Below, piece after piece: positions 1-64,000 of a stretch of DNA of 64,000 nt; position 1 is the first letter of the stretch, and each line of letters opens with the position of its first letter. Origin of the DNA: Methanomassiliicoccaceae archaeon (GTDB taxonomy: Archaea > Thermoplasmatota > Thermoplasmata > Methanomassiliicoccales > Methanomassiliicoccaceae); the NCBI GenBank assembly GCA_040776945.1, contig JAXGZN010000001.1, forward strand, positions 448,001 to 512,000, in the 5' to 3' direction. The translations under genes were made by a program, and so were the position numbers. The notes under the pieces were generated by a model. It saw nothing but the letters and a program-made list of their open reading frames with translations. It searched no databases and was not told the DNA's origin.

Positions 1-206
1 GGGCGGAGGCCACTGGGACTTTCAGCGCAGTGCAGGGAGCGGCCAACGTGGTAGGTGCGCTGTTCGGCGGGTTCGTGGCTCAGCACATGGGCTACAACGT
101 GGTCTTCGTCATATCCTCGGTCCTTCTCATCACTGGGCTGGTGCTGCTGAGCAGGATCAATACGGAAAAAGTGGTGGAAGGGGTCCCGACCCCATATGCT
201 GCCTGA
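1..206 (+). CDS. MFS transporter, C-terminal fragment (partial at window edge)
   Basis: Frame 3 reads AEATGTFSAVQGAANVVGALFGGFVAQHMGYNVVFVISSVLLITGLVLL..., typical of the last MFS helices; TGA at 204-206. Confidence 0.7.
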   Translation, partial: AEATGTFSAVQGAANVVGALFGGFVAQHMGYNVVFVISSVLLITGLVLLSRINTEKVVEGVPTPYAA

Positions 207-208
207 GC

Positions 209-640
209 TTACTTCAGCGATCCGGCAAGGTTCCTGCCGAACACGACCGCCATGCTCTCTTCGCCCGCCAGCAGCTCCTTGCCTGGACCGGTGCTGAAGT
301 AGGTCCGGGAGGCCACATCGAGGTTAGCGCCCTTCATGATGGCCGCTAGCTTCTCGGACAGCCCCGATTGTTCCCCGGCCATCCTGGTGTCGAAGAGCAC
401 CGTTCTAGCCTTGCTGTTGCCGCCGACCGCCTTCTTCGCCAGACCGGTAATCTTACGTCCCGCCAGGAACCCGTTGGACGGGCCTCCGAGGACCAAGAAG
501 TCCACGTTCGCCAGCTCCGAGGGCGAGACCGACCCGACCGCCTTGCATGCCACATCGGTCCAGCCTCCCTGCTTCAAGCCGGAGCAGATGGCCTGACCGA
601 TCTTCTCGGTATTGCCTTCATACACTACGAGTGCTTTCAC
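209..640 (-). CDS. Flavodoxin-like protein
   Basis: N-terminal KALVVY-GNTEKI and LVLGGP flavodoxin motifs; VLFDTR. Confidence 0.75.
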   Translation of the reverse strand: MKALVVYEGNTEKIGQAICSGLKQGGWTDVACKAVGSVSPSELANVDFLVLGGPSNGFLAGRKITGLAKKAVGGNSKARTVLFDTRMAGEQSGLSEKLAAIMKGANLDVASRTYFSTGPGKELLAGEESMAVVFGRNLAGSLK

Positions 641-915
641 TACCTAACCCCCTGATTCTCCTTAAGAATATTGGGGGAAAGATATACTTCTGACCCTATA
701 TGCTTTTCTACATTTCTAAGAACATAGAATGGTATCCCTGGCCATGCCAGCACCTTAATGATTCGCGATCTTATTATATTTTGATGGATAATGGGAATTC
801 GATTCGGACGTCGGCCCATCTTCTCGATGGAGGCGGTCATCGGTGGTGAAGATGCGTCCTCCTATCGGCATCCTAGGTCCGGCCCAAGACCGTAGCGCGG
901 GCCTACTTCTCCGTT

Positions 916-1836
916 TCATCTCTTTGAGGTTCCATGCTTTCGAAGCAGCGTGTCCCTCCACGTCTCTATGCTGGTGGAGGCGAGCAGAGGGTTCACCTCG
1001 AAGTAAGGGAACTCCGGCCTGTCTTGGATGGACCTTGTCAGGTCCAGAATGTCCTCGTAGTCCTGCCCGAGGAGCGTAGTGGTCGTCAAGACGGGTATGT
1101 TGGAAAAGGTGTTGAAGTAGAGGACACCAGGCGCGTGCTTTCTCATAAGCTCCCCGGCGGCCACTTCCACCCGTTCCGGCTCAAGGCTTTCCAAGTGGAA
1201 CATGCAAAGAGGATTGGACACGACATTAGGGTCGATGTCCACGGAGAATTCGATGGCCCCGGCGGAGATCAGATCGTCCAGTATCGATGTTACGTCCTTT
1301 TTGTTCTTCTTTATCCTCGCCGCTATCTCCTCTCCCGTGAGGGTATGGTCCTCGGCCAGGGCGCCTAAGATCTTCCATTCCAGCTGTCCAAGTTCAAGGG
1401 ACCCTTTCTCCTGGCCGAAGAGGTTCCGGACCCCATGGGTGGGCCGGATCATCATGGTCTCCCTCTCTAACCGAGATATGCGCTCCCCGATGTCGTCCTC
1501 GCTCTTCAAGTGCAGGGCGAAGTAGAAGCGCCCGGAGGTCGAGTGGGCGGCCCACCCAACTCTATCGTCCTCTCGGACGGCCCTAAGCCCGTCGGGAAGA
1601 GAGCGCAGCCTGCTCCTTCCCCAGACCAACACGCTGCGGATCCCCATGGACACGAGGGAGGGCTTGGCTGTGAACTTTCGTATGAATCCTGCCTGGACCA
1701 TCTCTTTGATCCTGGCTCTGATGTTCTCCTGCTCCAGGCCGGTGATCTCCTCGAGCTGTCCCAGGGAGACACGTGAATCGCGTGATAAGATCTGGAACAG
1801 GGAGACATCCACCTGGTCCAGCTTTCCGTCCTTCAT
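916..1836 (-). CDS. Lrp/AsnC-family transcriptional regulator with two HTH repeats
   Basis: LDQVDVSLFQILSRDSRVSL...RIKEMVQAGFIRKF and a second repeat LEWKILGALAED...ILDDLISAGAI. Confidence 0.8.
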   Translation of the reverse strand: MKDGKLDQVDVSLFQILSRDSRVSLGQLEEITGLEQENIRARIKEMVQAGFIRKFTAKPSLVSMGIRSVLVWGRSRLRSLPDGLRAVREDDRVGWAAHSTSGRFYFALHLKSEDDIGERISRLERETMMIRPTHGVRNLFGQEKGSLELGQLEWKILGALAEDHTLTGEEIAARIKKNKKDVTSILDDLISAGAIEFSVDIDPNVVSNPLCMFHLESLEPERVEVAAGELMRKHAPGVLYFNTFSNIPVLTTTTLLGQDYEDILDLTRSIQDRPEFPYFEVNPLLASTSIETWRDTLLRKHGTSKR

Positions 1837-1982
1837 GCACCGTCATGGCCATAGGAAGGCTATTAGGCTTTATGCGAACGGGACGGTCCATCCCAACGCT
1901 GCTTTGTCGATCGCGGAAAAAGGTTGCCTGTCGATCGGGCAAGGTTAAGAACGTGGTCATCAAGCCTTGGTCAAGATTTGAT

Positions 1983-2012
1983 AAAGTGCAGGGGAAGGGA
2001 TTTGAACCCCCG
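1983..2012 (-). repeat. Partial att site: 30-bp copy of the tRNA-Leu 3' end
   Basis: aaagtgcaggggaagggatttgaacccccg identical to 2658-2687 and 16315-16344, followed by degenerate similarity. Confidence 0.9.
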
Positions 2013-2091
2013 GATTGCAAAGGAGATACGATGTCAATCATGTCTCCGCTTCGAAAATGAATTAATAATTATTGAAGCGTTAACGCAACAC

Positions 2092-2547
2092 ATGGCTTCC
2101 TGTCCTGTATGCAAGGAAGAGGGGATAGTGGTAGAGAAGATCACTGTGGCGAACCACGTAAAAGAATCATGTTGGCCACTTGGTGAAGAGGTGTTCCATT
2201 TCTGTGATAACCCTGACTGCGAGGTCATCTATTTCACCGCCTCAGGCAACAGGGTCATAAAAAAGACCGGTGTGAAGACCAGGGTCACCTTCAAGGTAAA
2301 GGACTCCCCGAGGCCACTGTGCTATTGCAAGCAGGTCACTGAAGAAGACGTGATCGACGCCATAAGGAACGGTGCCAAGACCTTCGAGGAGGTAAAGTTG
2401 GTTACAGGCATAGGTGGCGGGGGCCAATGCAAGGTGACTAATCCATCGGGCCGATGCTGTTCTAGGAATTATCGGCCGTTCATAGAGAGGGAGCTAAAGA
2501 AAAGGGGCTACGGCCAACCAAGCGACATCAACATAGTCTTCCAATAG
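2092..2547 (+). CDS. CopZ-N-like Zn-binding / BFD-like [2Fe-2S] metallochaperone
   Basis: CPVC, FCDNPDCEVIYF, PLCYCKQVT, CKVTNPSGRCC motifs; ATG at 2092 chosen because the longer ORF crosses the att remnant. Confidence 0.8.
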   Translation: MASCPVCKEEGIVVEKITVANHVKESCWPLGEEVFHFCDNPDCEVIYFTASGNRVIKKTGVKTRVTFKVKDSPRPLCYCKQVTEEDVIDAIRNGAKTFEEVKLVTGIGGGGQCKVTNPSGRCCSRNYRPFIERELKKRGYGQPSDINIVFQ

Positions 2548-2555
2548 TTTTTTTT
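2548..2555 (+). terminator. Archaeal oligo-T terminator
   Basis: T8 run immediately after the stop codon. Confidence 0.55.
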
Positions 2556-2657
2556 CACAAATGGTCTAAAATGGGGGAGGAAAGAAGCCCTTCCCCTTTT
2601 ACTTCGAAGGCATTAGAATCAAACCGTGATCTATGATCGGCTTTGAATAATTGAAGG

Positions 2658-2714
2658 AAAGTGCAGGGGAAGGGATTTGAACCCCCGAACCACTAAGGAT
2701 AAGACCCTGAATCT
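2658..2714 (-). repeat. att site (distal copy): 57-bp duplication of the tRNA-Leu 3' part
   Basis: Exact direct repeat of 16315-16371. Confidence 0.97.
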
Positions 2715-2752
2715 ACTTTTGCTGGACAGTAGTAGATAACTGCTTTTTTACC

Positions 2753-2777
2753 TAAATACCCTTGTGCATCCTTGTGC
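2753..2777 (-). promoter_or_regulatory. Putative outward-facing TATA box plus CCTTGTGC direct repeats (possible integrase arm sites)
   Basis: Minus strand reads CACAAGGGTATTTAGG; CCTTGTGC at 2760-2767 and 2770-2777. Confidence 0.4.
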
Positions 2778-2895
2778 CCGAGATTTCGCTTCGCTCACTA
2801 TCTCATTGAGGATTTTCCAACTATTGTGAACATGCTTAGTTTGCTCGGTTAAGGCATAACTAAACAATTATCGTATCGAACGGAATATCTCACGT

Positions 2896-4295
2896 ATGCC
2901 CAAGATTGATATATCGGAAGGGTTCAGAGTTCAGGGCGAATGGTGGCTCCCTGGAAAAATCAGTAACTCTGTTCCAGGCTCACTATCATATGATAAACAA
3001 TCGGGTTTAGAACTATTATTAAACGGGACGTTCGACGGGTCCATATTTCAGGATGATTCTCGGCAGGAGATAATCCATGGAAATTCGGAGAATGGCATTG
3101 TCACACTTTTCAAATGTGGGAGAGGCTCCAACAACACAAATATCACCAGTGTAAGTAGCGGAACATTTGCTCTAATTAAGACGAAATTCAAACCGAGAAT
3201 GGCTTTTTTTGGAGCTCATTTTTTACGAGAAGAAGATATGGAATTCAAAGGGGCAACTGTTAATTTACAATATATGAGAGAATGGACTGGGAAATCGGGC
3301 TTCGTCACCAACACTCCTCCTTCACTTGAGGAAGCATCAATAAAATATGTCACCCTAAAAGATGTTATTGCATCTTACAATGAGAATACAATAAAGATAG
3401 GATTACGTTACAATAAAAATCTGAACTGGGATGAGGAATCGATAAGACAAACTGCCTTCGTTGATTTTTCGTTCGCAACTGATCTAGATATTTGGGGTCT
3501 AATTTCACATATCAAACGGTTTAGAGATTTGATCAGCCTCGGTATAAAGAGAAGAACCACACCTCTCAGCATAGAAGTTGAGCTAAAAAACCCAGCGTCC
3601 ATTGAAAGCAAGTCGAATGGGATTGAGTTGATCTTCCCACCGCTTAATGCCCAAACAGGAAAAGATAAGCTTACGCCAGCGGACATGATGTTTTGGCTTC
3701 ACGATTTAGAGGCTAATCTAGGCAGCTATCTTACTAATTGGTATGGCGATGAATCCAAACTACAGCCTGCAATGATCTCTATTTCGGCTCCTTATATAAT
3801 CCTGATTTATACGATTACAACAAATTTCTAAATCTAATCCAAGCGATTGAATCATACCATAGGAAAAACTATGGTGGGACTGGGCTACCAGTGGAAGAAT
3901 ATAATAAGCTGACAACTATGCTAATAGCAGTGGCCCCAGGCGAGTATAAAGAGTTTTTGAAAGATTTTTTTAAGTATGAAAATGAGGTCAGTTTAAGGAA
4001 ACGGTTAAAAGAAATATATAAGATGCACAAATCCGCAGTAGAACCTTTTATTCCAGATAGGGATGAGTTTATTGGGCTTACGCTCGATACACGCAATTAT
4101 CTGACGCACTACGGCAAAGACCTTGAGGAAAAGGCAGCAAAGGGTGCGGAATTGTTCTTCCTCACGACTAGGCTTGAACTCGTTATTGAAATAATATTCT
4201 TATCTGAAATTGGATTCGTTGATGAGGATATAAAAAATGTACTTGATAGACATTGGCTATATCTTCGGCTCAAAAAAGCAGATGCACCTGGATGA
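2896..4295 (+). pseudogene. ApeA-like HEPN protein (N-terminal domain + HEPN), frameshifted near 3770-3776
   Basis: GEWWLP...VPGSLSY N-terminus; after the shift the frame reads DLYFGSLYNPDLYDYNKFLNLIQAIESYHR and continues to RNYLTHY (RxxxxH). Confidence 0.8.
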
Positions 4296-4516
4296 ATGCT
4301 CCCTATTGGGAGGCAATAATATTCATGAGCGTTTATGGTACGACTCCTTTGATAATCAAAATCCATCTAGTTCTCGGGGATTCAATGTTGTAGGTATTAC
4401 TATACCCCTATACGTCATCTGTCCACAGATGAAGATTCGGTGAGATTGTGCCTGACGTGAGAGAGGATTTGCGGGGATGAGAGCGATTACGAAGGGGAGC
4501 TGAGAATATCTTTTAA

Positions 4517-5683
4517 TTAACTGACAGACGCCTCCTGATTATCCTTTTTTATCAATATTTCCGATATCGTGACATCCGAATCAGCTTCTTTACAAATCAG
4601 TTTGAAAATGCCATTTTTTGTCTTACCACTTACAAATTGTGTTGTGATCTTTGCTTCTATCTTTAATTGGATGGAGCCATCAACTATTCGGGGGTTGTAC
4701 CTTATGTCGGTGACACCAAAAAATGGCTCAATTCCTTTCAGGGCATATTCATCGGGATTGAAATCAACCAGAGTTGTTGTTAACTCCCATTTTATCATGC
4801 CGCCCTTAATTGGTTTTCTTTGTTCAGCTGAGTTCCTTTCAATATTCAATAAGTAATGAATTGCCGTAATGTATGCTTGCACTAGATGTGGCGTAAAGTC
4901 AGCTACATTATCAGCAATATCGGCTAAACTTCTTCTCCCATGCAGGATATCATTTCTCAGGTCGTTCAGTTTCCAGTATAAATTCCTCTTTTCGGGAAAC
5001 TGTGTTTCAATAAATTTTTCTAATCCCCAGTTCTTTTGAGGCGGCTGTAGTCCTTCATCGCAATGGGGGCAGATGTTTAATTCCTTATGACAACTTGGGC
5101 ACTTCTGGAATTTTAATGAGGGGTTAATTTTCTTAAAAAGTAGGGGCTCTAATGTTTCTAGGGCAGTCCAATAGCTAGTAAATGCCACATATCTGTCTTT
5201 TTCGGGAATGCCCATTTTAAACCATTTAAATGATCTTTGGATTCGATCTTTCTCATCCAGGTTATATGGATTCTCACCTAGTGCTATTCTTTGGAGGTAT
5301 CCTGGTTGTAATTGGCCTCTAGAAATATTCACACCAATAAGGTTGTCAATCATTTGCATGAACTCTCTTTCTTCAATTCCAGGCGTGACGTCATACGCAA
5401 TCCATAATGATGGATAATGTAGCCCTACTCCTGAAATAAATGAAAAATTCTCAGTAAGATCCTCAACTATTTCTGTCGATTTTTTTACAGCTTCATGAAG
5501 ATTATCAGATTCTCTTGTAATAACAAACCTTAGGCCCACTGGCACTAGTACTTCTTCAATATTCCTAATTATCTGAAATACCTCCACTTTTGAATTCTTT
5601 CCACTCGTCATAACAAATCTATCAAACTTTTCTTCAAATCGAACTCCTGGCATAAGGTTAAAGATGACCCTATAAACGCTCAT
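4517..5683 (-). CDS. MauJ-like / HEPN-domain protein with Zn-ribbon insertion
   Basis: AFTSYWTALETL and LRNDILHG (RxxxxH) motifs; CPSC...CPHC. Confidence 0.7.
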   Translation of the reverse strand: MSVYRVIFNLMPGVRFEEKFDRFVMTSGKNSKVEVFQIIRNIEEVLVPVGLRFVITRESDNLHEAVKKSTEIVEDLTENFSFISGVGLHYPSLWIAYDVTPGIEEREFMQMIDNLIGVNISRGQLQPGYLQRIALGENPYNLDEKDRIQRSFKWFKMGIPEKDRYVAFTSYWTALETLEPLLFKKINPSLKFQKCPSCHKELNICPHCDEGLQPPQKNWGLEKFIETQFPEKRNLYWKLNDLRNDILHGRRSLADIADNVADFTPHLVQAYITAIHYLLNIERNSAEQRKPIKGGMIKWELTTTLVDFNPDEYALKGIEPFFGVTDIRYNPRIVDGSIQLKIEAKITTQFVSGKTKNGIFKLICKEADSDVTISEILIKKDNQEASVS

Positions 5684-5820
5684 ACCTTCCCCCAATTTTG
5701 AATGTATATCAAGTTACAAATAGATTTTCTAACCACATTCGCAACTCTTCCATTTCTATCTCGAGGTCTGTGGTAGAATCAGTTACATTCCTTTTTAGAT
5801 GATAAAGCGATACAATTCCA

Positions 5821-6362
5821 ATGGTAATTATGGAGTATCCTAAGTGGATTTGTTATCCAAGATGCATCGAACATCCAGAATGGGTAGAAGACGTTGCAGC
5901 GATTTTTAGAAAGCATAAATCCACAATCTGCTCCATAAACAATCATTGTAAGAGCGATGAAGTGTTGGAAATAATCAGGCAGGATTTGGAGAGCGTTGGA
6001 TTCCTCGTTGAAGGTGGGAATGGGACTAGCACGATAAAACGCCCAGTTTTTTTGGTGAGTATGGAGAGCCAGAATTGCAGTACCAAATCGATTCCTATAA
6101 TCCGATAAAGAAGATTGGATTGGAGGTCGAGGCAGGCCGTTCGAAATTGGGCAACGCCCTCTACCGAGATATCATACAAACTGCACTCTTGGTTGGGGTC
6201 GACTACTTCGTTGTGGCGGTTCCACAGAAGTATAGATACCTCTCGAGTGGGAAGCAGTTCGAGGAGAGTATATACCTAATATGCAAATCGATCCTCGATG
6301 CCATTTACGGAACAACAAGGTTTCCACTACCGTTTAGGAATACTGTCCTGATAAGCTACTAA
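5821..6362 (+). pseudogene. PD-(D/E)xK restriction-endonuclease-like nuclease, frameshifted at the T7 run 6047-6053
   Basis: Adding one T joins the two ORFs: KRPVFFGEYGEPELQYQIDSY...IGLEVEAGR...LYRDIIQ...VDYFVVAVP. Confidence 0.7.
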
Positions 6363-6365
6363 ATT

Positions 6366-8522
6366 CTAATCTATAGTTCCAATCTCTTCCTTATTTAATT
6401 TTGAGGTGGGGATAATTACCCACTTGGTCATACCTTCCCCATTTACTTTTGGTCTCTTCTCGGTTGTCCAATTTCCTACACCAAAGATATCATTCAGGGC
6501 CCTTGGTACTAGGCTATGTGCAATGTTATCCCTTTCTTTATCGTTGATTAGATCTGGCAAATCCGCTTTCAAGTGCAATTTTATACCATACCATGTCTGA
6601 CCCTTCGCTTTTAGGTTAGTTATGTATTCTAGGTCATTTTTCAAGGATAAAATTGCTGCAGAGGAGTAAGCTTCAAGATAATCCATTCCTGGTTCAGCTT
6701 TTTCAGGTAGATCGTTCTCTTCGACTTGTATAACTTGTTCAGAGCTCGTTTCAATTTCGACCTTTATTGCTTGTGGTATCTTTTCAGCAGCTACCCCAAA
6801 CTTTTTCTTTAATTCCAGAGCATATGTTTTGCCTTCCTTTTTGTCATATTTTGAATCTATGGGCTTATACAATTCCTCAAAGGACAGGATTCTGATAGGT
6901 ATTGGATAACTCTTGCCACCAGCACTGCTCCAGAACACACCATTGCCTACGATCGGCTCATTTAACAAGGCGGAGAGTATGTCATCAGAGAAGTGAGCAT
7001 TTGCCCTCTTCAAAGATTGCAGATCATTAGCCGATAGGAGGTGGAATACAAACCAATTATCTCCTTGGCTTAGTATCTGTCCATCAATGCTACCGGGCTG
7101 CTGAGTAATTAGTATCGCACCGAGATCGTACTTGCGTCCTTCCTTGACCCAAGCAACGTAGGGTTTTGTTGCCCCATAGTTACCTAATACCGATTGTGCC
7201 TCTTCGATGACGGCAATAGTTGGAATGGTTGCTGGATTCGCCTCAGTGAATTGTTGCTGATTGAAATCGAATATCTTTTGTAAAATCATCCCCGAAAGCA
7301 CCAGAGATATCTCGCCCCTTAGCTGCGAAATATCGATGATACATAGCTTTCCGTCCTTCAATGAATTCAGAAGCATGTCTAGCATCTGACTGCTGGGATC
7401 GTGGAGCATACGCACGATTTTGGTCATATTTGCCCGTGCTGCGACCATCTCTGCTGTTTGATCCTCTTTTAGATGAAGCAACTCCAACATTGTCTCTTCA
7501 TCCGCCATGTTTTCGCTCTTATGAATTAAATCTACAAGCTTTCTCCAGTTCTCATCGTTCAGATTTTTTAACTTTGTGACGTTTTGCTGCTCTTGCTTCT
7601 CTGGAGGCAGAGCGATGGAGATTACGTCTGAAGCCTTGAGCCGTCTAATATCGAATCTAATGGAGCTGGCAACAAATGATTGGTAAAATTTGCTAGGGCT
7701 CTTTTTGCTCGAAAAAATTACAACTTTATCCTCGAGCTCCGGTACATCACAAAGGCCTGGTCGCCCCTTGTCATCAGGCCAATAGTATTCTCCATCTGGA
7801 TCGAAAATTATCGTACCGACAGGTACCTTGGTACCCCCTCTTTTCTCCACTGTTGGGGTTTCTTTGTAAAGGCTGCTGAACAGTAATTTGTTGAGGTTTG
7901 ATTTACCAAACCCTGCTCTGGCAAAAACAAAAGATCTTCTGGATACCAGGTTTTTTATCGGAAATTTTGACACGACAGCTGGATTTAGTATTCTCATCCA
8001 GTTTTCGATTTTACATCTTTTATCGTTACCAGCATAGATGAACTCCCCCAGGCCGAAAAATCCTATATCTGCCCCGTCGATGTTGTGCCCAGCCACCTCT
8101 TTGAGGAGCTCATCCGACAAAAAGGCTACTTTACTCCCAACATGGGGTAACCGTCTATGGGAAGCCGCAAAGACAACCTCCCCGTCGTTTACCCTCAGAA
8201 CGCCTAACACTCGTATCTCAACACAATATTTCAGGTATTGTTCACGCAAGTCCTCTGGTATAGATCGATCGTCAGCTACTGCCCTGATGCCGTAGTCTTC
8301 GCCAGATCCAGAAGTTAGTCTGCCTTCAGCTGATATTGACGCAATGCGACCAAGCACTCCCTCTTCCTCACTCTCTAGTTGAATTAGGACAAATTGACCA
8401 TGCATTGGAGCTGTTTGAAAGCTGTTCTTGTATGGCAGTATTATTTCGGCATGAAACTCTAAACCGCCTTGTTTAAATCCCCTGAATATCCCCACAATAT
8501 TCTCTTTTTCAAACAATTTCAT
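6366..8522 (-). CDS. HerA-like (DUF87) ATPase/helicase
   Basis: N-terminal HAS-barrel-like region, Walker A ARAGFGKS, IIFDPDGEY, Walker B VIEEAQ, KEGRKY...ITQQP. Confidence 0.9.
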   Translation of the reverse strand: MKLFEKENIVGIFRGFKQGGLEFHAEIILPYKNSFQTAPMHGQFVLIQLESEEEGVLGRIASISAEGRLTSGSGEDYGIRAVADDRSIPEDLREQYLKYCVEIRVLGVLRVNDGEVVFAASHRRLPHVGSKVAFLSDELLKEVAGHNIDGADIGFFGLGEFIYAGNDKRCKIENWMRILNPAVVSKFPIKNLVSRRSFVFARAGFGKSNLNKLLFSSLYKETPTVEKRGGTKVPVGTIIFDPDGEYYWPDDKGRPGLCDVPELEDKVVIFSSKKSPSKFYQSFVASSIRFDIRRLKASDVISIALPPEKQEQQNVTKLKNLNDENWRKLVDLIHKSENMADEETMLELLHLKEDQTAEMVAARANMTKIVRMLHDPSSQMLDMLLNSLKDGKLCIIDISQLRGEISLVLSGMILQKIFDFNQQQFTEANPATIPTIAVIEEAQSVLGNYGATKPYVAWVKEGRKYDLGAILITQQPGSIDGQILSQGDNWFVFHLLSANDLQSLKRANAHFSDDILSALLNEPIVGNGVFWSSAGGKSYPIPIRILSFEELYKPIDSKYDKKEGKTYALELKKKFGVAAEKIPQAIKVEIETSSEQVIQVEENDLPEKAEPGMDYLEAYSSAAILSLKNDLEYITNLKAKGQTWYGIKLHLKADLPDLINDKERDNIAHSLVPRALNDIFGVGNWTTEKRPKVNGEGMTKWVIIPTSKLNKEEIGTID

Positions 8523-9676
8523 TCGTATCGCCTCTGTGAAAGATCTGTGTAAAACCGAATGGAGTCGACTGCCCTCCCCTTGTTAGCTGGAAGCATTTTG
8601 ATAACCGAGTTGAAAATTTGGTCCTGAAATATTTCAAGGTCAAAATCAACTATCTGTGCATGCTCATGGGCTTTTTGTAGGCATAATGGGTAAAATGGTA
8701 CAGGGAATCCATTTATAGCGTCATTTAGCAGATACCCAAAGATTTCTTGGGCATGTTGTTTTTGTTCCGAAAATACATCGACAGCCCATACAGGATCTCC
8801 AGATCGTTTCCCAAAACGGACAAGGAACATATCCCCAGCAACAAACTTCGGAGCCTCAGTGTCCTCCCCCTCCACCTCACGGCCCTTGGCGTACTCTTCC
8901 CAAATGTAAGCTTTAGCTTCCAGATTGCGTGGAATAGGAACATACCAAGGTTCTCCACCGGGGAAGATGTCCTCTATACCCATTGCAAGGCGGTACCTGT
9001 CTATAACCTTGGAGTGCTTAGCTACCCCTACTAAAAACACTTTCCTTCTATCTTCTTTGTATATTTTTTGAATTGCATTTTCAATGTTCTTTCGTACTGT
9101 GATGAAGAGATCCTTCGAAAATAGTTTACATCTCAGCTGGCCATCCCTTACCACTAAGGTGTTCGTGGCAAATGAATCATAAACAATCCTCTCATATAAG
9201 ACGGCCCATTCGCACAGGTCCCGGTAAACCAGGACCCATCCTGGTTTTACTGAGTCGGGTTTGTTCCGTATCTTCTCCCCATAAGGAATCATGCCACTTA
9301 GCTCGTGTAATGTGTCCACCCCTAGATCCCTCATCATTTTTCCGAGGGCGGTTTTTGGGGTGCCGTCATCGCCAAATTGCCGCCTACTCAATTCATCAGT
9401 ATCTGTCGACGGCGAAACTACATCCAGACATAGATTCTTACCGTACGAATCGGTAACCCTTACTAGTTGCATAAAGAAAGGATCAAAAGCGAGTTTGTTA
9501 TTGCCACCATCACTAGCTACCAAGGAGACGGCAGTCACAGAGCGTGGCTGAATCTTCTTTACTTCAGGTTTTACCTGTCTGATTTCGGCACATATCTCAT
9601 CCAGTAGACGAATATCTGCCTTCGCTCGCTCCGTTATCATATCCCTAAGTTCAACTAAAGTGTCCGTATCCAACAT
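8519..9676 (-). CDS. NurA-like nuclease
   Basis: VASDGG, VVRDGQL, LVGVAKHS and GFPVPFYPLCLQKAHEHA motifs; ATGA overlap with the HerA gene. Confidence 0.8.
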   Translation of the reverse strand: MLDTDTLVELRDMITERAKADIRLLDEICAEIRQVKPEVKKIQPRSVTAVSLVASDGGNNKLAFDPFFMQLVRVTDSYGKNLCLDVVSPSTDTDELSRRQFGDDGTPKTALGKMMRDLGVDTLHELSGMIPYGEKIRNKPDSVKPGWVLVYRDLCEWAVLYERIVYDSFATNTLVVRDGQLRCKLFSKDLFITVRKNIENAIQKIYKEDRRKVFLVGVAKHSKVIDRYRLAMGIEDIFPGGEPWYVPIPRNLEAKAYIWEEYAKGREVEGEDTEAPKFVAGDMFLVRFGKRSGDPVWAVDVFSEQKQHAQEIFGYLLNDAINGFPVPFYPLCLQKAHEHAQIVDFDLEIFQDQIFNSVIKMLPANKGRAVDSIRFYTDLSQRRYE

Positions 9677-9680
9677 TGAA

Positions 9681-10748
9681 TCACTTCAGCACCGCAAAGC
9701 AATCAAGCTCCTGGTTGGCCTTGCCAATCGATGTTCCAAAATGCTCTGCTTGCCTGTTTCCTCGGCCTGGCATTCCTGCCGATATAATTGCCTGTATATC
9801 CCAATCCGCCTCTAGGGTGCTTTCCAATATTTCCCTTGCAGTTCCTTTAAAGGATGGGAGTACGCCCAATCGGATGACTAGCTTCGCTCTCTTAGTGCAA
9901 ACATCGGCAACATTTTTCCATACTTTTTTAAGATCGTCTTCGAAATCATTGAGTGAGATGTGCGAAATCTGGTTGGGTTTTGTATAGTCGACTTTCCAAG
10001 GTCCACCAACAAACCAGTTCCTCAGCCATTGGTCTTGTTTGTAAGTGACCATCCCCAGGTAAGGTGGTGATGTTATTACCCAACTAAATTTGACACCAGC
10101 CTCAACTTGGAAAGTTTTTCTTGAGTCTTGGTCGATAATGAATCCATTTGTTCTATCTGGTAATGTTTTGAAAACAAATTCAGCTCTTCTCTTCACAACT
10201 TCTTTTACATCAATTTTTGGTGGTTCTAGGCCTTTTTTATGCCAATAATTAACCGAATATTTGGGCTTGGTTGAGAATGTCCTTGGCATTTGATTAGATA
10301 GGTAGGAAATGGTGTTGACATTTCTGGGCCCATGTAAAATGCCCAACATAATCGCTCTCAGAGCAATCTCAGCATCCGTTTCACAGCTGTTCAATAAATA
10401 TTCACGAATTTTACATATCTGTTTGAGCGTTGAACTAGAATAACAGTGCTCCCAGAATTCACCCTCTGGAATATCAAAACTCAGTTTTGAACCAAGGATA
10501 TGTCCACATAAACGAGTAACCTCATTGGCTGTTGTTGATACTAATTTTGCCTTTGAAATAGCACAGGCAACTTGATTTGAATCGATACCGACAGAGTTAC
10601 AACTTTTAATCCTTGCTGCAAAAAGTGTTGTGCCTCTACCGCAAAATGGGTCCAGTACCCATTCATTCCTATTTGCGGTTGATAGGATTTCATAAGGGAA
10701 GGTCAAAGGGTACATGGTAAAATATGGACAAATAGAGTTCAATCTCAA
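9681..10748 (-). CDS. Amino (N4-C/N6-A) DNA methyltransferase
   Basis: Motif I VLDPFCGRGTT precedes motif IV ITSPPY; start codon uncertain (TTG; frame open further upstream). Confidence 0.88.
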   Translation of the reverse strand: MRLNSICPYFTMYPLTFPYEILSTANRNEWVLDPFCGRGTTLFAARIKSCNSVGIDSNQVACAISKAKLVSTTANEVTRLCGHILGSKLSFDIPEGEFWEHCYSSSTLKQICKIREYLLNSCETDAEIALRAIMLGILHGPRNVNTISYLSNQMPRTFSTKPKYSVNYWHKKGLEPPKIDVKEVVKRRAEFVFKTLPDRTNGFIIDQDSRKTFQVEAGVKFSWVITSPPYLGMVTYKQDQWLRNWFVGGPWKVDYTKPNQISHISLNDFEDDLKKVWKNVADVCTKRAKLVIRLGVLPSFKGTAREILESTLEADWDIQAIISAGMPGRGNRQAEHFGTSIGKANQELDCFAVLK

Positions 10749-11138
10749 AATTGGATTTGTTTTGTTAAGCGTGTTTGAGGTTTGGAATTGAGCTATTTGT
10801 GGATATTCAGCAATCGTACTTTTACTCCCCGTGGTTAAGTCTCTTGTGGATATAATATCTTTAGGTTTCTTTGATTAAAATCGAACTATTACACGATGGA
10901 GGAAAAACATGGTAAACAGGGGTCTTATGTCTCATTAAAAATTGATAAAAAGGCATCTGGCTCATACGAATACATACACACATATGTGGAGGCCATACAA
11001 CCTATCAGTCCGTTCACACATTTTTTTATTAATAAGAGAGAAGGACATGGTGGGGAATCAGACGTAGTGGTATTAAGTCGATAGCCCACCAAAGAGTCAA
11101 GGATCAGTTATATTTCAACTGACATCAATCCATCCAAT

Positions 11139-11669
11139 ATGAATCCGTTATTCCCATCATATGAACTATCTTGGAGAACTGAAGAGGATGATGCTTTTCG
11201 ACAGAGTAGTGCTTGGAAAAAGATACGTCTTAGGATACTAAATCGAGATGATTATACATGTGCTTATTGTGGTTATCGAGCCGAGAAGTATCAACAGGTA
11301 AATCATATTGATGGAAATCCAAAAAACAATGATGATTCAAATCTAGAAGTGATCTGTCCCGAATGTCACAAGGTCATGCACTCTGGACTTTGGTGTAAAG
11401 TCAAGAAAACAATGATATTATTCGAGTCATCGAACTATTCGCAGACCGAGATAATCAGAATAACGAGAGAGATGCGTTCTCAGGGCAAGAAGGATGATGA
11501 GATTATCGACTACTTGGGGCTAAAGAACCGAATGCCTTGGATGCAGGACCTCGCCTATCTCAAGCCTCTTTTTGCGTTTATTACATCAGCTCCTGAAATA
11601 GATTCCCCGAAACGTTATTTGTCAGAAGAGAAGCAGAAATATAATGCGATAAATAGAGACAAGTGGTAA
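11139..11669 (+). CDS. HNH endonuclease
   Basis: WKKIRLRILNRDDYTCAYCG...VNHIDGNPKNNDDSNLEVICPECHKVMH. Confidence 0.88.
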   Translation: MNPLFPSYELSWRTEEDDAFRQSSAWKKIRLRILNRDDYTCAYCGYRAEKYQQVNHIDGNPKNNDDSNLEVICPECHKVMHSGLWCKVKKTMILFESSNYSQTEIIRITREMRSQGKKDDEIIDYLGLKNRMPWMQDLAYLKPLFAFITSAPEIDSPKRYLSEEKQKYNAINRDKW

Positions 11670-11980
11670 TCTAGGCTATCTGAGATTATGTGAAGCCTCA
11701 GACCCGGCTCCCTCTATGACCCTTGGAGTCGTGAAGTATGCATTAGCTATTTAGCGTGTCTAACGATCTCTGATGATGGTTGGTTAAGCTTTCTCTAAAC
11801 CATCCGTATGATGGATGATTATCTTCAAATCACCCCATCCGTTGTGGCCCTGAGTCCGCAACCACCCTTTTTTAGAAGGGGGAAGTGGCAAAGTGGGGCC
11901 CCATACCACGAGGGTAGGGGGTGGGGGGCGTTCCTATTTTCAGGAAATTTAAAGTGAAACATCATTAGAAAGCCTATTGA

Positions 11981-12311
11981 GAGATTTTAACCATTTTAAC
12001 CATCTGACTCTCTTTCATTCTTAAAGATGTGGTCAGTAATAATAAATAATAGTAATAATAAAAATAATTCAGTGTCCACTAATCTCGCCGGTTATTTTTG
12101 GCCTTTACCGGCAGTAATACTATATGTACATTAGATAGCCGGAATCCTCCAGACATGTCCAGATGGGCCTGTCCATCCGGCTTGTTTTTTATTCAGGGGA
12201 TTTGTCGACGTGCTATTCTCCCTTCCTTGGGCCCTTTTTCTTCCTCCTCGTATCATATCAGGTACTTATCGGACAGTCAGGATTTGTCATGGATAAAATG
12301 GTTAAAATCTC
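11981..12311. repeat. 18-bp perfect inverted repeat bounding an AT-rich, hairpin-rich non-coding unit (origin-like)
   Basis: GAGATTTTAACCATTTTA (11981-11998) and TAAAATGGTTAAAATCTC (12294-12311). Confidence 0.8.
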
Positions 12312-12360
12312 GCATAGATAAATTAGATGACTAACTAGAACATGACGGTATGTTCTTGAC

Positions 12361-12861
12361 TCAGGCATCTTTAGTCAAGTGCGTCCCATCACTCCTGAAA
12401 CAGGATAACACCCTCCTGTTGCCGTGAGACCTTACAGGCTTACCCTCCGGCTCAACCACCCATTGGTAGCCTAGCTCCCCAACCCAAGTGTAGAACTCCT
12501 TGTTGCCGATTGGAGGGAGGAGCTTGTCTTTGGCGATGTTGTCGAATTCTTCCCTGATGTCGCTGTCGTAAATCTTGCAAGGGTGCTTCCTCTGTACAAG
12601 ATCCTTGACCGCTTGATCGATAAGAGGCTTGACGTTATTACCTGCCCCGCCTGGCGTGATGTTGGTCCTCTTGATAGTGCCATTGACATATCTGACCGTC
12701 TTAACCGCTAGCTCGTGAGCCATCTCCGGGGAGATGTGGAAGTTAAGCTCTTTCTCCAGGTAGTCGACTATGATCATGTTGGCGAAGGGCGGAAGCTGAT
12801 CCATGACACGTTTCTTGATCTCAGGGTTCGTGTCGTATCTATCAGCCTCACACTTCAGCAA
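12361..12861 (-). CDS. Hypothetical protein; C-terminus resembles the primase/D5 C-terminal wHTH
   Basis: IYDSDIREEFDNIAKDKLLPPIGNKEFYTWVGELGY pattern; part of a 3-gene run. Confidence 0.55.
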   Translation of the reverse strand: MLKCEADRYDTNPEIKKRVMDQLPPFANMIIVDYLEKELNFHISPEMAHELAVKTVRYVNGTIKRTNITPGGAGNNVKPLIDQAVKDLVQRKHPCKIYDSDIREEFDNIAKDKLLPPIGNKEFYTWVGELGYQWVVEPEGKPVRSHGNRRVLSCFRSDGTHLTKDA

Positions 12862-12864
12862 TGG

Positions 12865-13206
12865 TCATAACCTATCCCATTGTTCCTGGGAGATAAATCC
12901 ATTCATTCTTGCCTCCTTTATTTCCGCTACGCTCCAAATGGCAAAGAACCCAGCCTCCCTATTTGCCCTCCTTACCTTATTGTACTCCCTGCCAAGGTAT
13001 TCCAACTCTCTTTCGTACATGCGAAAGCAAAACAGCCACGAAATATCAGATTCATCTATGTCCTCTGGATGGAACCTTGCTCCTTTGATTGCCAAAGGCA
13101 TGTGGCCATCTGGTGCATTAATGCAAGAGAGGGTGGCTACAAGGGTCTCACGACGCTTCAGGGCCTCATTGTTGCAACTCTCGAAGCCCTCCAAATCCTC
13201 ATGCAT
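12865..13206 (-). CDS. Hypothetical protein
   Basis: 113-aa ORF coupled to the upstream ORF (TAATG overlap at 13206). Confidence 0.55.
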   Translation of the reverse strand: MHEDLEGFESCNNEALKRRETLVATLSCINAPDGHMPLAIKGARFHPEDIDESDISWLFCFRMYERELEYLGREYNKVRRANREAGFFAIWSVAEIKEARMNGFISQEQWDRL

Positions 13207-13460
13207 TAATTCGCCTTCTTCTTAGGGCATAGGGCGTAATACCTTCCATTTTCCTTGGATAGAATCTCTAATTCTTCATGTGCTTGATTGATCAGTCTAG
13301 CATACTGCTTTTCATCGACCTTCATTTTCTCCATGAATTTATCTTTCAGCACATCTTGAATGACATATCCAGGCGTATTGCCCTTTGACAATTCTTCAAT
13401 GTTCTCCCTAAAGAAGGCAAGAAGATCGTGCATGTCCACCTTCTTCTTGTTAACCGTCAC
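13206..13460 (-). CDS. Small winged-helix-like protein (possible regulator or excisionase)
   Basis: Helix-helix-helix then ILSKENGRYY wing-like end; position downstream of the integrase. Confidence 0.5.
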   Translation of the reverse strand: MTVNKKKVDMHDLLAFFRENIEELSKGNTPGYVIQDVLKDKFMEKMKVDEKQYARLINQAHEELEILSKENGRYYALCPKKKAN

Positions 13461-13510
13461 GCCGTTTATCTCAGCCGCATTAATTCCTACGCGTCCAATT
13501 ATGCTACTTT

Positions 13511-15177
13511 CCTGACCTCCCGGGTTTTAGGCACATGGTCGGTCGAGGTCGAGCTCCAACGCCTCGATGATCTTGCGCTGTCTCTTCGTCACCTCGCCGG
13601 TGACGAAGCTGCCGTCCGGCAGCTCCATCCTTCGGACCTTCGATAGCTCCAGCATGATGGACGGGAGCGAGTGGTCACGGCATAGGCCGCTCGAACGCAT
13701 CAGCGCCAGCAGCCTGGACCGGACGATCAGCGCCACGAAGTTCACGAAGATCGTTCCCTTGACCACATCGACCTTCTGCGCTCTGAGCGGCAGGGAGGCC
13801 AGATCGTTCTTCAACGAATAGAACATCTTCTCGATGATGTCGCGTTCCCGGGACCACGACAGGCACTCCTGCCAGCTGTGCCGGCCGGAGTGCAGGATGA
13901 TCATCTTCCCGGCCCGGTTCAGCCGGGCCGATACCGCTTTCTTCTTGACGTCAACGATGAACCTGCGGCCGTCCAGCTTCCAGCCGAAGTACTGTGCCAG
14001 CGCTCCCGCCTCCTCCTCGAACACCCTGGCGGGGCTCTGCCAGGGGCGAACGTCCCTCGACTCCAGCCTGGTCTTGACGCGGTCGAGCCACTCGTAGAAG
14101 GAGGTCTTCTCCTCCTGCTCCCGCCTGAGGTCGTAATAGAGGTAGCCGTCCACGTCCAGCTCGCCGAGCCGGAGCGTCACCTCCTTGACGAAGAAGGTCT
14201 CGTTCTCCAGCTTGCGCAGGTAGGCCGCGTCCTCGATCTCCGCATGGCTCTTGGAGACGATGCTCTTCGCTTCGTCCAGCCGCATCGGCGCAGGCATGAT
14301 GAAATCGTATCCGGCGGAGAGGATGTCGGCTAGGTTCGACTGAGAGTAAAAACCGCGGTCCATGATGAGGACCGGAGCGTCCAGTCCGAGGGAACGAAGC
14401 AGCGCGACGGTGTTCCTGATGGTGCTGACGTCGGCGATGGAGCCTGGATAGGTCTGGAAGCCCAGCGGTATTCCGAGCGTTTTGTGGGCGATGATCGACA
14501 GATTCATCTGCGGAAGTCCGTCACCGTCACGGTTGTGGCCGTACTCCAGTGTCTCCAGCAGCTTCGATGAGGAGGAGAACGAGGTGATGTCGTACAGCAG
14601 CGGCCCCTGGCGTCCGACATTGTCCAGGAGCAGTTCGGTGAACTGCTCCGGTATCGAGCTGCCTCCCAGCGCCGCGAAGAAGTCGCTCAGTGTCTGCGAG
14701 GACAGCGGAAGATCGCCCCACTCTCTCGAGAGGAACGTTCTTTCATACCATGTCTTCACGTTGCTGACCGAGCAGGGGTCGACCACGCGGTTCACCGCCA
14801 AGGCCAGGGCGGTCCTGGCCTTGTCCTCCGGCAGCAGCCGGTCCAGCATTGAATCGAGATCCAGGTCCCGGACGATCTTGAGCGCCGGCAGCAGATCGCC
14901 GTAATCGAAGGCATTGCGCGGCAGCGCCTTCCGAACCCGCTTCGCCTCCCCGTCGATCAGCTTGCCCAGGTACTTCGACCGCTGCCTGGTCTTCTTCGTG
15001 GCGGCATCGTAGTACGGCGTGATCTCGTACACGTAATCGATGCCGTTGATGTTCTTGACGCGGGTGAAGGGCCTCATATACTATGCCTATATAGGCATAG
15101 TACTATTAAAGCACTGTGAAGCATGCTGGCCGTGAGGCGATCAACGGAAGTTAGTGCCTAAAAGTCGGGAGGTCAGG
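13511..15177 (-). mobile_element. IS1634-family insertion sequence
   Basis: 24-bp TIRs cctgacctcccgggttttaggcac (13511-13534; 15154-15177 with 2 mismatches); 6-bp TSD TACTTT at 13505-13510 and 15178-15183. Confidence 0.95.
13527..15077 (-). CDS. IS1634-family DDE transposase
   Basis: LLYDITS, YGHNRDG, LIMDRGFYS, RDIIEKMFYSLK motifs. Confidence 0.92.
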   Translation of the reverse strand: MRPFTRVKNINGIDYVYEITPYYDAATKKTRQRSKYLGKLIDGEAKRVRKALPRNAFDYGDLLPALKIVRDLDLDSMLDRLLPEDKARTALALAVNRVVDPCSVSNVKTWYERTFLSREWGDLPLSSQTLSDFFAALGGSSIPEQFTELLLDNVGRQGPLLYDITSFSSSSKLLETLEYGHNRDGDGLPQMNLSIIAHKTLGIPLGFQTYPGSIADVSTIRNTVALLRSLGLDAPVLIMDRGFYSQSNLADILSAGYDFIMPAPMRLDEAKSIVSKSHAEIEDAAYLRKLENETFFVKEVTLRLGELDVDGYLYYDLRREQEEKTSFYEWLDRVKTRLESRDVRPWQSPARVFEEEAGALAQYFGWKLDGRRFIVDVKKKAVSARLNRAGKMIILHSGRHSWQECLSWSRERDIIEKMFYSLKNDLASLPLRAQKVDVVKGTIFVNFVALIVRSRLLALMRSSGLCRDHSLPSIMLELSKVRRMELPDGSFVTGEVTKRQRKIIEALELDLDRPCA

Positions 15178-15307
15178 TACTTTCTGTCAAAATTTAGCTC
15201 CTAGCTTTAATTTTAAAGCTATATACAATACATGTCTATGTAAGTATATAAAAATTGTCCTGAATAATAAAATGTGGAAAAATGGGGCTTATTGAGCCTG
15301 ACTAGAG

Positions 15308-16192
15308 CTACAGCCGAGGAACCCCTTTATTGTATGCTTCCCTCATCGCCCTGTCGTTGATGTGCAGGTAAATCGTGGTAGTGCTGATGTCCGAGTGTCC
15401 AAGCATATGAGAAAGATGGAACAGGTCACACCCGTTGCCTAGCATGGCCGTGGCGAAGCTGTGCCTTAAAACGTGAGGGGTTACCTTTTCCTTGAGATTC
15501 GCACGTACTGCACACCGCCTGATGGTGTCCTGAATGGCGTAGGCAGACCACCGGTTACCCTTGGCCGAGAGGAACAACGGATCGGTGGGCTTCGGCCGGT
15601 CATGGTACTTAGGGATGTAAGTGGCGATCAGCTTGCACACATCTTCCGATAGCGGGATTTCCCTTTCCTTGTCCCTCTTCGCATGTCGCACCGTTAAACG
15701 CCTGAGAACGAGGTCTACGTCGCCTATATTGAGCATTCTTAGCTCGTTGAGCCTGAGCCCCGTTGTGCAGAAGATCTTCAACAGGGCGTATTCCCTGAAG
15801 TCCCTAGAGGCTTTGCAGAGCTGTTTCATCTGTGCCTCAGTTAGGTACCTAGGGTTACGTTTCTTCGCTCGGGGCTTGCGGAACTTGACCTTCATCCCCC
15901 TCCACTCGCAGTAGTACTCAAGTCCCATGAGCAGGTGTCTCTGGTGCGACTTGGAGTAGCTAGACGACCACACCCTCACTGCAATGTCGTCGATATCCTT
16001 CCTGGTGGGGAAGGGGTTGTTGTTGTCCCTGAGAAGCTTGTTAACGAAGCCATCAATCATCCTAGCCCACGTTCGACCCATCCCTTTGTGCGTCAAAAGC
16101 CACGCAAGGAATGTCATCTCGGTCTCTGGCTCGCACTGCTCTTTTAGAATATCTTGTGCCGTGATTCGGCTTAGTTCGTCGTTTTCCCTCAT
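15308..16192 (-). CDS. Tyrosine recombinase/integrase (XerC/D-like)
   Basis: TGLRLNEL, HAKRDKER, HVLRHSFAT, LGHSDISTTTIY catalytic motifs. Confidence 0.95.
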   Translation of the reverse strand: MRENDELSRITAQDILKEQCEPETEMTFLAWLLTHKGMGRTWARMIDGFVNKLLRDNNNPFPTRKDIDDIAVRVWSSSYSKSHQRHLLMGLEYYCEWRGMKVKFRKPRAKKRNPRYLTEAQMKQLCKASRDFREYALLKIFCTTGLRLNELRMLNIGDVDLVLRRLTVRHAKRDKEREIPLSEDVCKLIATYIPKYHDRPKPTDPLFLSAKGNRWSAYAIQDTIRRCAVRANLKEKVTPHVLRHSFATAMLGNGCDLFHLSHMLGHSDISTTTIYLHINDRAMREAYNKGVPRL

Positions 16193-16314
16193 GCTGGCTC
16201 ACCTTCCGTCCAGCACGAACTGGCTAGCCAAGCTTGGCCACAGAGAGCCCGAAGGGATCTCGTGACCGAAGGGAAATCGGCGTAAGAGCTTAGTCAACCA
16301 GAATAGTAGAATCA
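16193..16314 (-). promoter_or_regulatory. Structured integrase 5' leader (candidate RNA switch)
   Basis: 15-bp helix with G-U pairs, CUUCGG loops, start-codon hairpin, and segments complementary to the tRNA 5' half and to the distal element end. Confidence 0.6.
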
Positions 16315-16318
16315 AAAG

Positions 16319-16402
16319 TGCAGGGGAAGGGATTTGAACCCCCGAACCACTAAGGATAAGACCCTGAATCTTACGCCGTTGGCCAAGCTTGGCTACCCCT
16401 GC
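16319..16402 (-). tRNA. tRNA-Leu(CAG)
   Basis: Cloverleaf GCAGGGG/CCCCTGC, anticodon arm TAAGA-TTCAGGG-TCTTA, long variable arm, GGTTCAAATCC; CCA not encoded. Confidence 0.97.
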
Positions 16403-16430
16403 TTGTAGGTCCACCTTATACTGGCACAAA

Positions 16431-16444
16431 ATATAAACCTTATC
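16431..16444 (-). promoter_or_regulatory. BRE/TATA promoter of tRNA-Leu
   Basis: Minus strand GATAAGGTTTATAT about 30 nt upstream of the tRNA. Confidence 0.6.
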
Positions 16445-16540
16445 CTCCACTGGCAGATGGGACATCCATCGAACGACGTGGGGTCGCCGTAAAAATTAAT
16501 ATAATTAAATGCAGCGAAAGCATCAGCATACCTCAGGATA

Positions 16541-18685
16541 ATGGGCATGACCGATCGCAACGTTCCCGATAGGGACGTTAAAGGAGGGATGATGGGACCG
16601 GATGGCGTCCCGTCCCTCGATGACCCCCGGCTGTTCATCAACCGGGAGCTGAGCTGGTTGGACTTCAACCGCAGGGTACTGGAGGAGGCCGAAGACCCCG
16701 CCCAGCCGCTGCTGGAGCGGGTGAAGTTCCTGGCCATATGCGGAGGGAACATCGATGAGTTCTTCATGTCCCGCGTTCCTGGCCTGCTGAGGCAGGCGGC
16801 GAAGGGAGCGCTGGAGACACCTCCTGACGGCATGGGCCCAGCCGAACAGCTGAACGCCATCAGGTGCCGGCTCGATGTCCTCCTGGAGGAGCATGCGCGG
16901 GTCTGGAGGGACCAGCTCCTTCCCGGGCTCGCCGCCCGGGGGATCTTCGTCCACCGGATGCAGGAGCTTGATGTGGCACAGATAGGTTCGCTGCGCAGGT
17001 TCTTCGAGCGAGAGGTGTTCCCGATACTCACGCCTCTGGCCTTTGATCTTGGCCACCCTTTCCCGTTCATTTCCAGCGGAGCGATCAACATCGCGGCGGT
17101 CGTATGCGACGCCTCCGGCCATGAGATGTTCGCCCGGGTCAAGGTGCCGTCGGGAGATTTGTTCCCCCGACTGATACGTATCGACCAGGAGAACGGGGGG
17201 GACGGCGAGGCCCACTTCGTTCTGCTTGAGGACCTGGTCGCAGCGAATCTCGATCTAATGTTCACAGGAATGAACATAGTCTCCGCGCATCCCTTTCGCG
17301 TCACCCGTGACGCGGAGTTCGAGATCGAACTGGACGAGACCCATGATCTGCTGACGGCGATGGAGGAGGGGCTGGAGTCCAGGAGGGTGGGGGACCTTTC
17401 CCGTCTGGAGGTCTCCGCGGACATGCCCCGCCGCCTCGTAGAGATGTTGGCCGCCAAGATGGAGTTGGGGCCCCAGCTGATCTACAGCTCCTCGGTCCCT
17501 CTGGCTCTGGTCGATCTCTGGCAGCTCCACGGCCTGCGCCGCCCGGAACTGTCCGATGAGCCGTTCCTTCCATGCCTGCCCAGGGCGCTTTCGAACGAGA
17601 TGACCGTCCTGCGGAGCATTGCCGAGCGTGATGTCCTGCTGTACCACCCTTACGACAGCTTTCAACCGCTAATCACCTTCCTGGGGCAGGCCGCGGCCGA
17701 CCCCAAGGTCATGGCCATCAAGATCACGTTCTACCGCATCGACGAACGGTCGCCGCTCGTGGACGCGCTCATGGAAGCGCGCCGCAACGGAAAGGCCATC
17801 GCCGCGGTGGTGGAGCTCAAGGCCAAGTTCGACGAGACCAACAACATCAACTGGGCCAAGCAACTGGAGCATGCCGGCGTGCATGTCGTCTACGGCCCGG
17901 TGGACATCAAGATACATGCCAAGATGTGCCTCATCGTGCGCAAGAGCAGGGACGGGCCCATCAGACTATGTCATCTCTCCTCCGGGAACTATAATGCGAA
18001 GACGGCCCGCACCTATGGGGATATCGGCTACTTCACCTCCGATCCCGACATCGCGGCCGATGTCTCCGACCTGTTCAACTCCCTGACCGGATATTGCAGG
18101 AAGGAGGCTTTCCGCAAGCTTCTGGTGTCCCCGGCAGGCATACGAAGGGGGATCGTGGAGAGGATCGACCGGGAGATCGAGCGGCATAGGACGCACGGCG
18201 ACGGCCGCATCGCTTTCAAGCTGAACGCGCTCATAGACAAGGGCATCATCAAAGCGCTGTACCGAGCGTCCATGGCCGGGGTGAAGGTCGACCTGAACGT
18301 GAGAGGCCTATGCAGTTTGAGGCCTGGGGTGCCAGGAGTGAGTGAGAACGTCCGGGTGACGTCGATCGTCTCGAGGTTCCTGGAGCACTGCAGGATCTAT
18401 TACTTCCGGAACGGCGGGAAAGAGGAGGTGTTCTTGGGCTCATCGGACATGATGCCGCGTAACCTGGACCGCAGGGTCGAGGTGCTGTTCCCGGTGAGGG
18501 ACCACCGCATCCGCAAGGCGGTGGTGGAAGACATCCTGGAGGTGCACCTGCGCGATAACGTGAAGGCGCGAGAGCTCATGGCCGACGGGTCCTGGAAGAG
18601 GGTGGTCCGCAAGGAGGGCGAAGAGGAGATGGACTCTCAGAGGTGGCTGTTGGCCCACCGGGGGATTTGGCATGGCGAGAGGTGA
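16541..18685 (+). CDS. ppk1: Polyphosphate kinase 1
   Basis: FINRELSWLDFNRRVL, VELKARF-like VELKAKFDE, KIHAKMCL, SRFLEH, SSDMMPRNLDRRVE. Confidence 0.96.
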   Translation: MGMTDRNVPDRDVKGGMMGPDGVPSLDDPRLFINRELSWLDFNRRVLEEAEDPAQPLLERVKFLAICGGNIDEFFMSRVPGLLRQAAKGALETPPDGMGPAEQLNAIRCRLDVLLEEHARVWRDQLLPGLAARGIFVHRMQELDVAQIGSLRRFFEREVFPILTPLAFDLGHPFPFISSGAINIAAVVCDASGHEMFARVKVPSGDLFPRLIRIDQENGGDGEAHFVLLEDLVAANLDLMFTGMNIVSAHPFRVTRDAEFEIELDETHDLLTAMEEGLESRRVGDLSRLEVSADMPRRLVEMLAAKMELGPQLIYSSSVPLALVDLWQLHGLRRPELSDEPFLPCLPRALSNEMTVLRSIAERDVLLYHPYDSFQPLITFLGQAAADPKVMAIKITFYRIDERSPLVDALMEARRNGKAIAAVVELKAKFDETNNINWAKQLEHAGVHVVYGPVDIKIHAKMCLIVRKSRDGPIRLCHLSSGNYNAKTARTYGDIGYFTSDPDIAADVSDLFNSLTGYCRKEAFRKLLVSPAGIRRGIVERIDREIERHRTHGDGRIAFKLNALIDKGIIKALYRASMAGVKVDLNVRGLCSLRPGVPGVSENVRVTSIVSRFLEHCRIYYFRNGGKEEVFLGSSDMMPRNLDRRVEVLFPVRDHRIRKAVVEDILEVHLRDNVKARELMADGSWKRVVRKEGEEEMDSQRWLLAHRGIWHGER

Positions 18686-20957
18686 GGACCCTGGTCTATG
18701 CCTCCTCGGCTCCATGGCCATCCTAAAGCAGGTTTCCGAGCTTCGGGCAAGCTCCAAGGCGGCCCAGCGGATGGAGGTCGAGGGCGTGCACCAGACAAGG
18801 GTAGCCTCTCGGAGACTGAGGGCCGCATTGCCCATCTTCAGCTCCTGCTTCAAGGAAAGCCAGCGGGACAGGTGGCGGAACAGCGTCAAGGACCTCACCA
18901 GGTCGCTGGGCGAGGCTCGGGACGCCGACGTCCAGATCGGTTTTCTGCGTGAGCTCATGTCGAGGGTCGGAGAGGCCGAGAGGACGGGAGTGAGGGCCCT
19001 TCTGGACCTAAAGGAAAGGGCGAGGGTGGACCTCCAAGAGCAGGTGGCGAGGTGGCTCGAGAGCGTCGAGGAGGAGGGCGTGCTGAAAGATATGGAGCGC
19101 CTTCTGGGCAAGCGGGTGCGCCGCCTCGAGGCCCGGAAAGCGGACGTTCGAGGGCGGCCAAGCTACGCTGCCGGGCTCGCCCATGTTTCCCGCCGAACGA
19201 ACAGGGTGTTGGAACTCGAGCCCTTCATAAACGACCCAGGTGCGATCGGGAAGCATCATGATCTGCGTATAGCCGTCAAGAGGCTCCGGTATACGCTGGA
19301 AGCGTTCCGCCCGCTGTTCGACGACCAGCTGAAGAAGGAGATCGGCGCCCTGAAGATGGTCCAAGATCTTCTGGGAGAGATGCATGATTGTGATGTCTGG
19401 TTAGACAGTTTGAGCACTTTGGAGGAGGAAATGCGCTCCCTCCCTGGCGTGGATATCGAGGCTGTCCTTCCAGGCCTTAGGGCGTTGGCCGACGACCGGG
19501 ACAGGGAACGAGGGGAGCTATACCGCCGGTTCACGGCCCAGTGGGCAAGTCTCCGCGGATCGAAGTTCTTTGAAAGCCTGGCCGGCCGCTTCCGGTCCGG
19601 AATGACGAGCGGGAACTACGCCATCCCCCCGGAAGATAGTGGCCAGCCGCCGAAGCTGGGCATCGTCTCCGACATACATGGCAACATGGGGGCGCTCGAG
19701 GCCGTAATGGAGGATGCCCGGTCCCGCGGCGTCAGTTGGTTCATAAGCCTTGGGGACATGGTCGGTTCCGGGCCGTATCCCGAGGAGGTCGTGAGGTCCG
19801 TCCGCGACGAGCGTTTCCTGAGCGTGGTCGGCAATTTTGACCTGAAGGTGCTGAAGTTCGCTCGTAGGCCCAAGCGTCCCGGGCCCCCTTCGGTCCAACG
19901 CTCGGTCCTGGCCGCGGCCGCACGGGACCTGTCCGAGGACAGTTTGAAGTTCATAGCCTCACTTCCTCCGGAGATCAGGCTGGAGGTAGGAGGGCACAGG
20001 CTTCTCCTGGTGCACGCCAGTCCTGATGGCCCGGACGAGCATCTGGACCCTGATACTCCAGAGGAGAGATTGGCCGAACTCTCGAGGATCTCTGACGCTG
20101 ACATCGTGATGGTAGGGCACTCGCACCGCTCGTTCGTCCGCACCGTCAACGGAACGATGTTCATCAACCCGGGTAGCGTAGGCCGCCCCGTGGACGGCGA
20201 CCCTAGGGCCTCGTATGCGATTTTGGATATCGCCAGCCTCTCCGCATCGCTGCATCGCGTGGACTATGATGTCGAGGCGGCGTTAAGAGCGCTGAGGGAA
20301 AAGGGGCTTCCTGAGGAGGTCGTAGAGGTCGTACAGAAAAGCCGGTCGGCAGGCGAAGTGGGCCTCAAGATGGCACCACCCCTCGACAGGAAGGCGGCAA
20401 TGGCGTGGATAGAGAGGGCTGCCAGGCAGATGAACGTCGATCACCGGCATGCCGAGACCGTGCTCCGGACAGCCACTGCGCTCTTCCGGCAGCTGACGGC
20501 CCTCCATGGCCTTGGCTGCAAGGACCTCTTCCTTTTAGAGGCCGCATGCTTGCTGCATGATGTCGGCATCTCCGAGGGCGTCAAGGGGCACCACCGCTCT
20601 TCTTACCGGTTGATCATGGAGGCCGACCTGCCCCTTCCTCCAAGGGACAGGAGCATGGTGGCGCTCATGGCCAGGTTCCATCGGAAGAGGCCTCCGGAGG
20701 ACAGTGATGAGCAGGTAGCGCTCATAAGCGGGAACGACCGCCGGCGGTTGTACTCACTGACCTCGATCCTCCGGATCGCCGACGGACTGGATCACCAGCA
20801 CGCCGGCTTGGTGAAGGACGTGGGCTGCAGCATATCCGATGATGAGGTGGTCATCAAGATATCGTCCGATGGTGATTGGTCGCCAGAGAGTGAGGCGGCC
20901 TTGAGGAAATCGGACCTGTTCGAGCGGACCTTTCGGAGGAGGGTGAGATTCGAGTGA
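18672..20957 (+). CDS. CHAD + calcineurin-like metallophosphoesterase + HD-domain fusion
   Basis: VHQTRVASRRLRA and HDLRIAVKRLRY (CHAD); SDIHGN, LGDMV, GNFD, GHSH, NPGSVG (phosphoesterase); LLHDVG, LRIADGLD (HD). Confidence 0.88.
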   Translation: MARGEDPGLCLLGSMAILKQVSELRASSKAAQRMEVEGVHQTRVASRRLRAALPIFSSCFKESQRDRWRNSVKDLTRSLGEARDADVQIGFLRELMSRVGEAERTGVRALLDLKERARVDLQEQVARWLESVEEEGVLKDMERLLGKRVRRLEARKADVRGRPSYAAGLAHVSRRTNRVLELEPFINDPGAIGKHHDLRIAVKRLRYTLEAFRPLFDDQLKKEIGALKMVQDLLGEMHDCDVWLDSLSTLEEEMRSLPGVDIEAVLPGLRALADDRDRERGELYRRFTAQWASLRGSKFFESLAGRFRSGMTSGNYAIPPEDSGQPPKLGIVSDIHGNMGALEAVMEDARSRGVSWFISLGDMVGSGPYPEEVVRSVRDERFLSVVGNFDLKVLKFARRPKRPGPPSVQRSVLAAAARDLSEDSLKFIASLPPEIRLEVGGHRLLLVHASPDGPDEHLDPDTPEERLAELSRISDADIVMVGHSHRSFVRTVNGTMFINPGSVGRPVDGDPRASYAILDIASLSASLHRVDYDVEAALRALREKGLPEEVVEVVQKSRSAGEVGLKMAPPLDRKAAMAWIERAARQMNVDHRHAETVLRTATALFRQLTALHGLGCKDLFLLEAACLLHDVGISEGVKGHHRSSYRLIMEADLPLPPRDRSMVALMARFHRKRPPEDSDEQVALISGNDRRRLYSLTSILRIADGLDHQHAGLVKDVGCSISDDEVVIKISSDGDWSPESEAALRKSDLFERTFRRRVRFE

Positions 20958-22555
20958 GCGATGGGGACCAAAGGACCGGCCACGTGGTGGCCTTCATCGA
21001 TCTGGGCACCAACTCCGTACGCTTGCTCGTGGTCAGGTTGAATCCCAATTTCTCATACACGATCATCAGCCAGGAGAAGGAGGTGGTGCGCCTGGGAGAG
21101 AACGCTTTCGTAGACCATAACCTGAGGCGGGAGGCCATGGACCGCGCGGTCCATGTGTGCCGCAGGTTCGCCGAGCTCTCTAGGACCTACGGCGCCGACG
21201 AGATCGTGGCCATCGCCACATCAGCAGCGAGAGAGGCGGCCAACCAGGACGTCCTTGTCGAGCGGCTCAAGGAGGAGGCGGGCCTGGAAGTGGGCATCAT
21301 CTCAGGAATAGAGGAGGCGAGGCTCATCTACCAGGGCGTGAGATCTGGGATAGACCTTGGAGCGCGCACCGCGCTGTTCGTGGACATCGGAGGAGGCAGT
21401 ACCGAGCTCATAGTGGGCGATCATGACATGCACTATTCCCTTGACAGCTTGAACCTGGGAGCGATCCGCACGACCGCCGCGTTCCTCCCTCTTGGATATA
21501 AAGGACCGGTCGAGGAACCTGTATACAACAAGATGAGGAAACATGCGCGTAGCGAGATGGTCCACACGATCAAAGCGATAGCCAAGGGCAAGAGGTACGA
21601 TCTTGTCATCGGTAGCTCAGGCACCATCATGAACCTGGCGGAAATGGCCTCCCGCTCTTACGGAGGGAGGTCTGGAACGCTCAAGCTCGCTCATTTGAAG
21701 AAGCTCACGGCCGCCCTCCGCCCGATGACCTTGGAGCAGCGCAGACAGGTCCCGGGCATCAATCCTGAGCGGGCGGACATCATCCTGGGGGGCGCTGCCA
21801 TCCTGGAGACCATCATGGAAGAGCTGAGGGTCGAGGAGCTGACGGTAAGCGACCGGGGAGCGCTAAGCGGACTGCTGGTCGATCACCTCTCAGGGATAAC
21901 TGGGTACCCGCATGCTGAGCGGTTGCCGGTCAGAGATACCAGCGTTCTGCAGCTGGGCCGTTCGTGCGGCATAGACGAGGGACATGCCCTCACCGTTTCC
22001 AGACTCGCCCTCGAACTGTACGACAGCGCCCAGGCCATAGGGCTCCATGCCCTCGATAGGAAGGACCGCGAGCTCCTGAGGCATGCCGCCTTCCTTCACG
22101 ACATCGGGGACTTCATCTCGTTCGACGAACACCACGCCCATTCCTATTACATCGTAAGGAACGCCGATCTTCTGGGGTTCGATGAGAGGGAGATCGCTAT
22201 CATGGCCGGCTTGGTCCGCTATCACCGCAAGAGGCCGCCGCGGCGCAGGGACCCGGAGATGTCGGAACTAGATGAGAAGAGCCGGCAGAAGGTGGTCATC
22301 ATGTCCGCCTTCCTCCGGCTCGCGGAGACGCTGGACCGCAGCCACGCCGATCTGGTATCCTCAGCCCAGTTCCGGCGAAAGGGGAAGAACGCTCTAGTTC
22401 TGGAGGTGACCTCCGATGCGGATGTTGCGCTGGAGGTCTGGGGATTGGAGAACAGCGCCAAGGCGTTCAAGCAGGCCGTCGGGCGCGAGCTGAGGATCAA
22501 GGTCAAGCGAACCCGCAACGATTATGGCTTGGGCGCTCCATCCTGGACATTGTGA
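20954..22555 (+). CDS. ppx: Exopolyphosphatase Ppx/GppA with HD domain
   Basis: IDLGTNSVRL, ATSAAREA, DIGGGSTE, LHDIG. Confidence 0.93.
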   Translation: MSDGDQRTGHVVAFIDLGTNSVRLLVVRLNPNFSYTIISQEKEVVRLGENAFVDHNLRREAMDRAVHVCRRFAELSRTYGADEIVAIATSAAREAANQDVLVERLKEEAGLEVGIISGIEEARLIYQGVRSGIDLGARTALFVDIGGGSTELIVGDHDMHYSLDSLNLGAIRTTAAFLPLGYKGPVEEPVYNKMRKHARSEMVHTIKAIAKGKRYDLVIGSSGTIMNLAEMASRSYGGRSGTLKLAHLKKLTAALRPMTLEQRRQVPGINPERADIILGGAAILETIMEELRVEELTVSDRGALSGLLVDHLSGITGYPHAERLPVRDTSVLQLGRSCGIDEGHALTVSRLALELYDSAQAIGLHALDRKDRELLRHAAFLHDIGDFISFDEHHAHSYYIVRNADLLGFDEREIAIMAGLVRYHRKRPPRRRDPEMSELDEKSRQKVVIMSAFLRLAETLDRSHADLVSSAQFRRKGKNALVLEVTSDADVALEVWGLENSAKAFKQAVGRELRIKVKRTRNDYGLGAPSWTL

Positions 22556-23007
22556 GCTCCCGGCTGCAGGAATACAGGGACAAGAGGGATTTCTCAAGGA
22601 CCCCGGAGCCGTCCGGCGGGACCGTGGACGCAGAGCCGTTCTTCGTGGTGCAGGACCATCATGCCTCGACCCATCATCATGACCTCCGGCTGCTGATGGA
22701 CGGGACATTGAAGAGCTGGGCGGTCCCCAAGCTCATGCCCGAGGAACTGAAAGTGAAGAGGCTAGCGGTGCAGACCGAGGATCATCCTGTGGAGTATGGG
22801 TCCTTCGAGGGGTCCATCCCTGAAGGGGAGTACGGGGCGGGGGACGTTAAGGTCTTCGACCGCGGGCCGTACGAGCTTCTGGAGAGAACGAACGACAAGA
22901 TCGTTTTCCGCCTGGACGGGAATAGGTTGAAGGGCACTTATGCCCTAATACGGTTCAAGGGCAAAGAGGCCAAGGAAAAGAATTGGCTGGTCATGCGCAC
23001 GCTTTGA
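22552..23007 (+). CDS. Stand-alone LigD 3'-phosphoesterase domain
   Basis: YRDKRDFSRTPEP, HHASTHHHDLRL, LKSWAVPK, LAVQTEDHP, GEYGAG. Confidence 0.92.
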   Translation: MSSRLQEYRDKRDFSRTPEPSGGTVDAEPFFVVQDHHASTHHHDLRLLMDGTLKSWAVPKLMPEELKVKRLAVQTEDHPVEYGSFEGSIPEGEYGAGDVKVFDRGPYELLERTNDKIVFRLDGNRLKGTYALIRFKGKEAKEKNWLVMRTL

Positions 23008-23040
23008 GAAAACCAAAGAAGGGGTTTGATGAGAAGGACC

Positions 23041-23256
23041 TCAGCCCTTCTTCATTATCTTCATCCAGCCGCCGCTCTCGAACACGCCGAGTCCGCGGGA
23101 CTTAAGGGTCTTCTCGAACTCGTCCCAGGGTATGATCTCCAGGCGGTCGTTGGAACCCTTGGTGAATTGGATCCCGTTCGTTCCCTTTACCCGGCCGGGC
23201 TTAAGACCCTTCTTCTTCGCTATTTCCTTGGCCTTATCTACGTTGATCTGCTCCAT
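23041..23256 (-). CDS. Small basic hypothetical protein
   Basis: 71-aa ORF with host-like codons and a GGAGG upstream. Confidence 0.65.
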   Translation of the reverse strand: MEQINVDKAKEIAKKKGLKPGRVKGTNGIQFTKGSNDRLEIIPWDEFEKTLKSRGLGVFESGGWMKIMKKG

Positions 23257-23517
23257 GACCAATGATTTCCCTCCAGTGCATCTAGGGACGATAGTAGCCA
23301 ATCGACCCAGACTGAGATTGCCCTTGTCCATATATAATATTTATCCTATAATCATGCATAGCCAGTAAGAAAAAAAGAGCAAAAACGGCATTTTTCAACG
23401 CTTTTTATGGTAGATTGGCATTTCAGACTGGCCATCTACTCTAAAAAATTGTAACTGATTATTTGGTCATCAATACATTTATTGATGAACGGCATTCTTC
23501 GGGGATGGTTGGAACCT

Positions 23518-24819
23518 ATGTCCTTGTTCGGTTCATCGGGGATCAGAGGAGTGGTGGGTCAGGACTTCACCGTCGATCTGGCAGTGAGCATCAGTGAGGC
23601 CGTCGGAAGCCTGCACAGCAGCATCGTCCTTGGCCGAGACACCAGGACCAGCGGCCAGATGGTGGCCCGAGCGCTCATCGCCGGAGCCACCTCAATGGGC
23701 GCGGATGTCCAAGACGCCGGCATGATCTCCACACCGACGCTGGCGAGGGCGGCGTCCGAGTTCGACTGTGGCCTTATGGTCACCGCATCGCATAATCCAT
23801 CACCGTACAATGGTGTCAAGATGTGGAACCCTGATGGCTCGGCGTTCGACACCGTGCAGATGAACGAGGTCGAGAACCGCATCGCCCACCGCGCCTACGA
23901 ACACAAGGGCTGGAGGCATGTCGGCACCTCCAAGAGATATGAGGGGGCGGTGCACCGGCATGTCCAGTCGATCGCAAGATCGATCGGGGAGGCCAGCGCC
24001 CGGGTCGTGCTGGATTGCGGCTGCGGGGCGACCTTCGAAGTGAGCCCCTTGACACTGCGGACCATCGGGTGCGGCGTCACCTCCTTGAACTGCCAGGCAG
24101 ACGGACATTTCCCTGGCCGCAACCCCGAGCCCACCGAGGACCAGCTCTACGACCTCAAGGAATTGGTGGTTATCAAGGGCGCGGACCTGGGGATCGCGCA
24201 CGACGGAGACGGGGACCGCATGGTGGCAGTGGACGACAAGGGCAGGTTCATCGATGGGGACCGTCTCATAGCGCTGTTCGCGACCTATCTTAAGATGAAG
24301 GGAGTGGTCGCCCCCATGGACGCCTCCATGGTCCTGGACGATATCGTGGGCCGGGTGATCAGATGCAAGGTCGGCGATGTGTACGTCGCCGAGGCGCTGA
24401 AGAGCAGCGGTCTGGAGTTCGGGGGCGAGCCTTCGGGCACTTACATCTTCCCGAACGAAACGTTCTGTCCCGACGGGGTCTATGCCGGCGCCCTGCTGGC
24501 GAAGATGGCCTCGGAGGATCGCCTTTCCGCGATGATCGACGGACTTCCTCGTTATCCTGTTCGCCGGGAATCGCATAAGTTCGAGGCCAGACGCCGCCGG
24601 GAAGTCGAGGAGCGGCTGAAGGCCGAGGCCCAGGGGCTGGATTGCGACCGCCTGCTGACCGTGGACGGCTTCCGGGCCGAATACTCAGACGGTTGGTTCC
24701 TGGTGAGGCTCTCAGGGACCGAGCCTAAGCTTCGGATCACCGTGGAGGCAAGGGACGAGGAGGGATTGGAGCGGCTAAAGGAAATATCCGCCCGCATGGT
24801 CGGGAGGTGCCTGAAATGA
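23518..24819 (+). CDS. glmM: Phosphoglucosamine mutase / phosphohexomutase
   Basis: LFGSSGIRG, TASHNP, DGDGDR, GGEPSG, RLSGTEP; upstream of glmU. Confidence 0.88.
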   Translation: MSLFGSSGIRGVVGQDFTVDLAVSISEAVGSLHSSIVLGRDTRTSGQMVARALIAGATSMGADVQDAGMISTPTLARAASEFDCGLMVTASHNPSPYNGVKMWNPDGSAFDTVQMNEVENRIAHRAYEHKGWRHVGTSKRYEGAVHRHVQSIARSIGEASARVVLDCGCGATFEVSPLTLRTIGCGVTSLNCQADGHFPGRNPEPTEDQLYDLKELVVIKGADLGIAHDGDGDRMVAVDDKGRFIDGDRLIALFATYLKMKGVVAPMDASMVLDDIVGRVIRCKVGDVYVAEALKSSGLEFGGEPSGTYIFPNETFCPDGVYAGALLAKMASEDRLSAMIDGLPRYPVRRESHKFEARRRREVEERLKAEAQGLDCDRLLTVDGFRAEYSDGWFLVRLSGTEPKLRITVEARDEEGLERLKEISARMVGRCLK

Positions 24820-26042
24820 AGGCATTGGTATTGGCCGCAGGGGAGGGCACCAGGCTGCGGCCCCTTACCTCCAACGTGCCCAAGCCCCTCCTGCTGGTGG
24901 CCGGAAGGCCGTTCATGTCCCACCTGCTGGAGGCGTTGGGCGATCTCGGGATCAAGGACATATTCATCCTGGTCGGGTGGAAGGCCAACAAGATCAAGGA
25001 ATATTACGGCGACGGGTCCCGCCTCGGCCTGAACATCAAGTACCTGGAACAGAGGGAGAGGATGGGCACCGCTCACGCCATAGGGTGCGCCGAGGGTTCC
25101 ATCGACGAGCCGTTCATGTGCCTGAACGGCGATGTGATCATGTTCCGCGATGACCTCCGGCGGATGCTGGAACGGCACAACGAGACCGGCTCCACGATCA
25201 TGGGCGCGGTTACCGTGCCAGACCCCAAACGGTTCGGGGTGCTCGAGATGCGTTCTGGCCGGCTGCAGAGGATCCATGAAAAGCCGGAGATGCCTCCTAC
25301 CGACCTCATCAACGCCGGGGCCTTCGTGTTCAACCCCAGTATCTTCGAACGCATAAGGGCGACCCCCAAGTCCGTTCGCGGGGAATATGAGATCACAGAT
25401 ACGCTCAACTCCTTGGCATCGGAGGAGGACGTGCACATCGAGACGCTCGTCGAAGGTTGGATGGACGTTGGAAGGCCATGGGACCTTTTGGATGCCAATG
25501 AGATCCTAATGTCGAAGATGAAGGGGAGGATCGAAGGCACGGTGGAGCCGGGCGCGGTCCTTAAGGGAGAGGTGGTCGTGGAGAGCGGCGCGGTGGTGAG
25601 GAGCGGAGCGTACATAGAGGGCCCTGCGTACATCTCCGAAGGCTGCGATGTTGGCCCGAACTGCTACATACGCCCATCTACCTGCCTGGGCCCCAATGTT
25701 AGAGTGGGCGCCGCGGTGGAGGTGAAGAACTCCATAATCATGGCCAGATCACATGTCCCCCACCATAACTACGTGGGAGACAGCATCATTGGCGAGCGCT
25801 GCAACCTAGGAGCGGGCACCAAGGTGGCCAATCTGCGCTTCGATGATCGCCCGGTCAGGGTGACATTCAAGGGCCACATGATCGACTCTGGACGTCGGAA
25901 GCTCGGCGTGATCATGGGCGATGATGTGAAGACCGGCATCAACTCCATGATCGACCCGGGAACCATCATCTTCGAGAGGACCTTCATAGGCCCTGGCGCG
26001 GTGGTCCGCGGGAACATCGGACCTGGGAGCAGGGTCCTCTAG
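24816..26042 (+). CDS. glmU: Bifunctional sugar-1-P nucleotidylyltransferase/acetyltransferase (archaeal GlmU)
   Basis: LAAGEGTRLRPLT, left-handed beta-helix repeats, GRRKLGVIMGD. Confidence 0.88.
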   Translation: MKALVLAAGEGTRLRPLTSNVPKPLLLVAGRPFMSHLLEALGDLGIKDIFILVGWKANKIKEYYGDGSRLGLNIKYLEQRERMGTAHAIGCAEGSIDEPFMCLNGDVIMFRDDLRRMLERHNETGSTIMGAVTVPDPKRFGVLEMRSGRLQRIHEKPEMPPTDLINAGAFVFNPSIFERIRATPKSVRGEYEITDTLNSLASEEDVHIETLVEGWMDVGRPWDLLDANEILMSKMKGRIEGTVEPGAVLKGEVVVESGAVVRSGAYIEGPAYISEGCDVGPNCYIRPSTCLGPNVRVGAAVEVKNSIIMARSHVPHHNYVGDSIIGERCNLGAGTKVANLRFDDRPVRVTFKGHMIDSGRRKLGVIMGDDVKTGINSMIDPGTIIFERTFIGPGAVVRGNIGPGSRVL

Positions 26043-26425
26043 AGGTCCACGACCTCCAGCTTCACCGGCCGCCCCTCGCGGTCATAGGCTTGCCAGCTCC
26101 GCCAGTCGTACGGCAGGCAGGTGATGATGTGCGTGCTGCCGAAGTTGCCGAACAGGTGAAGGTCCTCTGCCGACGGACGGTTGGACGGCCCGGGGTGCGA
26201 GTGCACCGTCCCGACCACGCTGAAGTCGATCGGCATCAAGTTCAGCTGCATGAACGCGGAGCGCTCGTTGGACCGGCTTCCGGGGAACAGGAGGATCTCT
26301 GTGATCACCCCGTTCTCGGCCCTCAATGCGGCCACGAACTCATTGGGCAGCGACTCCCTGGAGGCCTCGTTGATCATCTTCAGGACATCGGCCTCGATCC
26401 CCCATATCTTCCGGCGAGCGGTCAC
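26039..26425 (-). CDS. JAMM/MPN+ metalloprotease
   Basis: PNEF...GTVHSHPGPSNRPSAEDL; GTG start overlapping the upstream stop. Confidence 0.88.
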   Translation of the reverse strand: MTARRKIWGIEADVLKMINEASRESLPNEFVAALRAENGVITEILLFPGSRSNERSAFMQLNLMPIDFSVVGTVHSHPGPSNRPSAEDLHLFGNFGSTHIITCLPYDWRSWQAYDREGRPVKLEVVDL

Positions 26426-27228
26426 AGGGCGCACACCAGCTTCTCCCTGAGGCGGGGATAGAAGCTGCGCTCCATCCGGATGAAGCGACTCTTCCTCTCC
26501 GCCAGTTGGAACTCGCACATCTCGTCACCCTCCATCGGCATCTCTTGCTGGCCGTCGATAACGCACAGGCAAGGCTTCGGTCTCGCCAGCAGTAGATGGA
26601 CGTGCGATGTCGCCGGCACCACGAGAGGCCGGGTCCCGAACTTGAACGGAGCCATGGGGGCGATGAGGAACGCGTCCACTCTCGGGTCGATTATCGGCCC
26701 GCCGACGGACATGGCGTAGCAGGTCGAGCCGGTGGAAGTGGCGACGATGATGCCGTCCGCCCGAACGTCCATGGCCAGTTGGTCATCGACAAACACCTGG
26801 AAGTGGCGGATCTTCGCGATGTGGGCGGTATGCACCGCCGCCTCGTTGGTCGCGTCGAACAGCCGGCGGTCCCCCACCCTTGTCGCCAGCTTGACCCGGT
26901 CCTCGATGAAGTAGTTGCCATCGAGCAGGCTGCGTATGCCTTCCTTCAGGTCGTTCTCGGTGATCTCGGTCAGGAACCCCAGGGCCCCGGCGTTGACCCC
27001 GAATATTGGGGCCTCGGTGCGCTGCAGGGACCGTAGTATAGTTCCGTCCCCTCCGACCGTCACAAGCACGTCGATGTCCATTTCCTCGATGGGCATCCCC
27101 GGGCGGCCGAACAGGCCGGCCAGGCCGGACTCCAGTACTATGTCCTGGCCCTCCAGTTCGTTGAGCACCTGGCGGCTGACCCTGATCGCTTCGGGTATCT
27201 CTGAATTGGCGGTTATGCCGATCCTCAT
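26422..27228 (-). CDS. nadK: NAD(+) kinase
   Basis: GGDGTIL, GVNAGALGFL, NE, DGIIVATSTGSTCYAMSVGGP. Confidence 0.93.
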   Translation of the reverse strand: MRIGITANSEIPEAIRVSRQVLNELEGQDIVLESGLAGLFGRPGMPIEEMDIDVLVTVGGDGTILRSLQRTEAPIFGVNAGALGFLTEITENDLKEGIRSLLDGNYFIEDRVKLATRVGDRRLFDATNEAAVHTAHIAKIRHFQVFVDDQLAMDVRADGIIVATSTGSTCYAMSVGGPIIDPRVDAFLIAPMAPFKFGTRPLVVPATSHVHLLLARPKPCLCVIDGQQEMPMEGDEMCEFQLAERKSRFIRMERSFYPRLREKLVCAL

Positions 27229-27998
27229 AGCATCAACTCCTTGGTCTTCGCGTCCCCATAGGCCAGGAAGTTGCTCCTGGCCGCAAGATCGAAAGGAAGG
27301 TCCAGTACCTTTCCCTCAAGGTCCACTATCTCTCCCCCCGCCTCCCTTAGCATAAGGGCACTGGCGGCAATGTCCACTACCCTTATCCCCTTCTCATACA
27401 CCTTGGTATTGAAGTAGTAGGCGTCGAACCGGCCTTGGGCCACCAAGCACATCTCCAGTGAGGCACAGCCGATGGCCCTGACCCTCGAAGAGCGGCCCAC
27501 GATCTCGAAGGTCCTAGGGTGGACGAACCGGCCCAGATAGAGCAAGGTAGCGGGCCTGGCGGACCGCAGGCTGCGTACCGACATTCTCTCCCCATCGATC
27601 GTGGCCCCTTGGCCTTTGGAGGCTTTGTAAAGCGCGCCGGTCACCAGGTCCAGCAGGACAGCGTGCTCGACTCCGAGGAGCGAGCGCTTGCCCACGGCCA
27701 GGGACACACTGTACATCGGTACGTTCAGGATCGAGTTGTGGGTGCCGTCGATAGGGTCGATCACGAGCGTGTCCTCGAAGCCCCGGTCCACCAAGCCTGC
27801 CTCTTCGCTCAGCAGATTTGCCTCAAGCCCCCTGTCCTCGACCGCCTTGAATATAACGTCCTCGGCAACCTTGTCTATGCTGGAGGTCGGCGTTCCGTCA
27901 GCTCCCATGTACATCTCGGCCCCGCGATCGAAGTCCTTGGGGAGCGCCCTGACCGCGTCCCTGACAAGGTATGCTATCCGTTCCAGCTCCTTCAGCAT
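27225..27998 (-). CDS. Inositol monophosphatase/FBPase family (possible NADP phosphatase)
   Basis: LSEEAG, IDPIDGTHN, DIAAS. Confidence 0.88.
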   Translation of the reverse strand: MLKELERIAYLVRDAVRALPKDFDRGAEMYMGADGTPTSSIDKVAEDVIFKAVEDRGLEANLLSEEAGLVDRGFEDTLVIDPIDGTHNSILNVPMYSVSLAVGKRSLLGVEHAVLLDLVTGALYKASKGQGATIDGERMSVRSLRSARPATLLYLGRFVHPRTFEIVGRSSRVRAIGCASLEMCLVAQGRFDAYYFNTKVYEKGIRVVDIAASALMLREAGGEIVDLEGKVLDLPFDLAARSNFLAYGDAKTKELML

Positions 27999-28169
27999 CG
28001 CCGGTGTATCGCGGCCCTCCTTTAATTAGCTAGTGCGAAAATGAGGATCGGTCACATGTTCACCGGGCCGCGGGTTTGGCCGGTCGCGCGGTGTCCGTCT
28101 TCTGGCCCGGCGCGGCCGACCGCAGGGCCGGCTATCTTGGACCTGTGGATAAAAATGAGGAAGGGGTTT

Positions 28170-28364
28170 TCAGGAAATCACAGAGACATTGGGGTGGCCA
28201 TCGGTCATGACCATGAGGAGCCAGCGCTTATCGCTGGCATCGCTGAACCTCATCTCCCCGATCTTCCGAAGCTCATTTCCCACGGGTTTGTGGACATGAA
28301 TTATCCCGCTCTCTTTCCCCTCGTCGTGAACGATCTTCAATTTCAGTTCCATAATATCCCTCAC
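28170..28364 (-). CDS. Small hypothetical protein
   Basis: GTGA overlap with the upstream ORF; host-like codons. Confidence 0.5.
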   Translation of the reverse strand: MRDIMELKLKIVHDEGKESGIIHVHKPVGNELRKIGEMRFSDASDKRWLLMVMTDGHPNVSVIS

Positions 28365-28618
28365 TGCTTGAAGTATAGATCGACGAAGTTGCCTATCTCC
28401 ACATGGGGGCCTATGATCTCGACGTCCGAGTGGCCGGCGATCATTATCTTGCGGAGCGCTTCCTTTTCCTCGGCGTTCTCATAGTCGATGTAACCGAGGG
28501 GGACCCGGCATGTGAACGACTTGCGCAAGTACACCGCAAGACGCCCGCTCTCTTTTCCATCTTCCTGTTCAAAACGCATCGATGTCAGCATGGAGCACAT
28601 CACTTCCGTGACCGGCAT
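28361..28618 (-). CDS. Small hypothetical protein
   Basis: 85-aa ORF, TATA-like AT-rich upstream region. Confidence 0.55.
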   Translation of the reverse strand: MPVTEVMCSMLTSMRFEQEDGKESGRLAVYLRKSFTCRVPLGYIDYENAEEKEALRKIMIAGHSDVEIIGPHVEIGNFVDLYFKQ

Positions 28619-28841
28619 GACCTTGACCTATAAAAAAGAGTAATAAAGATAGAGCCTATCTGGCAATATAAAAGGCGTTAATATTTGAGCGTTCTATGGT
28701 CCGAGAGCGGAGCAGGCGGTCCGCCCGCCGTCCGTTGATGAGGAAAGTTCACGAGGCCATGATGGACCCTGCGTCAGGCGAAGGCCCGTCGTTCTTCCCG
28801 AATTGGGCAGAAATCGTTTTATTCCCTGTGTTGCCTAGAAA

Positions 28842-29225
28842 GTGGAGAGGCTGAAGATGATAGGGGACAAGCCGCTATTAGTGCCGATCGTGAGCATCGA
28901 TCACGATCGGGACAGGTATATGATCCAGGTCGAGCTGCCTGGAGTAAGGCGGGAGGATATTGATCTGGAGGTCACCGAGACCAGCTTCTGCATCCATGCG
29001 GATAAGGCCGATGCGGCCATAATCGGCTGTTATTTTCTGGCCCATCCAGTGAACGTCGACGAAGCCGACGCGGCCTTCGACGGCAGGATGTTGAACGTCC
29101 AGATCCCGTTCAAGGGGCCGATCCGAGGGCGAACGGTCGAGGTCCGTGAGGGGACCATGGACTTCGCTCAGGTCAGCCCCCGCAGGGTAGACCTGAGAGA
29201 GATATCGGGGAACAGACCCCCATAG
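28842..29225 (+). CDS. Hsp20/alpha-crystallin family protein
   Basis: IQVELPGVRREDIDL...ADAAFDGRMLNVQIP. Confidence 0.8.
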   Translation: MERLKMIGDKPLLVPIVSIDHDRDRYMIQVELPGVRREDIDLEVTETSFCIHADKADAAIIGCYFLAHPVNVDEADAAFDGRMLNVQIPFKGPIRGRTVEVREGTMDFAQVSPRRVDLREISGNRPP

Positions 29226-29679
29226 GTCAGCGGAATGCAGAGAGAAGGCGGCAATAAAGGCCGGCAATGAGCTCCCCTAGGTTGCCCGTTCTCCGTACTC
29301 CATGACCAGCAGTTTTACTTCTCTCTTGAGAGGCCGGGAGCGCAGGAGCATCTGGAATGGATGCCGGGCGCCCGGTCTTCATATCACATCATCCAGAAGC
29401 GTGTTGTGGTCACGTTCATATCGATCGCCGGACCGCATCCACGGACCTGTCTGGCGGAGGTCCTTGCCGGCCGCCTTCTGGAACTTGCGGAACTGTCCAC
29501 CATCTGAGCGCATGGCCGGGCGACCTCCCTCGCCGCCGCTTCCTGGCCTGGCATGTGCTTGGGGATCTCCCCGATCTTGCGGCCCTCTGCATTATGCGGC
29601 CCAACGTTCACGCCGTATCCGCAACGAGATCTATCGGCGCCGCGCATCTATTTATCTGGTGGTGCGTTCCTTCGGCACG

Positions 29680-30345
29680 ATGAGCAGTGGAACGATTCGC
29701 TCTGCAGGGCTTGAAGGCGTTTTCACCGACGGCGAGCGCCTGTACACCAGGAACTCCGATCCCGGCCACGCGGTGTACGGCGAGCGGTTGGTCATCAGCG
29801 GCGAGGTCCAATATCGCGAATGGGTGCCCACCCGAAGCAAGCTATCCGCCTACATCCGTTCTGGAGGGAAGCACTTCCCCTTCCGGCCGGGAACCAATGT
29901 GCTGTATTTGGGCGCGGCCTCGGGGACCACGGCGAGCCACATTGCAGACATCGTCACCGGGGGCACCGTCTATTGCATCGAGGTCTCCCCTCGTTCCTTT
30001 CGGGATCTCGTCTCGGTTTGCGAGTCCCGCCCCAACATGGTCCCGCTGCTCGCCGATGCCACGAGGCCTCAGGAATATTCCTTCGCGGTGTCCTCTGCGG
30101 ACGTCGTCTACCAGGACATCGCCCAAAAAGGGCAGGCCCAGATCTTCATCCGCAATTTCAACGCCTTCAGCGCATCGGACGGCCTGCTGGTCATCAAGTC
30201 ACGCTCAGAGGATGTGGCCCAGGACCCTTTGCGCACTTATGAGGGGTCAAAGAGGCAGTTGATCGCCGCCGGTCTTAAGGTTAAAGAGGTGGTGCGCCTC
30301 GATCCCATGGAGAAGGACCATGCCATGATCGCGGTGTCGCGATGA
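29680..30345 (+). CDS. flpA: Fibrillarin-like rRNA/tRNA 2'-O-methyltransferase
   Basis: VYGE...[31 protein letters not shown]. Confidence 0.95.
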
Positions 30346-30698
30346 ACTACGTGTACGGGATCGCGTTCGAAGGTGACGAGTTCGTCATGGTCTTCAACCC
30401 CCGCAGGGGCGGATGGGAGATGCCCGGCGGTAAGGTGGAGGAGGGCGAAACGAGCCTGGAGGCGATGCTCCGCGAGTTCCGGGAGGAGGTTGGCCGTGAG
30501 TTCTTGCCCAAGGCCAGTTCTAACATCGGGGGTGTGTCGGTCTACGCGGGCGAGCTCGGGGGCCGGCCTTCGAAGGCGGAGATGGAATGGAGGATCTTCC
30601 GCGAGCTTCCGCGGCCCCTGTCCTTTCCCCTGGTCGAATACATCTCTATCATCGATTGGGCGCGCGAGGCCACCGGACGAGCGAGGCCCAGTGGTTAG
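30342..30698 (+). CDS. NUDIX hydrolase
   Basis: Nudix box [24 protein letters not shown]. Confidence 0.9.
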
Positions 30699-30793
30699 AT
30701 CGCTCCTGGCAGTTAAATGTTAAATACGAGAACGGGGATTGGCTTAAACCTCGCCACCTAAACGCTAATCAGTTCACATTTGGAGGTCACATC

Positions 30794-31249
30794 ATGGCTC
30801 GCATGCATGCAAGAAGGAGGGGGAGGTCCGGGTCCCAGCGCCCGTTGATCACCGAGAACCCCGCGTGGGTGCCCCTCAGCAAGGAAGAGATAGAAGGTCT
30901 GGTCATCAAGATGGGCAAGGACGGCGTCACCATGGCCCGCATCGGCCTGCTTCTCCGCGACCAGCACGCCGTTCCCGACGTCAAGCTCGCCACCGGTAGG
31001 ACGGTCCTGGAGATCCTTAAGGAGAACGACCTGCAGGCCAACATCCCGGACGACCTCGTCGCCCTTATGAGGAAGGCCATCAATCTGCAGGCCCACCTTC
31101 AGGAGAACAAGAAGGACCTTGCCAACAAGAGGAACCTTCAGATGGTGGAGTCCAAGATCCGCCGCATCGTTAATTACTACAAGCGCGAGGGCAGCCTCCC
31201 CGCGGACTGGCAGTACTCCATAGCCAACGCTGAGCTGCTCATCGAGTGA
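30794..31249 (+). CDS. rps15: 30S ribosomal protein S15 (uS15)
   Basis: MARMHARRRGRSGS...IGLLLRDQHAVPDVK...ESKIRR; GGAGGT SD. Confidence 0.97.
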   Translation: MARMHARRRGRSGSQRPLITENPAWVPLSKEEIEGLVIKMGKDGVTMARIGLLLRDQHAVPDVKLATGRTVLEILKENDLQANIPDDLVALMRKAINLQAHLQENKKDLANKRNLQMVESKIRRIVNYYKREGSLPADWQYSIANAELLIE

Positions 31250-31255
31250 TGGTGA

Positions 31256-32614
31256 ATGGACGCAGGCACTCAGCTGCCTGATAAACTCCTTTCTCGTATT
31301 TCTTTAGCCAAGGCGGAACTGGAGAAGGCGTCCGAGGTCCGCCTGGTCTCTCATTATGACGCTGACGGCATATCCTCGGCAGGCGTGATGTGCAATGCGC
31401 TGCTCCGCGCCGGAAAGCGCTTCCACGCCACTATCGTCAAGGGCCTTAACGAGAAGGTGATCGCCGAGACCTCCCCGGGCTGCGAGGTGATGGTCTTCAG
31501 TGACATGGGCTCATCGCACTTGGCGGCCCTTGAGGGTCTGGACTGCAGGGTCATCGTTCTCGATCACCATTCACCGCAGATGGATTCGGAGAAGGTCGTG
31601 CATGTGAACCCTCATTTGGCAGGGATGGACGGCATGACCTCGGCGTCAGCATCGGCAGTGTGCATGCTCCTGGCGGCCAATATGGACGAGCGGAACTGGG
31701 ACCTCCTTCCGATTGCCTTCGCAGGCATCGCCGGCGATCGGCAGGCCATCAGGGGGCTCTCCGGGCTTAACCAATGGCTGTTCGAGGAAGGGCGGAAGAG
31801 AAGGGTGGTGGAGGCCCGCCCTGGCTCCCTGTTGCCCGAAGGCCCGGTCCTCGATGGACTGGTAGGATCGACAGACCCGTACGTGATAGGGATCTCCGGG
31901 TCCACTGAGGGGGCGAAAGCATTGCTGGCCGATGCCGGCGTTCCAGAGGACGCTGACGCTGACAGGCTGGACGTGGCGTCGAGGATGAAGCTGTCTTCCC
32001 TGCTCGCGCTAAAGCTCACCGCGCAGGGGACTCCCATGACCACGCTGGACGAGGTCGTGCACGAGCGCTATTACTCGCCCAAATGGGGCATGAGCGCAGA
32101 GACCATGGCGGGACTGCTCAATGCCTGCGGCCGTTCTAACAATGAGGGCGTGGGGCTCGCGCTGACGCTCGGGGACCCTTCGGCGATGGAGGAGGCCAGA
32201 GCGCTCCGCCGCATCTACACCGACGAGGTACAGGCCTCCCTTAGGAAGATAGTTGCCAGTGGCATCACCCAGATGGAGAACATACAATACTTCTTCAACG
32301 ACAATCTCGGGCTGTCAGGCATCCTGAGCGGGGTCACCATGCAATACTTCGGCGACCGGGGGAAACCGACCTTGGCCCTGGCGGAATCGGGCGATGACAT
32401 CAAGGTCTCGTCCCGGGGGACTTTCGACATACTAGAGAGCGGCGTTGACCTCGCCGCCGCGCTAAGGGAGTGCGGACAGAAGGTAGGCGGGGTCGGAGGG
32501 GGGCACCGCATCGCTTCAGGGGCCACGGTGCCTAAGGGCCGGGAGATGGAGTTCCTCGAGCTGGTGGATAAGATGGTCGGTGAGCAGAAGGCCCTGAAGA
32601 AGGATGCCGGATGA
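31256..32614 (+). CDS. RecJ-like DHH/DHHA1 exonuclease
   Basis: SHYDADG, DMGS, LDHH, GGGHRIASG; usual position after rps15. Confidence 0.9.
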   Translation: MDAGTQLPDKLLSRISLAKAELEKASEVRLVSHYDADGISSAGVMCNALLRAGKRFHATIVKGLNEKVIAETSPGCEVMVFSDMGSSHLAALEGLDCRVIVLDHHSPQMDSEKVVHVNPHLAGMDGMTSASASAVCMLLAANMDERNWDLLPIAFAGIAGDRQAIRGLSGLNQWLFEEGRKRRVVEARPGSLLPEGPVLDGLVGSTDPYVIGISGSTEGAKALLADAGVPEDADADRLDVASRMKLSSLLALKLTAQGTPMTTLDEVVHERYYSPKWGMSAETMAGLLNACGRSNNEGVGLALTLGDPSAMEEARALRRIYTDEVQASLRKIVASGITQMENIQYFFNDNLGLSGILSGVTMQYFGDRGKPTLALAESGDDIKVSSRGTFDILESGVDLAAALRECGQKVGGVGGGHRIASGATVPKGREMEFLELVDKMVGEQKALKKDAG

Positions 32615-33595
32615 TCAGCGCCAGCTGACCTCTACTTCATCGGTGCGATACCGTTGATCGACCTTCGTATCATCGATGGTCATGCGCACTCCGGCGTTGT
32701 GCATGAGCAGTCCGGTCCACGCGATCATGGCGCCGTTGTCGATGCACAATCGAGATTCGGGGACGAACATCTCCGCGCCGCGATCGCTCGTCATCCTAGC
32801 TACCATGGCTCGGAGGCGCTTGTTCTGCACCACCCCGCCGCCCAGCAGAACCTCGCCCTTCTCGATGTGCGCCATCGCTCTCTCCGTGACCTCCGTCAAC
32901 ATGGCGAAGCAGGTCTCCTGGACAGAGAAGCATATGTCCTCGAGGCTCTCGCCACGAGCGCGGTGGGCGACGGCGGCGGTCATGATCCCTGAAAAGGCCA
33001 TGTCCATGCCCTTGACCGAGTACGGCAGGTCAAGCAGCCTGCTGCCTTCCTGGGCGATTTTCTCGATCTTCGGGCCGGCATAGTAGCCGAGCCCGAGCTC
33101 ACGCCCGAGCTTGTCGAACATGTTGCCTATGCCTATGTCCAACGTTTCCCCGAATATTCGGTACCTGCCATTGGCGAAAGATATGATCTGAGTATTGCCG
33201 CCCGAGGCATAGAGGAGCACGGGGTCCGTGCAGTCGGTCTTGGCGACGCCGATCTCCAGGTGGGAGATGCAGTGGTTGACGCCGATGATGGGTCGGTCCA
33301 GTGAAACGGCCAGTGCGCGCGCGGCAGTGGCTACCGTCCTAAGGCAGGGTCCGAGCCCGGGACCTTGGGAGAAGCAGACCACATCGATCTCCTTCATCTC
33401 CACGCCGGCGGCGTCCAAGGCCTTGCGTATCAGTGGCACGACGACGTCGGAATGATGATTGGCAGCTTCGCGGGGGTGGATGCCTCCCTTCTCTGGGCGG
33501 TACATGTCCAGTTCGTTCGCCAGGATGTTCGCGTCCTCATCGACTATCCCCACGCCGCAGGTGTGGGCCGTGCCTTCTATACCGAGGCAGATCAT
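32615..33595 (-). CDS. kae1: KEOPS N6-threonylcarbamoyladenosine synthase Kae1
   Basis: GIEGTAHT, GIHPREAANHH, GVNHCISHLE, SGGNTQ, DNGAMIAW. Confidence 0.96.
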   Translation of the reverse strand: MICLGIEGTAHTCGVGIVDEDANILANELDMYRPEKGGIHPREAANHHSDVVVPLIRKALDAAGVEMKEIDVVCFSQGPGLGPCLRTVATAARALAVSLDRPIIGVNHCISHLEIGVAKTDCTDPVLLYASGGNTQIISFANGRYRIFGETLDIGIGNMFDKLGRELGLGYYAGPKIEKIAQEGSRLLDLPYSVKGMDMAFSGIMTAAVAHRARGESLEDICFSVQETCFAMLTEVTERAMAHIEKGEVLLGGGVVQNKRLRAMVARMTSDRGAEMFVPESRLCIDNGAMIAWTGLLMHNAGVRMTIDDTKVDQRYRTDEVEVSWR

Positions 33596-33604
33596 GTTTT
33601 TATC

Positions 33605-33853
33605 TTACACCTTCGCGCCGTTGCCGGCAAGCTCGTTGAGACGGGCCATGATGGCGATGGCCCCCTCCGTCACCTGATCGTCCACCACCAGGATAGGGGT
33701 GTGCTTTCCCAGGATCTCGTAGTAAGCGGCCTCGGCCAGGCCCTCCGCGGTTGATGTGTCCACGTAGCTGACATGAAGCCCGGCGGGTATCCGCTCCTTG
33801 ATGTAATCGCACTTCTGGCAGCCCGGCTTGGTAAAGAGTAATATCTCTGGCAT
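33605..33853 (-). CDS. Glutaredoxin/thioredoxin-like protein
   Basis: FTKPGCQKC, GLAEAAYY, TPILVV. Confidence 0.8.
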   Translation of the reverse strand: MPEILLFTKPGCQKCDYIKERIPAGLHVSYVDTSTAEGLAEAAYYEILGKHTPILVVDDQVTEGAIAIMARLNELAGNGAKV

Positions 33854-34430
33854 CCAAATCTCTAACCCCATAATAGGTGTGAGATTAATAGGTTTTCATT
33901 TTTCAGCATACTGAGCTGGGGCCACAGGGCCTTCGGCCTCCCATGATGGCCAATAGCCAAGCACAGTGCCGGCTTTGGCCTTCGCTCCGCACTTGCTCGA
34001 GGTCCAGAGATCGTTGCTAACCATCCCGATAGGGGGCCCATCATGCAGGCGGTCCATGCATATGGTGGAGCGCCGATCCCCTCTTTGTTACATATCATGA
34101 GGTGGATGCAGCTTTCTGGAGCGTGTCCGTCCCGTGCCAATATGATTATGGGGCATGAACGAGCCCCCAACGGCCCTTTCCCCGATCCGCCCGCATTGAT
34201 GCCCCGGCGAGACCGTCTCGCCAGATCCCCTCCTGCCGGCACAGGAACCTTCTATGCCCGTCCTTTGATAGCTACATATGTCCCTGCCCAGGACCATTAG
34301 GTCCGCGTCGACCGTACATGCGAAGAGCGGAGACAACATCTGCATCAAGGTCACGTCCAAGCTGCCCTCTGCCTCGGCCCGATGGGTAGCGATTATATGC
34401 TCCCATTTCGATGCGGTGATGGATGGGACG

Positions 34431-34784
34431 ATGGGGTCGAAGTTCGTAGCCATATGCAAGGGTTGCGGGTTCAGGTCAGAGGAGCTGTACGCGGGCTTCG
34501 GGTTCCAAGGGGCAGGGGACCATTACATGTGGCCGTCGATATGCCCCAAGTGCCGAAGCTTCGGCCTTAAGGACCAGAGGCATCCGCCACAGCGTTGCCG
34601 CCGGTGCAAGGCCGAGGTCGTGTTCTACGGTTCGGAGGACTTCTCGAAGAAGTACTTCCCAGACATAACCAAGGTGGAGCCGGTCGGCGAGGACACCTCG
34701 CAGAACATCCTTGATGGGAGGCATGTCTGCCCTGAGTGCGGCAAGGTGGCCCTTATCTTCGAGTCGAGGGGGGACTGGTCGTAG
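34431..34784 (+). CDS. Multi-CxxC Zn-ribbon hypothetical protein
   Basis: CKGCG, CPKC, CRRC, CPECG. Confidence 0.7.
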   Translation: MGSKFVAICKGCGFRSEELYAGFGFQGAGDHYMWPSICPKCRSFGLKDQRHPPQRCRRCKAEVVFYGSEDFSKKYFPDITKVEPVGEDTSQNILDGRHVCPECGKVALIFESRGDWS

Positions 34785-35011
34785 TCCGGTCACTTGATTG
34801 GAAGATAGGTCGGAGACCTGCCTTCCCCGATTTTATATTCATCTAATTATCTACGCTGCATCAGGAGACAATAGCGAACTTTCCGCCTTTCGCGCGGTAA
34901 CCGTATTTATATGGCGGTTACAGAACGTTGCCTGATGTTCTACGGGGCAGGCAGGGGCGAAGCTAAGGAAGGACCGACCTCGGCCTTTGGTACCGTTGAG
35001 GAGATGCTCGC

Positions 35012-35266
35012 ATGACGCGGGGCTTTCCAATTTTAAAACTGGCGGGAACGGTCCTGTTCATCCTTGGAAGCATTGTGATGGCGTTCTCCATCGTCGGCCT
35101 GGTGCCCGGCGATCAGCCGGCTGAGGCAGGAGCGGCGATGTTCACCTATCTGGTCATCGACATACTGATGCTGTTCATGGCCACGTTCATGGTCTCCGCC
35201 GGCATGTTCTTCTACATCTATGGAGGGACATGGAGGTCCAAGGAACCCAGGCATAGGAGGCACTGA
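35012..35266 (+). CDS. Small two-TM membrane protein
   Basis: Two hydrophobic stretches. Confidence 0.6.
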   Translation: MTRGFPILKLAGTVLFILGSIVMAFSIVGLVPGDQPAEAGAAMFTYLVIDILMLFMATFMVSAGMFFYIYGGTWRSKEPRHRRH

Positions 35267-35416
35267 CCCGGAACGCCCGGTCATCAAGGTCTCGGTTTTG
35301 GAAGGGACGGTCGATTGGGACGAAAGGACCGTCCGTCGAGGACCGAGCCATGCATGCTGGCTCTCAGCGAAAAGGATATAGACCAGAACGATATATGGAC
35401 AAATCCCGCTTGTGAC

Positions 35417-35489
35417 GGGCTCATGGTCTAGTGGCTATGACGTCTCCCTGACACGGAGGAGATCGCCGGTTCGAATCCGGCTGAGCCCA
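35417..35489 (+). tRNA. tRNA-Val(GAC)
   Basis: GGGCTCA/TGAGCCC acceptor stem, anticodon loop CTGACAC, GGTTCGAATCC. Confidence 0.96.
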
Positions 35490-35722
35490 CTTCCCTCATC
35501 CACCTTCTCTCAGTTCGTGTTCAGCGCCTGGACAGGCGCTCATGCTGCGGGTTGGCCGAACATTCGTGGCCGTCCAGTCCTTGCACCGGCGGTCTTATCT
35601 TTCGACCATTGCTCCGATGGGCTCTAACCGAACGATATTATGCGGATGCCTGAGAGGCCGCCCATCCCCCCTTTATGCTCGGCCCCCTGGCCCATCCCAT
35701 GGTCGATTGTGCAGAGGATCGC

Positions 35723-36424
35723 TCATTTCAGGTCATCCGTTCGGTTGAACCCGACCTCGACGTGCGTGCCGTCGCAAAATGGCATGCGCTTGGACCGGCC
35801 GCATCGGCAAAGCGCGGCGCTGTTCGCGGTAAGGTACGGCTCGCCGTCCGCGCCCTCGATGACTATGCCGCCCTTGACCCATAGCGGCCCGCTTATCTTG
35901 CGGCTAGGGTCCTCGGTCACGCTGATCGACCTCTCAATCTCCCGCTCGATCGGAGCGCCCTCGATCTTATCGTAGATCACCAACCTCCCGGCCGGACACT
36001 GTCCCGCGATCTCGATGGCGAGGTCCCTCTTCTCCTTGTTCCCGGAGTCAGCTATCAGCCGTCCGATCCCGCCCTCCCTCTGGCAGAACTGGGCTCGAGC
36101 GCAGGGGGCAGCATTGGGGTCCATGTCCACTCCAGGACCTTTGATCAGCCGAGGCTTCTCGCGGCGGGTTCGACGCACTGCCGTTTCCGTCCCGTCGAAC
36201 TTCGTGGCCGCATGCGAGCCGTCGCAGTACGGTGAACTCTTGGTCTGCCCGCATCGGCAGAGCGCGTAGCGCTCCTTGAGCGGATACTCGGCCACCTTTC
36301 TCCACTTTGTCGGCGGCCGGTCGCCCTCCCGGACCGCGGCCTCCCTGATCAGGGGGACATTGCCGATCACCATGTATGGTCCGTCCTTGACCACCCTTAT
36401 CCTGGCGTCCTTGTTGGATGACAT
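35723..36424 (-). CDS. CDGSH iron-sulfur domain protein
   Basis: ALCRCGQTKSSPYCDGSH and ALCRCGRSKRMPFCDGTH, with a central divergent ferredoxin-like segment. Confidence 0.92.
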   Translation of the reverse strand: MSSNKDARIRVVKDGPYMVIGNVPLIREAAVREGDRPPTKWRKVAEYPLKERYALCRCGQTKSSPYCDGSHAATKFDGTETAVRRTRREKPRLIKGPGVDMDPNAAPCARAQFCQREGGIGRLIADSGNKEKRDLAIEIAGQCPAGRLVIYDKIEGAPIEREIERSISVTEDPSRKISGPLWVKGGIVIEGADGEPYLTANSAALCRCGRSKRMPFCDGTHVEVGFNRTDDLK

Positions 36425-36545
36425 GCTGTCGTTCCCCTGACCGCAGATGCTTAGAACGGTGATATCTCTTTCCCATGCGTGGAAAAAAAGGGCGAAGAAA
36501 TGGTTTGCCAAGAGGTTTGGCGTGAGGGCGAGGGCTGACCCATGC

Positions 36546-38438
36546 TCACCTGATCCTCCGGGAGACCCAGAAGTACATCCCGGCAAGGGCTGCGGTGGCC
36601 GCCATCGATATCATGGCCAGCGAGCTTTCTCCGTCCGGTCCACCAAGCACGTAGGTGGACTCGGAGAACGACGACGCTGAGCTCATGGACACCGGCTTTG
36701 CCAGCGAGGATGGTATGCCATGCGGGGGCGCTCTGAGCCAGCCGAAGAAGTTCTTCATCCAGCTAGAGCGCCAGGAGGTCACCGTCCGAGGCTTGGGGTC
36801 GCTGGCGGCGGTGCTGCCTCCGCCTGAGGGGCTCTCAGGAACAGGCTTTGCGTCGGGAGCATCGTTCTTGGCCTCGTCCTCGGCCGACGGAACGGTCTGG
36901 TCCGACGGTGGTGTGGTCGCATTGGTCGTTTCCTCGGTACCGTTATCGCTCAAAGCCGGCTCGCCATCATTCCCAGGCGCAGGGGTCGTGTTGCCCGCCT
37001 CCGGCGATGTTGGCTTAACTGGAGGCGCGGGGGGCGCAGGAGGCGCGGGGGGCGCGGGAGCCTCAGTGACGGTCAGAGCGAACTCTTGAGATATCGCCCT
37101 TCCATCGGCGGCCTTCGCGGTCACCTTAACATAGTAAGTGCCGGCCTGTGACGGAGTGCCGGAGATAATGCCGCCGTTCACCGATAGGAATTTGGCATTC
37201 GTGGTCAGTGAAAGGGTCGTTGAGATCGAGGTTGTAACACTGTAGGCGTACCGTGATCCGGCCTGAACGCTCGTCGGCGGAACGGAGGTGAACTTCAGCT
37301 CCGGCAGAGGGGCGCTGGTAACTGGATCGGGGAGGAGCCCTCCAGTGTATGGATATTTGGGGGTGCCGGTCAGGACCATCGTGCCTATCATCTGCCCTCC
37401 GGCGTTCCAGATGCTCTGCTCACCAAAGGTGTAGCGGGTGAGGGGGTATACACCGTTGTAGCCAAGCTCTCCCCAGTACAGGGGCTTGCCCGCTGCCCGG
37501 GCCCAAGCCTCCGGATCGCTGAACAAGTAAGCGTTGCTCGATCCCGTGGCCGAAGCGTAGTAATGGCGGTGCAGGATCTCGAACCCGCAGGACCCGGTGG
37601 CGAGGTTGAAATCGTTCTGGCCCCAGCTGAACATCTTGCCGAGCCCGGCAACGCCCATGGTCCTAGGATGCGAGGATACGCCGGCGGTCGCTGCGGCCAC
37701 CGCCTTGGCCCAGTTGTTGAAACCGACCTTTCCGCCGTGGCTGCTCCAATAGTTGTTGTATACCAGGTCATGGTCCGGCTCGTTGAACATGTCATACATG
37801 AAGATCGCATTCTGCCCGTCCAGGGCCTTCATGGTGTCCTTGACGTACGCGATGTAGTTGGAGTAGGCGCTGCTCGAGGTATCGAAGACCGAGCCAGAGC
37901 CGCCATATGTGTAGGTCGGGTACTCTTGGGAGCCGGCCATGACGAAGCACAACCATACACCATGCTGCTCGGCCTCCTCGCACATGGTCTTCAGGAGGCT
38001 GAAGTAAGCATCGCGGTGGTGCAGCCATGCCTCATATTGAAGAGATGATCCCCACTTGTCACCGGCGCCCATCCTGACAAGGTCGCAGTCGTAGTAGGCA
38101 GTTATGGCAAAGTACTGATGCCAGAACTGCTTGGCGGTCTCGTGGTAGGGTATGTACCCTTGATTGGAGGTGTCCGGTCCGTTGAGGTGCGATGTCTTCC
38201 CTGCGAGGGCCTTCTCACCGTTGATGTACGCGACGATGGCCCACTGCAGGGCGGTCGTCTCCACCACGCCGAAGAACTTCTCCGACGTGGGCTGTCCATT
38301 GATCAAGATGCTCGTGCCCGACACGCTGACCCGGCCATATGGCGCCGTGGCCGATGCGGAAGGCGCGTCGAGTATGACCATCGTTCCGGGCAGCAACAAG
38401 GCGATGACCGCCAGCGCTACCGCTAACTTGCGATTCAT
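36546..38438 (-). CDS. Secreted clan GH-A (GH5-like) glycoside hydrolase with Ig-like domain, Pro-rich linker and C-terminal anchor
   Basis: Signal peptide; MFNEP (acid/base) and YWGELG (nucleophile); ISGTPSQAGTY Ig repeat; APAPPAPPAPP linker; hydrophobic tail ending RRIR. Confidence 0.75.
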   Translation of the reverse strand: MNRKLAVALAVIALLLPGTMVILDAPSASATAPYGRVSVSGTSILINGQPTSEKFFGVVETTALQWAIVAYINGEKALAGKTSHLNGPDTSNQGYIPYHETAKQFWHQYFAITAYYDCDLVRMGAGDKWGSSLQYEAWLHHRDAYFSLLKTMCEEAEQHGVWLCFVMAGSQEYPTYTYGGSGSVFDTSSSAYSNYIAYVKDTMKALDGQNAIFMYDMFNEPDHDLVYNNYWSSHGGKVGFNNWAKAVAAATAGVSSHPRTMGVAGLGKMFSWGQNDFNLATGSCGFEILHRHYYASATGSSNAYLFSDPEAWARAAGKPLYWGELGYNGVYPLTRYTFGEQSIWNAGGQMIGTMVLTGTPKYPYTGGLLPDPVTSAPLPELKFTSVPPTSVQAGSRYAYSVTTSISTTLSLTTNAKFLSVNGGIISGTPSQAGTYYVKVTAKAADGRAISQEFALTVTEAPAPPAPPAPPAPPVKPTSPEAGNTTPAPGNDGEPALSDNGTEETTNATTPPSDQTVPSAEDEAKNDAPDAKPVPESPSGGGSTAASDPKPRTVTSWRSSWMKNFFGWLRAPPHGIPSSLAKPVSMSSASSFSESTYVLGGPDGESSLAMISMAATAALAGMYFWVSRRIR

Positions 38439-38617
38439 ATTAATCAACCATTCCCTCACGCGATTACTTTCTCGAAGACCGGGCCGTAGGGTACTTGAAC
38501 ATTTCTTCAACAGAAGCTAAATAAGATTCTGAGAATATAATTTGATAAATATTAATTTCCGGAACCACGTCCTTTCTGAGAAATACCAGCCAGCTCGTTA
38601 TGATAGGGGCGTGGTTA

Positions 38618-39700
38618 TCAGGACTCACCAGCGATAATGATGTCTCTCCCCTGTACTATCCCTAGAATGTAGGCCCGTGCCCGCTCCATCTCTGTGGTCC
38701 ATTCAGGAAGGGCGTCGTATCTTCTCCGCGCCTGGGCGGACATCTTCGCCCTTATTGCCGGATCGAGGAGCGCTTCGAGCGAGGAAGCGATGCCTTCCGC
38801 ATCCCCTCCGCGGGCCAGGAAGCCTTCCCGGCCATGAGAGACGATCTCCCTCGCCCCGCCGGAGGCCGGTGCGATCACCGGCAGGCCGGCCGCCATGGCC
38901 TCCACGATGACAAGGCCATAGCCCTCATGATAGGACGGAAGCACCAGGACGTCAGATGAACGTATTATCTCGTCCCGGTCCCGGTCGGAGAGGTGTCCGT
39001 GGAACCGCACTGTCTCCTGGAGCCCGGAGGATGCCACCTGGCGGCCGACCGATAGCATATACTCCGGGTCCAGGGGGGTTCCCACGACGTCCAGGGTGAG
39101 CGAGGACCGGGGCAGGGAGGCGGCGGCGCGGACCAGGACGTCGAGGCCCTTGTGAGGCAGGATGTTGCCGAGGTACAGCGCGCGCAGCGGTCCTGTCCTC
39201 GGCGGTCGGGGCTCTGCCGGCGATACGTGCTCCTTCCCTGGATGGGCTACCGCTCCCTCTGCCCCAAGGACCAATGATCTCACCGAAGCCCTGGTGGCCC
39301 AGCTGTTGAAGATGAAGCCATCGGCAGAGCGAAGATAGCGGCGTTCCAAGAGCCGATGTCTCGCAGCATTGGAGGGGCACCTGTCGGCCAAGCAGGTTAG
39401 ATGATGGACGATGGAGATAATCGGTACGACCGAGGAACGGCGGAACCGCTCATTGAGCAGGCACAGCGAGGGGTGGCTCAGCTCATCCTGCAGTATAGCG
39501 TCAGCGTCGATGGCAAGCATCCGCCTCAGGAGCCGAGGGTCAAAGTTGTCGATGAGCCCAGCGACCGGCGGCCTCGAAGGGATGGAGATGACCTCGACGT
39601 TATCGCCTCTCGAACGGAGGTGCCTGACCAGCATCCGGTCGTAGAGGTAGCCGCCGGTGGGCGTGTCCAGGCCACCGTAGATCATGAGGCCGAGCCTCAT
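38618..39700 (-). CDS. GT4-family glycosyltransferase
   Basis: TGGYLYD, LGNILPHKGL, PSYHEGYGLVIVEAMAAGLPV. Confidence 0.9.
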   Translation of the reverse strand: MRLGLMIYGGLDTPTGGYLYDRMLVRHLRSRGDNVEVISIPSRPPVAGLIDNFDPRLLRRMLAIDADAILQDELSHPSLCLLNERFRRSSVVPIISIVHHLTCLADRCPSNAARHRLLERRYLRSADGFIFNSWATRASVRSLVLGAEGAVAHPGKEHVSPAEPRPPRTGPLRALYLGNILPHKGLDVLVRAAASLPRSSLTLDVVGTPLDPEYMLSVGRQVASSGLQETVRFHGHLSDRDRDEIIRSSDVLVLPSYHEGYGLVIVEAMAAGLPVIAPASGGAREIVSHGREGFLARGGDAEGIASSLEALLDPAIRAKMSAQARRRYDALPEWTTEMERARAYILGIVQGRDIIIAGES

Positions 39701-40077
39701 GCCGGCGCTCCCTCGTAATCGGCCCATGCTGCCTGGTCCTCCCATATCTTGACCGAGATCGAGACCGAGGGATTTCCTAGACGGTCCCTGAGGCGATCGT
39801 GCACCTCCCGCGAGAGGTTCTCCAGGGACGGCGGCAAGACATGGAACTCCGGCAGCTCGTTGAGGCACCGCCCCTCGTACCGTTCAAGGACGACGGAGAG
39901 AGCGGCCTTCAGCTCGTCTATGTCGATGAGATATCCTTTTCCGTCCAGTTCCCGGCCGGCAACTGTCACTTCCACGAGATAATCATGGGAATGTTCCTTT
40001 TGTTCACGGGACGATGCTTGGGGAAGGTAGTGTCGAGAGCGGAGCCTCGAGCTGAGCCCGGTCCGGTACAAGCTCAA
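39697..40077 (-). CDS. 6-pyruvoyl-tetrahydropterin synthase (QueD/PTPS, COG0720) family protein
   Basis: HYL...HSHDY, GYLIDID, LNELPEF, PSLENL, IWE. Confidence 0.85.
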   Translation of the reverse strand: MSLYRTGLSSRLRSRHYLPQASSREQKEHSHDYLVEVTVAGRELDGKGYLIDIDELKAALSVVLERYEGRCLNELPEFHVLPPSLENLSREVHDRLRDRLGNPSVSISVKIWEDQAAWADYEGAPA

Positions 40078-41105
40078 TCCTCCGGATACTCCAAGATGAC
40101 CTGGATCGCGTCACCGGCGTTCTCATCGAGCAGCCTATAGGCCGAAGGGGCTTTCCCGAACGGCATTCGGTGAGTGATGAGCCTTGACGGCCTGAGGCGG
40201 GCGACGGTCCGCCAGGCCTCCTCAAGCCTGCGCTCCTTGGTCCACCGGGGGGACAACGGACCTCCGACAGTGCTCACCTGGCTGCTTATGATCCTAAGCC
40301 GCCGGCGGTGGAAGTCCTCTCCCAGCGGGCAACGGGGCGCATGGTTGCCGTACCATGAGCCCACGATTATCCGCCCTTCCACGCCGCACAGGCGGGTCGC
40401 CAGCTCCAAGGCATCAGGGTTTCCGGTCAGCTCGATCACCAGGTCCGCTGGCCTGCTCTCCAGACCGGCCGTTTCCATCAGACCGGATGGCCCCTGGCGG
40501 GGATCGAGGCTCGCGTCCGCGCCCATGGCCAAGCTCCTTTCCCTTCGCAGCGGCATAAGGTCCATGGTTACCAGTTGAGAGAGCGGAAGTAGCGCGAGCA
40601 CTGCCGTTGTCAGCAGACCTATCGTTCCCTGTCCCATCACGATCGCCCTCTCGCCTACCAGAGGAGCGGCGTCCATGACCAGTGACAGGGCCGTCTCGGT
40701 CGCCGGCAGCATGACCGCGTCCTCAACGCTGATGCCTGAAGGCACTGGAACGAGCTCGCTCAGAGGGGCGTTGAACAGGCTCTCATGGCTGTGGAAGCTG
40801 AACACGGTGCGTCCCTCCCAGCCGGTCGGAGCGCCATCGCCGAGTGGCTCAACGGTCCCCACGGTAGCGTACCCGTACTTGAACGGTCGGCGCAGGCCCT
40901 CCCGAAGCGTCGGGATGGTTGTGTCAAGGGGCGTCCCCTCGTTGACATGGCCGCGGTAGAACAACATCTCCGTGCCGGCACTGATGGCCGATATTAGGCT
41001 ACGCACCCTCACTTCACCTGGCCCGGGGTCCGGTACCTCCTCCCGGCAGAGCGTCACCTCCCGGGGAGCGTTGAAGTAGAGCGACGTCCGCATGTTCCTC
41101 TGCAC
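40074..41105 (-). CDS. Zinc-binding-type alcohol dehydrogenase (MDR) family
   Basis: SAISAGTE, GQGTIG, IIVGSWYG, FHRRRLRIISSQV. Confidence 0.85.
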   Translation of the reverse strand: MQRNMRTSLYFNAPREVTLCREEVPDPGPGEVRVRSLISAISAGTEMLFYRGHVNEGTPLDTTIPTLREGLRRPFKYGYATVGTVEPLGDGAPTGWEGRTVFSFHSHESLFNAPLSELVPVPSGISVEDAVMLPATETALSLVMDAAPLVGERAIVMGQGTIGLLTTAVLALLPLSQLVTMDLMPLRRERSLAMGADASLDPRQGPSGLMETAGLESRPADLVIELTGNPDALELATRLCGVEGRIIVGSWYGNHAPRCPLGEDFHRRRLRIISSQVSTVGGPLSPRWTKERRLEEAWRTVARLRPSRLITHRMPFGKAPSAYRLLDENAGDAIQVILEYPED

Positions 41106-41207
41106 GTCCGCTCTATTGGCAGCGGCCTGGTCATGTACCTATCGGGACCCGGCGGACAACATGGCCTGCTCCAACGTTTATTATCTCCCGGGGCCATTCG
41201 ATAGTCC

Positions 41208-41396
41208 ATGGTCACGGAGGATCGGGGCATCAAGGAACGATGCCTTTGGCATGCCGTTGACGGGCGGTGCGCCAATTGCAAGGCCAGGCGCATCCGGAAC
41301 GATGTTATGAAGATGAAGGACTATGAGATATGTGAGAAGGAGCGGGACTACGAGGGGTGCGAGTTCTTTGTCGAGAAACCGATCATCAAGAAGTAG
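41208..41396 (+). CDS. Small Cys-rich hypothetical protein
   Basis: 62 aa with five Cys; directly upstream of the HEAT gene. Confidence 0.5.
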   Translation: MVTEDRGIKERCLWHAVDGRCANCKARRIRNDVMKMKDYEICEKERDYEGCEFFVEKPIIKK

Positions 41397-41402
41397 GGCG
41401 CC

Positions 41403-41948
41403 ATGAACCGGGACGACATGCTGGACCTGCTGGAGAACCTGCTGCGGGACGATGAAAGGGATGGGGCGCTGGAGGAGCTGGAGCGCCGATCCCGGGACGG
41501 ATGCGCGGATGCGCGGGTGGTGACCTACCTGATACCTGTCCTTCACGTCCAGGACGTGAGGCCTAGGCGCAGGGCGTCCTGGTTGATGGCCAAGATGGCG
41601 CAGAACAAGACGGCCACCTTCTGGCCACTAGAAGAGCTGAACGGCCTGCTCCACGATGAGGATGCAGAGGTCCGAGAGAACGCCGCGTGGGCCATTGGGG
41701 AACTGACCAGCATGAGGGTCGGAGGGCTCGGCAGCATCGAACGCCTCAACCGCCTGCTCAGCGACCCGACGCCGAGCGTCAGGGGAATGGCCGCATGGGC
41801 CCTGGGCCGACTGGCGGAGCGGATGGGCATGGGCTTCCAATCGTCAATGGCACCGCTGAGGAGGCTCCTGGACGATCGCTACGATGGCGTGCGGAGGAAC
41901 GCCCAGTACGCCCTGGACCGGCTAAAGGCGGCGGGCGTCGACGAATGA
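41403..41948 (+). CDS. HEAT-repeat protein
   Basis: LLHDEDAEVRENAAWAIG, LLSDPTPSVRGMAAWALG repeats. Confidence 0.85.
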   Translation: MNRDDMLDLLENLLRDDERDGALEELERRSRDGCADARVVTYLIPVLHVQDVRPRRRASWLMAKMAQNKTATFWPLEELNGLLHDEDAEVRENAAWAIGELTSMRVGGLGSIERLNRLLSDPTPSVRGMAAWALGRLAERMGMGFQSSMAPLRRLLDDRYDGVRRNAQYALDRLKAAGVDE

Positions 41949-42025
41949 GCGCTTCCGCATTCCTACCGCTCCGATGGTCAAGTTCATTAGCGGAACTCTC
42001 ATAGGGCTCTCCGAGGTGTCAGCAC

Positions 42026-42904
42026 TTGAGCGCTCGCGAGGTCACCATCGGGCTCGTCCAGATGAGAATGGTGCAGGAGCCGGAGACCAATCTCCGGAAG
42101 GCAATGAGGATGATCGGAGAGGCTGCCGGAAAAGGTGCCCAGATAGTATGTCTGCCCGAGCTGTTCGTCACCCCTTACTTTCCGCAGTACGACACCGGCG
42201 CCGACCGCAGGCGAGAGAGCGTCTATAACGAGAGCATCCCCGGGCCGACCGCTGAGGCGCTGTCAGCCGCGGCCCGCGATGCGGAGGTGGTCCTCATCGG
42301 CGGCTCGCTGTACGAGCGCTCGGGGACGAGCCTCTTCAACACCACGCCGGTGTTCGACGAAGAGGGGACAATGCTGGGGATCTACCGCAAGACGCACATC
42401 CCTCATGACGAGGACTTCTACGAGCAGAGCTATTTCGACCGGGGCGATACCGGTTTCCAGGTCTTCAAGACCTCCAGAGGGCGCATCGCCCCTCTCATCT
42501 GCTATGACCAGTGGTATCCGGAGGCGGCAAGGTGCGCCGCACTGCAGGGAGCGGACATGGCATTCTATCCCACGGCCATCGGCACGGTGGAGGGTATCGA
42601 GCAGACGGAGGGGGATTGGCAGCAGGCCTGGGAGAACGTCATGCGGGGCCACGCCATCGCCAACGGAATGGTGGTGGCGGCGTGCAACCGAGCGGGCGCC
42701 GAGGACCTTATGGAGTTCTGGGGCGGCAGCTTCGTCATCGACGCTTTCGGGCGGACGCTCGCCCGCGGCTCCCGAGAGGAGGAGATCGTCCTTGCTACAG
42801 TCGACATGGAGCATGGGGAGAAGGTCCGCGAAGGCTGGAGGTTCTTCCACAACCGCCGGCCGGAATGCTATGGCAAGATAGTGGTGAATGATCGGAGAGA
42901 TTGA
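42026..42904 (+). CDS. aguB: N-carbamoylputrescine amidohydrolase (nitrilase family)
   Basis: LPELF, YRKTHIP, ICYDQWYPE, YPTAIG; adjacent to agmatine deiminase. Confidence 0.88.
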   Translation: MSAREVTIGLVQMRMVQEPETNLRKAMRMIGEAAGKGAQIVCLPELFVTPYFPQYDTGADRRRESVYNESIPGPTAEALSAAARDAEVVLIGGSLYERSGTSLFNTTPVFDEEGTMLGIYRKTHIPHDEDFYEQSYFDRGDTGFQVFKTSRGRIAPLICYDQWYPEAARCAALQGADMAFYPTAIGTVEGIEQTEGDWQQAWENVMRGHAIANGMVVAACNRAGAEDLMEFWGGSFVIDAFGRTLARGSREEEIVLATVDMEHGEKVREGWRFFHNRRPECYGKIVVNDRRD

Positions 42905-43991
42905 GATGGAGAAGACGACCCCGAGGTCCCTGGAATATTACATGCCCGCGGAGTGGGCGAAGCATGAAGCGACCTGGCTATCGTGGCCGAAGAACCCCCT
43001 GACCTTCCCGGACGGCGTTCTGCCCGGTGTGGAGAAGGTTTACGTGCAGATGATCGCCGCCCTCAGCCCTGGGGAGAAGGTCAAGTTGTTGGTCAACGAT
43101 GAGAACGCCGAGAGGCACGTCCGCCGGCTGCTCCAAGGTTCAGGCGCTGTGATGGAAAACGTCATTTTCATGCACATACTCTCCTCGGACGTTTGGATCA
43201 GAGATTACGGTCCCTCCTTCCTCGTCCACATGGAAAAGGGCTGGCGAGCCGCGGTGAAATGGAGGTTCAATGCATGGGGCGGGAAATACGACGACATAAT
43301 GTACGATGATGTGGCCGGCGAGGACGTCGTTCGGGCTGCCAGGGTGAAGGTATTCCGGCCCGGTATCGTGATGGAGGGCGGCTCCATCGATGTTAACGGC
43401 CGAGGGACGGTCCTGACCACGGAGCAGTGCCTACTGAACCCCAACCGCAACCCCAAGTTGTCCAGGGAGGACATCGAGAGCTATCTGGAGCAGTACCTAA
43501 ACATATCAAAGGTAGTGTGGCTGATCTCTGGTATCGAGGGCGACGATACCGACGGGCACGTCGACGATTTCGCCCGCTTCGTCGGGCCCGAAACAGTGGT
43601 GTGCGCCTACTCCGAGGAGGGGAGCGGCCATAACCCGGAGGTTCTTTCCACCAACCTGAAGATATTGGAGGAGTACCGTGACAACTACGGGCGGCCTTTC
43701 AAGGTCATCAAGCTGCCCATGCCTACGCCCATTCCGTTGCCCGAAGAGGAGCGGGTGCTTCCGGCCAGTTATGCTAACTTCTACATAGGGAACGAGGTCG
43801 TGTTGGTCCCGGTTTTCGATGACCCGATGGACGATGAGGCGGTGCGCATCCTGGCAGAGTGTTTTCCAGAGCGCAGGATGGTGCCAATAATGGCCCGCGA
43901 CCTGGTATACGGTTATGGGGGATTCCACTGCGTGACCCAGCAGGAGCCGGCGCCGACCGAGCGGAAGAAAGCCGCCAAGACCACGGGTTAG
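42888..43991 (+). CDS. aguA: Agmatine deiminase
   Basis: MPAEW, WIRDYGP, EGGSI, DTDGHVD, SYANFY, GGFHCVTQQ. Confidence 0.93.
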   Translation: MIGEIEMEKTTPRSLEYYMPAEWAKHEATWLSWPKNPLTFPDGVLPGVEKVYVQMIAALSPGEKVKLLVNDENAERHVRRLLQGSGAVMENVIFMHILSSDVWIRDYGPSFLVHMEKGWRAAVKWRFNAWGGKYDDIMYDDVAGEDVVRAARVKVFRPGIVMEGGSIDVNGRGTVLTTEQCLLNPNRNPKLSREDIESYLEQYLNISKVVWLISGIEGDDTDGHVDDFARFVGPETVVCAYSEEGSGHNPEVLSTNLKILEEYRDNYGRPFKVIKLPMPTPIPLPEEERVLPASYANFYIGNEVVLVPVFDDPMDDEAVRILAECFPERRMVPIMARDLVYGYGGFHCVTQQEPAPTERKKAAKTTG

Positions 43992-44001
43992 GGAGCGGAG
44001 C

Positions 44002-44643
44002 ATGAGCTTGGACCTCTCCCTTTACGTGGTCACCGACCAGAAGCTGTCAAGAGGGCTCGGCCATGAGGAGGTTGCTCGGCAAGCGCTCGCGGGCGGAGCG
44101 GACGTGATTCAGCTAAGGGATAAGGACCTGTCGGGAGCGGAGCTGTATCGCCTGGCGTCGAGGATCGGGGAGCTGACGCGAGAAAGTGGTGGGACCTTCA
44201 TCGTCAACGATCGGCTGGACATAGCCCTGGCGGCCGGAGCGGACGGCGTCCATCTGGGACAGGACGACCTGCCGGTGAGGGCCGCCAGGTCCGTGGCTCC
44301 AGGACTGATCATAGGTGCTTCGGTATCATCGGTGCAGGAGGCCATGAGAGCAGAGCGCGATGGTGCCGACTATGTTGCCATCAGTCCGCTCTTCGATACT
44401 GGGTCGAAGGACGATGCGGGCCCAGGTAACGGCCTGGAGGCCTTGAGACAGGTCAAGGGAGCGGTGTCCATACCGGTCATCGGCATAGGGGGCATCGACC
44501 GCTCCAATGTCCTCGATGTCATCGCCGCGGGGGCCGACGGCGTGGCGGTGATCTCCGCGGTCGTCTCCCAGGACGACATTGCCGCCGCCGCGCGCGACCT
44601 TAGGTCCCTAGTAGTGAAGGCCAGAGAACGGAAGGGGGCCTAG
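44002..44643 (+). CDS. thiE: Thiamine-phosphate synthase
   Basis: IQLRDK, IVNDRLD, GVHLGQDD, IGGI. Confidence 0.95.
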   Translation: MSLDLSLYVVTDQKLSRGLGHEEVARQALAGGADVIQLRDKDLSGAELYRLASRIGELTRESGGTFIVNDRLDIALAAGADGVHLGQDDLPVRAARSVAPGLIIGASVSSVQEAMRAERDGADYVAISPLFDTGSKDDAGPGNGLEALRQVKGAVSIPVIGIGGIDRSNVLDVIAAGADGVAVISAVVSQDDIAAAARDLRSLVVKARERKGA

Positions 44644-44726
44644 AGCGTGCTCTGCTAGATGAGGGTGCATCTGACGCCTGCCTTTGGCCGGTCCCGGCCC
44701 TGAACGCCGATCGCTCTGGACCGCGT

Positions 44727-45644
44727 TCATTCGGGGAACAGGTCGGTGCTGAGATATCTCTCTCCGAAGTCAGGCGCGATGGTCACGACCTTCTTGCCCG
44801 GCCCTAGCTCCATGGCCACCTGCAGGGCGGCATGCACCGCCGCGCCCGAGGATATGCCGGCGAATATGCCTTCCATGGTCGCAAGCTTCCTTGTGGTCTC
44901 CTTCGCATCCTCGTCCTTCACCTTTATCACCCGATCTATGAGCTTAATGTCCAGGACATCGGGCACGAAGCCGGCACAGATCCCTTGGATGGCGTGAGGA
45001 CCAGGGGTTCCGCCTGACAGTACCGCCGAGGATGATGGCTCGACGGCGATTATCCGCGCAAGGCTTCCGGAAGCGCGCAGCCTTCTCCCTATGCCGGTTA
45101 TGGTGCCACCAGTGCCCACTCCGGCGACGAACGCGTCCATGTCCGGCAGGTCCTCAAGCAGCTCCACCGCGGTGGCCTCATAGTGCGCCTGGGGGTTGGC
45201 CGGGTTCTCGAACTGCTGAAGGAGCAGCGAACCGGGCCTCTCGGCGTTCAGGGCCTTGGCACGCTCGACCGCTCCGGTCATTCCCAGCGATCTCGGCGTC
45301 AGAACGAGCTCGGCGCCCATGGCCCGGAGGAGCTTCCTGCGCTCGACGGACATGCTCTCCGGCATGGTCAGGACGAGCCGGTAGCCTTTCACCGCGCACA
45401 CCATCGCCAGGCCGATGCCCGTGTTGCCAGAGGTAGGCTCCACGATGATGTTCCTATCTGGCCCGAGGATGCCTTTCCTCTCGGCGCTCTCTATCATGGC
45501 AAGAGCTATGCGGTCCTTCACCGACCTCATGGGATTGAACGATTCGAGCTTGACATACACTTCCGCCGAGCCCTTGGGAGGCATCCTGTTCAGTCGAACC
45601 GAGGGCGTCCTCCCGATGATCTCGAGAATGTTCGCGTACTTCAC
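44727..45644 (-). CDS. cysK: Cysteine synthase A
   Basis: SVKDR, EPTSGNTG, QQFENPAN, GVGTGGT. Confidence 0.93.
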   Translation of the reverse strand: MKYANILEIIGRTPSVRLNRMPPKGSAEVYVKLESFNPMRSVKDRIALAMIESAERKGILGPDRNIIVEPTSGNTGIGLAMVCAVKGYRLVLTMPESMSVERRKLLRAMGAELVLTPRSLGMTGAVERAKALNAERPGSLLLQQFENPANPQAHYEATAVELLEDLPDMDAFVAGVGTGGTITGIGRRLRASGSLARIIAVEPSSSAVLSGGTPGPHAIQGICAGFVPDVLDIKLIDRVIKVKDEDAKETTRKLATMEGIFAGISSGAAVHAALQVAMELGPGKKVVTIAPDFGERYLSTDLFPE

Positions 45645-45732
45645 CCTATCACCGTGCGGTCATGACCTGGGAGCCCCTCCGGTTAAACCTTCCTGCTCAA
45701 CGATCGCCGCGGCTAGACCGAAAGGAGGGATC

Positions 45733-46533
45733 TCAGAGCGTCCGGACACGGGCGCTTCTCCTCAGGTCCTCTGGGACCAGGGCGGCGACCTCGTCCATGA
45801 GCATGGACCTGAACGAGTACGGTCCGTAAGCCTTCCCGGCCGCCCTCTCCCCGGCAATTCCAAAGGCCGCCAGGGCCGCCGCCGATGTTGCCACGCGGTC
45901 CCTCGAGGCAGCGGCGAAGGCACCTGCCAGGGAAGAGGCCATGCATCCCGTGCCAGATATGCGGCCCATCATTGCGTGCCCGTTCTCCACTATAACGGTC
46001 CTCTTTCCGTCGGTGACTATGTCGGCTGCGCCGCTCATGACCACTACCGCCCCTGTCACGTCCGCAAGGCCGCGGCAGACCTGGACTGGATCACCGGTCA
46101 TGCCTTCCGAGTCGACGCCCCTCACAACGCCACCGGTGCCGGCAAGGGTTCCGATCTCTCCGGCATTGCCCTTTATTATGTTGATGTTCAGCTGCTGCAG
46201 CATCCGGGAGGCGACCTCGGTACGGTAACGGGTGGCGCCCGCCCCTACAGGGTCCAGGATGATCGGGACACCAAGCTCGTTGGCCTTATGCCCGGCGATG
46301 AACATGGATTCCACCTGCTTCTTCCTCAGCGTGCCGATGTTTAGGACAAGCGCGCCGGCCAGGGAGACCATGTCGGCCACCTCCTCCTTGGCCTCTGCCA
46401 TCACCGGAGCGGCCCCGATGAACAAGGTGATGTTGGCGCAGTCGTTGACCGTTACATAGTTGGTTATATGATGAACAAGCGGCCTCCTCTCTCTGAGGAT
46501 GCGCAGTAGCTCGGATAACGTCCCTGTGTCCAT
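45733..46533 (-). CDS. thiM: Hydroxyethylthiazole kinase
   Basis: [37 protein letters not shown]. Confidence 0.95.
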
Positions 46534-46702
46534 GATCGTCCCTGCTGTTCCACCGCACGCCAAGGGCGGCGGTACGGACTAGATGGCACCCAGATATTTA
46601 TCTCTTGATTCCGAACCACATGGACAGCACGCTCATGGGCGACCGACCAGAGACCACAGTTTCATGAGGAGGAAGGCGTTATCTACTTCCCGGGATGCGG
46701 AC

Positions 46703-46957
46703 ATGAGGAGAAAGAGGCCGCCCATGCATGGCGGGATGACCCGGGACGAGTTCGAGGGGCTCCGGGAGGACATTCAGGCGCTGATCAGCGAGCATCCTCG
46801 CGCCAAGTTCACAATAGTGCTGTTGGACGAGGAAGGGCACCGGACCGAGGACCTGAACAAGGCCGTCAAGTACGGCCTCACGGCATATGAGGACGATAAG
46901 CTGATCCTCGAGGAGCTCGGCAGGGTCGACGATGGCATGATGATAAAGGAGCTTTGA
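46703..46957 (+). CDS. Hypothetical protein
   Basis: Host-like codon use; start uncertain. Confidence 0.5.
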   Translation: MRRKRPPMHGGMTRDEFEGLREDIQALISEHPRAKFTIVLLDEEGHRTEDLNKAVKYGLTAYEDDKLILEELGRVDDGMMIKEL

Positions 46958-46999
46958 GCGGGCCTGCCGGAATGAAACGCACATGATCGGAAGTGGCTA

Positions 47000-48040
47000 A
47001 TGGTCGCGATCTCTGGTCGTACGAGGCCGTTCATCTACATTTTCCTCTCGGCCGCTCTCTTCGGCATCAGCCCCCCAGCGTCCAAGGTCCTAGTGGCCGA
47101 CGTCTCCCCTGTTGCCTTGGCCGGCCTGCTGTATATGGGAGCGTTCCTGGGACTGATGGTCATGCGGCTCGTCCAAGGGACAGGGGAAAAGGAGGCCGCC
47201 CTGAAGAGGTCGGAGCTGCCATATCTCGCCGGCTCTATCCTCTCGGGCGGAGTGATCGCCCCCATCCTTCTCATGACCGGCATCGCTTCGGTGACCGGGA
47301 TGGCCTCCTCGCTGCTTCTGAACTTGGAGGGCGTGGCCACCGCCCTCATCGCGTTCCTGATGTTCGGCGAGCCCGTGGGGAAGCGAACATGGACCGCGGT
47401 GGTCCTTATGACCGCAGCGGGCGCGATGTTGACCTTCAACGCGGAGAACGGTGAGGCCTCAGGACTGGGCGTGGCGCTAATAGTATTGGCGATGGCCCTT
47501 TGGGGTCTCGACAACAACCTGACGAGCAGGATCGCGGGCACTGGGGCAAGACGGATCGCCATGCTCAAGGGATTGGTGGCCGGTACGACCTCCTTGTCCA
47601 TCGCGTTACTCCTAGGCCAAGCCCCTCCAGTTAACGCCGAGATGTTGGCCGCTCTTCTCCTGGGCTCGCTTAGCTATGGGGCAAGCTTGGTTCTGTTCAT
47701 ATTTGCCCTTGGAGAGCTAGGTCCGGCCCGCACGGGGGCGTTCTTCGCCTTGGGCCCTTTCATCGGCGCCCTGGTCTCCATCCCTTTGCTGGGCGAGGTC
47801 CCTGGGCTCATGGTCCTCCCGGCCGGGGCGCTTATGGCTCTGGGGACCTATGTCCTCTTGAAAGAGAGGCATGATCATCTTCACTGGCATCCACGCATCG
47901 TGCATGATCACGTCCACGACCACAGCGCCGACCACGCTCACCAGCATATCAACGGCATGATCGGCCCGCATGGGCACGAGCATGTTCACGAGGCGGTCCT
48001 TCATGAGCATGAACATTCTAGGGGAGACCACCACCCTTAA
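47000..48040 (+). CDS. DMT/EamA transporter with His-rich tail
   Basis: About ten TM segments, WGLDNNLT, C-terminal H-x-H repeats. Confidence 0.88.
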   Translation: MVAISGRTRPFIYIFLSAALFGISPPASKVLVADVSPVALAGLLYMGAFLGLMVMRLVQGTGEKEAALKRSELPYLAGSILSGGVIAPILLMTGIASVTGMASSLLLNLEGVATALIAFLMFGEPVGKRTWTAVVLMTAAGAMLTFNAENGEASGLGVALIVLAMALWGLDNNLTSRIAGTGARRIAMLKGLVAGTTSLSIALLLGQAPPVNAEMLAALLLGSLSYGASLVLFIFALGELGPARTGAFFALGPFIGALVSIPLLGEVPGLMVLPAGALMALGTYVLLKERHDHLHWHPRIVHDHVHDHSADHAHQHINGMIGPHGHEHVHEAVLHEHEHSRGDHHP

Positions 48041-48128
48041 GGTCCATGGCCTTTGGAAGCGACTATCTGGATTAGTATCGAGGACCACCTAACTGTTTTA
48101 ACAAAGGTTATTAAGAGGCCGCCAATGA

Positions 48129-49232
48129 TTGCCGTCCCACCCTCACTGGAGCGTGCATAGACTGCCTCACTCAGACTCGGCCCTGGATGCGATGTTCGGT
48201 GTTGACTCGGAGTCCACCAGGCAACAGTCCTCCAAGTTCTACCGGATGCTGCCGTTCCGCCTTCAGATTGAGTGCACCGCGGATTGCTCCGCCGATTGCT
48301 CGTACTGTTACGCTAGGAACGTGCCCTCCGCAGAACCTCTATCGACCAGGGAGATCAAAGGGATCCTCCGGCGGGCGGCCGGCATGGGGTTCAGGCAGAT
48401 CGATTGGATGGGCGGTGATCCCATGGAGCGCCCGGATTGGATCGAGCTCCTGCAGGCCGCAAGGTACAACGGAATGACCAACAACCTTTGGACCTGCGGG
48501 GGACGCCTCAATGACATCGGGCAGGCGAAATGGGCCATCGACCTGACCCGGGACGGGTACATAATGGTGCACCTTGATTCCCTGGACCCTGAGATCCTGA
48601 GGTCGATGAGGTCCTCCTATAACCCTCGGACCACAAGGGACACGCTCAAGGGCATCGAGCTCCTGGAGGACATGGGAAAGCCTCCGCAGGAGATCGGGAA
48701 CTTGTTGATGATGACCGCATCTCAGGACGTCAGCGACGTCAAGGAGACGATGCGCTATCTTTATCAGAGGTACGGGGTGCGTACCTGCCTGATGTCCCTT
48801 AAGCCTGTGGACGATACTGGCAAGCTCTACTCCCTCCTTCCCCGCCCGGCGGACGTTTCTGAGGCATACCTCTACCGGGACAAACTGTTCCTAGGCGGCA
48901 GGGACATGGGCTGCCAGGACTTCCCTCGGGAATACTGCGGCACCACGGTGTTCATCTCCCTGGATGGAAGGGTCTCGTCGTGCTACTCCTTGCGGCGAAA
49001 TCTCGGCTCGTTGCGAGAGGACACTTTCGAGGACATCGTGGCCAAGGCCTCATCCTCATTGTTCTTTACCGGATTCCGGAAATACTCTGATGAGATCGTT
49101 TGCGGCTCATGCGACCCGGAGCTGTGCTGGGGATGCCGCGCCAACGCCTTCTACTTCGGCGGAGGCAGCTATCTAAAGGACCCCATATGCCCAAGGAGCG
49201 CCGAGAGCCGCAAGACCACGCTGCCATACTAG
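48129..49232 (+). CDS. Radical SAM/SPASM-domain protein
   Basis: CSADCSYC, GGDP, C-terminal CGSC...CWGCRANA...DPIC. Confidence 0.88.
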   Translation: MPSHPHWSVHRLPHSDSALDAMFGVDSESTRQQSSKFYRMLPFRLQIECTADCSADCSYCYARNVPSAEPLSTREIKGILRRAAGMGFRQIDWMGGDPMERPDWIELLQAARYNGMTNNLWTCGGRLNDIGQAKWAIDLTRDGYIMVHLDSLDPEILRSMRSSYNPRTTRDTLKGIELLEDMGKPPQEIGNLLMMTASQDVSDVKETMRYLYQRYGVRTCLMSLKPVDDTGKLYSLLPRPADVSEAYLYRDKLFLGGRDMGCQDFPREYCGTTVFISLDGRVSSCYSLRRNLGSLREDTFEDIVAKASSSLFFTGFRKYSDEIVCGSCDPELCWGCRANAFYFGGGSYLKDPICPRSAESRKTTLPY

Positions 49233-49987
49233 TCGTAAAGAGCTGGCTCTAGGACGAACTTGCAAAAGTTGCACTTGGTGCCGAAGCACTCCGACTGCGT
49301 CACCCTCAGCGGCACACCGGTGCGGGTGTCGAAGATGGATTCGATTATTCCCTCGTTGAGTGTGCATAGCGTCTTCCCGACATCCGGAGCATCGGACATG
49401 TCGTAGTCATCCTTCACTATCAAGGTGAGCGGTACGAGCGAGTAGACGTTGACGTCCCCCAGGTCGTGCCGGGCGAAGAACTCCTTGACCTCGTCCACCA
49501 GTCCTTTCATGTCGGTGGATCTCATGTGCCGGGCGACGGCAGTGCCGATCTGCCGGCCTATGTCCTTGAGCACCGGGTCCATGTTAAGCCCTATCGCCTC
49601 CACTCCGATGACCAGGGCCCGCAGCTCGCCCTTTATGAACCTGGTCGGCGAGCCGATGCTCTTGTCGATTATGTTGGTTACCGATCGGGTAAGGTCCTCC
49701 CGCGGGACGACCGAGGAGCCCACGGGCTTGGATACCAGATAGAATATCTTTCGCCGGTTGTCCGAGGGATCGTCCCTCGAGGCCACCAGCCCTTCCTTGA
49801 CCATCTTGTCCAGGTGCACTGAGAGCGTGGATTGTGCCTTGCCGGTCAACTGGGCGATCTCTGATAGGCTCAGGTCCCTTCTCTGCAGCTCGCTCAATAT
49901 CTTTTGCCTGACCGGGTTTGAAATCTGCTTGAGCCCGGAGCTTGTCGAGTAGACATCAAGAGCGGAGCTCTTTTTCATCGGCTTCAC
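49229..49987 (-). CDS. ArsR-type HTH + V4R domain regulator
   Basis: NPVRQKIL...KAQSTLSVHL; LCTLNEG...ECFG...CKF. Confidence 0.85.
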   Translation of the reverse strand: MKPMKKSSALDVYSTSSGLKQISNPVRQKILSELQRRDLSLSEIAQLTGKAQSTLSVHLDKMVKEGLVASRDDPSDNRRKIFYLVSKPVGSSVVPREDLTRSVTNIIDKSIGSPTRFIKGELRALVIGVEAIGLNMDPVLKDIGRQIGTAVARHMRSTDMKGLVDEVKEFFARHDLGDVNVYSLVPLTLIVKDDYDMSDAPDVGKTLCTLNEGIIESIFDTRTGVPLRVTQSECFGTKCNFCKFVLEPALYD

Positions 49988-50097
49988 TACTCCAATGCAA
50001 TGGTCATTATTAATTTGTTACGAACATTCGTTTAACGGTGTTAATACAACAAGGCCAATATCTTAGTATATCGGTTTGGAATGACACAGCGGTCATC

Positions 50098-51123
50098 ATG
50101 AGGGTGCGGTTAGGTAAGGAGAGCATCGAGACAAGGGCCGTTTGGTTCGAGCGGGGCATGCTCCGCATGATCGACCAGCGTCTCATCCCGCAGAAGTTCA
50201 AGGTCGTCGATCTGGTCGATCATCACGAGGTCGCGGAAGCTATCCGCAACATGACCGTGAGAGGCGCTCCCTCCATCGGCGCCGCTGCCGCCTACGGAAT
50301 GGCCTTGGCGGCGCGGAACGAGGCTGATGTCAGAGGGGCCGCGGAGGAGCTGAAGAGCACCAGGCCCACGGCCTATGACCTGTTCTACGCGGTGGACCAC
50401 ATGCTGGGCTCGCTGGAGCTTGGGGATGACCCGGTGCAGGCGGCGGACGCCTATGCAGACCAGGTCGTGGAGCGCTGCCGGCTCATCGGAAAGTACGGTG
50501 CCGATCTGATCGGGGAGGAAACGAACATCATGACCCACTGCAACGCCGGCGCCCTGGCCACGGTCGATATAGGCACGGCCCTGGCACCCATCCGCGCGGC
50601 GTGGACCGCGGGGCGGCATATCTACGTCTACGTCTCGGAAACGAGGCCCCGACTGCAGGGGATGAAGCTCACCGCCTGGGAGCTTTACAATGAAGGGATC
50701 CCGCACTCCATAATCGTGGACGGCGCCGCCGGCCATTTCCTCCGGAAGGACGTCAACATGGTCATCGTGGGCGCCGACCGCGTCGCCGCCAACGGCGACT
50801 TCGCCAACAAGATCGGGACCTTTGACAAGGCAGTCCTGTGCCACGAGCTGGGAGTGCCGTTCTACGTCGCCGCGCCAATATCCACGTTCGACTTCTCCAT
50901 CGCCAGCGGGGACAACATCGTCATCGAGGACCGATCCGAGGAGGAGGTCACCCACGTGGGCAGGGAGCGCCTCGCGCCGGAAGGCTCGGCGGCCCTAAAC
51001 CCCTCGTTCGACATGACCCGGGCGAAGTATGTCACAGGGTTCATAACCGAGGCCGGGGTCCTCCGCCCGCAGGAGATCGGCCGGCTGCGAAAGGAGCAGT
51101 TCGAGGAGGAGGGGGACCTCTGA
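50098..51123 (+). CDS. mtnA: S-methyl-5-thioribose-1-phosphate isomerase
   Basis: IDQR, VRGAPSIG, TRPTA, THCNAGALAT, ETRPRLQG, ANKIGT. Confidence 0.93.
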   Translation: MRVRLGKESIETRAVWFERGMLRMIDQRLIPQKFKVVDLVDHHEVAEAIRNMTVRGAPSIGAAAAYGMALAARNEADVRGAAEELKSTRPTAYDLFYAVDHMLGSLELGDDPVQAADAYADQVVERCRLIGKYGADLIGEETNIMTHCNAGALATVDIGTALAPIRAAWTAGRHIYVYVSETRPRLQGMKLTAWELYNEGIPHSIIVDGAAGHFLRKDVNMVIVGADRVAANGDFANKIGTFDKAVLCHELGVPFYVAAPISTFDFSIASGDNIVIEDRSEEEVTHVGRERLAPEGSAALNPSFDMTRAKYVTGFITEAGVLRPQEIGRLRKEQFEEEGDL

Positions 51124-51743
51124 ACGAGGACCGGGGCCGGAAAGACCTTGCCATGATATCCCGCCTGGCCTATGGCCGCCGGCTCACGTTCGGCGCCGGA
51201 GGGAACCTCAGCCTCCGGCTGGACGACACGACAGCGCTCATCACCCCCTCGGGAGCGATAAAGGGGCTGCTCACGCCAGAACAGATGATCAGGGTCGACA
51301 TCGGCACGGGCAGAGCGGAGACGGGAAGGCCGTCGATGGAGACACCTTTCCACATGGGGATCTACCGCGCCCGCCCGGACGTAGGGGCGGTCGTCCACCT
51401 CCATCCGACGGCGTGCACCGTTCTAGCGGTGATGCGCCGCGCGCTCCGGCCTGCCATCACGCCCGAGGGAGTTTTGGTGCTGGGCGACCTCGTCCCCTTG
51501 ATCGGCTACGCCGGCCCAGGCACGACGGAGCTGGCCGACAATATCGTCAGGCAGCTTGGAAAGGCCAACGCCTGCCTGCTGGAAAGCCATGGGGCGCTGG
51601 CGGTGGGGATGGACATCATAGATGCGTTCGGGCGGATGGAAACGCTGGAGTACATCGCCTCCCTCCAGCTCCGCTGCGAGGCGCTGGGAGATTTGGAGGA
51701 ACTGCCTCCTCAGGAAGTGGCCAGGATGCTGTCCAAACAGTGA
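51120..51743 (+). CDS. Class II aldolase/adducin family protein
   Basis: GGNLSLR, ITPSG, PSMETPFH, VHLHP, LESHG; start either CTG at 51120 or ATG at 51153. Confidence 0.88.
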   Translation: MNEDRGRKDLAMISRLAYGRRLTFGAGGNLSLRLDDTTALITPSGAIKGLLTPEQMIRVDIGTGRAETGRPSMETPFHMGIYRARPDVGAVVHLHPTACTVLAVMRRALRPAITPEGVLVLGDLVPLIGYAGPGTTELADNIVRQLGKANACLLESHGALAVGMDIIDAFGRMETLEYIASLQLRCEALGDLEELPPQEVARMLSKQ

Positions 51744-51964
51744 ACGTCCTGGCCTTGATGGCCGTCGCTCGACGATGCGCCCTCTTGGCCGCAATGCGCT
51801 CAAAGCTGATATCGAGAGCGGCCAGCCCGCTGACATGATCGGCCGATGCGCAGAGCGAGCGGGCGTCCGATCGCAGGGCGCTCGGATCTTGGCCTGTCTG
51901 CCGCTTGGGCAGGGGATCTCGCCTCACGATAAATTGAAATGGTCGCACCTAGTGAGGTGACGCG

Positions 51965-53089
51965 ATGATCCTGGTTACGAAGTGGTTCGGCGTCTTCCTT
52001 GTGGACAAGGAGAACCAGAGAGTGGTCCGCCACCATCTCTTCGAGAAGGACCCCAAGGCCATCGCCGCCAAGCTGGCCCTGGTCCAGAAAGGAGAGGTTC
52101 TTCCGGAGGAGGCGTCCATGGCCCAGAAGAGGATGCGGGTCGCGGAGCCGCGGCTGTCCTCCCTTGGAAAGCCGGAGTTCGTCGATTCCGCGTTCATCAA
52201 GCCCGAGGACTATGGCTTCTCGCCGCAGCTGATGCAGAAGGTCATGGTCGAGCTGGGCAAGATCCGTACCCGAGAGCCACTCCCGGCCGACCGGTTCATC
52301 GTACAGGCCGTGAGGGCGCTGGACGATACCATCGAGATGATCAACCTCACCAGCGAGCGGCTGCACGAGTGGTACGGCCTGCACTTCCCGGAGCTCGCCG
52401 ACTACGCCAGAGAGGAAAGGTACGCCCGGCTCATCGCCGAAAAGGGATCTAGAGAGGCTGTGCAGGACGCGCTGGACCTCCATCTTGAGTCTGTGGGCTC
52501 GGAGCTGGAGGAGAAGGACCTGGAGATCGTCCGCGGCTTTGCCTCCTCGCTGCTACAGCTCTACGGAGAGAAATCAAGGCTGGAAGCTTACATCGCCGGG
52601 AGGATGGAGGAGGCGGCGCCAAATATCACATCCATTGTGGGCGCTAGCCTGGGGGCGAGATTGATCTCGATCGCCGGAGGCCTGAAGAGGCTGTCCCGGA
52701 TGCCCGCTGGCACCGTCCAGTTGCTGGGAGCGGAGAAAGCATTGTTCGCTCATCTCCGACAAGGGAAGCGGCCACCGAAGCATGGGGTCATCTTCCAGCA
52801 TCCCACCGTGCACCGGGCCCCTTATTGGCAGCGTGGGAACATCTCTCGCGCCATGGGCGGGAAGCTGGCCATTGCCTCTAAGGTCGATTACTTCAAGGGA
52901 GGGTTCATAGGGGACCGCCTCAACGAGGACATCGCCCGGCGGGTCGAGGAGATCATGAAGAAGTACCCTGAACCGCCCAAGAAGGAGCTGCGCCCCCGTC
53001 AGGACCGGCGGTCAGAGGGACAACGGCGGGGTCCGCCTCCCAAGGCAGGGAGGCCGCAGAGGTGGCAGGGGAAGAGGGACCTGCGATAG
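51965..53089 (+). CDS. nop5: C/D box RNP protein Nop5
   Basis: EWYGLHFPEL, APN, QLLGAEKALF, PPKHGVIFQHP. Confidence 0.93.
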   Translation: MILVTKWFGVFLVDKENQRVVRHHLFEKDPKAIAAKLALVQKGEVLPEEASMAQKRMRVAEPRLSSLGKPEFVDSAFIKPEDYGFSPQLMQKVMVELGKIRTREPLPADRFIVQAVRALDDTIEMINLTSERLHEWYGLHFPELADYAREERYARLIAEKGSREAVQDALDLHLESVGSELEEKDLEIVRGFASSLLQLYGEKSRLEAYIAGRMEEAAPNITSIVGASLGARLISIAGGLKRLSRMPAGTVQLLGAEKALFAHLRQGKRPPKHGVIFQHPTVHRAPYWQRGNISRAMGGKLAIASKVDYFKGGFIGDRLNEDIARRVEEIMKKYPEPPKKELRPRQDRRSEGQRRGPPPKAGRPQRWQGKRDLR

Positions 53090-53187
53090 GGCGCCAACGC
53101 CTGCAACTAGTAACTGGCCGCTAATCTGGACAAGCTTGTTAAAAGCAAACTATATAAGCTGGCGGCGATTTCCCTCATTTGATATAT

Positions 53188-53571
53188 ATGTGGACACAGG
53201 CCGAGGTAAGGGAGCTCAAGGTAGGTCGCTACATGCTCATCGATGATGAACCCTGCAAGATTCTTTCCATTGACACTTCCAAGCCCGGTAAGCACGGCGA
53301 GGCCAAGAGCCGCATCGACGCCGTAGGGCTCTACGACGGCAAGAAGCGGAGCGTGGTGCACCCAGTGAAGCACAAGGTGCAGGTGCCCATGATCGACAAG
53401 CGCAAGGGACAGATACTCCACATTGCCGGCGATGAGGCCCAGATGATGGACCTGGAGACCTACGAGCAGTTCTCCCTTCCCATTGATGAGGAGCTCAAGG
53501 GGCAATTGAACCCCGGTGACGAGGTGCTCTACATGGTCGCGATGGGCAAGAAGAAGATCACCAAGGTGTGA
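53188..53571 (+). CDS. eif5a: Translation factor aIF5A
   Basis: Hypusine loop [10 protein letters not shown]. Confidence 0.96.
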
Positions 53572-53584
53572 GCTGGTCGTTACG

Positions 53585-54496
53585 ATGCCCACACCAGGAA
53601 TAACCTTCCTGGGCGCCGACACCTCTTATCAGGCCTCCAGGTTCTGCGTCCTGGGCGTCCCGTTCGACCTCACTACCAGCTTTCGTCCGGGTGCCAGATC
53701 GGCACCCACCGCGGTCCGTGAGGCTTCCTATCATCTCGAGAGCTACATGCTGGAGCACGGATTCGATCTTGGCGAAGCCGTCGTCCATGATATGGGCAAT
53801 CTTCCAGACTTCGCCACCATCGATGATATGTTGGACGGAGTGAGGACGGCATCCGCTTTGATCGTTAAGGATGGGAAGTTCCCCATAATCCTGGGCGGCG
53901 AGCATACTGTAAGCGTCCCAGCCATAGAGGCCTTCGAGGACATTGGGGTCATCTTCATCGATGCGCACCTCAATTACAACGAGTCCGGAGTAGGACAGAG
54001 ATACTGCCATGATACCGTTGTGCGTCGGGCGGCGGACCACGTTGGCAAGGACAATATGCTCGTCTTCGGCGTTCGTTCGATCTCCGAGGCCGAGCACGCT
54101 GAAGGCGGCCTCCCAGAGTACATCGACTCGTTCACCATAGCCCAGGAAGGCGTTGAAAAAGCTTTTAAGCGCGCCCTCAACATCATCAAGAAGGACAAGA
54201 TCTACCTCAGCCTGGACGTGGACGGCCTTGACCCGGCGTACGCGCCGGCGGCGTCCATGGTGGAACCTTTCGGGTTGACCTCATTCGATGTCAAGCGCTG
54301 CATCAACATGTTAGGTCCCCGGCTGGTCGGCTTCGACCTTGTGGAGATATCGCCGCCCTATGATAAGGGGAACACCGCCGCTCTAGGCGCGAGGTTGGCG
54401 CAGGAAGCGATAGCGGTGGCCTGGAAGTATCGCCGGACGGAAAAGGAGAAGGAGAAGAAGGACTCGACCGGACCGCGCCCGTTCTGGAAGCGTTGA
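53585..54496 (+). CDS. Agmatinase/ureohydrolase family protein (variant motifs)
   Basis: GVPFD.TTSFRPGAR, GGEH, DAHLN, SLDVDGLDP, DLVEISP. Confidence 0.85.
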   Translation: MPTPGITFLGADTSYQASRFCVLGVPFDLTTSFRPGARSAPTAVREASYHLESYMLEHGFDLGEAVVHDMGNLPDFATIDDMLDGVRTASALIVKDGKFPIILGGEHTVSVPAIEAFEDIGVIFIDAHLNYNESGVGQRYCHDTVVRRAADHVGKDNMLVFGVRSISEAEHAEGGLPEYIDSFTIAQEGVEKAFKRALNIIKKDKIYLSLDVDGLDPAYAPAASMVEPFGLTSFDVKRCINMLGPRLVGFDLVEISPPYDKGNTAALGARLAQEAIAVAWKYRRTEKEKEKKDSTGPRPFWKR

Positions 54497-54517
54497 TCCG
54501 ACCCCCCTTGCGCACCA

Positions 54518-55864
54518 CTATATAAGGTCGCCCAGGACCTTCTCGCAATCCTCGGAGCGCCGGCGAGCATCCTCCTCGGTCCTGGCCTCAGAGTACACTC
54601 GGAACAGAGGCTCGGTGCCCGATGGCCTGACCAATGTCCAGCCATCATCGAAGCATATCTTGACCCCATCTGTAGTGTCAACCCTCTGCGACGAATAGTA
54701 CCGTACCAGGGCGGCGAGCACGGCCTCCTTGCGATCGTCCGGGCACTCCATTTTCCGCTTGTCCTGGCTATACGCAGGTATGCGGTCCACAAGCTTGGAC
54801 AGCGGACCGTCAGCGGCGACCACCTCGAGCATCTTGGCAACCGTCATCCCCCCATCCCGGCAATACTGGTGCTTGGGGAATATCAGCCCGCCGTTCTCCT
54901 CTCCACCGAAGACCGCCCCGATCTCGATCATCTTCCTCGCCACCACTGGAGCGCCCACCCGGGTGTAAACGACGTTCCCGCCGGCTCTCCGGACGACGTC
55001 CTCGACGGCCATGGACGACGATACCGGCGTCACCACGGTGCCGCCTCCGTTCTCCCGGACCATCGCCTCGGCGATTATGGCCAGGGACTTGTCTCCGTAC
55101 ATGTATCGGCCCCTGTCGTCCACGAAGATGGTCCGGTCCGCGTCGCCATCGTGGGCAATGCCCATGTCCGCGCCGGTGTCCTTGACCATGATTATCAGGT
55201 CCCTGAGGTGGGATTCAACGGGTTCAGATGGATGCCCGGGGAAGGTACCCTGCGGGTTGCTGTTGAGAGTGATCGCACGGACGTTGAGGTCGTCCAGAAG
55301 CTGAGGGGCGGTCACCGCCCCGGCCCCGTTGGCGCAGTCAAGCACCACGGTCAACCCGGCGCCCCGGATGGCGTCGGCGTCCACCAAGCGCTTAACCGAC
55401 CCAAGGTAATCGTCCACCGCCCCGGTGGCCTGTCTCAGGTCACCGACGCCGCGCCAGTCCATGGTGCGGAAGCTCTTGCTGAAATAGAGCCGCTCGATCT
55501 CCTCTTCCTTGGTCCGAGGCATCTCCGTTCCATCGGAATCGACGCACTTGATCCCGTTGAACTCCGGAGGATTGTGCGAGGCAGTGATCATCACTCCGCC
55601 CGCAAGGCCATTGTTCTTCACGTAATGCTGCACCACTGGCGTTGGCACCAGACCGAGGTCGAGGACGTCTGACCCGGCGCTCATGATCCCCGCGGACACC
55701 GCGCTCTTGATCATGGTGGCGGAGGTTCTGGAGTCGTTGCCCACGGCCACCTGGCCGCCCATGAACGTTCCGATGGCCTTACCCAGGTCCATGGCCAACT
55801 GGACGTTCATGTCCTTGTTGATCACTCCCCTCACCCCGTTGGTGCCGAACAACCTCTCCGCCAT
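54518..55864 (-). CDS. Second phosphohexomutase (GlmM/PMM-PGM family)
   Basis: LFGTNGVRG, TASHNP, DGDADR, GGEENG, RPSGTEP. Confidence 0.9.
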   Translation of the reverse strand: MAERLFGTNGVRGVINKDMNVQLAMDLGKAIGTFMGGQVAVGNDSRTSATMIKSAVSAGIMSAGSDVLDLGLVPTPVVQHYVKNNGLAGGVMITASHNPPEFNGIKCVDSDGTEMPRTKEEEIERLYFSKSFRTMDWRGVGDLRQATGAVDDYLGSVKRLVDADAIRGAGLTVVLDCANGAGAVTAPQLLDDLNVRAITLNSNPQGTFPGHPSEPVESHLRDLIIMVKDTGADMGIAHDGDADRTIFVDDRGRYMYGDKSLAIIAEAMVRENGGGTVVTPVSSSMAVEDVVRRAGGNVVYTRVGAPVVARKMIEIGAVFGGEENGGLIFPKHQYCRDGGMTVAKMLEVVAADGPLSKLVDRIPAYSQDKRKMECPDDRKEAVLAALVRYYSSQRVDTTDGVKICFDDGWTLVRPSGTEPLFRVYSEARTEEDARRRSEDCEKVLGDLI

Positions 55865-55868
55865 CACA

Positions 55869-56555
55869 TCACCGGACCTTGTGGGCATCGGAAGTGATCA
55901 GGATGTGTATAATGTCAGCGACGTCCTTGCAGGAGTCGGAGGCGTTCTCGATGCCATGGAGCATGTCTCTCAGGAGGAACACCGCCCGGGGATCTATGTC
56001 CGAGAACAGGATCTCCTTCTTGGTGACGAAGTACAGCTCGTCGAGAACATGCTCCAGCCTCTCGACCTCTCGGGAGTGTCTTTCCGCCTTCTCGTCGTTG
56101 ATGCCGAGGTTCTCTATGCTGGCCCTAAGCTCCTTGGTGGCCCGCTCCAGCTCGATGGTCATCTCGTGATAGTGGGACCAAAGGCTGCAGGGCACCTTGA
56201 CCCCGGCCTCTAGGATGAGCTGCAGGTTCATTCCCGCTTCCTTGGACCAGTCGGCGATGTAGTCCATTCGGCGGACCAGACGCATCAGGTCCTCCCGTTC
56301 CTTGGGCTCCATGTCCCCCTTGCTCAGCTCCATGCTCATCCTCTCCTCGAGGCTGTCCGCTTCCTGCTCTAAGAGCAGCATGCGGTTCAGGGCCTCCATG
56401 GCCTTTGCCGGGTCCGAGCCGCACAGGGCGGTGACAGCCTTGTTCAGTTCGGAGGTCGCGTCCCCTACCGCGCGCACATGGTCTCGTATGCCGCTCATGA
56501 CCATCGACTCTCGGCGTTTGCCAAACCATTCCAGCAACGATTTCCTTTCATTCAA
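55869..56555 (-). CDS. DUF47/PhoU-like phosphate transport regulator
   Basis: LEQEAD...REDLMRL...DYIAD and LEHVLD...IENASDSCKDVAD helical repeats. Confidence 0.82.
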   Translation of the reverse strand: MNERKSLLEWFGKRRESMVMSGIRDHVRAVGDATSELNKAVTALCGSDPAKAMEALNRMLLLEQEADSLEERMSMELSKGDMEPKEREDLMRLVRRMDYIADWSKEAGMNLQLILEAGVKVPCSLWSHYHEMTIELERATKELRASIENLGINDEKAERHSREVERLEHVLDELYFVTKKEILFSDIDPRAVFLLRDMLHGIENASDSCKDVADIIHILITSDAHKVR

Positions 56556-57633
56556 GCTTGATCGCCTCTTGCACGCCCTCGGGCGGTCTAGGGTAAAGTG
56601 TTCCCGACCTCTTGGACCAGATAAGGTCCACGCGGTCGCCTATATTATAGTCTCGGTCCTCGGATGTGCTGACATCGAAGTTGACCCGATCCTCGCTGTC
56701 GGTGTCCACCGTGATACGGATATAGGTGCCCATGAAGGTGATGCTCCTAACTACGGCCCTCATGCCCTGTGAGGCGGGATGCACTCTCTCTGGCCGTATG
56801 GACAATATCACCGCGTCACCCCGCCTGAACGACGACGGTCTTGCTTCCACCACTGTGCCGTCCCTCAGCTCGACCAGGGTGCGGTCCTCCAATATCTCAC
56901 GCACCGTGCCCTCCAGTAGGTTGGTCTCCCCCACGAAGTTGGCGGTGAACAGGTGCTTCGGCGCGAGATATAATTGCTCTGGGGTGTTCGCCTCCACTAT
57001 CTGGCCGTTGCGCATCAGGACTATGCGGTCGGACACTGTCATGGCCTCCTCCTGGTCATGGGTGACGTGAATGACGGTGAGCCCAAGGTCCTTGGTGATC
57101 CTCCTGAGCTCATAACGCAGGTCCATGCGGACCCTGGCGTCCAGCGCGGAAAGGGGCTCGTCCAGCAGGAGGAGCTTTGCGCCTGAGGCCAGCGCCCGGG
57201 CCAGAGAAACCTTCTGTTGCTCCCCACCGGACAGTTCCCCGGGGAACATGTTCATTCGGTCCAGGAGCTTGACCAGCTCAAGATATCGGCGAGGCACCTC
57301 CTCGATGTCCCGCACATCCATGTCCTTTACGATGGGGCCGTAGGATACGTTGCCCAATGCGTTTAGGTGGGGGAAGAGGGCGATGTTCTGGAAAACATAC
57401 CCGATGTCCCTCTCCTCTATAGGCACGCCCTTCATGTCCCTGCCGCCTATGAGCACTGAGCCCTCTGAGGGCTCGATTATCCCCGCGATCATCCGTATCA
57501 GCGTCGTCTTCCCGCATCCAGAAGGCCCCAGGATGGTGAGATATTCCCCATCGGCGATCTTGAGGTCGATGTTCCGGGAGGCGACCACCTTCCCGAAGCG
57601 TTTCCCGATCCCCCGGAGCTCGACCTCAGGCAT
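56548..57633 (-). CDS. ABC transporter ATP-binding protein (TOBE-type)
   Basis: GPSGCGKT, LSGGEQQ, LLLDEP. Confidence 0.93.
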   Translation of the reverse strand: MPEVELRGIGKRFGKVVASRNIDLKIADGEYLTILGPSGCGKTTLIRMIAGIIEPSEGSVLIGGRDMKGVPIEERDIGYVFQNIALFPHLNALGNVSYGPIVKDMDVRDIEEVPRRYLELVKLLDRMNMFPGELSGGEQQKVSLARALASGAKLLLLDEPLSALDARVRMDLRYELRRITKDLGLTVIHVTHDQEEAMTVSDRIVLMRNGQIVEANTPEQLYLAPKHLFTANFVGETNLLEGTVREILEDRTLVELRDGTVVEARPSSFRRGDAVILSIRPERVHPASQGMRAVVRSITFMGTYIRITVDTDSEDRVNFDVSTSEDRDYNIGDRVDLIWSKRSGTLYPRPPEGVQEAIKLE

Positions 57634-58730
57634 CAGTCCACCCTCAGCTCGCGCTCCAGCCCGCCCTCTGGGTACGGGAACACCGACGCTTTCCGCACGC
57701 TCCAGTTGAGCCCTATCTCGTCACCAACCGCCACCTGGTCGCGCCTGGTGGCCGGCAGCTTCACGGAGTAGCGCCCCAGCCCGGGGACGTCGACGTCCAA
57801 GTGCACGATGCGGCCCTCGAACAAGGCCCTCTCCACCGTCCCGGTCAGGAAGGCATCGCTCTTCTTCACCACCCTGGTGTTGCCGATCTTTACCGCCACC
57901 ACCACCTTGGAATCAGCGGGCAGGGCGCATGGCCGGGCGAACACTACGCGCCCGTCCTCGTCATGCACGGTGGTCGTCCGGTCGTTGCCGGAGCACAGCA
58001 CCGAGCCGGTGAAGAAGTTGGACTGCCCGACGAAGTTGGCCACGAAGGGCGTTGCCGGACTATCGAAAACCTCTCGGGGAGTGCCTATCTGGATGATGCG
58101 GCCGTTGCGTATGACCGCGATCCTATCGGCCATCACCAGAGCCTCCTCCTGATCGTGGGTGACGTGAATGACGGTGAGCCCCAGGGCCTTGGCCATGGAC
58201 CGTAGCTCGTACCGGAGGTCGATCCTCAGTCTGGCATCAAGGGCCCTCAGGGGCTCGTCCAATAGCAGAACGTCTGGGTTAGTGGCCAGGGCCCTGGCCA
58301 GCGCGCTCCTCTGCTGCATCCCTCCGGAAAGCTCGCGTGGATAGGCGTCCGCCCGCTTGGTCAGGCGGACAAGGTCCAACAGCTCGACGAGCGTCCGCTT
58401 CCTGATGTCCTCGGGCACCTTCCGGATCTCCGGCCCGAACATGACGTTCTCGGCCACGGTCATGGTCGGGAACAGCGAGTATGTCTGCGACAGCAACACT
58501 GCGCTGCGCTCCTCCGGCTCAAGGTCGGTGACATCCCGCACGTCCAGGAATACCTGCCCTGAGTCCGGGCGGGTCAGGCCGGCGATTATCCTCAGGGCGG
58601 TCGTCTTGCCGGCCCCGGTGGGTCCCAGAAGGCAAAGGTACTCGCCGTCCTCCACCATGATCTCTAGGTCATCTGCGGCGATCACATCGCCGAACCGCTT
58701 GTTGATCTTCCGAAGAGTGATGCTGGGCGT
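57633..58730 (-). CDS. ABC transporter ATP-binding protein (TOBE-type), apparent ACG start
   Basis: GPTGAGKT, LSGGMQQ, LLLDEP; frame extends to ACG-PSITLRKINKRFG, aligning with the paralogue N-terminus. Confidence 0.9.
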   Translation of the reverse strand, partial: TPSITLRKINKRFGDVIAADDLEIMVEDGEYLCLLGPTGAGKTTALRIIAGLTRPDSGQVFLDVRDVTDLEPEERSAVLLSQTYSLFPTMTVAENVMFGPEIRKVPEDIRKRTLVELLDLVRLTKRADAYPRELSGGMQQRSALARALATNPDVLLLDEPLRALDARLRIDLRYELRSMAKALGLTVIHVTHDQEEALVMADRIAVIRNGRIIQIGTPREVFDSPATPFVANFVGQSNFFTGSVLCSGNDRTTTVHDEDGRVVFARPCALPADSKVVVAVKIGNTRVVKKSDAFLTGTVERALFEGRIVHLDVDVPGLGRYSVKLPATRRDQVAVGDEIGLNWSVRKASVFPYPEGGLERELRVD

Positions 58731-60392
58731 TCAGATCGCCTCCTTCCTCTTCTTGGTCAAGTAGCGCAGCATCAGCATGAAGACATACGATACGATGATG
58801 AGGACGATGCATGCCAGCCCAGCTTGGAAGAAGGCGTCCGAGCGCACCAAGGATACGATGAACACCGGCGCGGTCGGAGCATCGTTTCCCAATATGGCCT
58901 GCGTCGCGCCTGTTTCGCCCAGGCTTCGGGTGAACGCCATGATGGCCCCAGCAAGGATAGATCCCTTGATAAGAGGGTAGAGGACGCGGCGGAAGGACTG
59001 GGTGGGGCTTGCGCCCAGTGTCCTGGCGGTCTCCTCATAGGACGGGTCTATCTCCTCCACCGCCCCGGCGACGTTCCTGACCACCAGAGGGTATGTGAAC
59101 GCGACGTGGGCAAGTATCAATATTATGAGCTCAAGCTCTCCGAGAGAGCCGGCCGAGCCCCAAAAAAGGCTGAGAGATATCCCCAAAGCGGCGGTGGGCA
59201 CGATGAGCGGGACGTTCACTAGCACATCCAGAACATGTGAGGAACGGCGTTCCCGGTTCTTCGAGATGTGCATTGCGAACGGTATCCCCAATGCGATATC
59301 TATCAACGTGACGATGCCGGCGACGAGGAAAGAGATGCCCAGGGCATGGAAGAACTGACCCCACTCCACTTCCTGGGGGGAGGAGAACAGGACATAGGTG
59401 AAGATGAAGAACGACGGCACCAGGACGATCATCGCCAGGAAGAACAGCGCGGTGCCGTCCTTCAACTTCGGAAATACGCCGCGGCTGAGCATCTTCTCCG
59501 GCATCGGCCACACTCTGCGCATCGGAAGATGAAGCTTCATGATGATGAGCTTGAGGATCACCAAGAGCACGAGCGCCAGGACTATGAGCAGTATGCTCAC
59601 GAACGCCAGCGCCGGCATATAGCTGGGATCGGAGAAGGACAGCGTCCTCCAGTCGCCTATTAGCGTCGGTCCGGTGGCGAAACCGCTCGCCAACGGGTTC
59701 CCCAGGCGGTTCATGGTGCTCAAGGCGATCATCGTTCCACCGGTCTCGCTCATGCTGCGCGAGAAACACAATATGACGCCGGTGGCCAGGCCTGCACGGA
59801 ACAGCGGCAGGGTTATAGTGCGGGCGGCGGTGAGACGACTCGCCCCCAGCGTCCTTCCGGCGGTCTCGTAGGTCTCGTCGATCTCTTCCAAGATGGCCGC
59901 CAGGGATCGGACCATGTATGGATAGGAGAACACCACGTGCAGCAGGACGATGAGGACGAAGGGCGAGGATATCAGGGAGATGGAGAAGGGAGGCGGAGAG
60001 GGGTCGGCGACCCAGAAGATCGCCGCAGAGAAACCAAGGGCGGCGGTAGGCACTACCAACGGCATATCGATCAAGGTATCAAGGAGCTCCTTTCCCTTGA
60101 ACTCCTTCCTTGCCAACATCCATGCTATGGGCAGTCCGGCAAGAAAGTCGATCACCGTTACTATCGCGGCGATGGCGAAAGATGCGATGATGGCGTCCCA
60201 TATGATGCTCATCATCTCCGGATCGCTGAGGACCGTGAGGCTGATCGCTTTCCAGTCAGTGAATGCGTAGGTGACAACGTACACCGTCGGCAGGATGACG
60301 AAAAACAGGAAGAAGGCGATGATGAATAGGCTCCATCCCTTGCGGAACTCCTTCCGGTTGACGAGCTCTAGGAACTGGTCCAGTCGATTCAT
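58731..60392 (-). CDS. ABC transporter permease with duplicated domain (ModB/CysT/FbpB-like)
   Basis: Two copies of PLxVPTAALG, YExxARTLGA and RSxxETG. Confidence 0.88.
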   Translation of the reverse strand: MNRLDQFLELVNRKEFRKGWSLFIIAFFLFFVILPTVYVVTYAFTDWKAISLTVLSDPEMMSIIWDAIIASFAIAAIVTVIDFLAGLPIAWMLARKEFKGKELLDTLIDMPLVVPTAALGFSAAIFWVADPSPPPFSISLISSPFVLIVLLHVVFSYPYMVRSLAAILEEIDETYETAGRTLGASRLTAARTITLPLFRAGLATGVILCFSRSMSETGGTMIALSTMNRLGNPLASGFATGPTLIGDWRTLSFSDPSYMPALAFVSILLIVLALVLLVILKLIIMKLHLPMRRVWPMPEKMLSRGVFPKLKDGTALFFLAMIVLVPSFFIFTYVLFSSPQEVEWGQFFHALGISFLVAGIVTLIDIALGIPFAMHISKNRERRSSHVLDVLVNVPLIVPTAALGISLSLFWGSAGSLGELELIILILAHVAFTYPLVVRNVAGAVEEIDPSYEETARTLGASPTQSFRRVLYPLIKGSILAGAIMAFTRSLGETGATQAILGNDAPTAPVFIVSLVRSDAFFQAGLACIVLIIVSYVFMLMLRYLTKKRKEAI

Positions 60393-60468
60393 TGCTCAGC
60401 CCTGCAGGTCTCAGCTCCGGTAGAGGATGGAGCGATAAATAACTAATGACCGCGCCACGGCCTCATCA

Positions 60469-61443
60469 TCACGTCCGGGCCACTATCTGGTCTTTGACCG
60501 CTTGGCCTCTAGCCACCACACAGTCCGGCCCAATGATGCTGCCTTGGACCTTCGCCCCTTCCTCGATGAGCGCTCCTCTCAGTACCATGCTCTCGGAGAC
60601 CTCCGCTCCCTTGGATATCAGCACGTCGTCCTCAATGTACACATGGGGGCCGATCCGGCAACCCCGGAGGTGCGATCGCTGGACCATGTTGACGCCCGTC
60701 AGCATAGCGTCGTCCTCCTTGATCATCTCAGGAGATATCCTCCCTCCTCCAAGGTCCAAGAGGGTCCGTTGGGCGACCAGTATGTTCTCCCTGGTGCCGC
60801 AATCTATCCAATGGCCCTTGAACTCATACCCATGGAGCCCCTTGTTCAGTATTTTGGGGAAGACGTCCCGCTCCAGGGAAACGACACCCGCCGGTATATG
60901 GTCGAGCAACTCCTTCTCGAAGATGTATACCCCGGCGTTAATGGAGTTGGATATCGCCTCCTCTTTCGCCGGCTTCTCCTGGAAGGAGGTTATGCGCCCC
61001 CTCGAGTCCCTGCCCACGACCCCGAAGGCCGACGGATCGTCCACCCTCCACAGCGCCATGGTCCCTATGCCGCCGTGCTCACGGTGGTGGTGGAGCATGT
61101 CGTTGAGGTCCACCGAACATACTACGTCCCCATTGAAGGCGATGAAAGTGTCATTGATATAGTGCGCCACGTTCTTCACCGCGCCGCCAGTGCCGAGCGG
61201 CGCCTCCTCGTTCACCAGGACGACCTTGCGGCCGACATCGTGAGAGCTGAAGTATGCGTCCAGAGCATCTTTCATGTACGACACGGCAAGGACCACTGTG
61301 TCCACCTCAGCAGGAAGCGGATCGATGATGTGATCGACTAGCGGCCTGCCAAGCAAAGGTATCAGAGGCTTGGGCATCCTGTAGGTGAGCGGCCTGAGGC
61401 GGGTGCCTAGGCCCCCGGCCAGGATGAGCGCTTTCATCTCCAC
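60469..61443 (-). CDS. NDP-sugar synthase (mannose-1-P guanylyltransferase-like)
   Basis: LAGGLGTRLRPLT, PLGTGG, NGD, INAGVY. Confidence 0.88.
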   Translation of the reverse strand: MEMKALILAGGLGTRLRPLTYRMPKPLIPLLGRPLVDHIIDPLPAEVDTVVLAVSYMKDALDAYFSSHDVGRKVVLVNEEAPLGTGGAVKNVAHYINDTFIAFNGDVVCSVDLNDMLHHHREHGGIGTMALWRVDDPSAFGVVGRDSRGRITSFQEKPAKEEAISNSINAGVYIFEKELLDHIPAGVVSLERDVFPKILNKGLHGYEFKGHWIDCGTRENILVAQRTLLDLGGGRISPEMIKEDDAMLTGVNMVQRSHLRGCRIGPHVYIEDDVLISKGAEVSESMVLRGALIEEGAKVQGSIIGPDCVVARGQAVKDQIVART

Positions 61444-61468
61444 TCGGGCCTGAGGGGATCGATGCGGT

Positions 61469-61684
61469 TCACAACGGGGAGATGCTCACGACATTATTGC
61501 CGCGCAGGACCACTATCCCCAGTCGCCTGGTCTGCTCGGAGGTCCGCTCCTCGGTGTCCTCGAGGACCATGTTCATATAATCATCGTAACCGACCAGCTT
61601 CCCCTCGAGGACCCTGGTGTCCTTGAGCAGGAGGGAGATCCGGTGGTCCATCGACTTCTCGAGCAGAGCGAGCGGCATCACCAT
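61469..61684 (-). CDS. Sm-like (Lsm/SmAP) protein
   Basis: GKLVGYDDYMNMVL and LRGNNVV Sm motifs. Confidence 0.93.
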   Translation of the reverse strand: MVMPLALLEKSMDHRISLLLKDTRVLEGKLVGYDDYMNMVLEDTEERTSEQTRRLGIVVLRGNNVVSISPL

Positions 61685-61835
61685 AAATAATCACTTATCT
61701 TGGCATTGTAGGGGCGTAATTTAAGCTTTCCGCAGGAGCGAGGAGGGACCAAGCGGCCCCAGGGCGGTCCTTCCATTCCGATGGTCGGACCTCAGAATAC
61801 ATTATATCCGATGATATTATTCAAAACTAGCACTC

Positions 61836-63635
61836 ATGGACGCGGAGACCCGGCTGATCCTCGACATCGCCCTCATACTTGGTTCGGCGGGGCTGCTCAG
61901 CATCGTCTTCGGGAAGCTTAGGCTGCCAACGGTCATCGGGTATCTTGCTGGGGGCGTCCTTTTAGGCTCCAGCGTTGTGCAGGGCCTTCAGATGGATCAA
62001 GCGACGCTTTCCATCTTCTCCACCATTGGCATAATCCTGCTGATGTTCTTCATCGGCATCGAGTTGAACCTCAAGGGGCTCCGCCATACCGGGCCGGCGG
62101 CGTTCCTCATCGTTTCCATCGAGATGACCATCGTGGTCATCGTCGGCTACTATTTTGGCCTGTTCATCGGTCTGGATGATACCCAAGCGATCTTCCTGGG
62201 AGCCATCCTCTCCGGCGCCAGCACAGCCGCTGTCCTGTTGGTCGCCAAGGGGAACGGGCACATCGACCGTGATCTATCCAGGGCGCTGATGTCCATCATG
62301 GTGTTCGAGGACATCGCGCAGATCATCATCCTAACGCTGGCATCGCCGATGGCCACCGGCACCGTGGCGGCCCCTGGAGCGGAATACTGGATAGTCCTGG
62401 AGATCGTTGCCTTCATGGGTCTGACCGTCCTGATCGGCCTCATGGTCCTGCCTCGCGGCCTGGACTGGCTGCGGAGGAACTACACCAAGGAGACGGTCCT
62501 CATCGTTTCCCTGGCGCTGTGCTTCGTGATGGCCTTCATCTCCGGGTTCATCGGACTTTCGGTCGCCATCGGCGCCTTCCTCGCAGGCCTCATCATCTCA
62601 GAGTCCTCATGCAGCGACCTCGTCCGGCGGAGGATCGAGCCGATGAAGGAGGTGTTCATCGCCATCTTTTTCATCGCCATCGGCATGCGCATCGATGTCG
62701 GGATGGTGGCCGGCAACATCCTGCTTTGCCTTGGCATCGCCGCGGTGTTCATCGTTACCAAGATGTCGTCCATCCTGTTCGCCTCCTACCTCACGACGAT
62801 GGACCCGCGCTCTTCCTTCTATCTTTCGACCAGCATGGTGGCGATGGGCGAGTTCGGTTTCATAATAGCCACCCTTGGTCTGGGGGCGGGGATCCTGGAC
62901 CTTGAGCTGTACTCTACGATCATAGGGGCCGCCCTAATTACTATGATCGCGCTACCTCTGCTGTCGCGGTCCGCACCGCAGATATATGAGCGCGCCTCGA
63001 GGGCCTCGCCGTCCTGGGCCTACGAAGCTATGCGCCGCATGGAAGGGACCAGGGCCGAGGTCCGGAGGAAGTTGGACATCTCCCCGGAATTTCGCCTGGG
63101 GGTCCGGCAGCAGCTGCTGCTCATCTTCGTGGACCTCATTTTCATCATCACCATGCTCATCGTGTTCAACCTGATACCAGTGGTGAGGGCCGCCATATCG
63201 CCCGTGGCCGGGGAGATGCATATCCTGCCTTCCCTGCTGCTTTTCATAACCACCGTGATCCTCATATCCCCGGTGGTGGTGAACATCGTGGCACGACTGC
63301 GGCTCATCGCGTTCATCATCATGATCAACGTCTCCGAGGGGGGCCGCCACTCCATCTCCGGGCGCATGCGGATCTATCGCATATTTAGGAACGCGGGCCA
63401 GATACTGGTACTGGTCGTGCTCCTGCTCATGTTCGCGCCCTTCCTTCCGCCGGTCGGGATATTGGATGCCACCGCCGTCCTGGCCCTGGTCTTCATGGTG
63501 GCCATGTTGTCCGTTCTGTCGTGGGGCGTGCTGCGTCCGGCGTTCGACCGTGCCTCCTCGGCCTTCATGGCCAGACTGGTCCTGATGAACGACAGGGACA
63601 ATGGGTCCGAGGATAGGGCGTACTGCGATGACTAG
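61836..63635 (+). CDS. Cation:proton antiporter (CPA2/Kef-type)
   Basis: LLMFFIGIE, SGASTA, MVFEDI, GAFLAG, MGEFGFI. Confidence 0.88.
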   Translation: MDAETRLILDIALILGSAGLLSIVFGKLRLPTVIGYLAGGVLLGSSVVQGLQMDQATLSIFSTIGIILLMFFIGIELNLKGLRHTGPAAFLIVSIEMTIVVIVGYYFGLFIGLDDTQAIFLGAILSGASTAAVLLVAKGNGHIDRDLSRALMSIMVFEDIAQIIILTLASPMATGTVAAPGAEYWIVLEIVAFMGLTVLIGLMVLPRGLDWLRRNYTKETVLIVSLALCFVMAFISGFIGLSVAIGAFLAGLIISESSCSDLVRRRIEPMKEVFIAIFFIAIGMRIDVGMVAGNILLCLGIAAVFIVTKMSSILFASYLTTMDPRSSFYLSTSMVAMGEFGFIIATLGLGAGILDLELYSTIIGAALITMIALPLLSRSAPQIYERASRASPSWAYEAMRRMEGTRAEVRRKLDISPEFRLGVRQQLLLIFVDLIFIITMLIVFNLIPVVRAAISPVAGEMHILPSLLLFITTVILISPVVVNIVARLRLIAFIIMINVSEGGRHSISGRMRIYRIFRNAGQILVLVVLLLMFAPFLPPVGILDATAVLALVFMVAMLSVLSWGVLRPAFDRASSAFMARLVLMNDRDNGSEDRAYCDD

Positions 63636-64000
63636 GGCTCCGAGCCCTTGGCCTTTTCCTCCATCCACCGCTTGACCGCGTTCCTGCTGGTACCCTCCAC
63701 CCCGAAGTACTCGCAGAACCGCTTGGTCGTCGTCAGTAGGAGGGTCTGCCCCTGCTTCTTGGCGGCGACCAGGCCAAGCTGCTGCAGCGTCCGTACATCA
63801 TCGTACACTCGGCTTCCCAAGGACCGCGCCAGGTCGCTCTGCAATATAGGTTGATGGTAGGCGATCATCGCCGCAGCGCGAAGGACCTCGTCCGGCACCT
63901 CTTTGGGAGCGAACTGCCGGCCGAAGGGGCGGTATGCCTCTCTGACAATGAACGCGTATCCCGCTCCGGTCCGCGCGACCTGAATGGCCGAACCCCGGCC
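63632..64000 (-). CDS. scpB: SMC-Scp subunit ScpB, C-terminal part (partial)
   Basis: IAYHQPILQSDL...TTKRFCEYFG. Confidence 0.85.
   Translation of the reverse strand, partial: GRGSAIQVARTGAGYAFIVREAYRPFGRQFAPKEVPDEVLRAAAMIAYHQPILQSDLARSLGSRVYDDVRTLQQLGLVAAKKQGQTLLLTTTKRFCEYFGVEGTSRNAVKRWMEEKAKGSEP

What the first reader, a model, noticed from the sequence alone, without database searches (positions are those of the whole stretch)
16225..16395. Integrase leader is antisense to the 5' half of its target tRNA: candidate RNA switch sensing the integrated state
Seen: the leader between tRNA-Leu and the integrase ATG holds two exact inverted copies of tRNA sequence lying almost entirely outside the att duplication. 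TAGCCAAGCTTGGCCA (16225-16240) matches 16380-16395 and CGGCGTAAGA (16278-16287) matches 16369-16378. Together they complement 26 of 27 contiguous tRNA nucleotides (nt 8-34: D arm and 5' anticodon stem) in correctly nested order, and the 37-nt spacer folds out as hairpins. Inference: when integrated, the tRNA promoter reads through into int and the leader can invade the tRNA 5' half, coupling int expression to integration state or pre-tRNA processing. Alternatives are trans-sensing of the mature host tRNA (T-box-like host check) or guide-like recognition of attB. I know of no described system like this for tRNA-targeting tyrosine integrases. Caveat: 12 of the 16 nt are a palindrome.
Basis: partly seen in the sequence, partly recalled or inferred. 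Interest (0 to 1): 0.92.

Follow-up and report, generated by a model that had tools for sequence, protein, structure and literature searches.

The report
Inverted tRNA half-copy in integrase leader
The stretch between a leucine tRNA gene and a mobile element's integrase gene really does carry a back-to-front copy of the tRNA's first half, but related elements lack it, so it looks more like part of the element's docking site or a recombination leftover than a proven RNA switch.

Summary
The 125-nt interval between tRNA-Leu(CAG) (16318-16402, minus) and a 294-aa Xer-type integrase (15308-16192, minus) holds exact inverted copies of tRNA nt 8-23 and 25-34. They extend to nt 5-34 (28 of 30), are nested, and are split by a 37-nt spacer. 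This is far beyond chance.

The interval is the integrase-proximal arm of the attachment site of a 13.7-kb integrated element (57-nt att repeat 2658-2714 / 16315-16371). The copy stops exactly at the anticodon stem/loop junction, the presumed crossover edge.

The RNA-switch reading is not carried by the comparative test. None of the 9 other lineages of this integrase family, 7 of them next to an intact Leu or Ser tRNA gene, has a comparable antisense leader. Their tRNA-derived segments are mostly direct, decayed att remnants. The one tRNA-Ser lineage has no complement to its own 5' half.

In favour of the RNA reading:
- RNA folding strongly favours leader/tRNA pairing (z = -5).
- Contigs from two RNA libraries bridge the tRNA/leader junction.

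My ranking:
- DNA-level arm site (core-like integrase-binding or autoregulatory site): 0.35.
- Neutral rearrangement scar: 0.3.
- Cis RNA sensor: 0.2.

Interest is moderate.

The parts
16318..16402 (-). tRNA-Leu(CAG), the integration target. Its 3' part (nt 32-85) is supplied by the element.
   Evidence: ARAGORN; Rfam RF00005, 45 bits
16315..16371 (.). att identity block, attL copy (tRNA nt 32-85 plus 3 nt downstream)
   Evidence: 57-nt direct repeat, 100% identical to 2658-2714
2658..2714 (.). att identity block, attR copy. It marks the far end of the 13.7-kb element.
   Evidence: The low-GC block (0.37-0.49, with a 0.61-0.62 IS insert) runs from about 2500 to 16500, against about 0.6 outside.
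16193..16317 (-). 125-nt tRNA-to-int interval. It is the int-proximal (P') arm of attL/attP and the int 5' leader.
16278..16287 (+). Inverted exact copy of tRNA nt 25-34 (D-stem 3' side, nt 26, anticodon-stem 5' strand). It ends at the stem/loop junction.
16222..16240 (+). Inverted copy of tRNA nt 5-23 (18 of 19; exact for nt 8-23). It contains the 12-nt D-arm palindrome.
16241..16277 (.). 37-nt spacer with two direct 8-nt repeats (CCGAAGGG on the + strand at 16249-16256 and 16266-16273; CCCTTCGG in the int sense). It is predicted to fold as small hairpins.
   Evidence: read; fold
16287..16301 (-). Leader segment (+17 to +31) that can pair with leader +84 to +98 when the tRNA 5' half is absent: 14 of 15 pairs, 3 of them G-U.
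   Evidence: folds; count
16199..16207 (-). Shine-Dalgarno-like GGAAGGTGA, 6 nt before the int ATG. It sits in the loop of a local hairpin whose stem holds the AUG.
   Evidence: sequence; fold. The SD consensus is recalled, not tested.
15308..16192 (-). Tyrosine integrase, 294 aa, two-domain Xer type
   Evidence: PF00589 E = 8.9e-41; XerA structures 5hxy E = 2.7e-39 and 4a8e covering residues 23-289
13511..15177 (-). IS insertion inside the element (DDE transposase 13527-15077, 24-nt terminal inverted repeats, host-like GC)
   Evidence: (I4)
1983..2012 (.). Older att remnant (tRNA nt 59-85 plus 3 nt), 675 nt beyond attR

Best explanation
The 125-bp interval is the integrase-proximal (P') arm of the attachment site of a 13.7-kb integrative element. 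It is attL now and would be part of attP after excision. It also serves as the 5' leader of int.

Its two inverted blocks are a lineage-specific, interrupted, inverted copy of the host-side (B) arm of the target: the B core half-site (tRNA nt 25-34, ending exactly where the anticodon-loop crossover region begins) and the neighbouring D arm.

I read them as DNA-level sites. They would be extra core-like binding sites for this Xer-type integrase, which has no separate arm-binding domain, or for an accessory protein. They probably arose from an aberrant recombination product. Integrase bound there would bridge or loop attL. Because the sites lie between the tRNA gene and the int start codon, occupancy would also damp int expression (negative autoregulation).

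What is shown:
- the anatomy;
- the att limits;
- the type of integrase;
- the absence of the feature in relatives.

What is inferred:
- the position of the crossover;
- protein binding;
- autoregulation.

The strong RNA complementarity would then be a by-product.
For: 1. Position. The blocks lie in the att arm next to int, outside the 57-nt identity block.

2. The copy ends at tRNA nt 34, the last base of the anticodon-stem 5' strand. The identity block starts at nt 32 and runs to the tRNA 3' end. This is the pattern of anticodon-loop crossover sites. [quoted passage not shown] It also says acceptor-stem nucleotides raise efficiency for Int-pT26-2, so contacts beyond a short core are known.

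3. Two other lineages have tRNA-derived copies that end at the same nt 34: L025 nt 23-34 and L011/12/13 nt 26-34. In L011 versus L013, a 34-nt leader block holding these copies is the longest perfectly conserved run in 406 aligned columns at 78% identity.

4. The integrase is a two-domain Xer type. Any arm sites would therefore have to resemble core sites.

5. The family's leaders carry a conserved short DNA motif in either orientation. CTGGC/GCCAG is in 10 of 10 leaders, where the 95th percentile of the shuffle maximum is 8. CTGG or CCAG lies within 6 nt of the ATG in 9 of 10. This suggests protein-binding architecture across the whole interval.

6. The spacer holds two direct 8-nt repeats 17 nt apart start to start.

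7. Known precedent. In same-orientation tRNA-integrase pairs, attL overlaps the int promoter, and Int and the RDF repress int (KplE1 intS, PMC2951348; abstract and passages read).
Against: - No binding was or could be tested here.
- The D-arm block (nt 5-23) lies well outside a normal 11- to 13-bp half-site.
- The other arm of the site (250 nt before the attR copy) has no tRNA-derived 10-mer in the window's element or in L142 (0 hits each).
- The feature is absent from the closest relatives L004, L005 and L006 (54%, 52% and 48% protein identity), so it is not needed by the family.
- The copies ending at nt 34 in L025 and L011-13 can also be read as decayed att remnants.
- Single self-derived 9-mers near tRNAs are common background: 7 of the other 35 tRNAs of this genome have one. 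The short matches in relatives therefore carry little weight.
- Perfect 26-nt complementarity, a G-U-tolerant alternative helix and RNA-library contigs across the junction fit an RNA role at least as naturally.
Confidence: 0.35

Rival explanations
1. Neutral rearrangement scar. The inverted partial tRNA copy is debris of past integrase-mediated or replication-associated rearrangement at a heavily used integration hotspot. It has no function. Its perfect identity reflects a recent origin.
For: Decayed tRNA or att fragments are common beside these integrases:
- L025: nt 23-34 fused to the last tRNA base and the downstream flank. It lies 70 nt behind an intact tRNA, in an array with three more att copies.
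- L009: a direct copy of nt 62-83, 18 of 22.
- L010: int sits behind a degenerate Leu(TAA) att copy inside an array.
- L013: an int-only remnant.

An inverted fragment also exists in a genome of the same genus. In L141, upstream of tRNA-Leu(TAG), there is a decayed tRNA 3' end followed 9 nt later by an inverted copy of nt 23-43 (19 of 19 matched bases, with a 2-nt insertion).

The copy ends at the presumed cleavage position, as a half-finished recombination joint would. The feature is a one-off in the family.
Against: - A decaying scar should show scattered mismatches. Here there are two near-perfect islands (18 of 19 and 10 of 10) separated by 37 unrelated nt that replace a single tRNA base, so at least two events are needed.
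- An inverted copy needs an inversion or a template switch, not simple tandem integration.
- The att repeats are still 57 of 57 identical, so recency cannot be excluded either way.
Confidence: 0.3
2. Cis-acting RNA sensor. In the integrated state the tRNA promoter reads through TTTT into the leader. The leader pairs with nt 5-34 of the nascent pre-tRNA. This changes processing, stability or translation of the int mRNA. After excision the partner is missing and the leader refolds.
For: - 28 of 30 complementarity, nested.
- Predicted gain of -12.4 kcal/mol over separate folding, z = -5.0; whole-transcript z = -3.9.
- Without the tRNA 5' half, the distal block pairs with leader +17 to +31. That is 14 of 15 pairs, of which 3 are G-U and would be A-C on the other strand. 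The result is a two-state architecture.
- The spacer repeats read CCCUUCGG in RNA, which are hairpin-prone.
- int has an SD-like sequence. I see no obvious TATA-like box in the leader; this is my reading, with consensus motifs recalled.
- Contigs of RNA libraries X1 and X2 (two studies) bridge the tRNA/leader junction with more than 70 nt on each side.
- The 10-mer matches the isoacceptor-specific stem (TAAGA of CAG). The inverted fragment in L141 matches TAGGA of TAG.
Against: - Not conserved: 0 of 9 other lineages have a non-palindromic complement of 10 nt or more to the target's 5' half.
- Among the other 9 leaders folded, only L009 shows a strong predicted gain with pairs to the 5' half (-8.0 kcal/mol, z = -7.7). 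It comes from a direct copy of the tRNA 3' end plus the palindrome. L025 has 19 such pairs but z = -1.1. L004 gains -7.2 (z = -2.3) with no pairs to the 5' half. The other 6 gain 0 to -1.7 kcal/mol.
- The tRNA-Ser lineage L007 has no complement to its own 5' half.
- Covariation is otherwise untestable, because Leu CAG, TAG and GAG share nt 1-29.
- The SD/AUG hairpin is the same in all folds, so no output is evident.
- The complement includes nt 32-34, which are also present after excision, and it stops at the crossover edge. An RNA model does not predict that.
- Contigs cannot show strand, transcript ends or RNA origin.
- No Rfam family matches.
Confidence: 0.2
3. Trans sensing of mature host tRNA (T-box-like), or guide-like recognition of attB by a leader RNA.
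For: Only the complementarity itself.
Against: - No T-box or other Rfam match at E <= 1 in 15000-16600.
- The complement avoids the anticodon and the 3' end, which T-boxes read.
- It targets the D arm and anticodon stem, which are buried in a folded, modified tRNA. This last point is recalled knowledge.
- Tyrosine recombinases of this type are not known to use guide RNAs. The review PMC8371274 mentions none in the sections I read (17 and 26); a term search of its full text found 0 occurrences of 'antisense'.
Confidence: 0.03

Closest known systems
KplE1 intS / argW-type 'same-orientation tRNA-integrase' modules, with attL overlapping the int promoter (Panis et al. 2010, PMC2951348; abstract and passages read)
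   Same: The tRNA gene is followed on the same strand by int. The interval between them is the att arm. Recombination-protein binding sites sit in the int promoter/leader, which gives negative autoregulation.
   Different: KplE1 is bacterial and heterobivalent: its Int has distinct arm-type sites plus an RDF. Here the integrase is a two-domain Xer type, and the candidate sites are copies of the target tRNA's own 5' half, inverted. No binding or promoter was mapped here.
Archaeal tRNA-targeting integrases (SSV1, pTN3, pT26-2) as reviewed in PMC8371274 (sections 17 and 26 read)
   Same: The identity block runs to the tRNA 3' end. The crossover is inferred at the anticodon loop. Nucleotides outside the identity block matter for recombination.
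   Different: Those are SSV-type ('suicidal') integrases whose att lies inside int. Here int is intact and adjacent to att. No inverted copy of the tRNA 5' half in an arm is described in the sections I read.
Accessory core-like recombinase sites in simple tyrosine-recombinase systems: the third symmetry element of FRT, and the DR1/DR2 direct repeats of integron attI (recalled, not from any call)
   Same: Extra copies of the core half-site lie beside the crossover site and are bound by the same recombinase domain.
   Different: Those copies abut the core. Here the copies lie about 90-150 bp from the presumed crossover, are inverted, and include a D-arm segment.
Integration-state-dependent int promoters such as Pcirc/Pint of ICEclc (recalled; only a search listing of PMC2892462 was seen)
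   Same: Expression of int depends on whether the element is integrated or circular, because the upstream sequence changes.
   Different: That mechanism is promoter swapping at the DNA level, not RNA pairing with the target tRNA.
T-box riboswitches
   Same: A leader RNA base-pairs with a tRNA.
   Different: T-boxes read the anticodon and the NCCA end in trans and have a conserved fold. None of this is present here: there is no Rfam hit and the complement ends before the anticodon loop.

Membership tests
Tyrosine recombinase (Phage_integrase, PF00589) | Catalytic-domain profile match above the curated threshold | tested here: met
   PF00589 E = 8.9e-41, 140 bits against a cut-off of 27.1, residues 116-280
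Tyrosine recombinase (Phage_integrase, PF00589) | Conserved R..K..H-x-x-R..H..Y catalytic residues | tested here: met
   R147, K172, H240, R243, H266 and Y275 are invariant in the 11-sequence family alignment A1. Their assignment to catalytic roles is by recalled consensus.
Xer-type two-domain recombinase (no arm-binding domain) | Full-length similarity to XerA/XerD-type structures with no extra N-terminal domain | tested here: met
   4a8e (XerC-like/XerA) aligns to residues 23-289 of 294; 5hxy XerA E = 2.7e-39. The protein is not the housekeeping XerA: it lies in a low-GC element beside att.
tRNA-integrating element with anticodon-loop (class I) crossover | Identity block starting at the anticodon loop/stem and running to the tRNA 3' end, duplicated at the far end of the element | tested here: met
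   The 57-nt repeat covers tRNA nt 32-85 plus 3 nt. The classes of Williams 2002 are as cited in the review's Fig. 11 legend.
tRNA-integrating element with anticodon-loop (class I) crossover | Strand-exchange positions flanking the 7-nt loop | not testable with these tools
   Needs in vitro cleavage mapping.
Autoregulated same-orientation tRNA-int module (Panis et al. 2010) | tRNA and int on the same strand, with the att arm between them | tested here: met
   The interval is 125 nt, shorter than the 208-228 nt mean the paper gives for predicted autoregulated pairs.
Autoregulated same-orientation tRNA-int module (Panis et al. 2010) | int promoter overlapped by Int/RDF binding sites; repression by Int | not testable with these tools
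   No archaeal promoter tool and no binding assay were available.
Conserved cis-regulatory RNA (riboswitch- or attenuator-like leader) | Structure or complementarity conserved, with covariation, across homologous leaders | tested here: not met
   0 of 9 other lineages have a non-palindromic complement of 10 nt or more to the target's 5' half. Among the other 9 leaders folded, the only strong gain with pairs to the 5' half is L009, where it stems from a direct remnant.
T-box riboswitch | Rfam T-box fold; specifier-anticodon and T-box-NCCA pairing | tested here: not met
   cmscan at E <= 1 finds only the tRNA. The complement covers nt 5-34 only.
Split-tRNA / bulge-helix-bulge processing helix | Two 3-nt bulges separated by a 4-bp helix at the junction | tested here: inconclusive
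   By eye, the junction in the fold has a 1-nt bulge opposite a 37-nt insert, which is not a canonical BHB. No dedicated search was run.

The most novel reading that the evidence does not exclude
The leader is a cis-acting 'am I integrated?' sensor. Only when the element sits in tRNA-Leu(CAG) does the tRNA promoter produce a pre-tRNA-int co-transcript. In that transcript the leader invades the D arm and the anticodon-stem 5' strand. This blocks tRNA-type processing and sets the fate of the int mRNA. After excision the leader refolds on its own internal mimic (leader +17 to +31). It would be a lineage-specific invention rather than a family trait.
Probability: 0.18. Interest if true: 0.8.

Novelty: new variant of a known kind. 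Interest (0 to 1): 0.42.

Why it matters
If the blocks are integrase-binding sites, they would show how a simple Xer-type archaeal integrase without an arm-binding domain could build a higher-order attL/attP. It would do so by re-using copies of its target's own sequence. That bears on directionality and autoregulation, which the review of archaeal tyrosine recombinases calls largely unexplored (section 26).

If the RNA reading is right, it would be a new way for a mobile element to read its integration state from the host tRNA transcript.

If it is a scar, it documents that these integrases leave inverted as well as direct tRNA debris at Leu-tRNA hotspots. That is relevant to tRNA gene disruption and rearrangement in archaea.

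Tried and rejected
Searches for more relatives that gave nothing usable:
- The search for related loci on genome contigs with alignment A1 picked a generic catalytic-motif pattern and returned 80 bacterial Xer-like loci (L030-L109). I did not use them.
- The metagenome scan gave 2 weak loci at 31% and 24% identity. Not used.
- Three viral-contig scans found no relative.
- The class-level genome search (401 genomes, 193 with a match at E <= 1e-25) found, apart from G000 and G034, only about one Xer-like gene per genome. I read these as housekeeping XerA and did not use them for leaders.
- Protein searches of the phage and plasmid collections gave no match at 60% identity or more; the rows listed were 26-37% identical.

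RNA libraries:
- In none of the 4 runs does a contig cover 16397-16548.
- X3 and X4 have no contig on the leader itself.
- X4's only contig touching the tRNA belongs to the older att remnant near 1983-2012.

Ideas considered and dropped:
- I first took L009 as a second antisense case (inverted nt 1-10 and nt 12-22; energy gain z = -7.7). I rejected this. The '1-10' block is better read as a direct copy of the tRNA 3' end (18 of 22), and the D-arm block is palindromic.
- I first read the inverted 8- to 9-mers to nt 20-30 in L004/L021 and L011-13 as a recurrent element. They occur in 3 of 9 lineages, and 0 of 5000 shuffles reached 3. I downgraded this for three reasons. The window was chosen after seeing the data. 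Other tRNA windows are enriched in both orientations. Single 9-mers are common near tRNAs in the real genome.
- A 16-nt D-arm match and a 17-nt spacer match about 130 nt apart at G000:C1:351486-351634 lie inside a cysteine-rich gene that looks like an iron-sulfur oxidoreductase (my reading of the translation; no family search run). I take them as chance.
- T-box, guide RNA and BHB/split-tRNA readings are covered under the rivals and the membership test.

Tools and literature:
- Literature searches for a described leader-tRNA antisense arrangement found nothing. One search gave 0 papers for 'integrase' + 'attL' + 'complementary to the tRNA'. Searches gave only the general papers cited.
- Supplements were not consulted.
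Full report
ANATOMY

On the minus strand the window carries, in order:
- A tRNA-Leu(CAG) gene (16402 to 16318; Rfam 45 bits).
- A 125-nt interval (16317 to 16193).
- A 294-aa tyrosine integrase (16192 to 15308; PF00589 E = 8.9e-41).

A 57-nt direct repeat, 100% identical, links 16315-16371 with 2658-2714. It covers tRNA nt 32-85 plus 3 nt. Most of the DNA between the copies has GC 0.37-0.49, against about 0.6 outside. So this is a 13.7-kb integrated element with attL in the tRNA and attR at 2658-2714.

The element's cargo:
- an ApeA-type gene in two ORFs;
- a HerA-like ATPase;
- a DNA methylase;
- an HNH protein;
- an inserted IS at 13511-15177.

A further att remnant lies at 1983-2012. The host is an archaeon: it has a tRNA-Pyl gene, and the best solved-structure relatives of the integrase are archaeal XerA. 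I did not try to name it further.

THE OBSERVATION

- The 16-mer at 16225-16240 is the reverse complement of 16380-16395. 0 of 100 shuffles gave as many matches.
- The 10-mer at 16278-16287 is the reverse complement of 16369-16378. These are its only two exact copies in 64 kb.
- The first pair extends to 18 of 19.
- In tRNA numbering the blocks complement nt 5-23 and 25-34. They are nested and are separated by 37 nt where the tRNA has one base.
- The D-arm block contains a 12-nt palindrome, so it also reads as a direct copy at 14 of 15. The 10-mer is unambiguous.
- Among 36 tRNAs of this genome, 8 have some exact self-derived match of at least 9 nt within 200 nt. The other 7 have one 9- to 11-mer; only this one has 16 + 10.

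WHERE THE COPY ENDS

ARAGORN puts the anticodon at nt 37-39, so the loop is nt 35-41 and the 5' strand of the anticodon stem is nt 30-34. The inverted copy ends at nt 34. The att identity block begins at nt 32 and runs through the tRNA 3' end.

This is the layout of anticodon-loop integration sites. The review of archaeal tyrosine recombinases (PMC8371274, section 17) makes three relevant points:
- SSV1 integrase cuts at the borders of the anticodon loop.
- Acceptor-stem nucleotides raise efficiency.

The 10-mer is therefore an inverted copy of what should be the host-side (B) core half-site. The 19-mer is the stretch next to it.

THE INTEGRASE

The integrase has only a catalytic domain hit in Pfam (residues 116-280). 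It aligns over residues 23-289 with the two-domain XerA-type structure 4a8e. There is no room for a lambda-type arm-binding domain.

COMPARATIVE TEST

A search of 261 genomes of the same order found matches at E <= 1e-20 in 18 of them, G000 included (27 matches).
- Of the 26 other loci fetched, 13 hold a tRNA gene upstream of int on the same strand: 9 Leu-TAG, 2 Leu-GAG, 1 Leu-CAG and 1 Ser-GGA. L014 and L026 are the same place.
- L005 and L010 sit behind degenerate att copies.
- I grouped these into 9 lineages besides the window: L004+L021, L005, L006, L007, L008, L009, L010, L011+L012+L013, L014+L017+L026 and, counted separately, L025.
- Protein identity to the window's integrase is 54, 52, 48, 40, 41, 35, 34, 35, 34 and 28% for L004, L005, L006, L007, L008, L009, L010, L011, L013 and L025.

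Exact matches of at least 8 nt between each tRNA and its leader:

| Locus | Matches |
|---|---|
| Window | inverted 16, inverted 10, direct 8 (nt 70-77; 12-nt palindrome also direct) |
| L004/L021 | inverted 9 (nt 20-28), inverted 8 (nt 52-59) |
| L007 | inverted 9 (nt 38-46, inside the att side) |
| L009 | inverted 11 (D-arm palindrome), inverted 10 (nt 1-10) |
| L011-13 | inverted 8 (nt 23-30), direct 9 (nt 26-34); also direct 10 (nt 26-35) inside the ORF |
| L014/L026 | inverted 8 (nt 74-81) |
| L025 | direct 12 (nt 23-34), plus a D-arm-like palindrome |
| L006, L008, L017 | none |

A closer look removes most of the apparent support.
- L025 lies in an array with three more att copies. One of them has an identity block covering nt 23-85. 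The 12-mer in the L025 leader is fused to the last tRNA base and the downstream flank, so it is a deleted att remnant.
- The L009 '1-10' block is better read as a direct copy of tRNA nt 62-83, at 18 of 22. This is again a decayed att remnant.
- The L011-13 direct copy equals tRNA nt 26-44 without the 7-nt loop. It sits in a 34-nt block that is perfectly conserved between L011 and L013, at 78% overall identity.
- The tRNA-Ser lineage L007 is the only one whose 5' half differs in sequence. It has no match to its own nt 15-36.
- Leu CAG, TAG and GAG share nt 1-29, so covariation has almost no power here.

One further case is worth noting. In L141, a genome of the same genus, a decayed tRNA 3' end lies upstream of tRNA-Leu(TAG). 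It is followed 9 nt later by an inverted copy of nt 23-43, with 19 of 19 matched bases, a 2-nt insertion and the TAG-specific stem. This is the same 'tRNA 3' end, then inverted anticodon-arm copy' order as in the window, but with no int behind it.

RNA-LEVEL EVIDENCE

In favour of an RNA role:
- The transcript 16402 to 16185 folds into the long-range helix: -92.9 kcal/mol, z = -3.9, and 0 of 200 shuffles fold as well.
- The gain over folding the tRNA and the leader separately is -12.4 kcal/mol (z = -5.0).
- Without the tRNA 5' half, the distal block pairs with leader +17 to +31. That is 14 of 15 pairs, 3 of them G-U, which is a possible second state.
- Contigs of two RNA libraries from different studies cover 16186-16396 and 16185-16393. 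They therefore bridge the tRNA 3' end. Other contigs cover parts of int and the neighbouring polyphosphate kinase gene.

Limits of that evidence:
- Gains for the other 9 leaders are: L009 -8.0 (explained above), L004 -7.2 (pairs with the 3' part only), L025 -6.0 (z = -1.1), and 0 to -1.7 for the remaining 6.
- The SD/AUG hairpin is unchanged in all three folds, so I see no output.
- Rfam finds nothing but the tRNA.
- Contigs show neither strand nor transcript ends, and DNA may be present in such libraries. The contig result is compatible with read-through and nothing more.

DNA-LEVEL EVIDENCE

- All 10 leaders contain CTGGC/GCCAG, where the 95th percentile of the shuffle maximum is 8 of 10.
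- 9 of 10 have CTGG or CCAG within 6 nt before the ATG.
- The same motif follows att copies in the arrays.
- The far arm has no tRNA-derived 10-mer: 0 hits in the window's element and 0 in L142.
- The spacer carries two direct 8-nt repeats.
- In bacteria, same-orientation tRNA-int pairs have attL overlapping the int promoter, and Int and the RDF repress int (PMC2951348, abstract and passages).

WEIGHING

Three things are firm:
- The feature is real and non-random.
- It belongs to the att arm.
- It is specific to this lineage.

Arguments bearing on each reading:
- The end of the copy at the presumed cleavage position favours a DNA-level or recombination origin over a purely RNA logic.
- The islands of perfect identity around an unrelated 37-nt insert argue against a simple decaying scar.
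- The lack of conservation argues against an established regulatory RNA.

My ranking:
- Core-like protein-binding sites in the P' arm, with looping or autoregulation: 0.35.
- Neutral rearrangement scar: 0.30.
- Cis RNA sensor: 0.20.
- Trans tRNA or guide readings: 0.03.
- Unassigned: the remainder.

I found no published description of an int leader antisense to its target tRNA. That search covers open-access full text only.

Noticed in passing
window 2896-3831 and 3891-4295 (+): An ApeA-type defence gene appears split into two ORFs: the ApeA N-terminal domain (PF18862, E = 4.5e-41) and HEPN_Apea (PF18739, E = 5.7e-25). Both map to successive parts of one PADLOC PDC-S58 profile (positions 4-282 and 324-446 of 461). 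It could be a frameshift, a split gene or a natural two-gene form.
   Followed up: partly
window 13511-15177: An IS with a 516-aa DDE transposase and 24-nt terminal inverted repeats (92% complementary) is inserted in the element just beyond the 3' end of int. Its GC (0.61-0.62) is host-like. An RNA-library contig (X3) joins the IS end at 15180 to a different flank, so the IS also sits elsewhere in related populations.
   Followed up: partly
window 1983-2714: A second, shorter att remnant (tRNA nt 59-85) lies 675 nt beyond attR. The segment between holds an ORF (2092-2547, +) with zf_CopZ and BFD-like [2Fe-2S] domains. A 746-nt RNA-library contig (X4) carries this remnant with its own flanks.
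   Followed up: partly
leaders of the window, L004, L006, L007, L008, L009, L011, L013, L014, L025: A short motif is conserved across the family. CTGGC/GCCAG is in 10 of 10 tRNA-to-int intervals, usually 1-25 nt after the tRNA. CTGG or CCAG lies within 6 nt before the int ATG in 9 of 10. The same ACTGGC(T/C) follows att copies in arrays (L144, L149). It is a candidate family-wide protein-binding site.
   Followed up: partly
G018:C24 (L004 and L021/L145): Two complete tRNA-Leu(TAG) genes, each followed by an integrase of this family, face away from each other about 9 kb apart on one contig. Their leaders are about 90% identical, and the L021 integrase copy carries stop codons. This is an inverted duplication of the whole tRNA+int module.
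   Followed up: no
L141 (G036:C1), 48-98 nt upstream of tRNA-Leu(TAG): A decayed direct copy of a tRNA 3' end is followed 9 nt later by an inverted copy of tRNA nt 23-43 (19 of 19 matched bases, with a 2-nt insertion). This lies on the host side of an int-only remnant element.
   Followed up: partly
L144 (G039:C21) and L149 (G039:C3): Arrays of 3-5 att copies or remnants of tRNA-Leu(CAG) and tRNA-Leu(TAA) spread over 6-13 kb. They indicate repeated tandem integration and decay at these tRNAs. Identity blocks differ between elements (they start at nt 19-23 or at nt 32-33).
   Followed up: partly
G000:C1:351486-351500 and 351618-351634 (outside the window): A 16-nt exact match to the tRNA-Leu D arm and a 16-of-17 match to the leader spacer lie about 130 nt apart inside a cysteine-rich gene that looks like an iron-sulfur oxidoreductase (my reading of the translation, not tested against a family library). 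I take this as coincidence.
   Followed up: partly
G000 genome: ARAGORN without intron mode finds 37 tRNAs and misses at least some intron-containing ones. A 23-nt match to tRNA-Lys nt 1-23 lies in a tRNA-like stretch that neither run called, and a tRNA-Met with a 14-nt intron is found only in intron mode. A tRNA-Pyl(CTA) gene is present.
   Followed up: no
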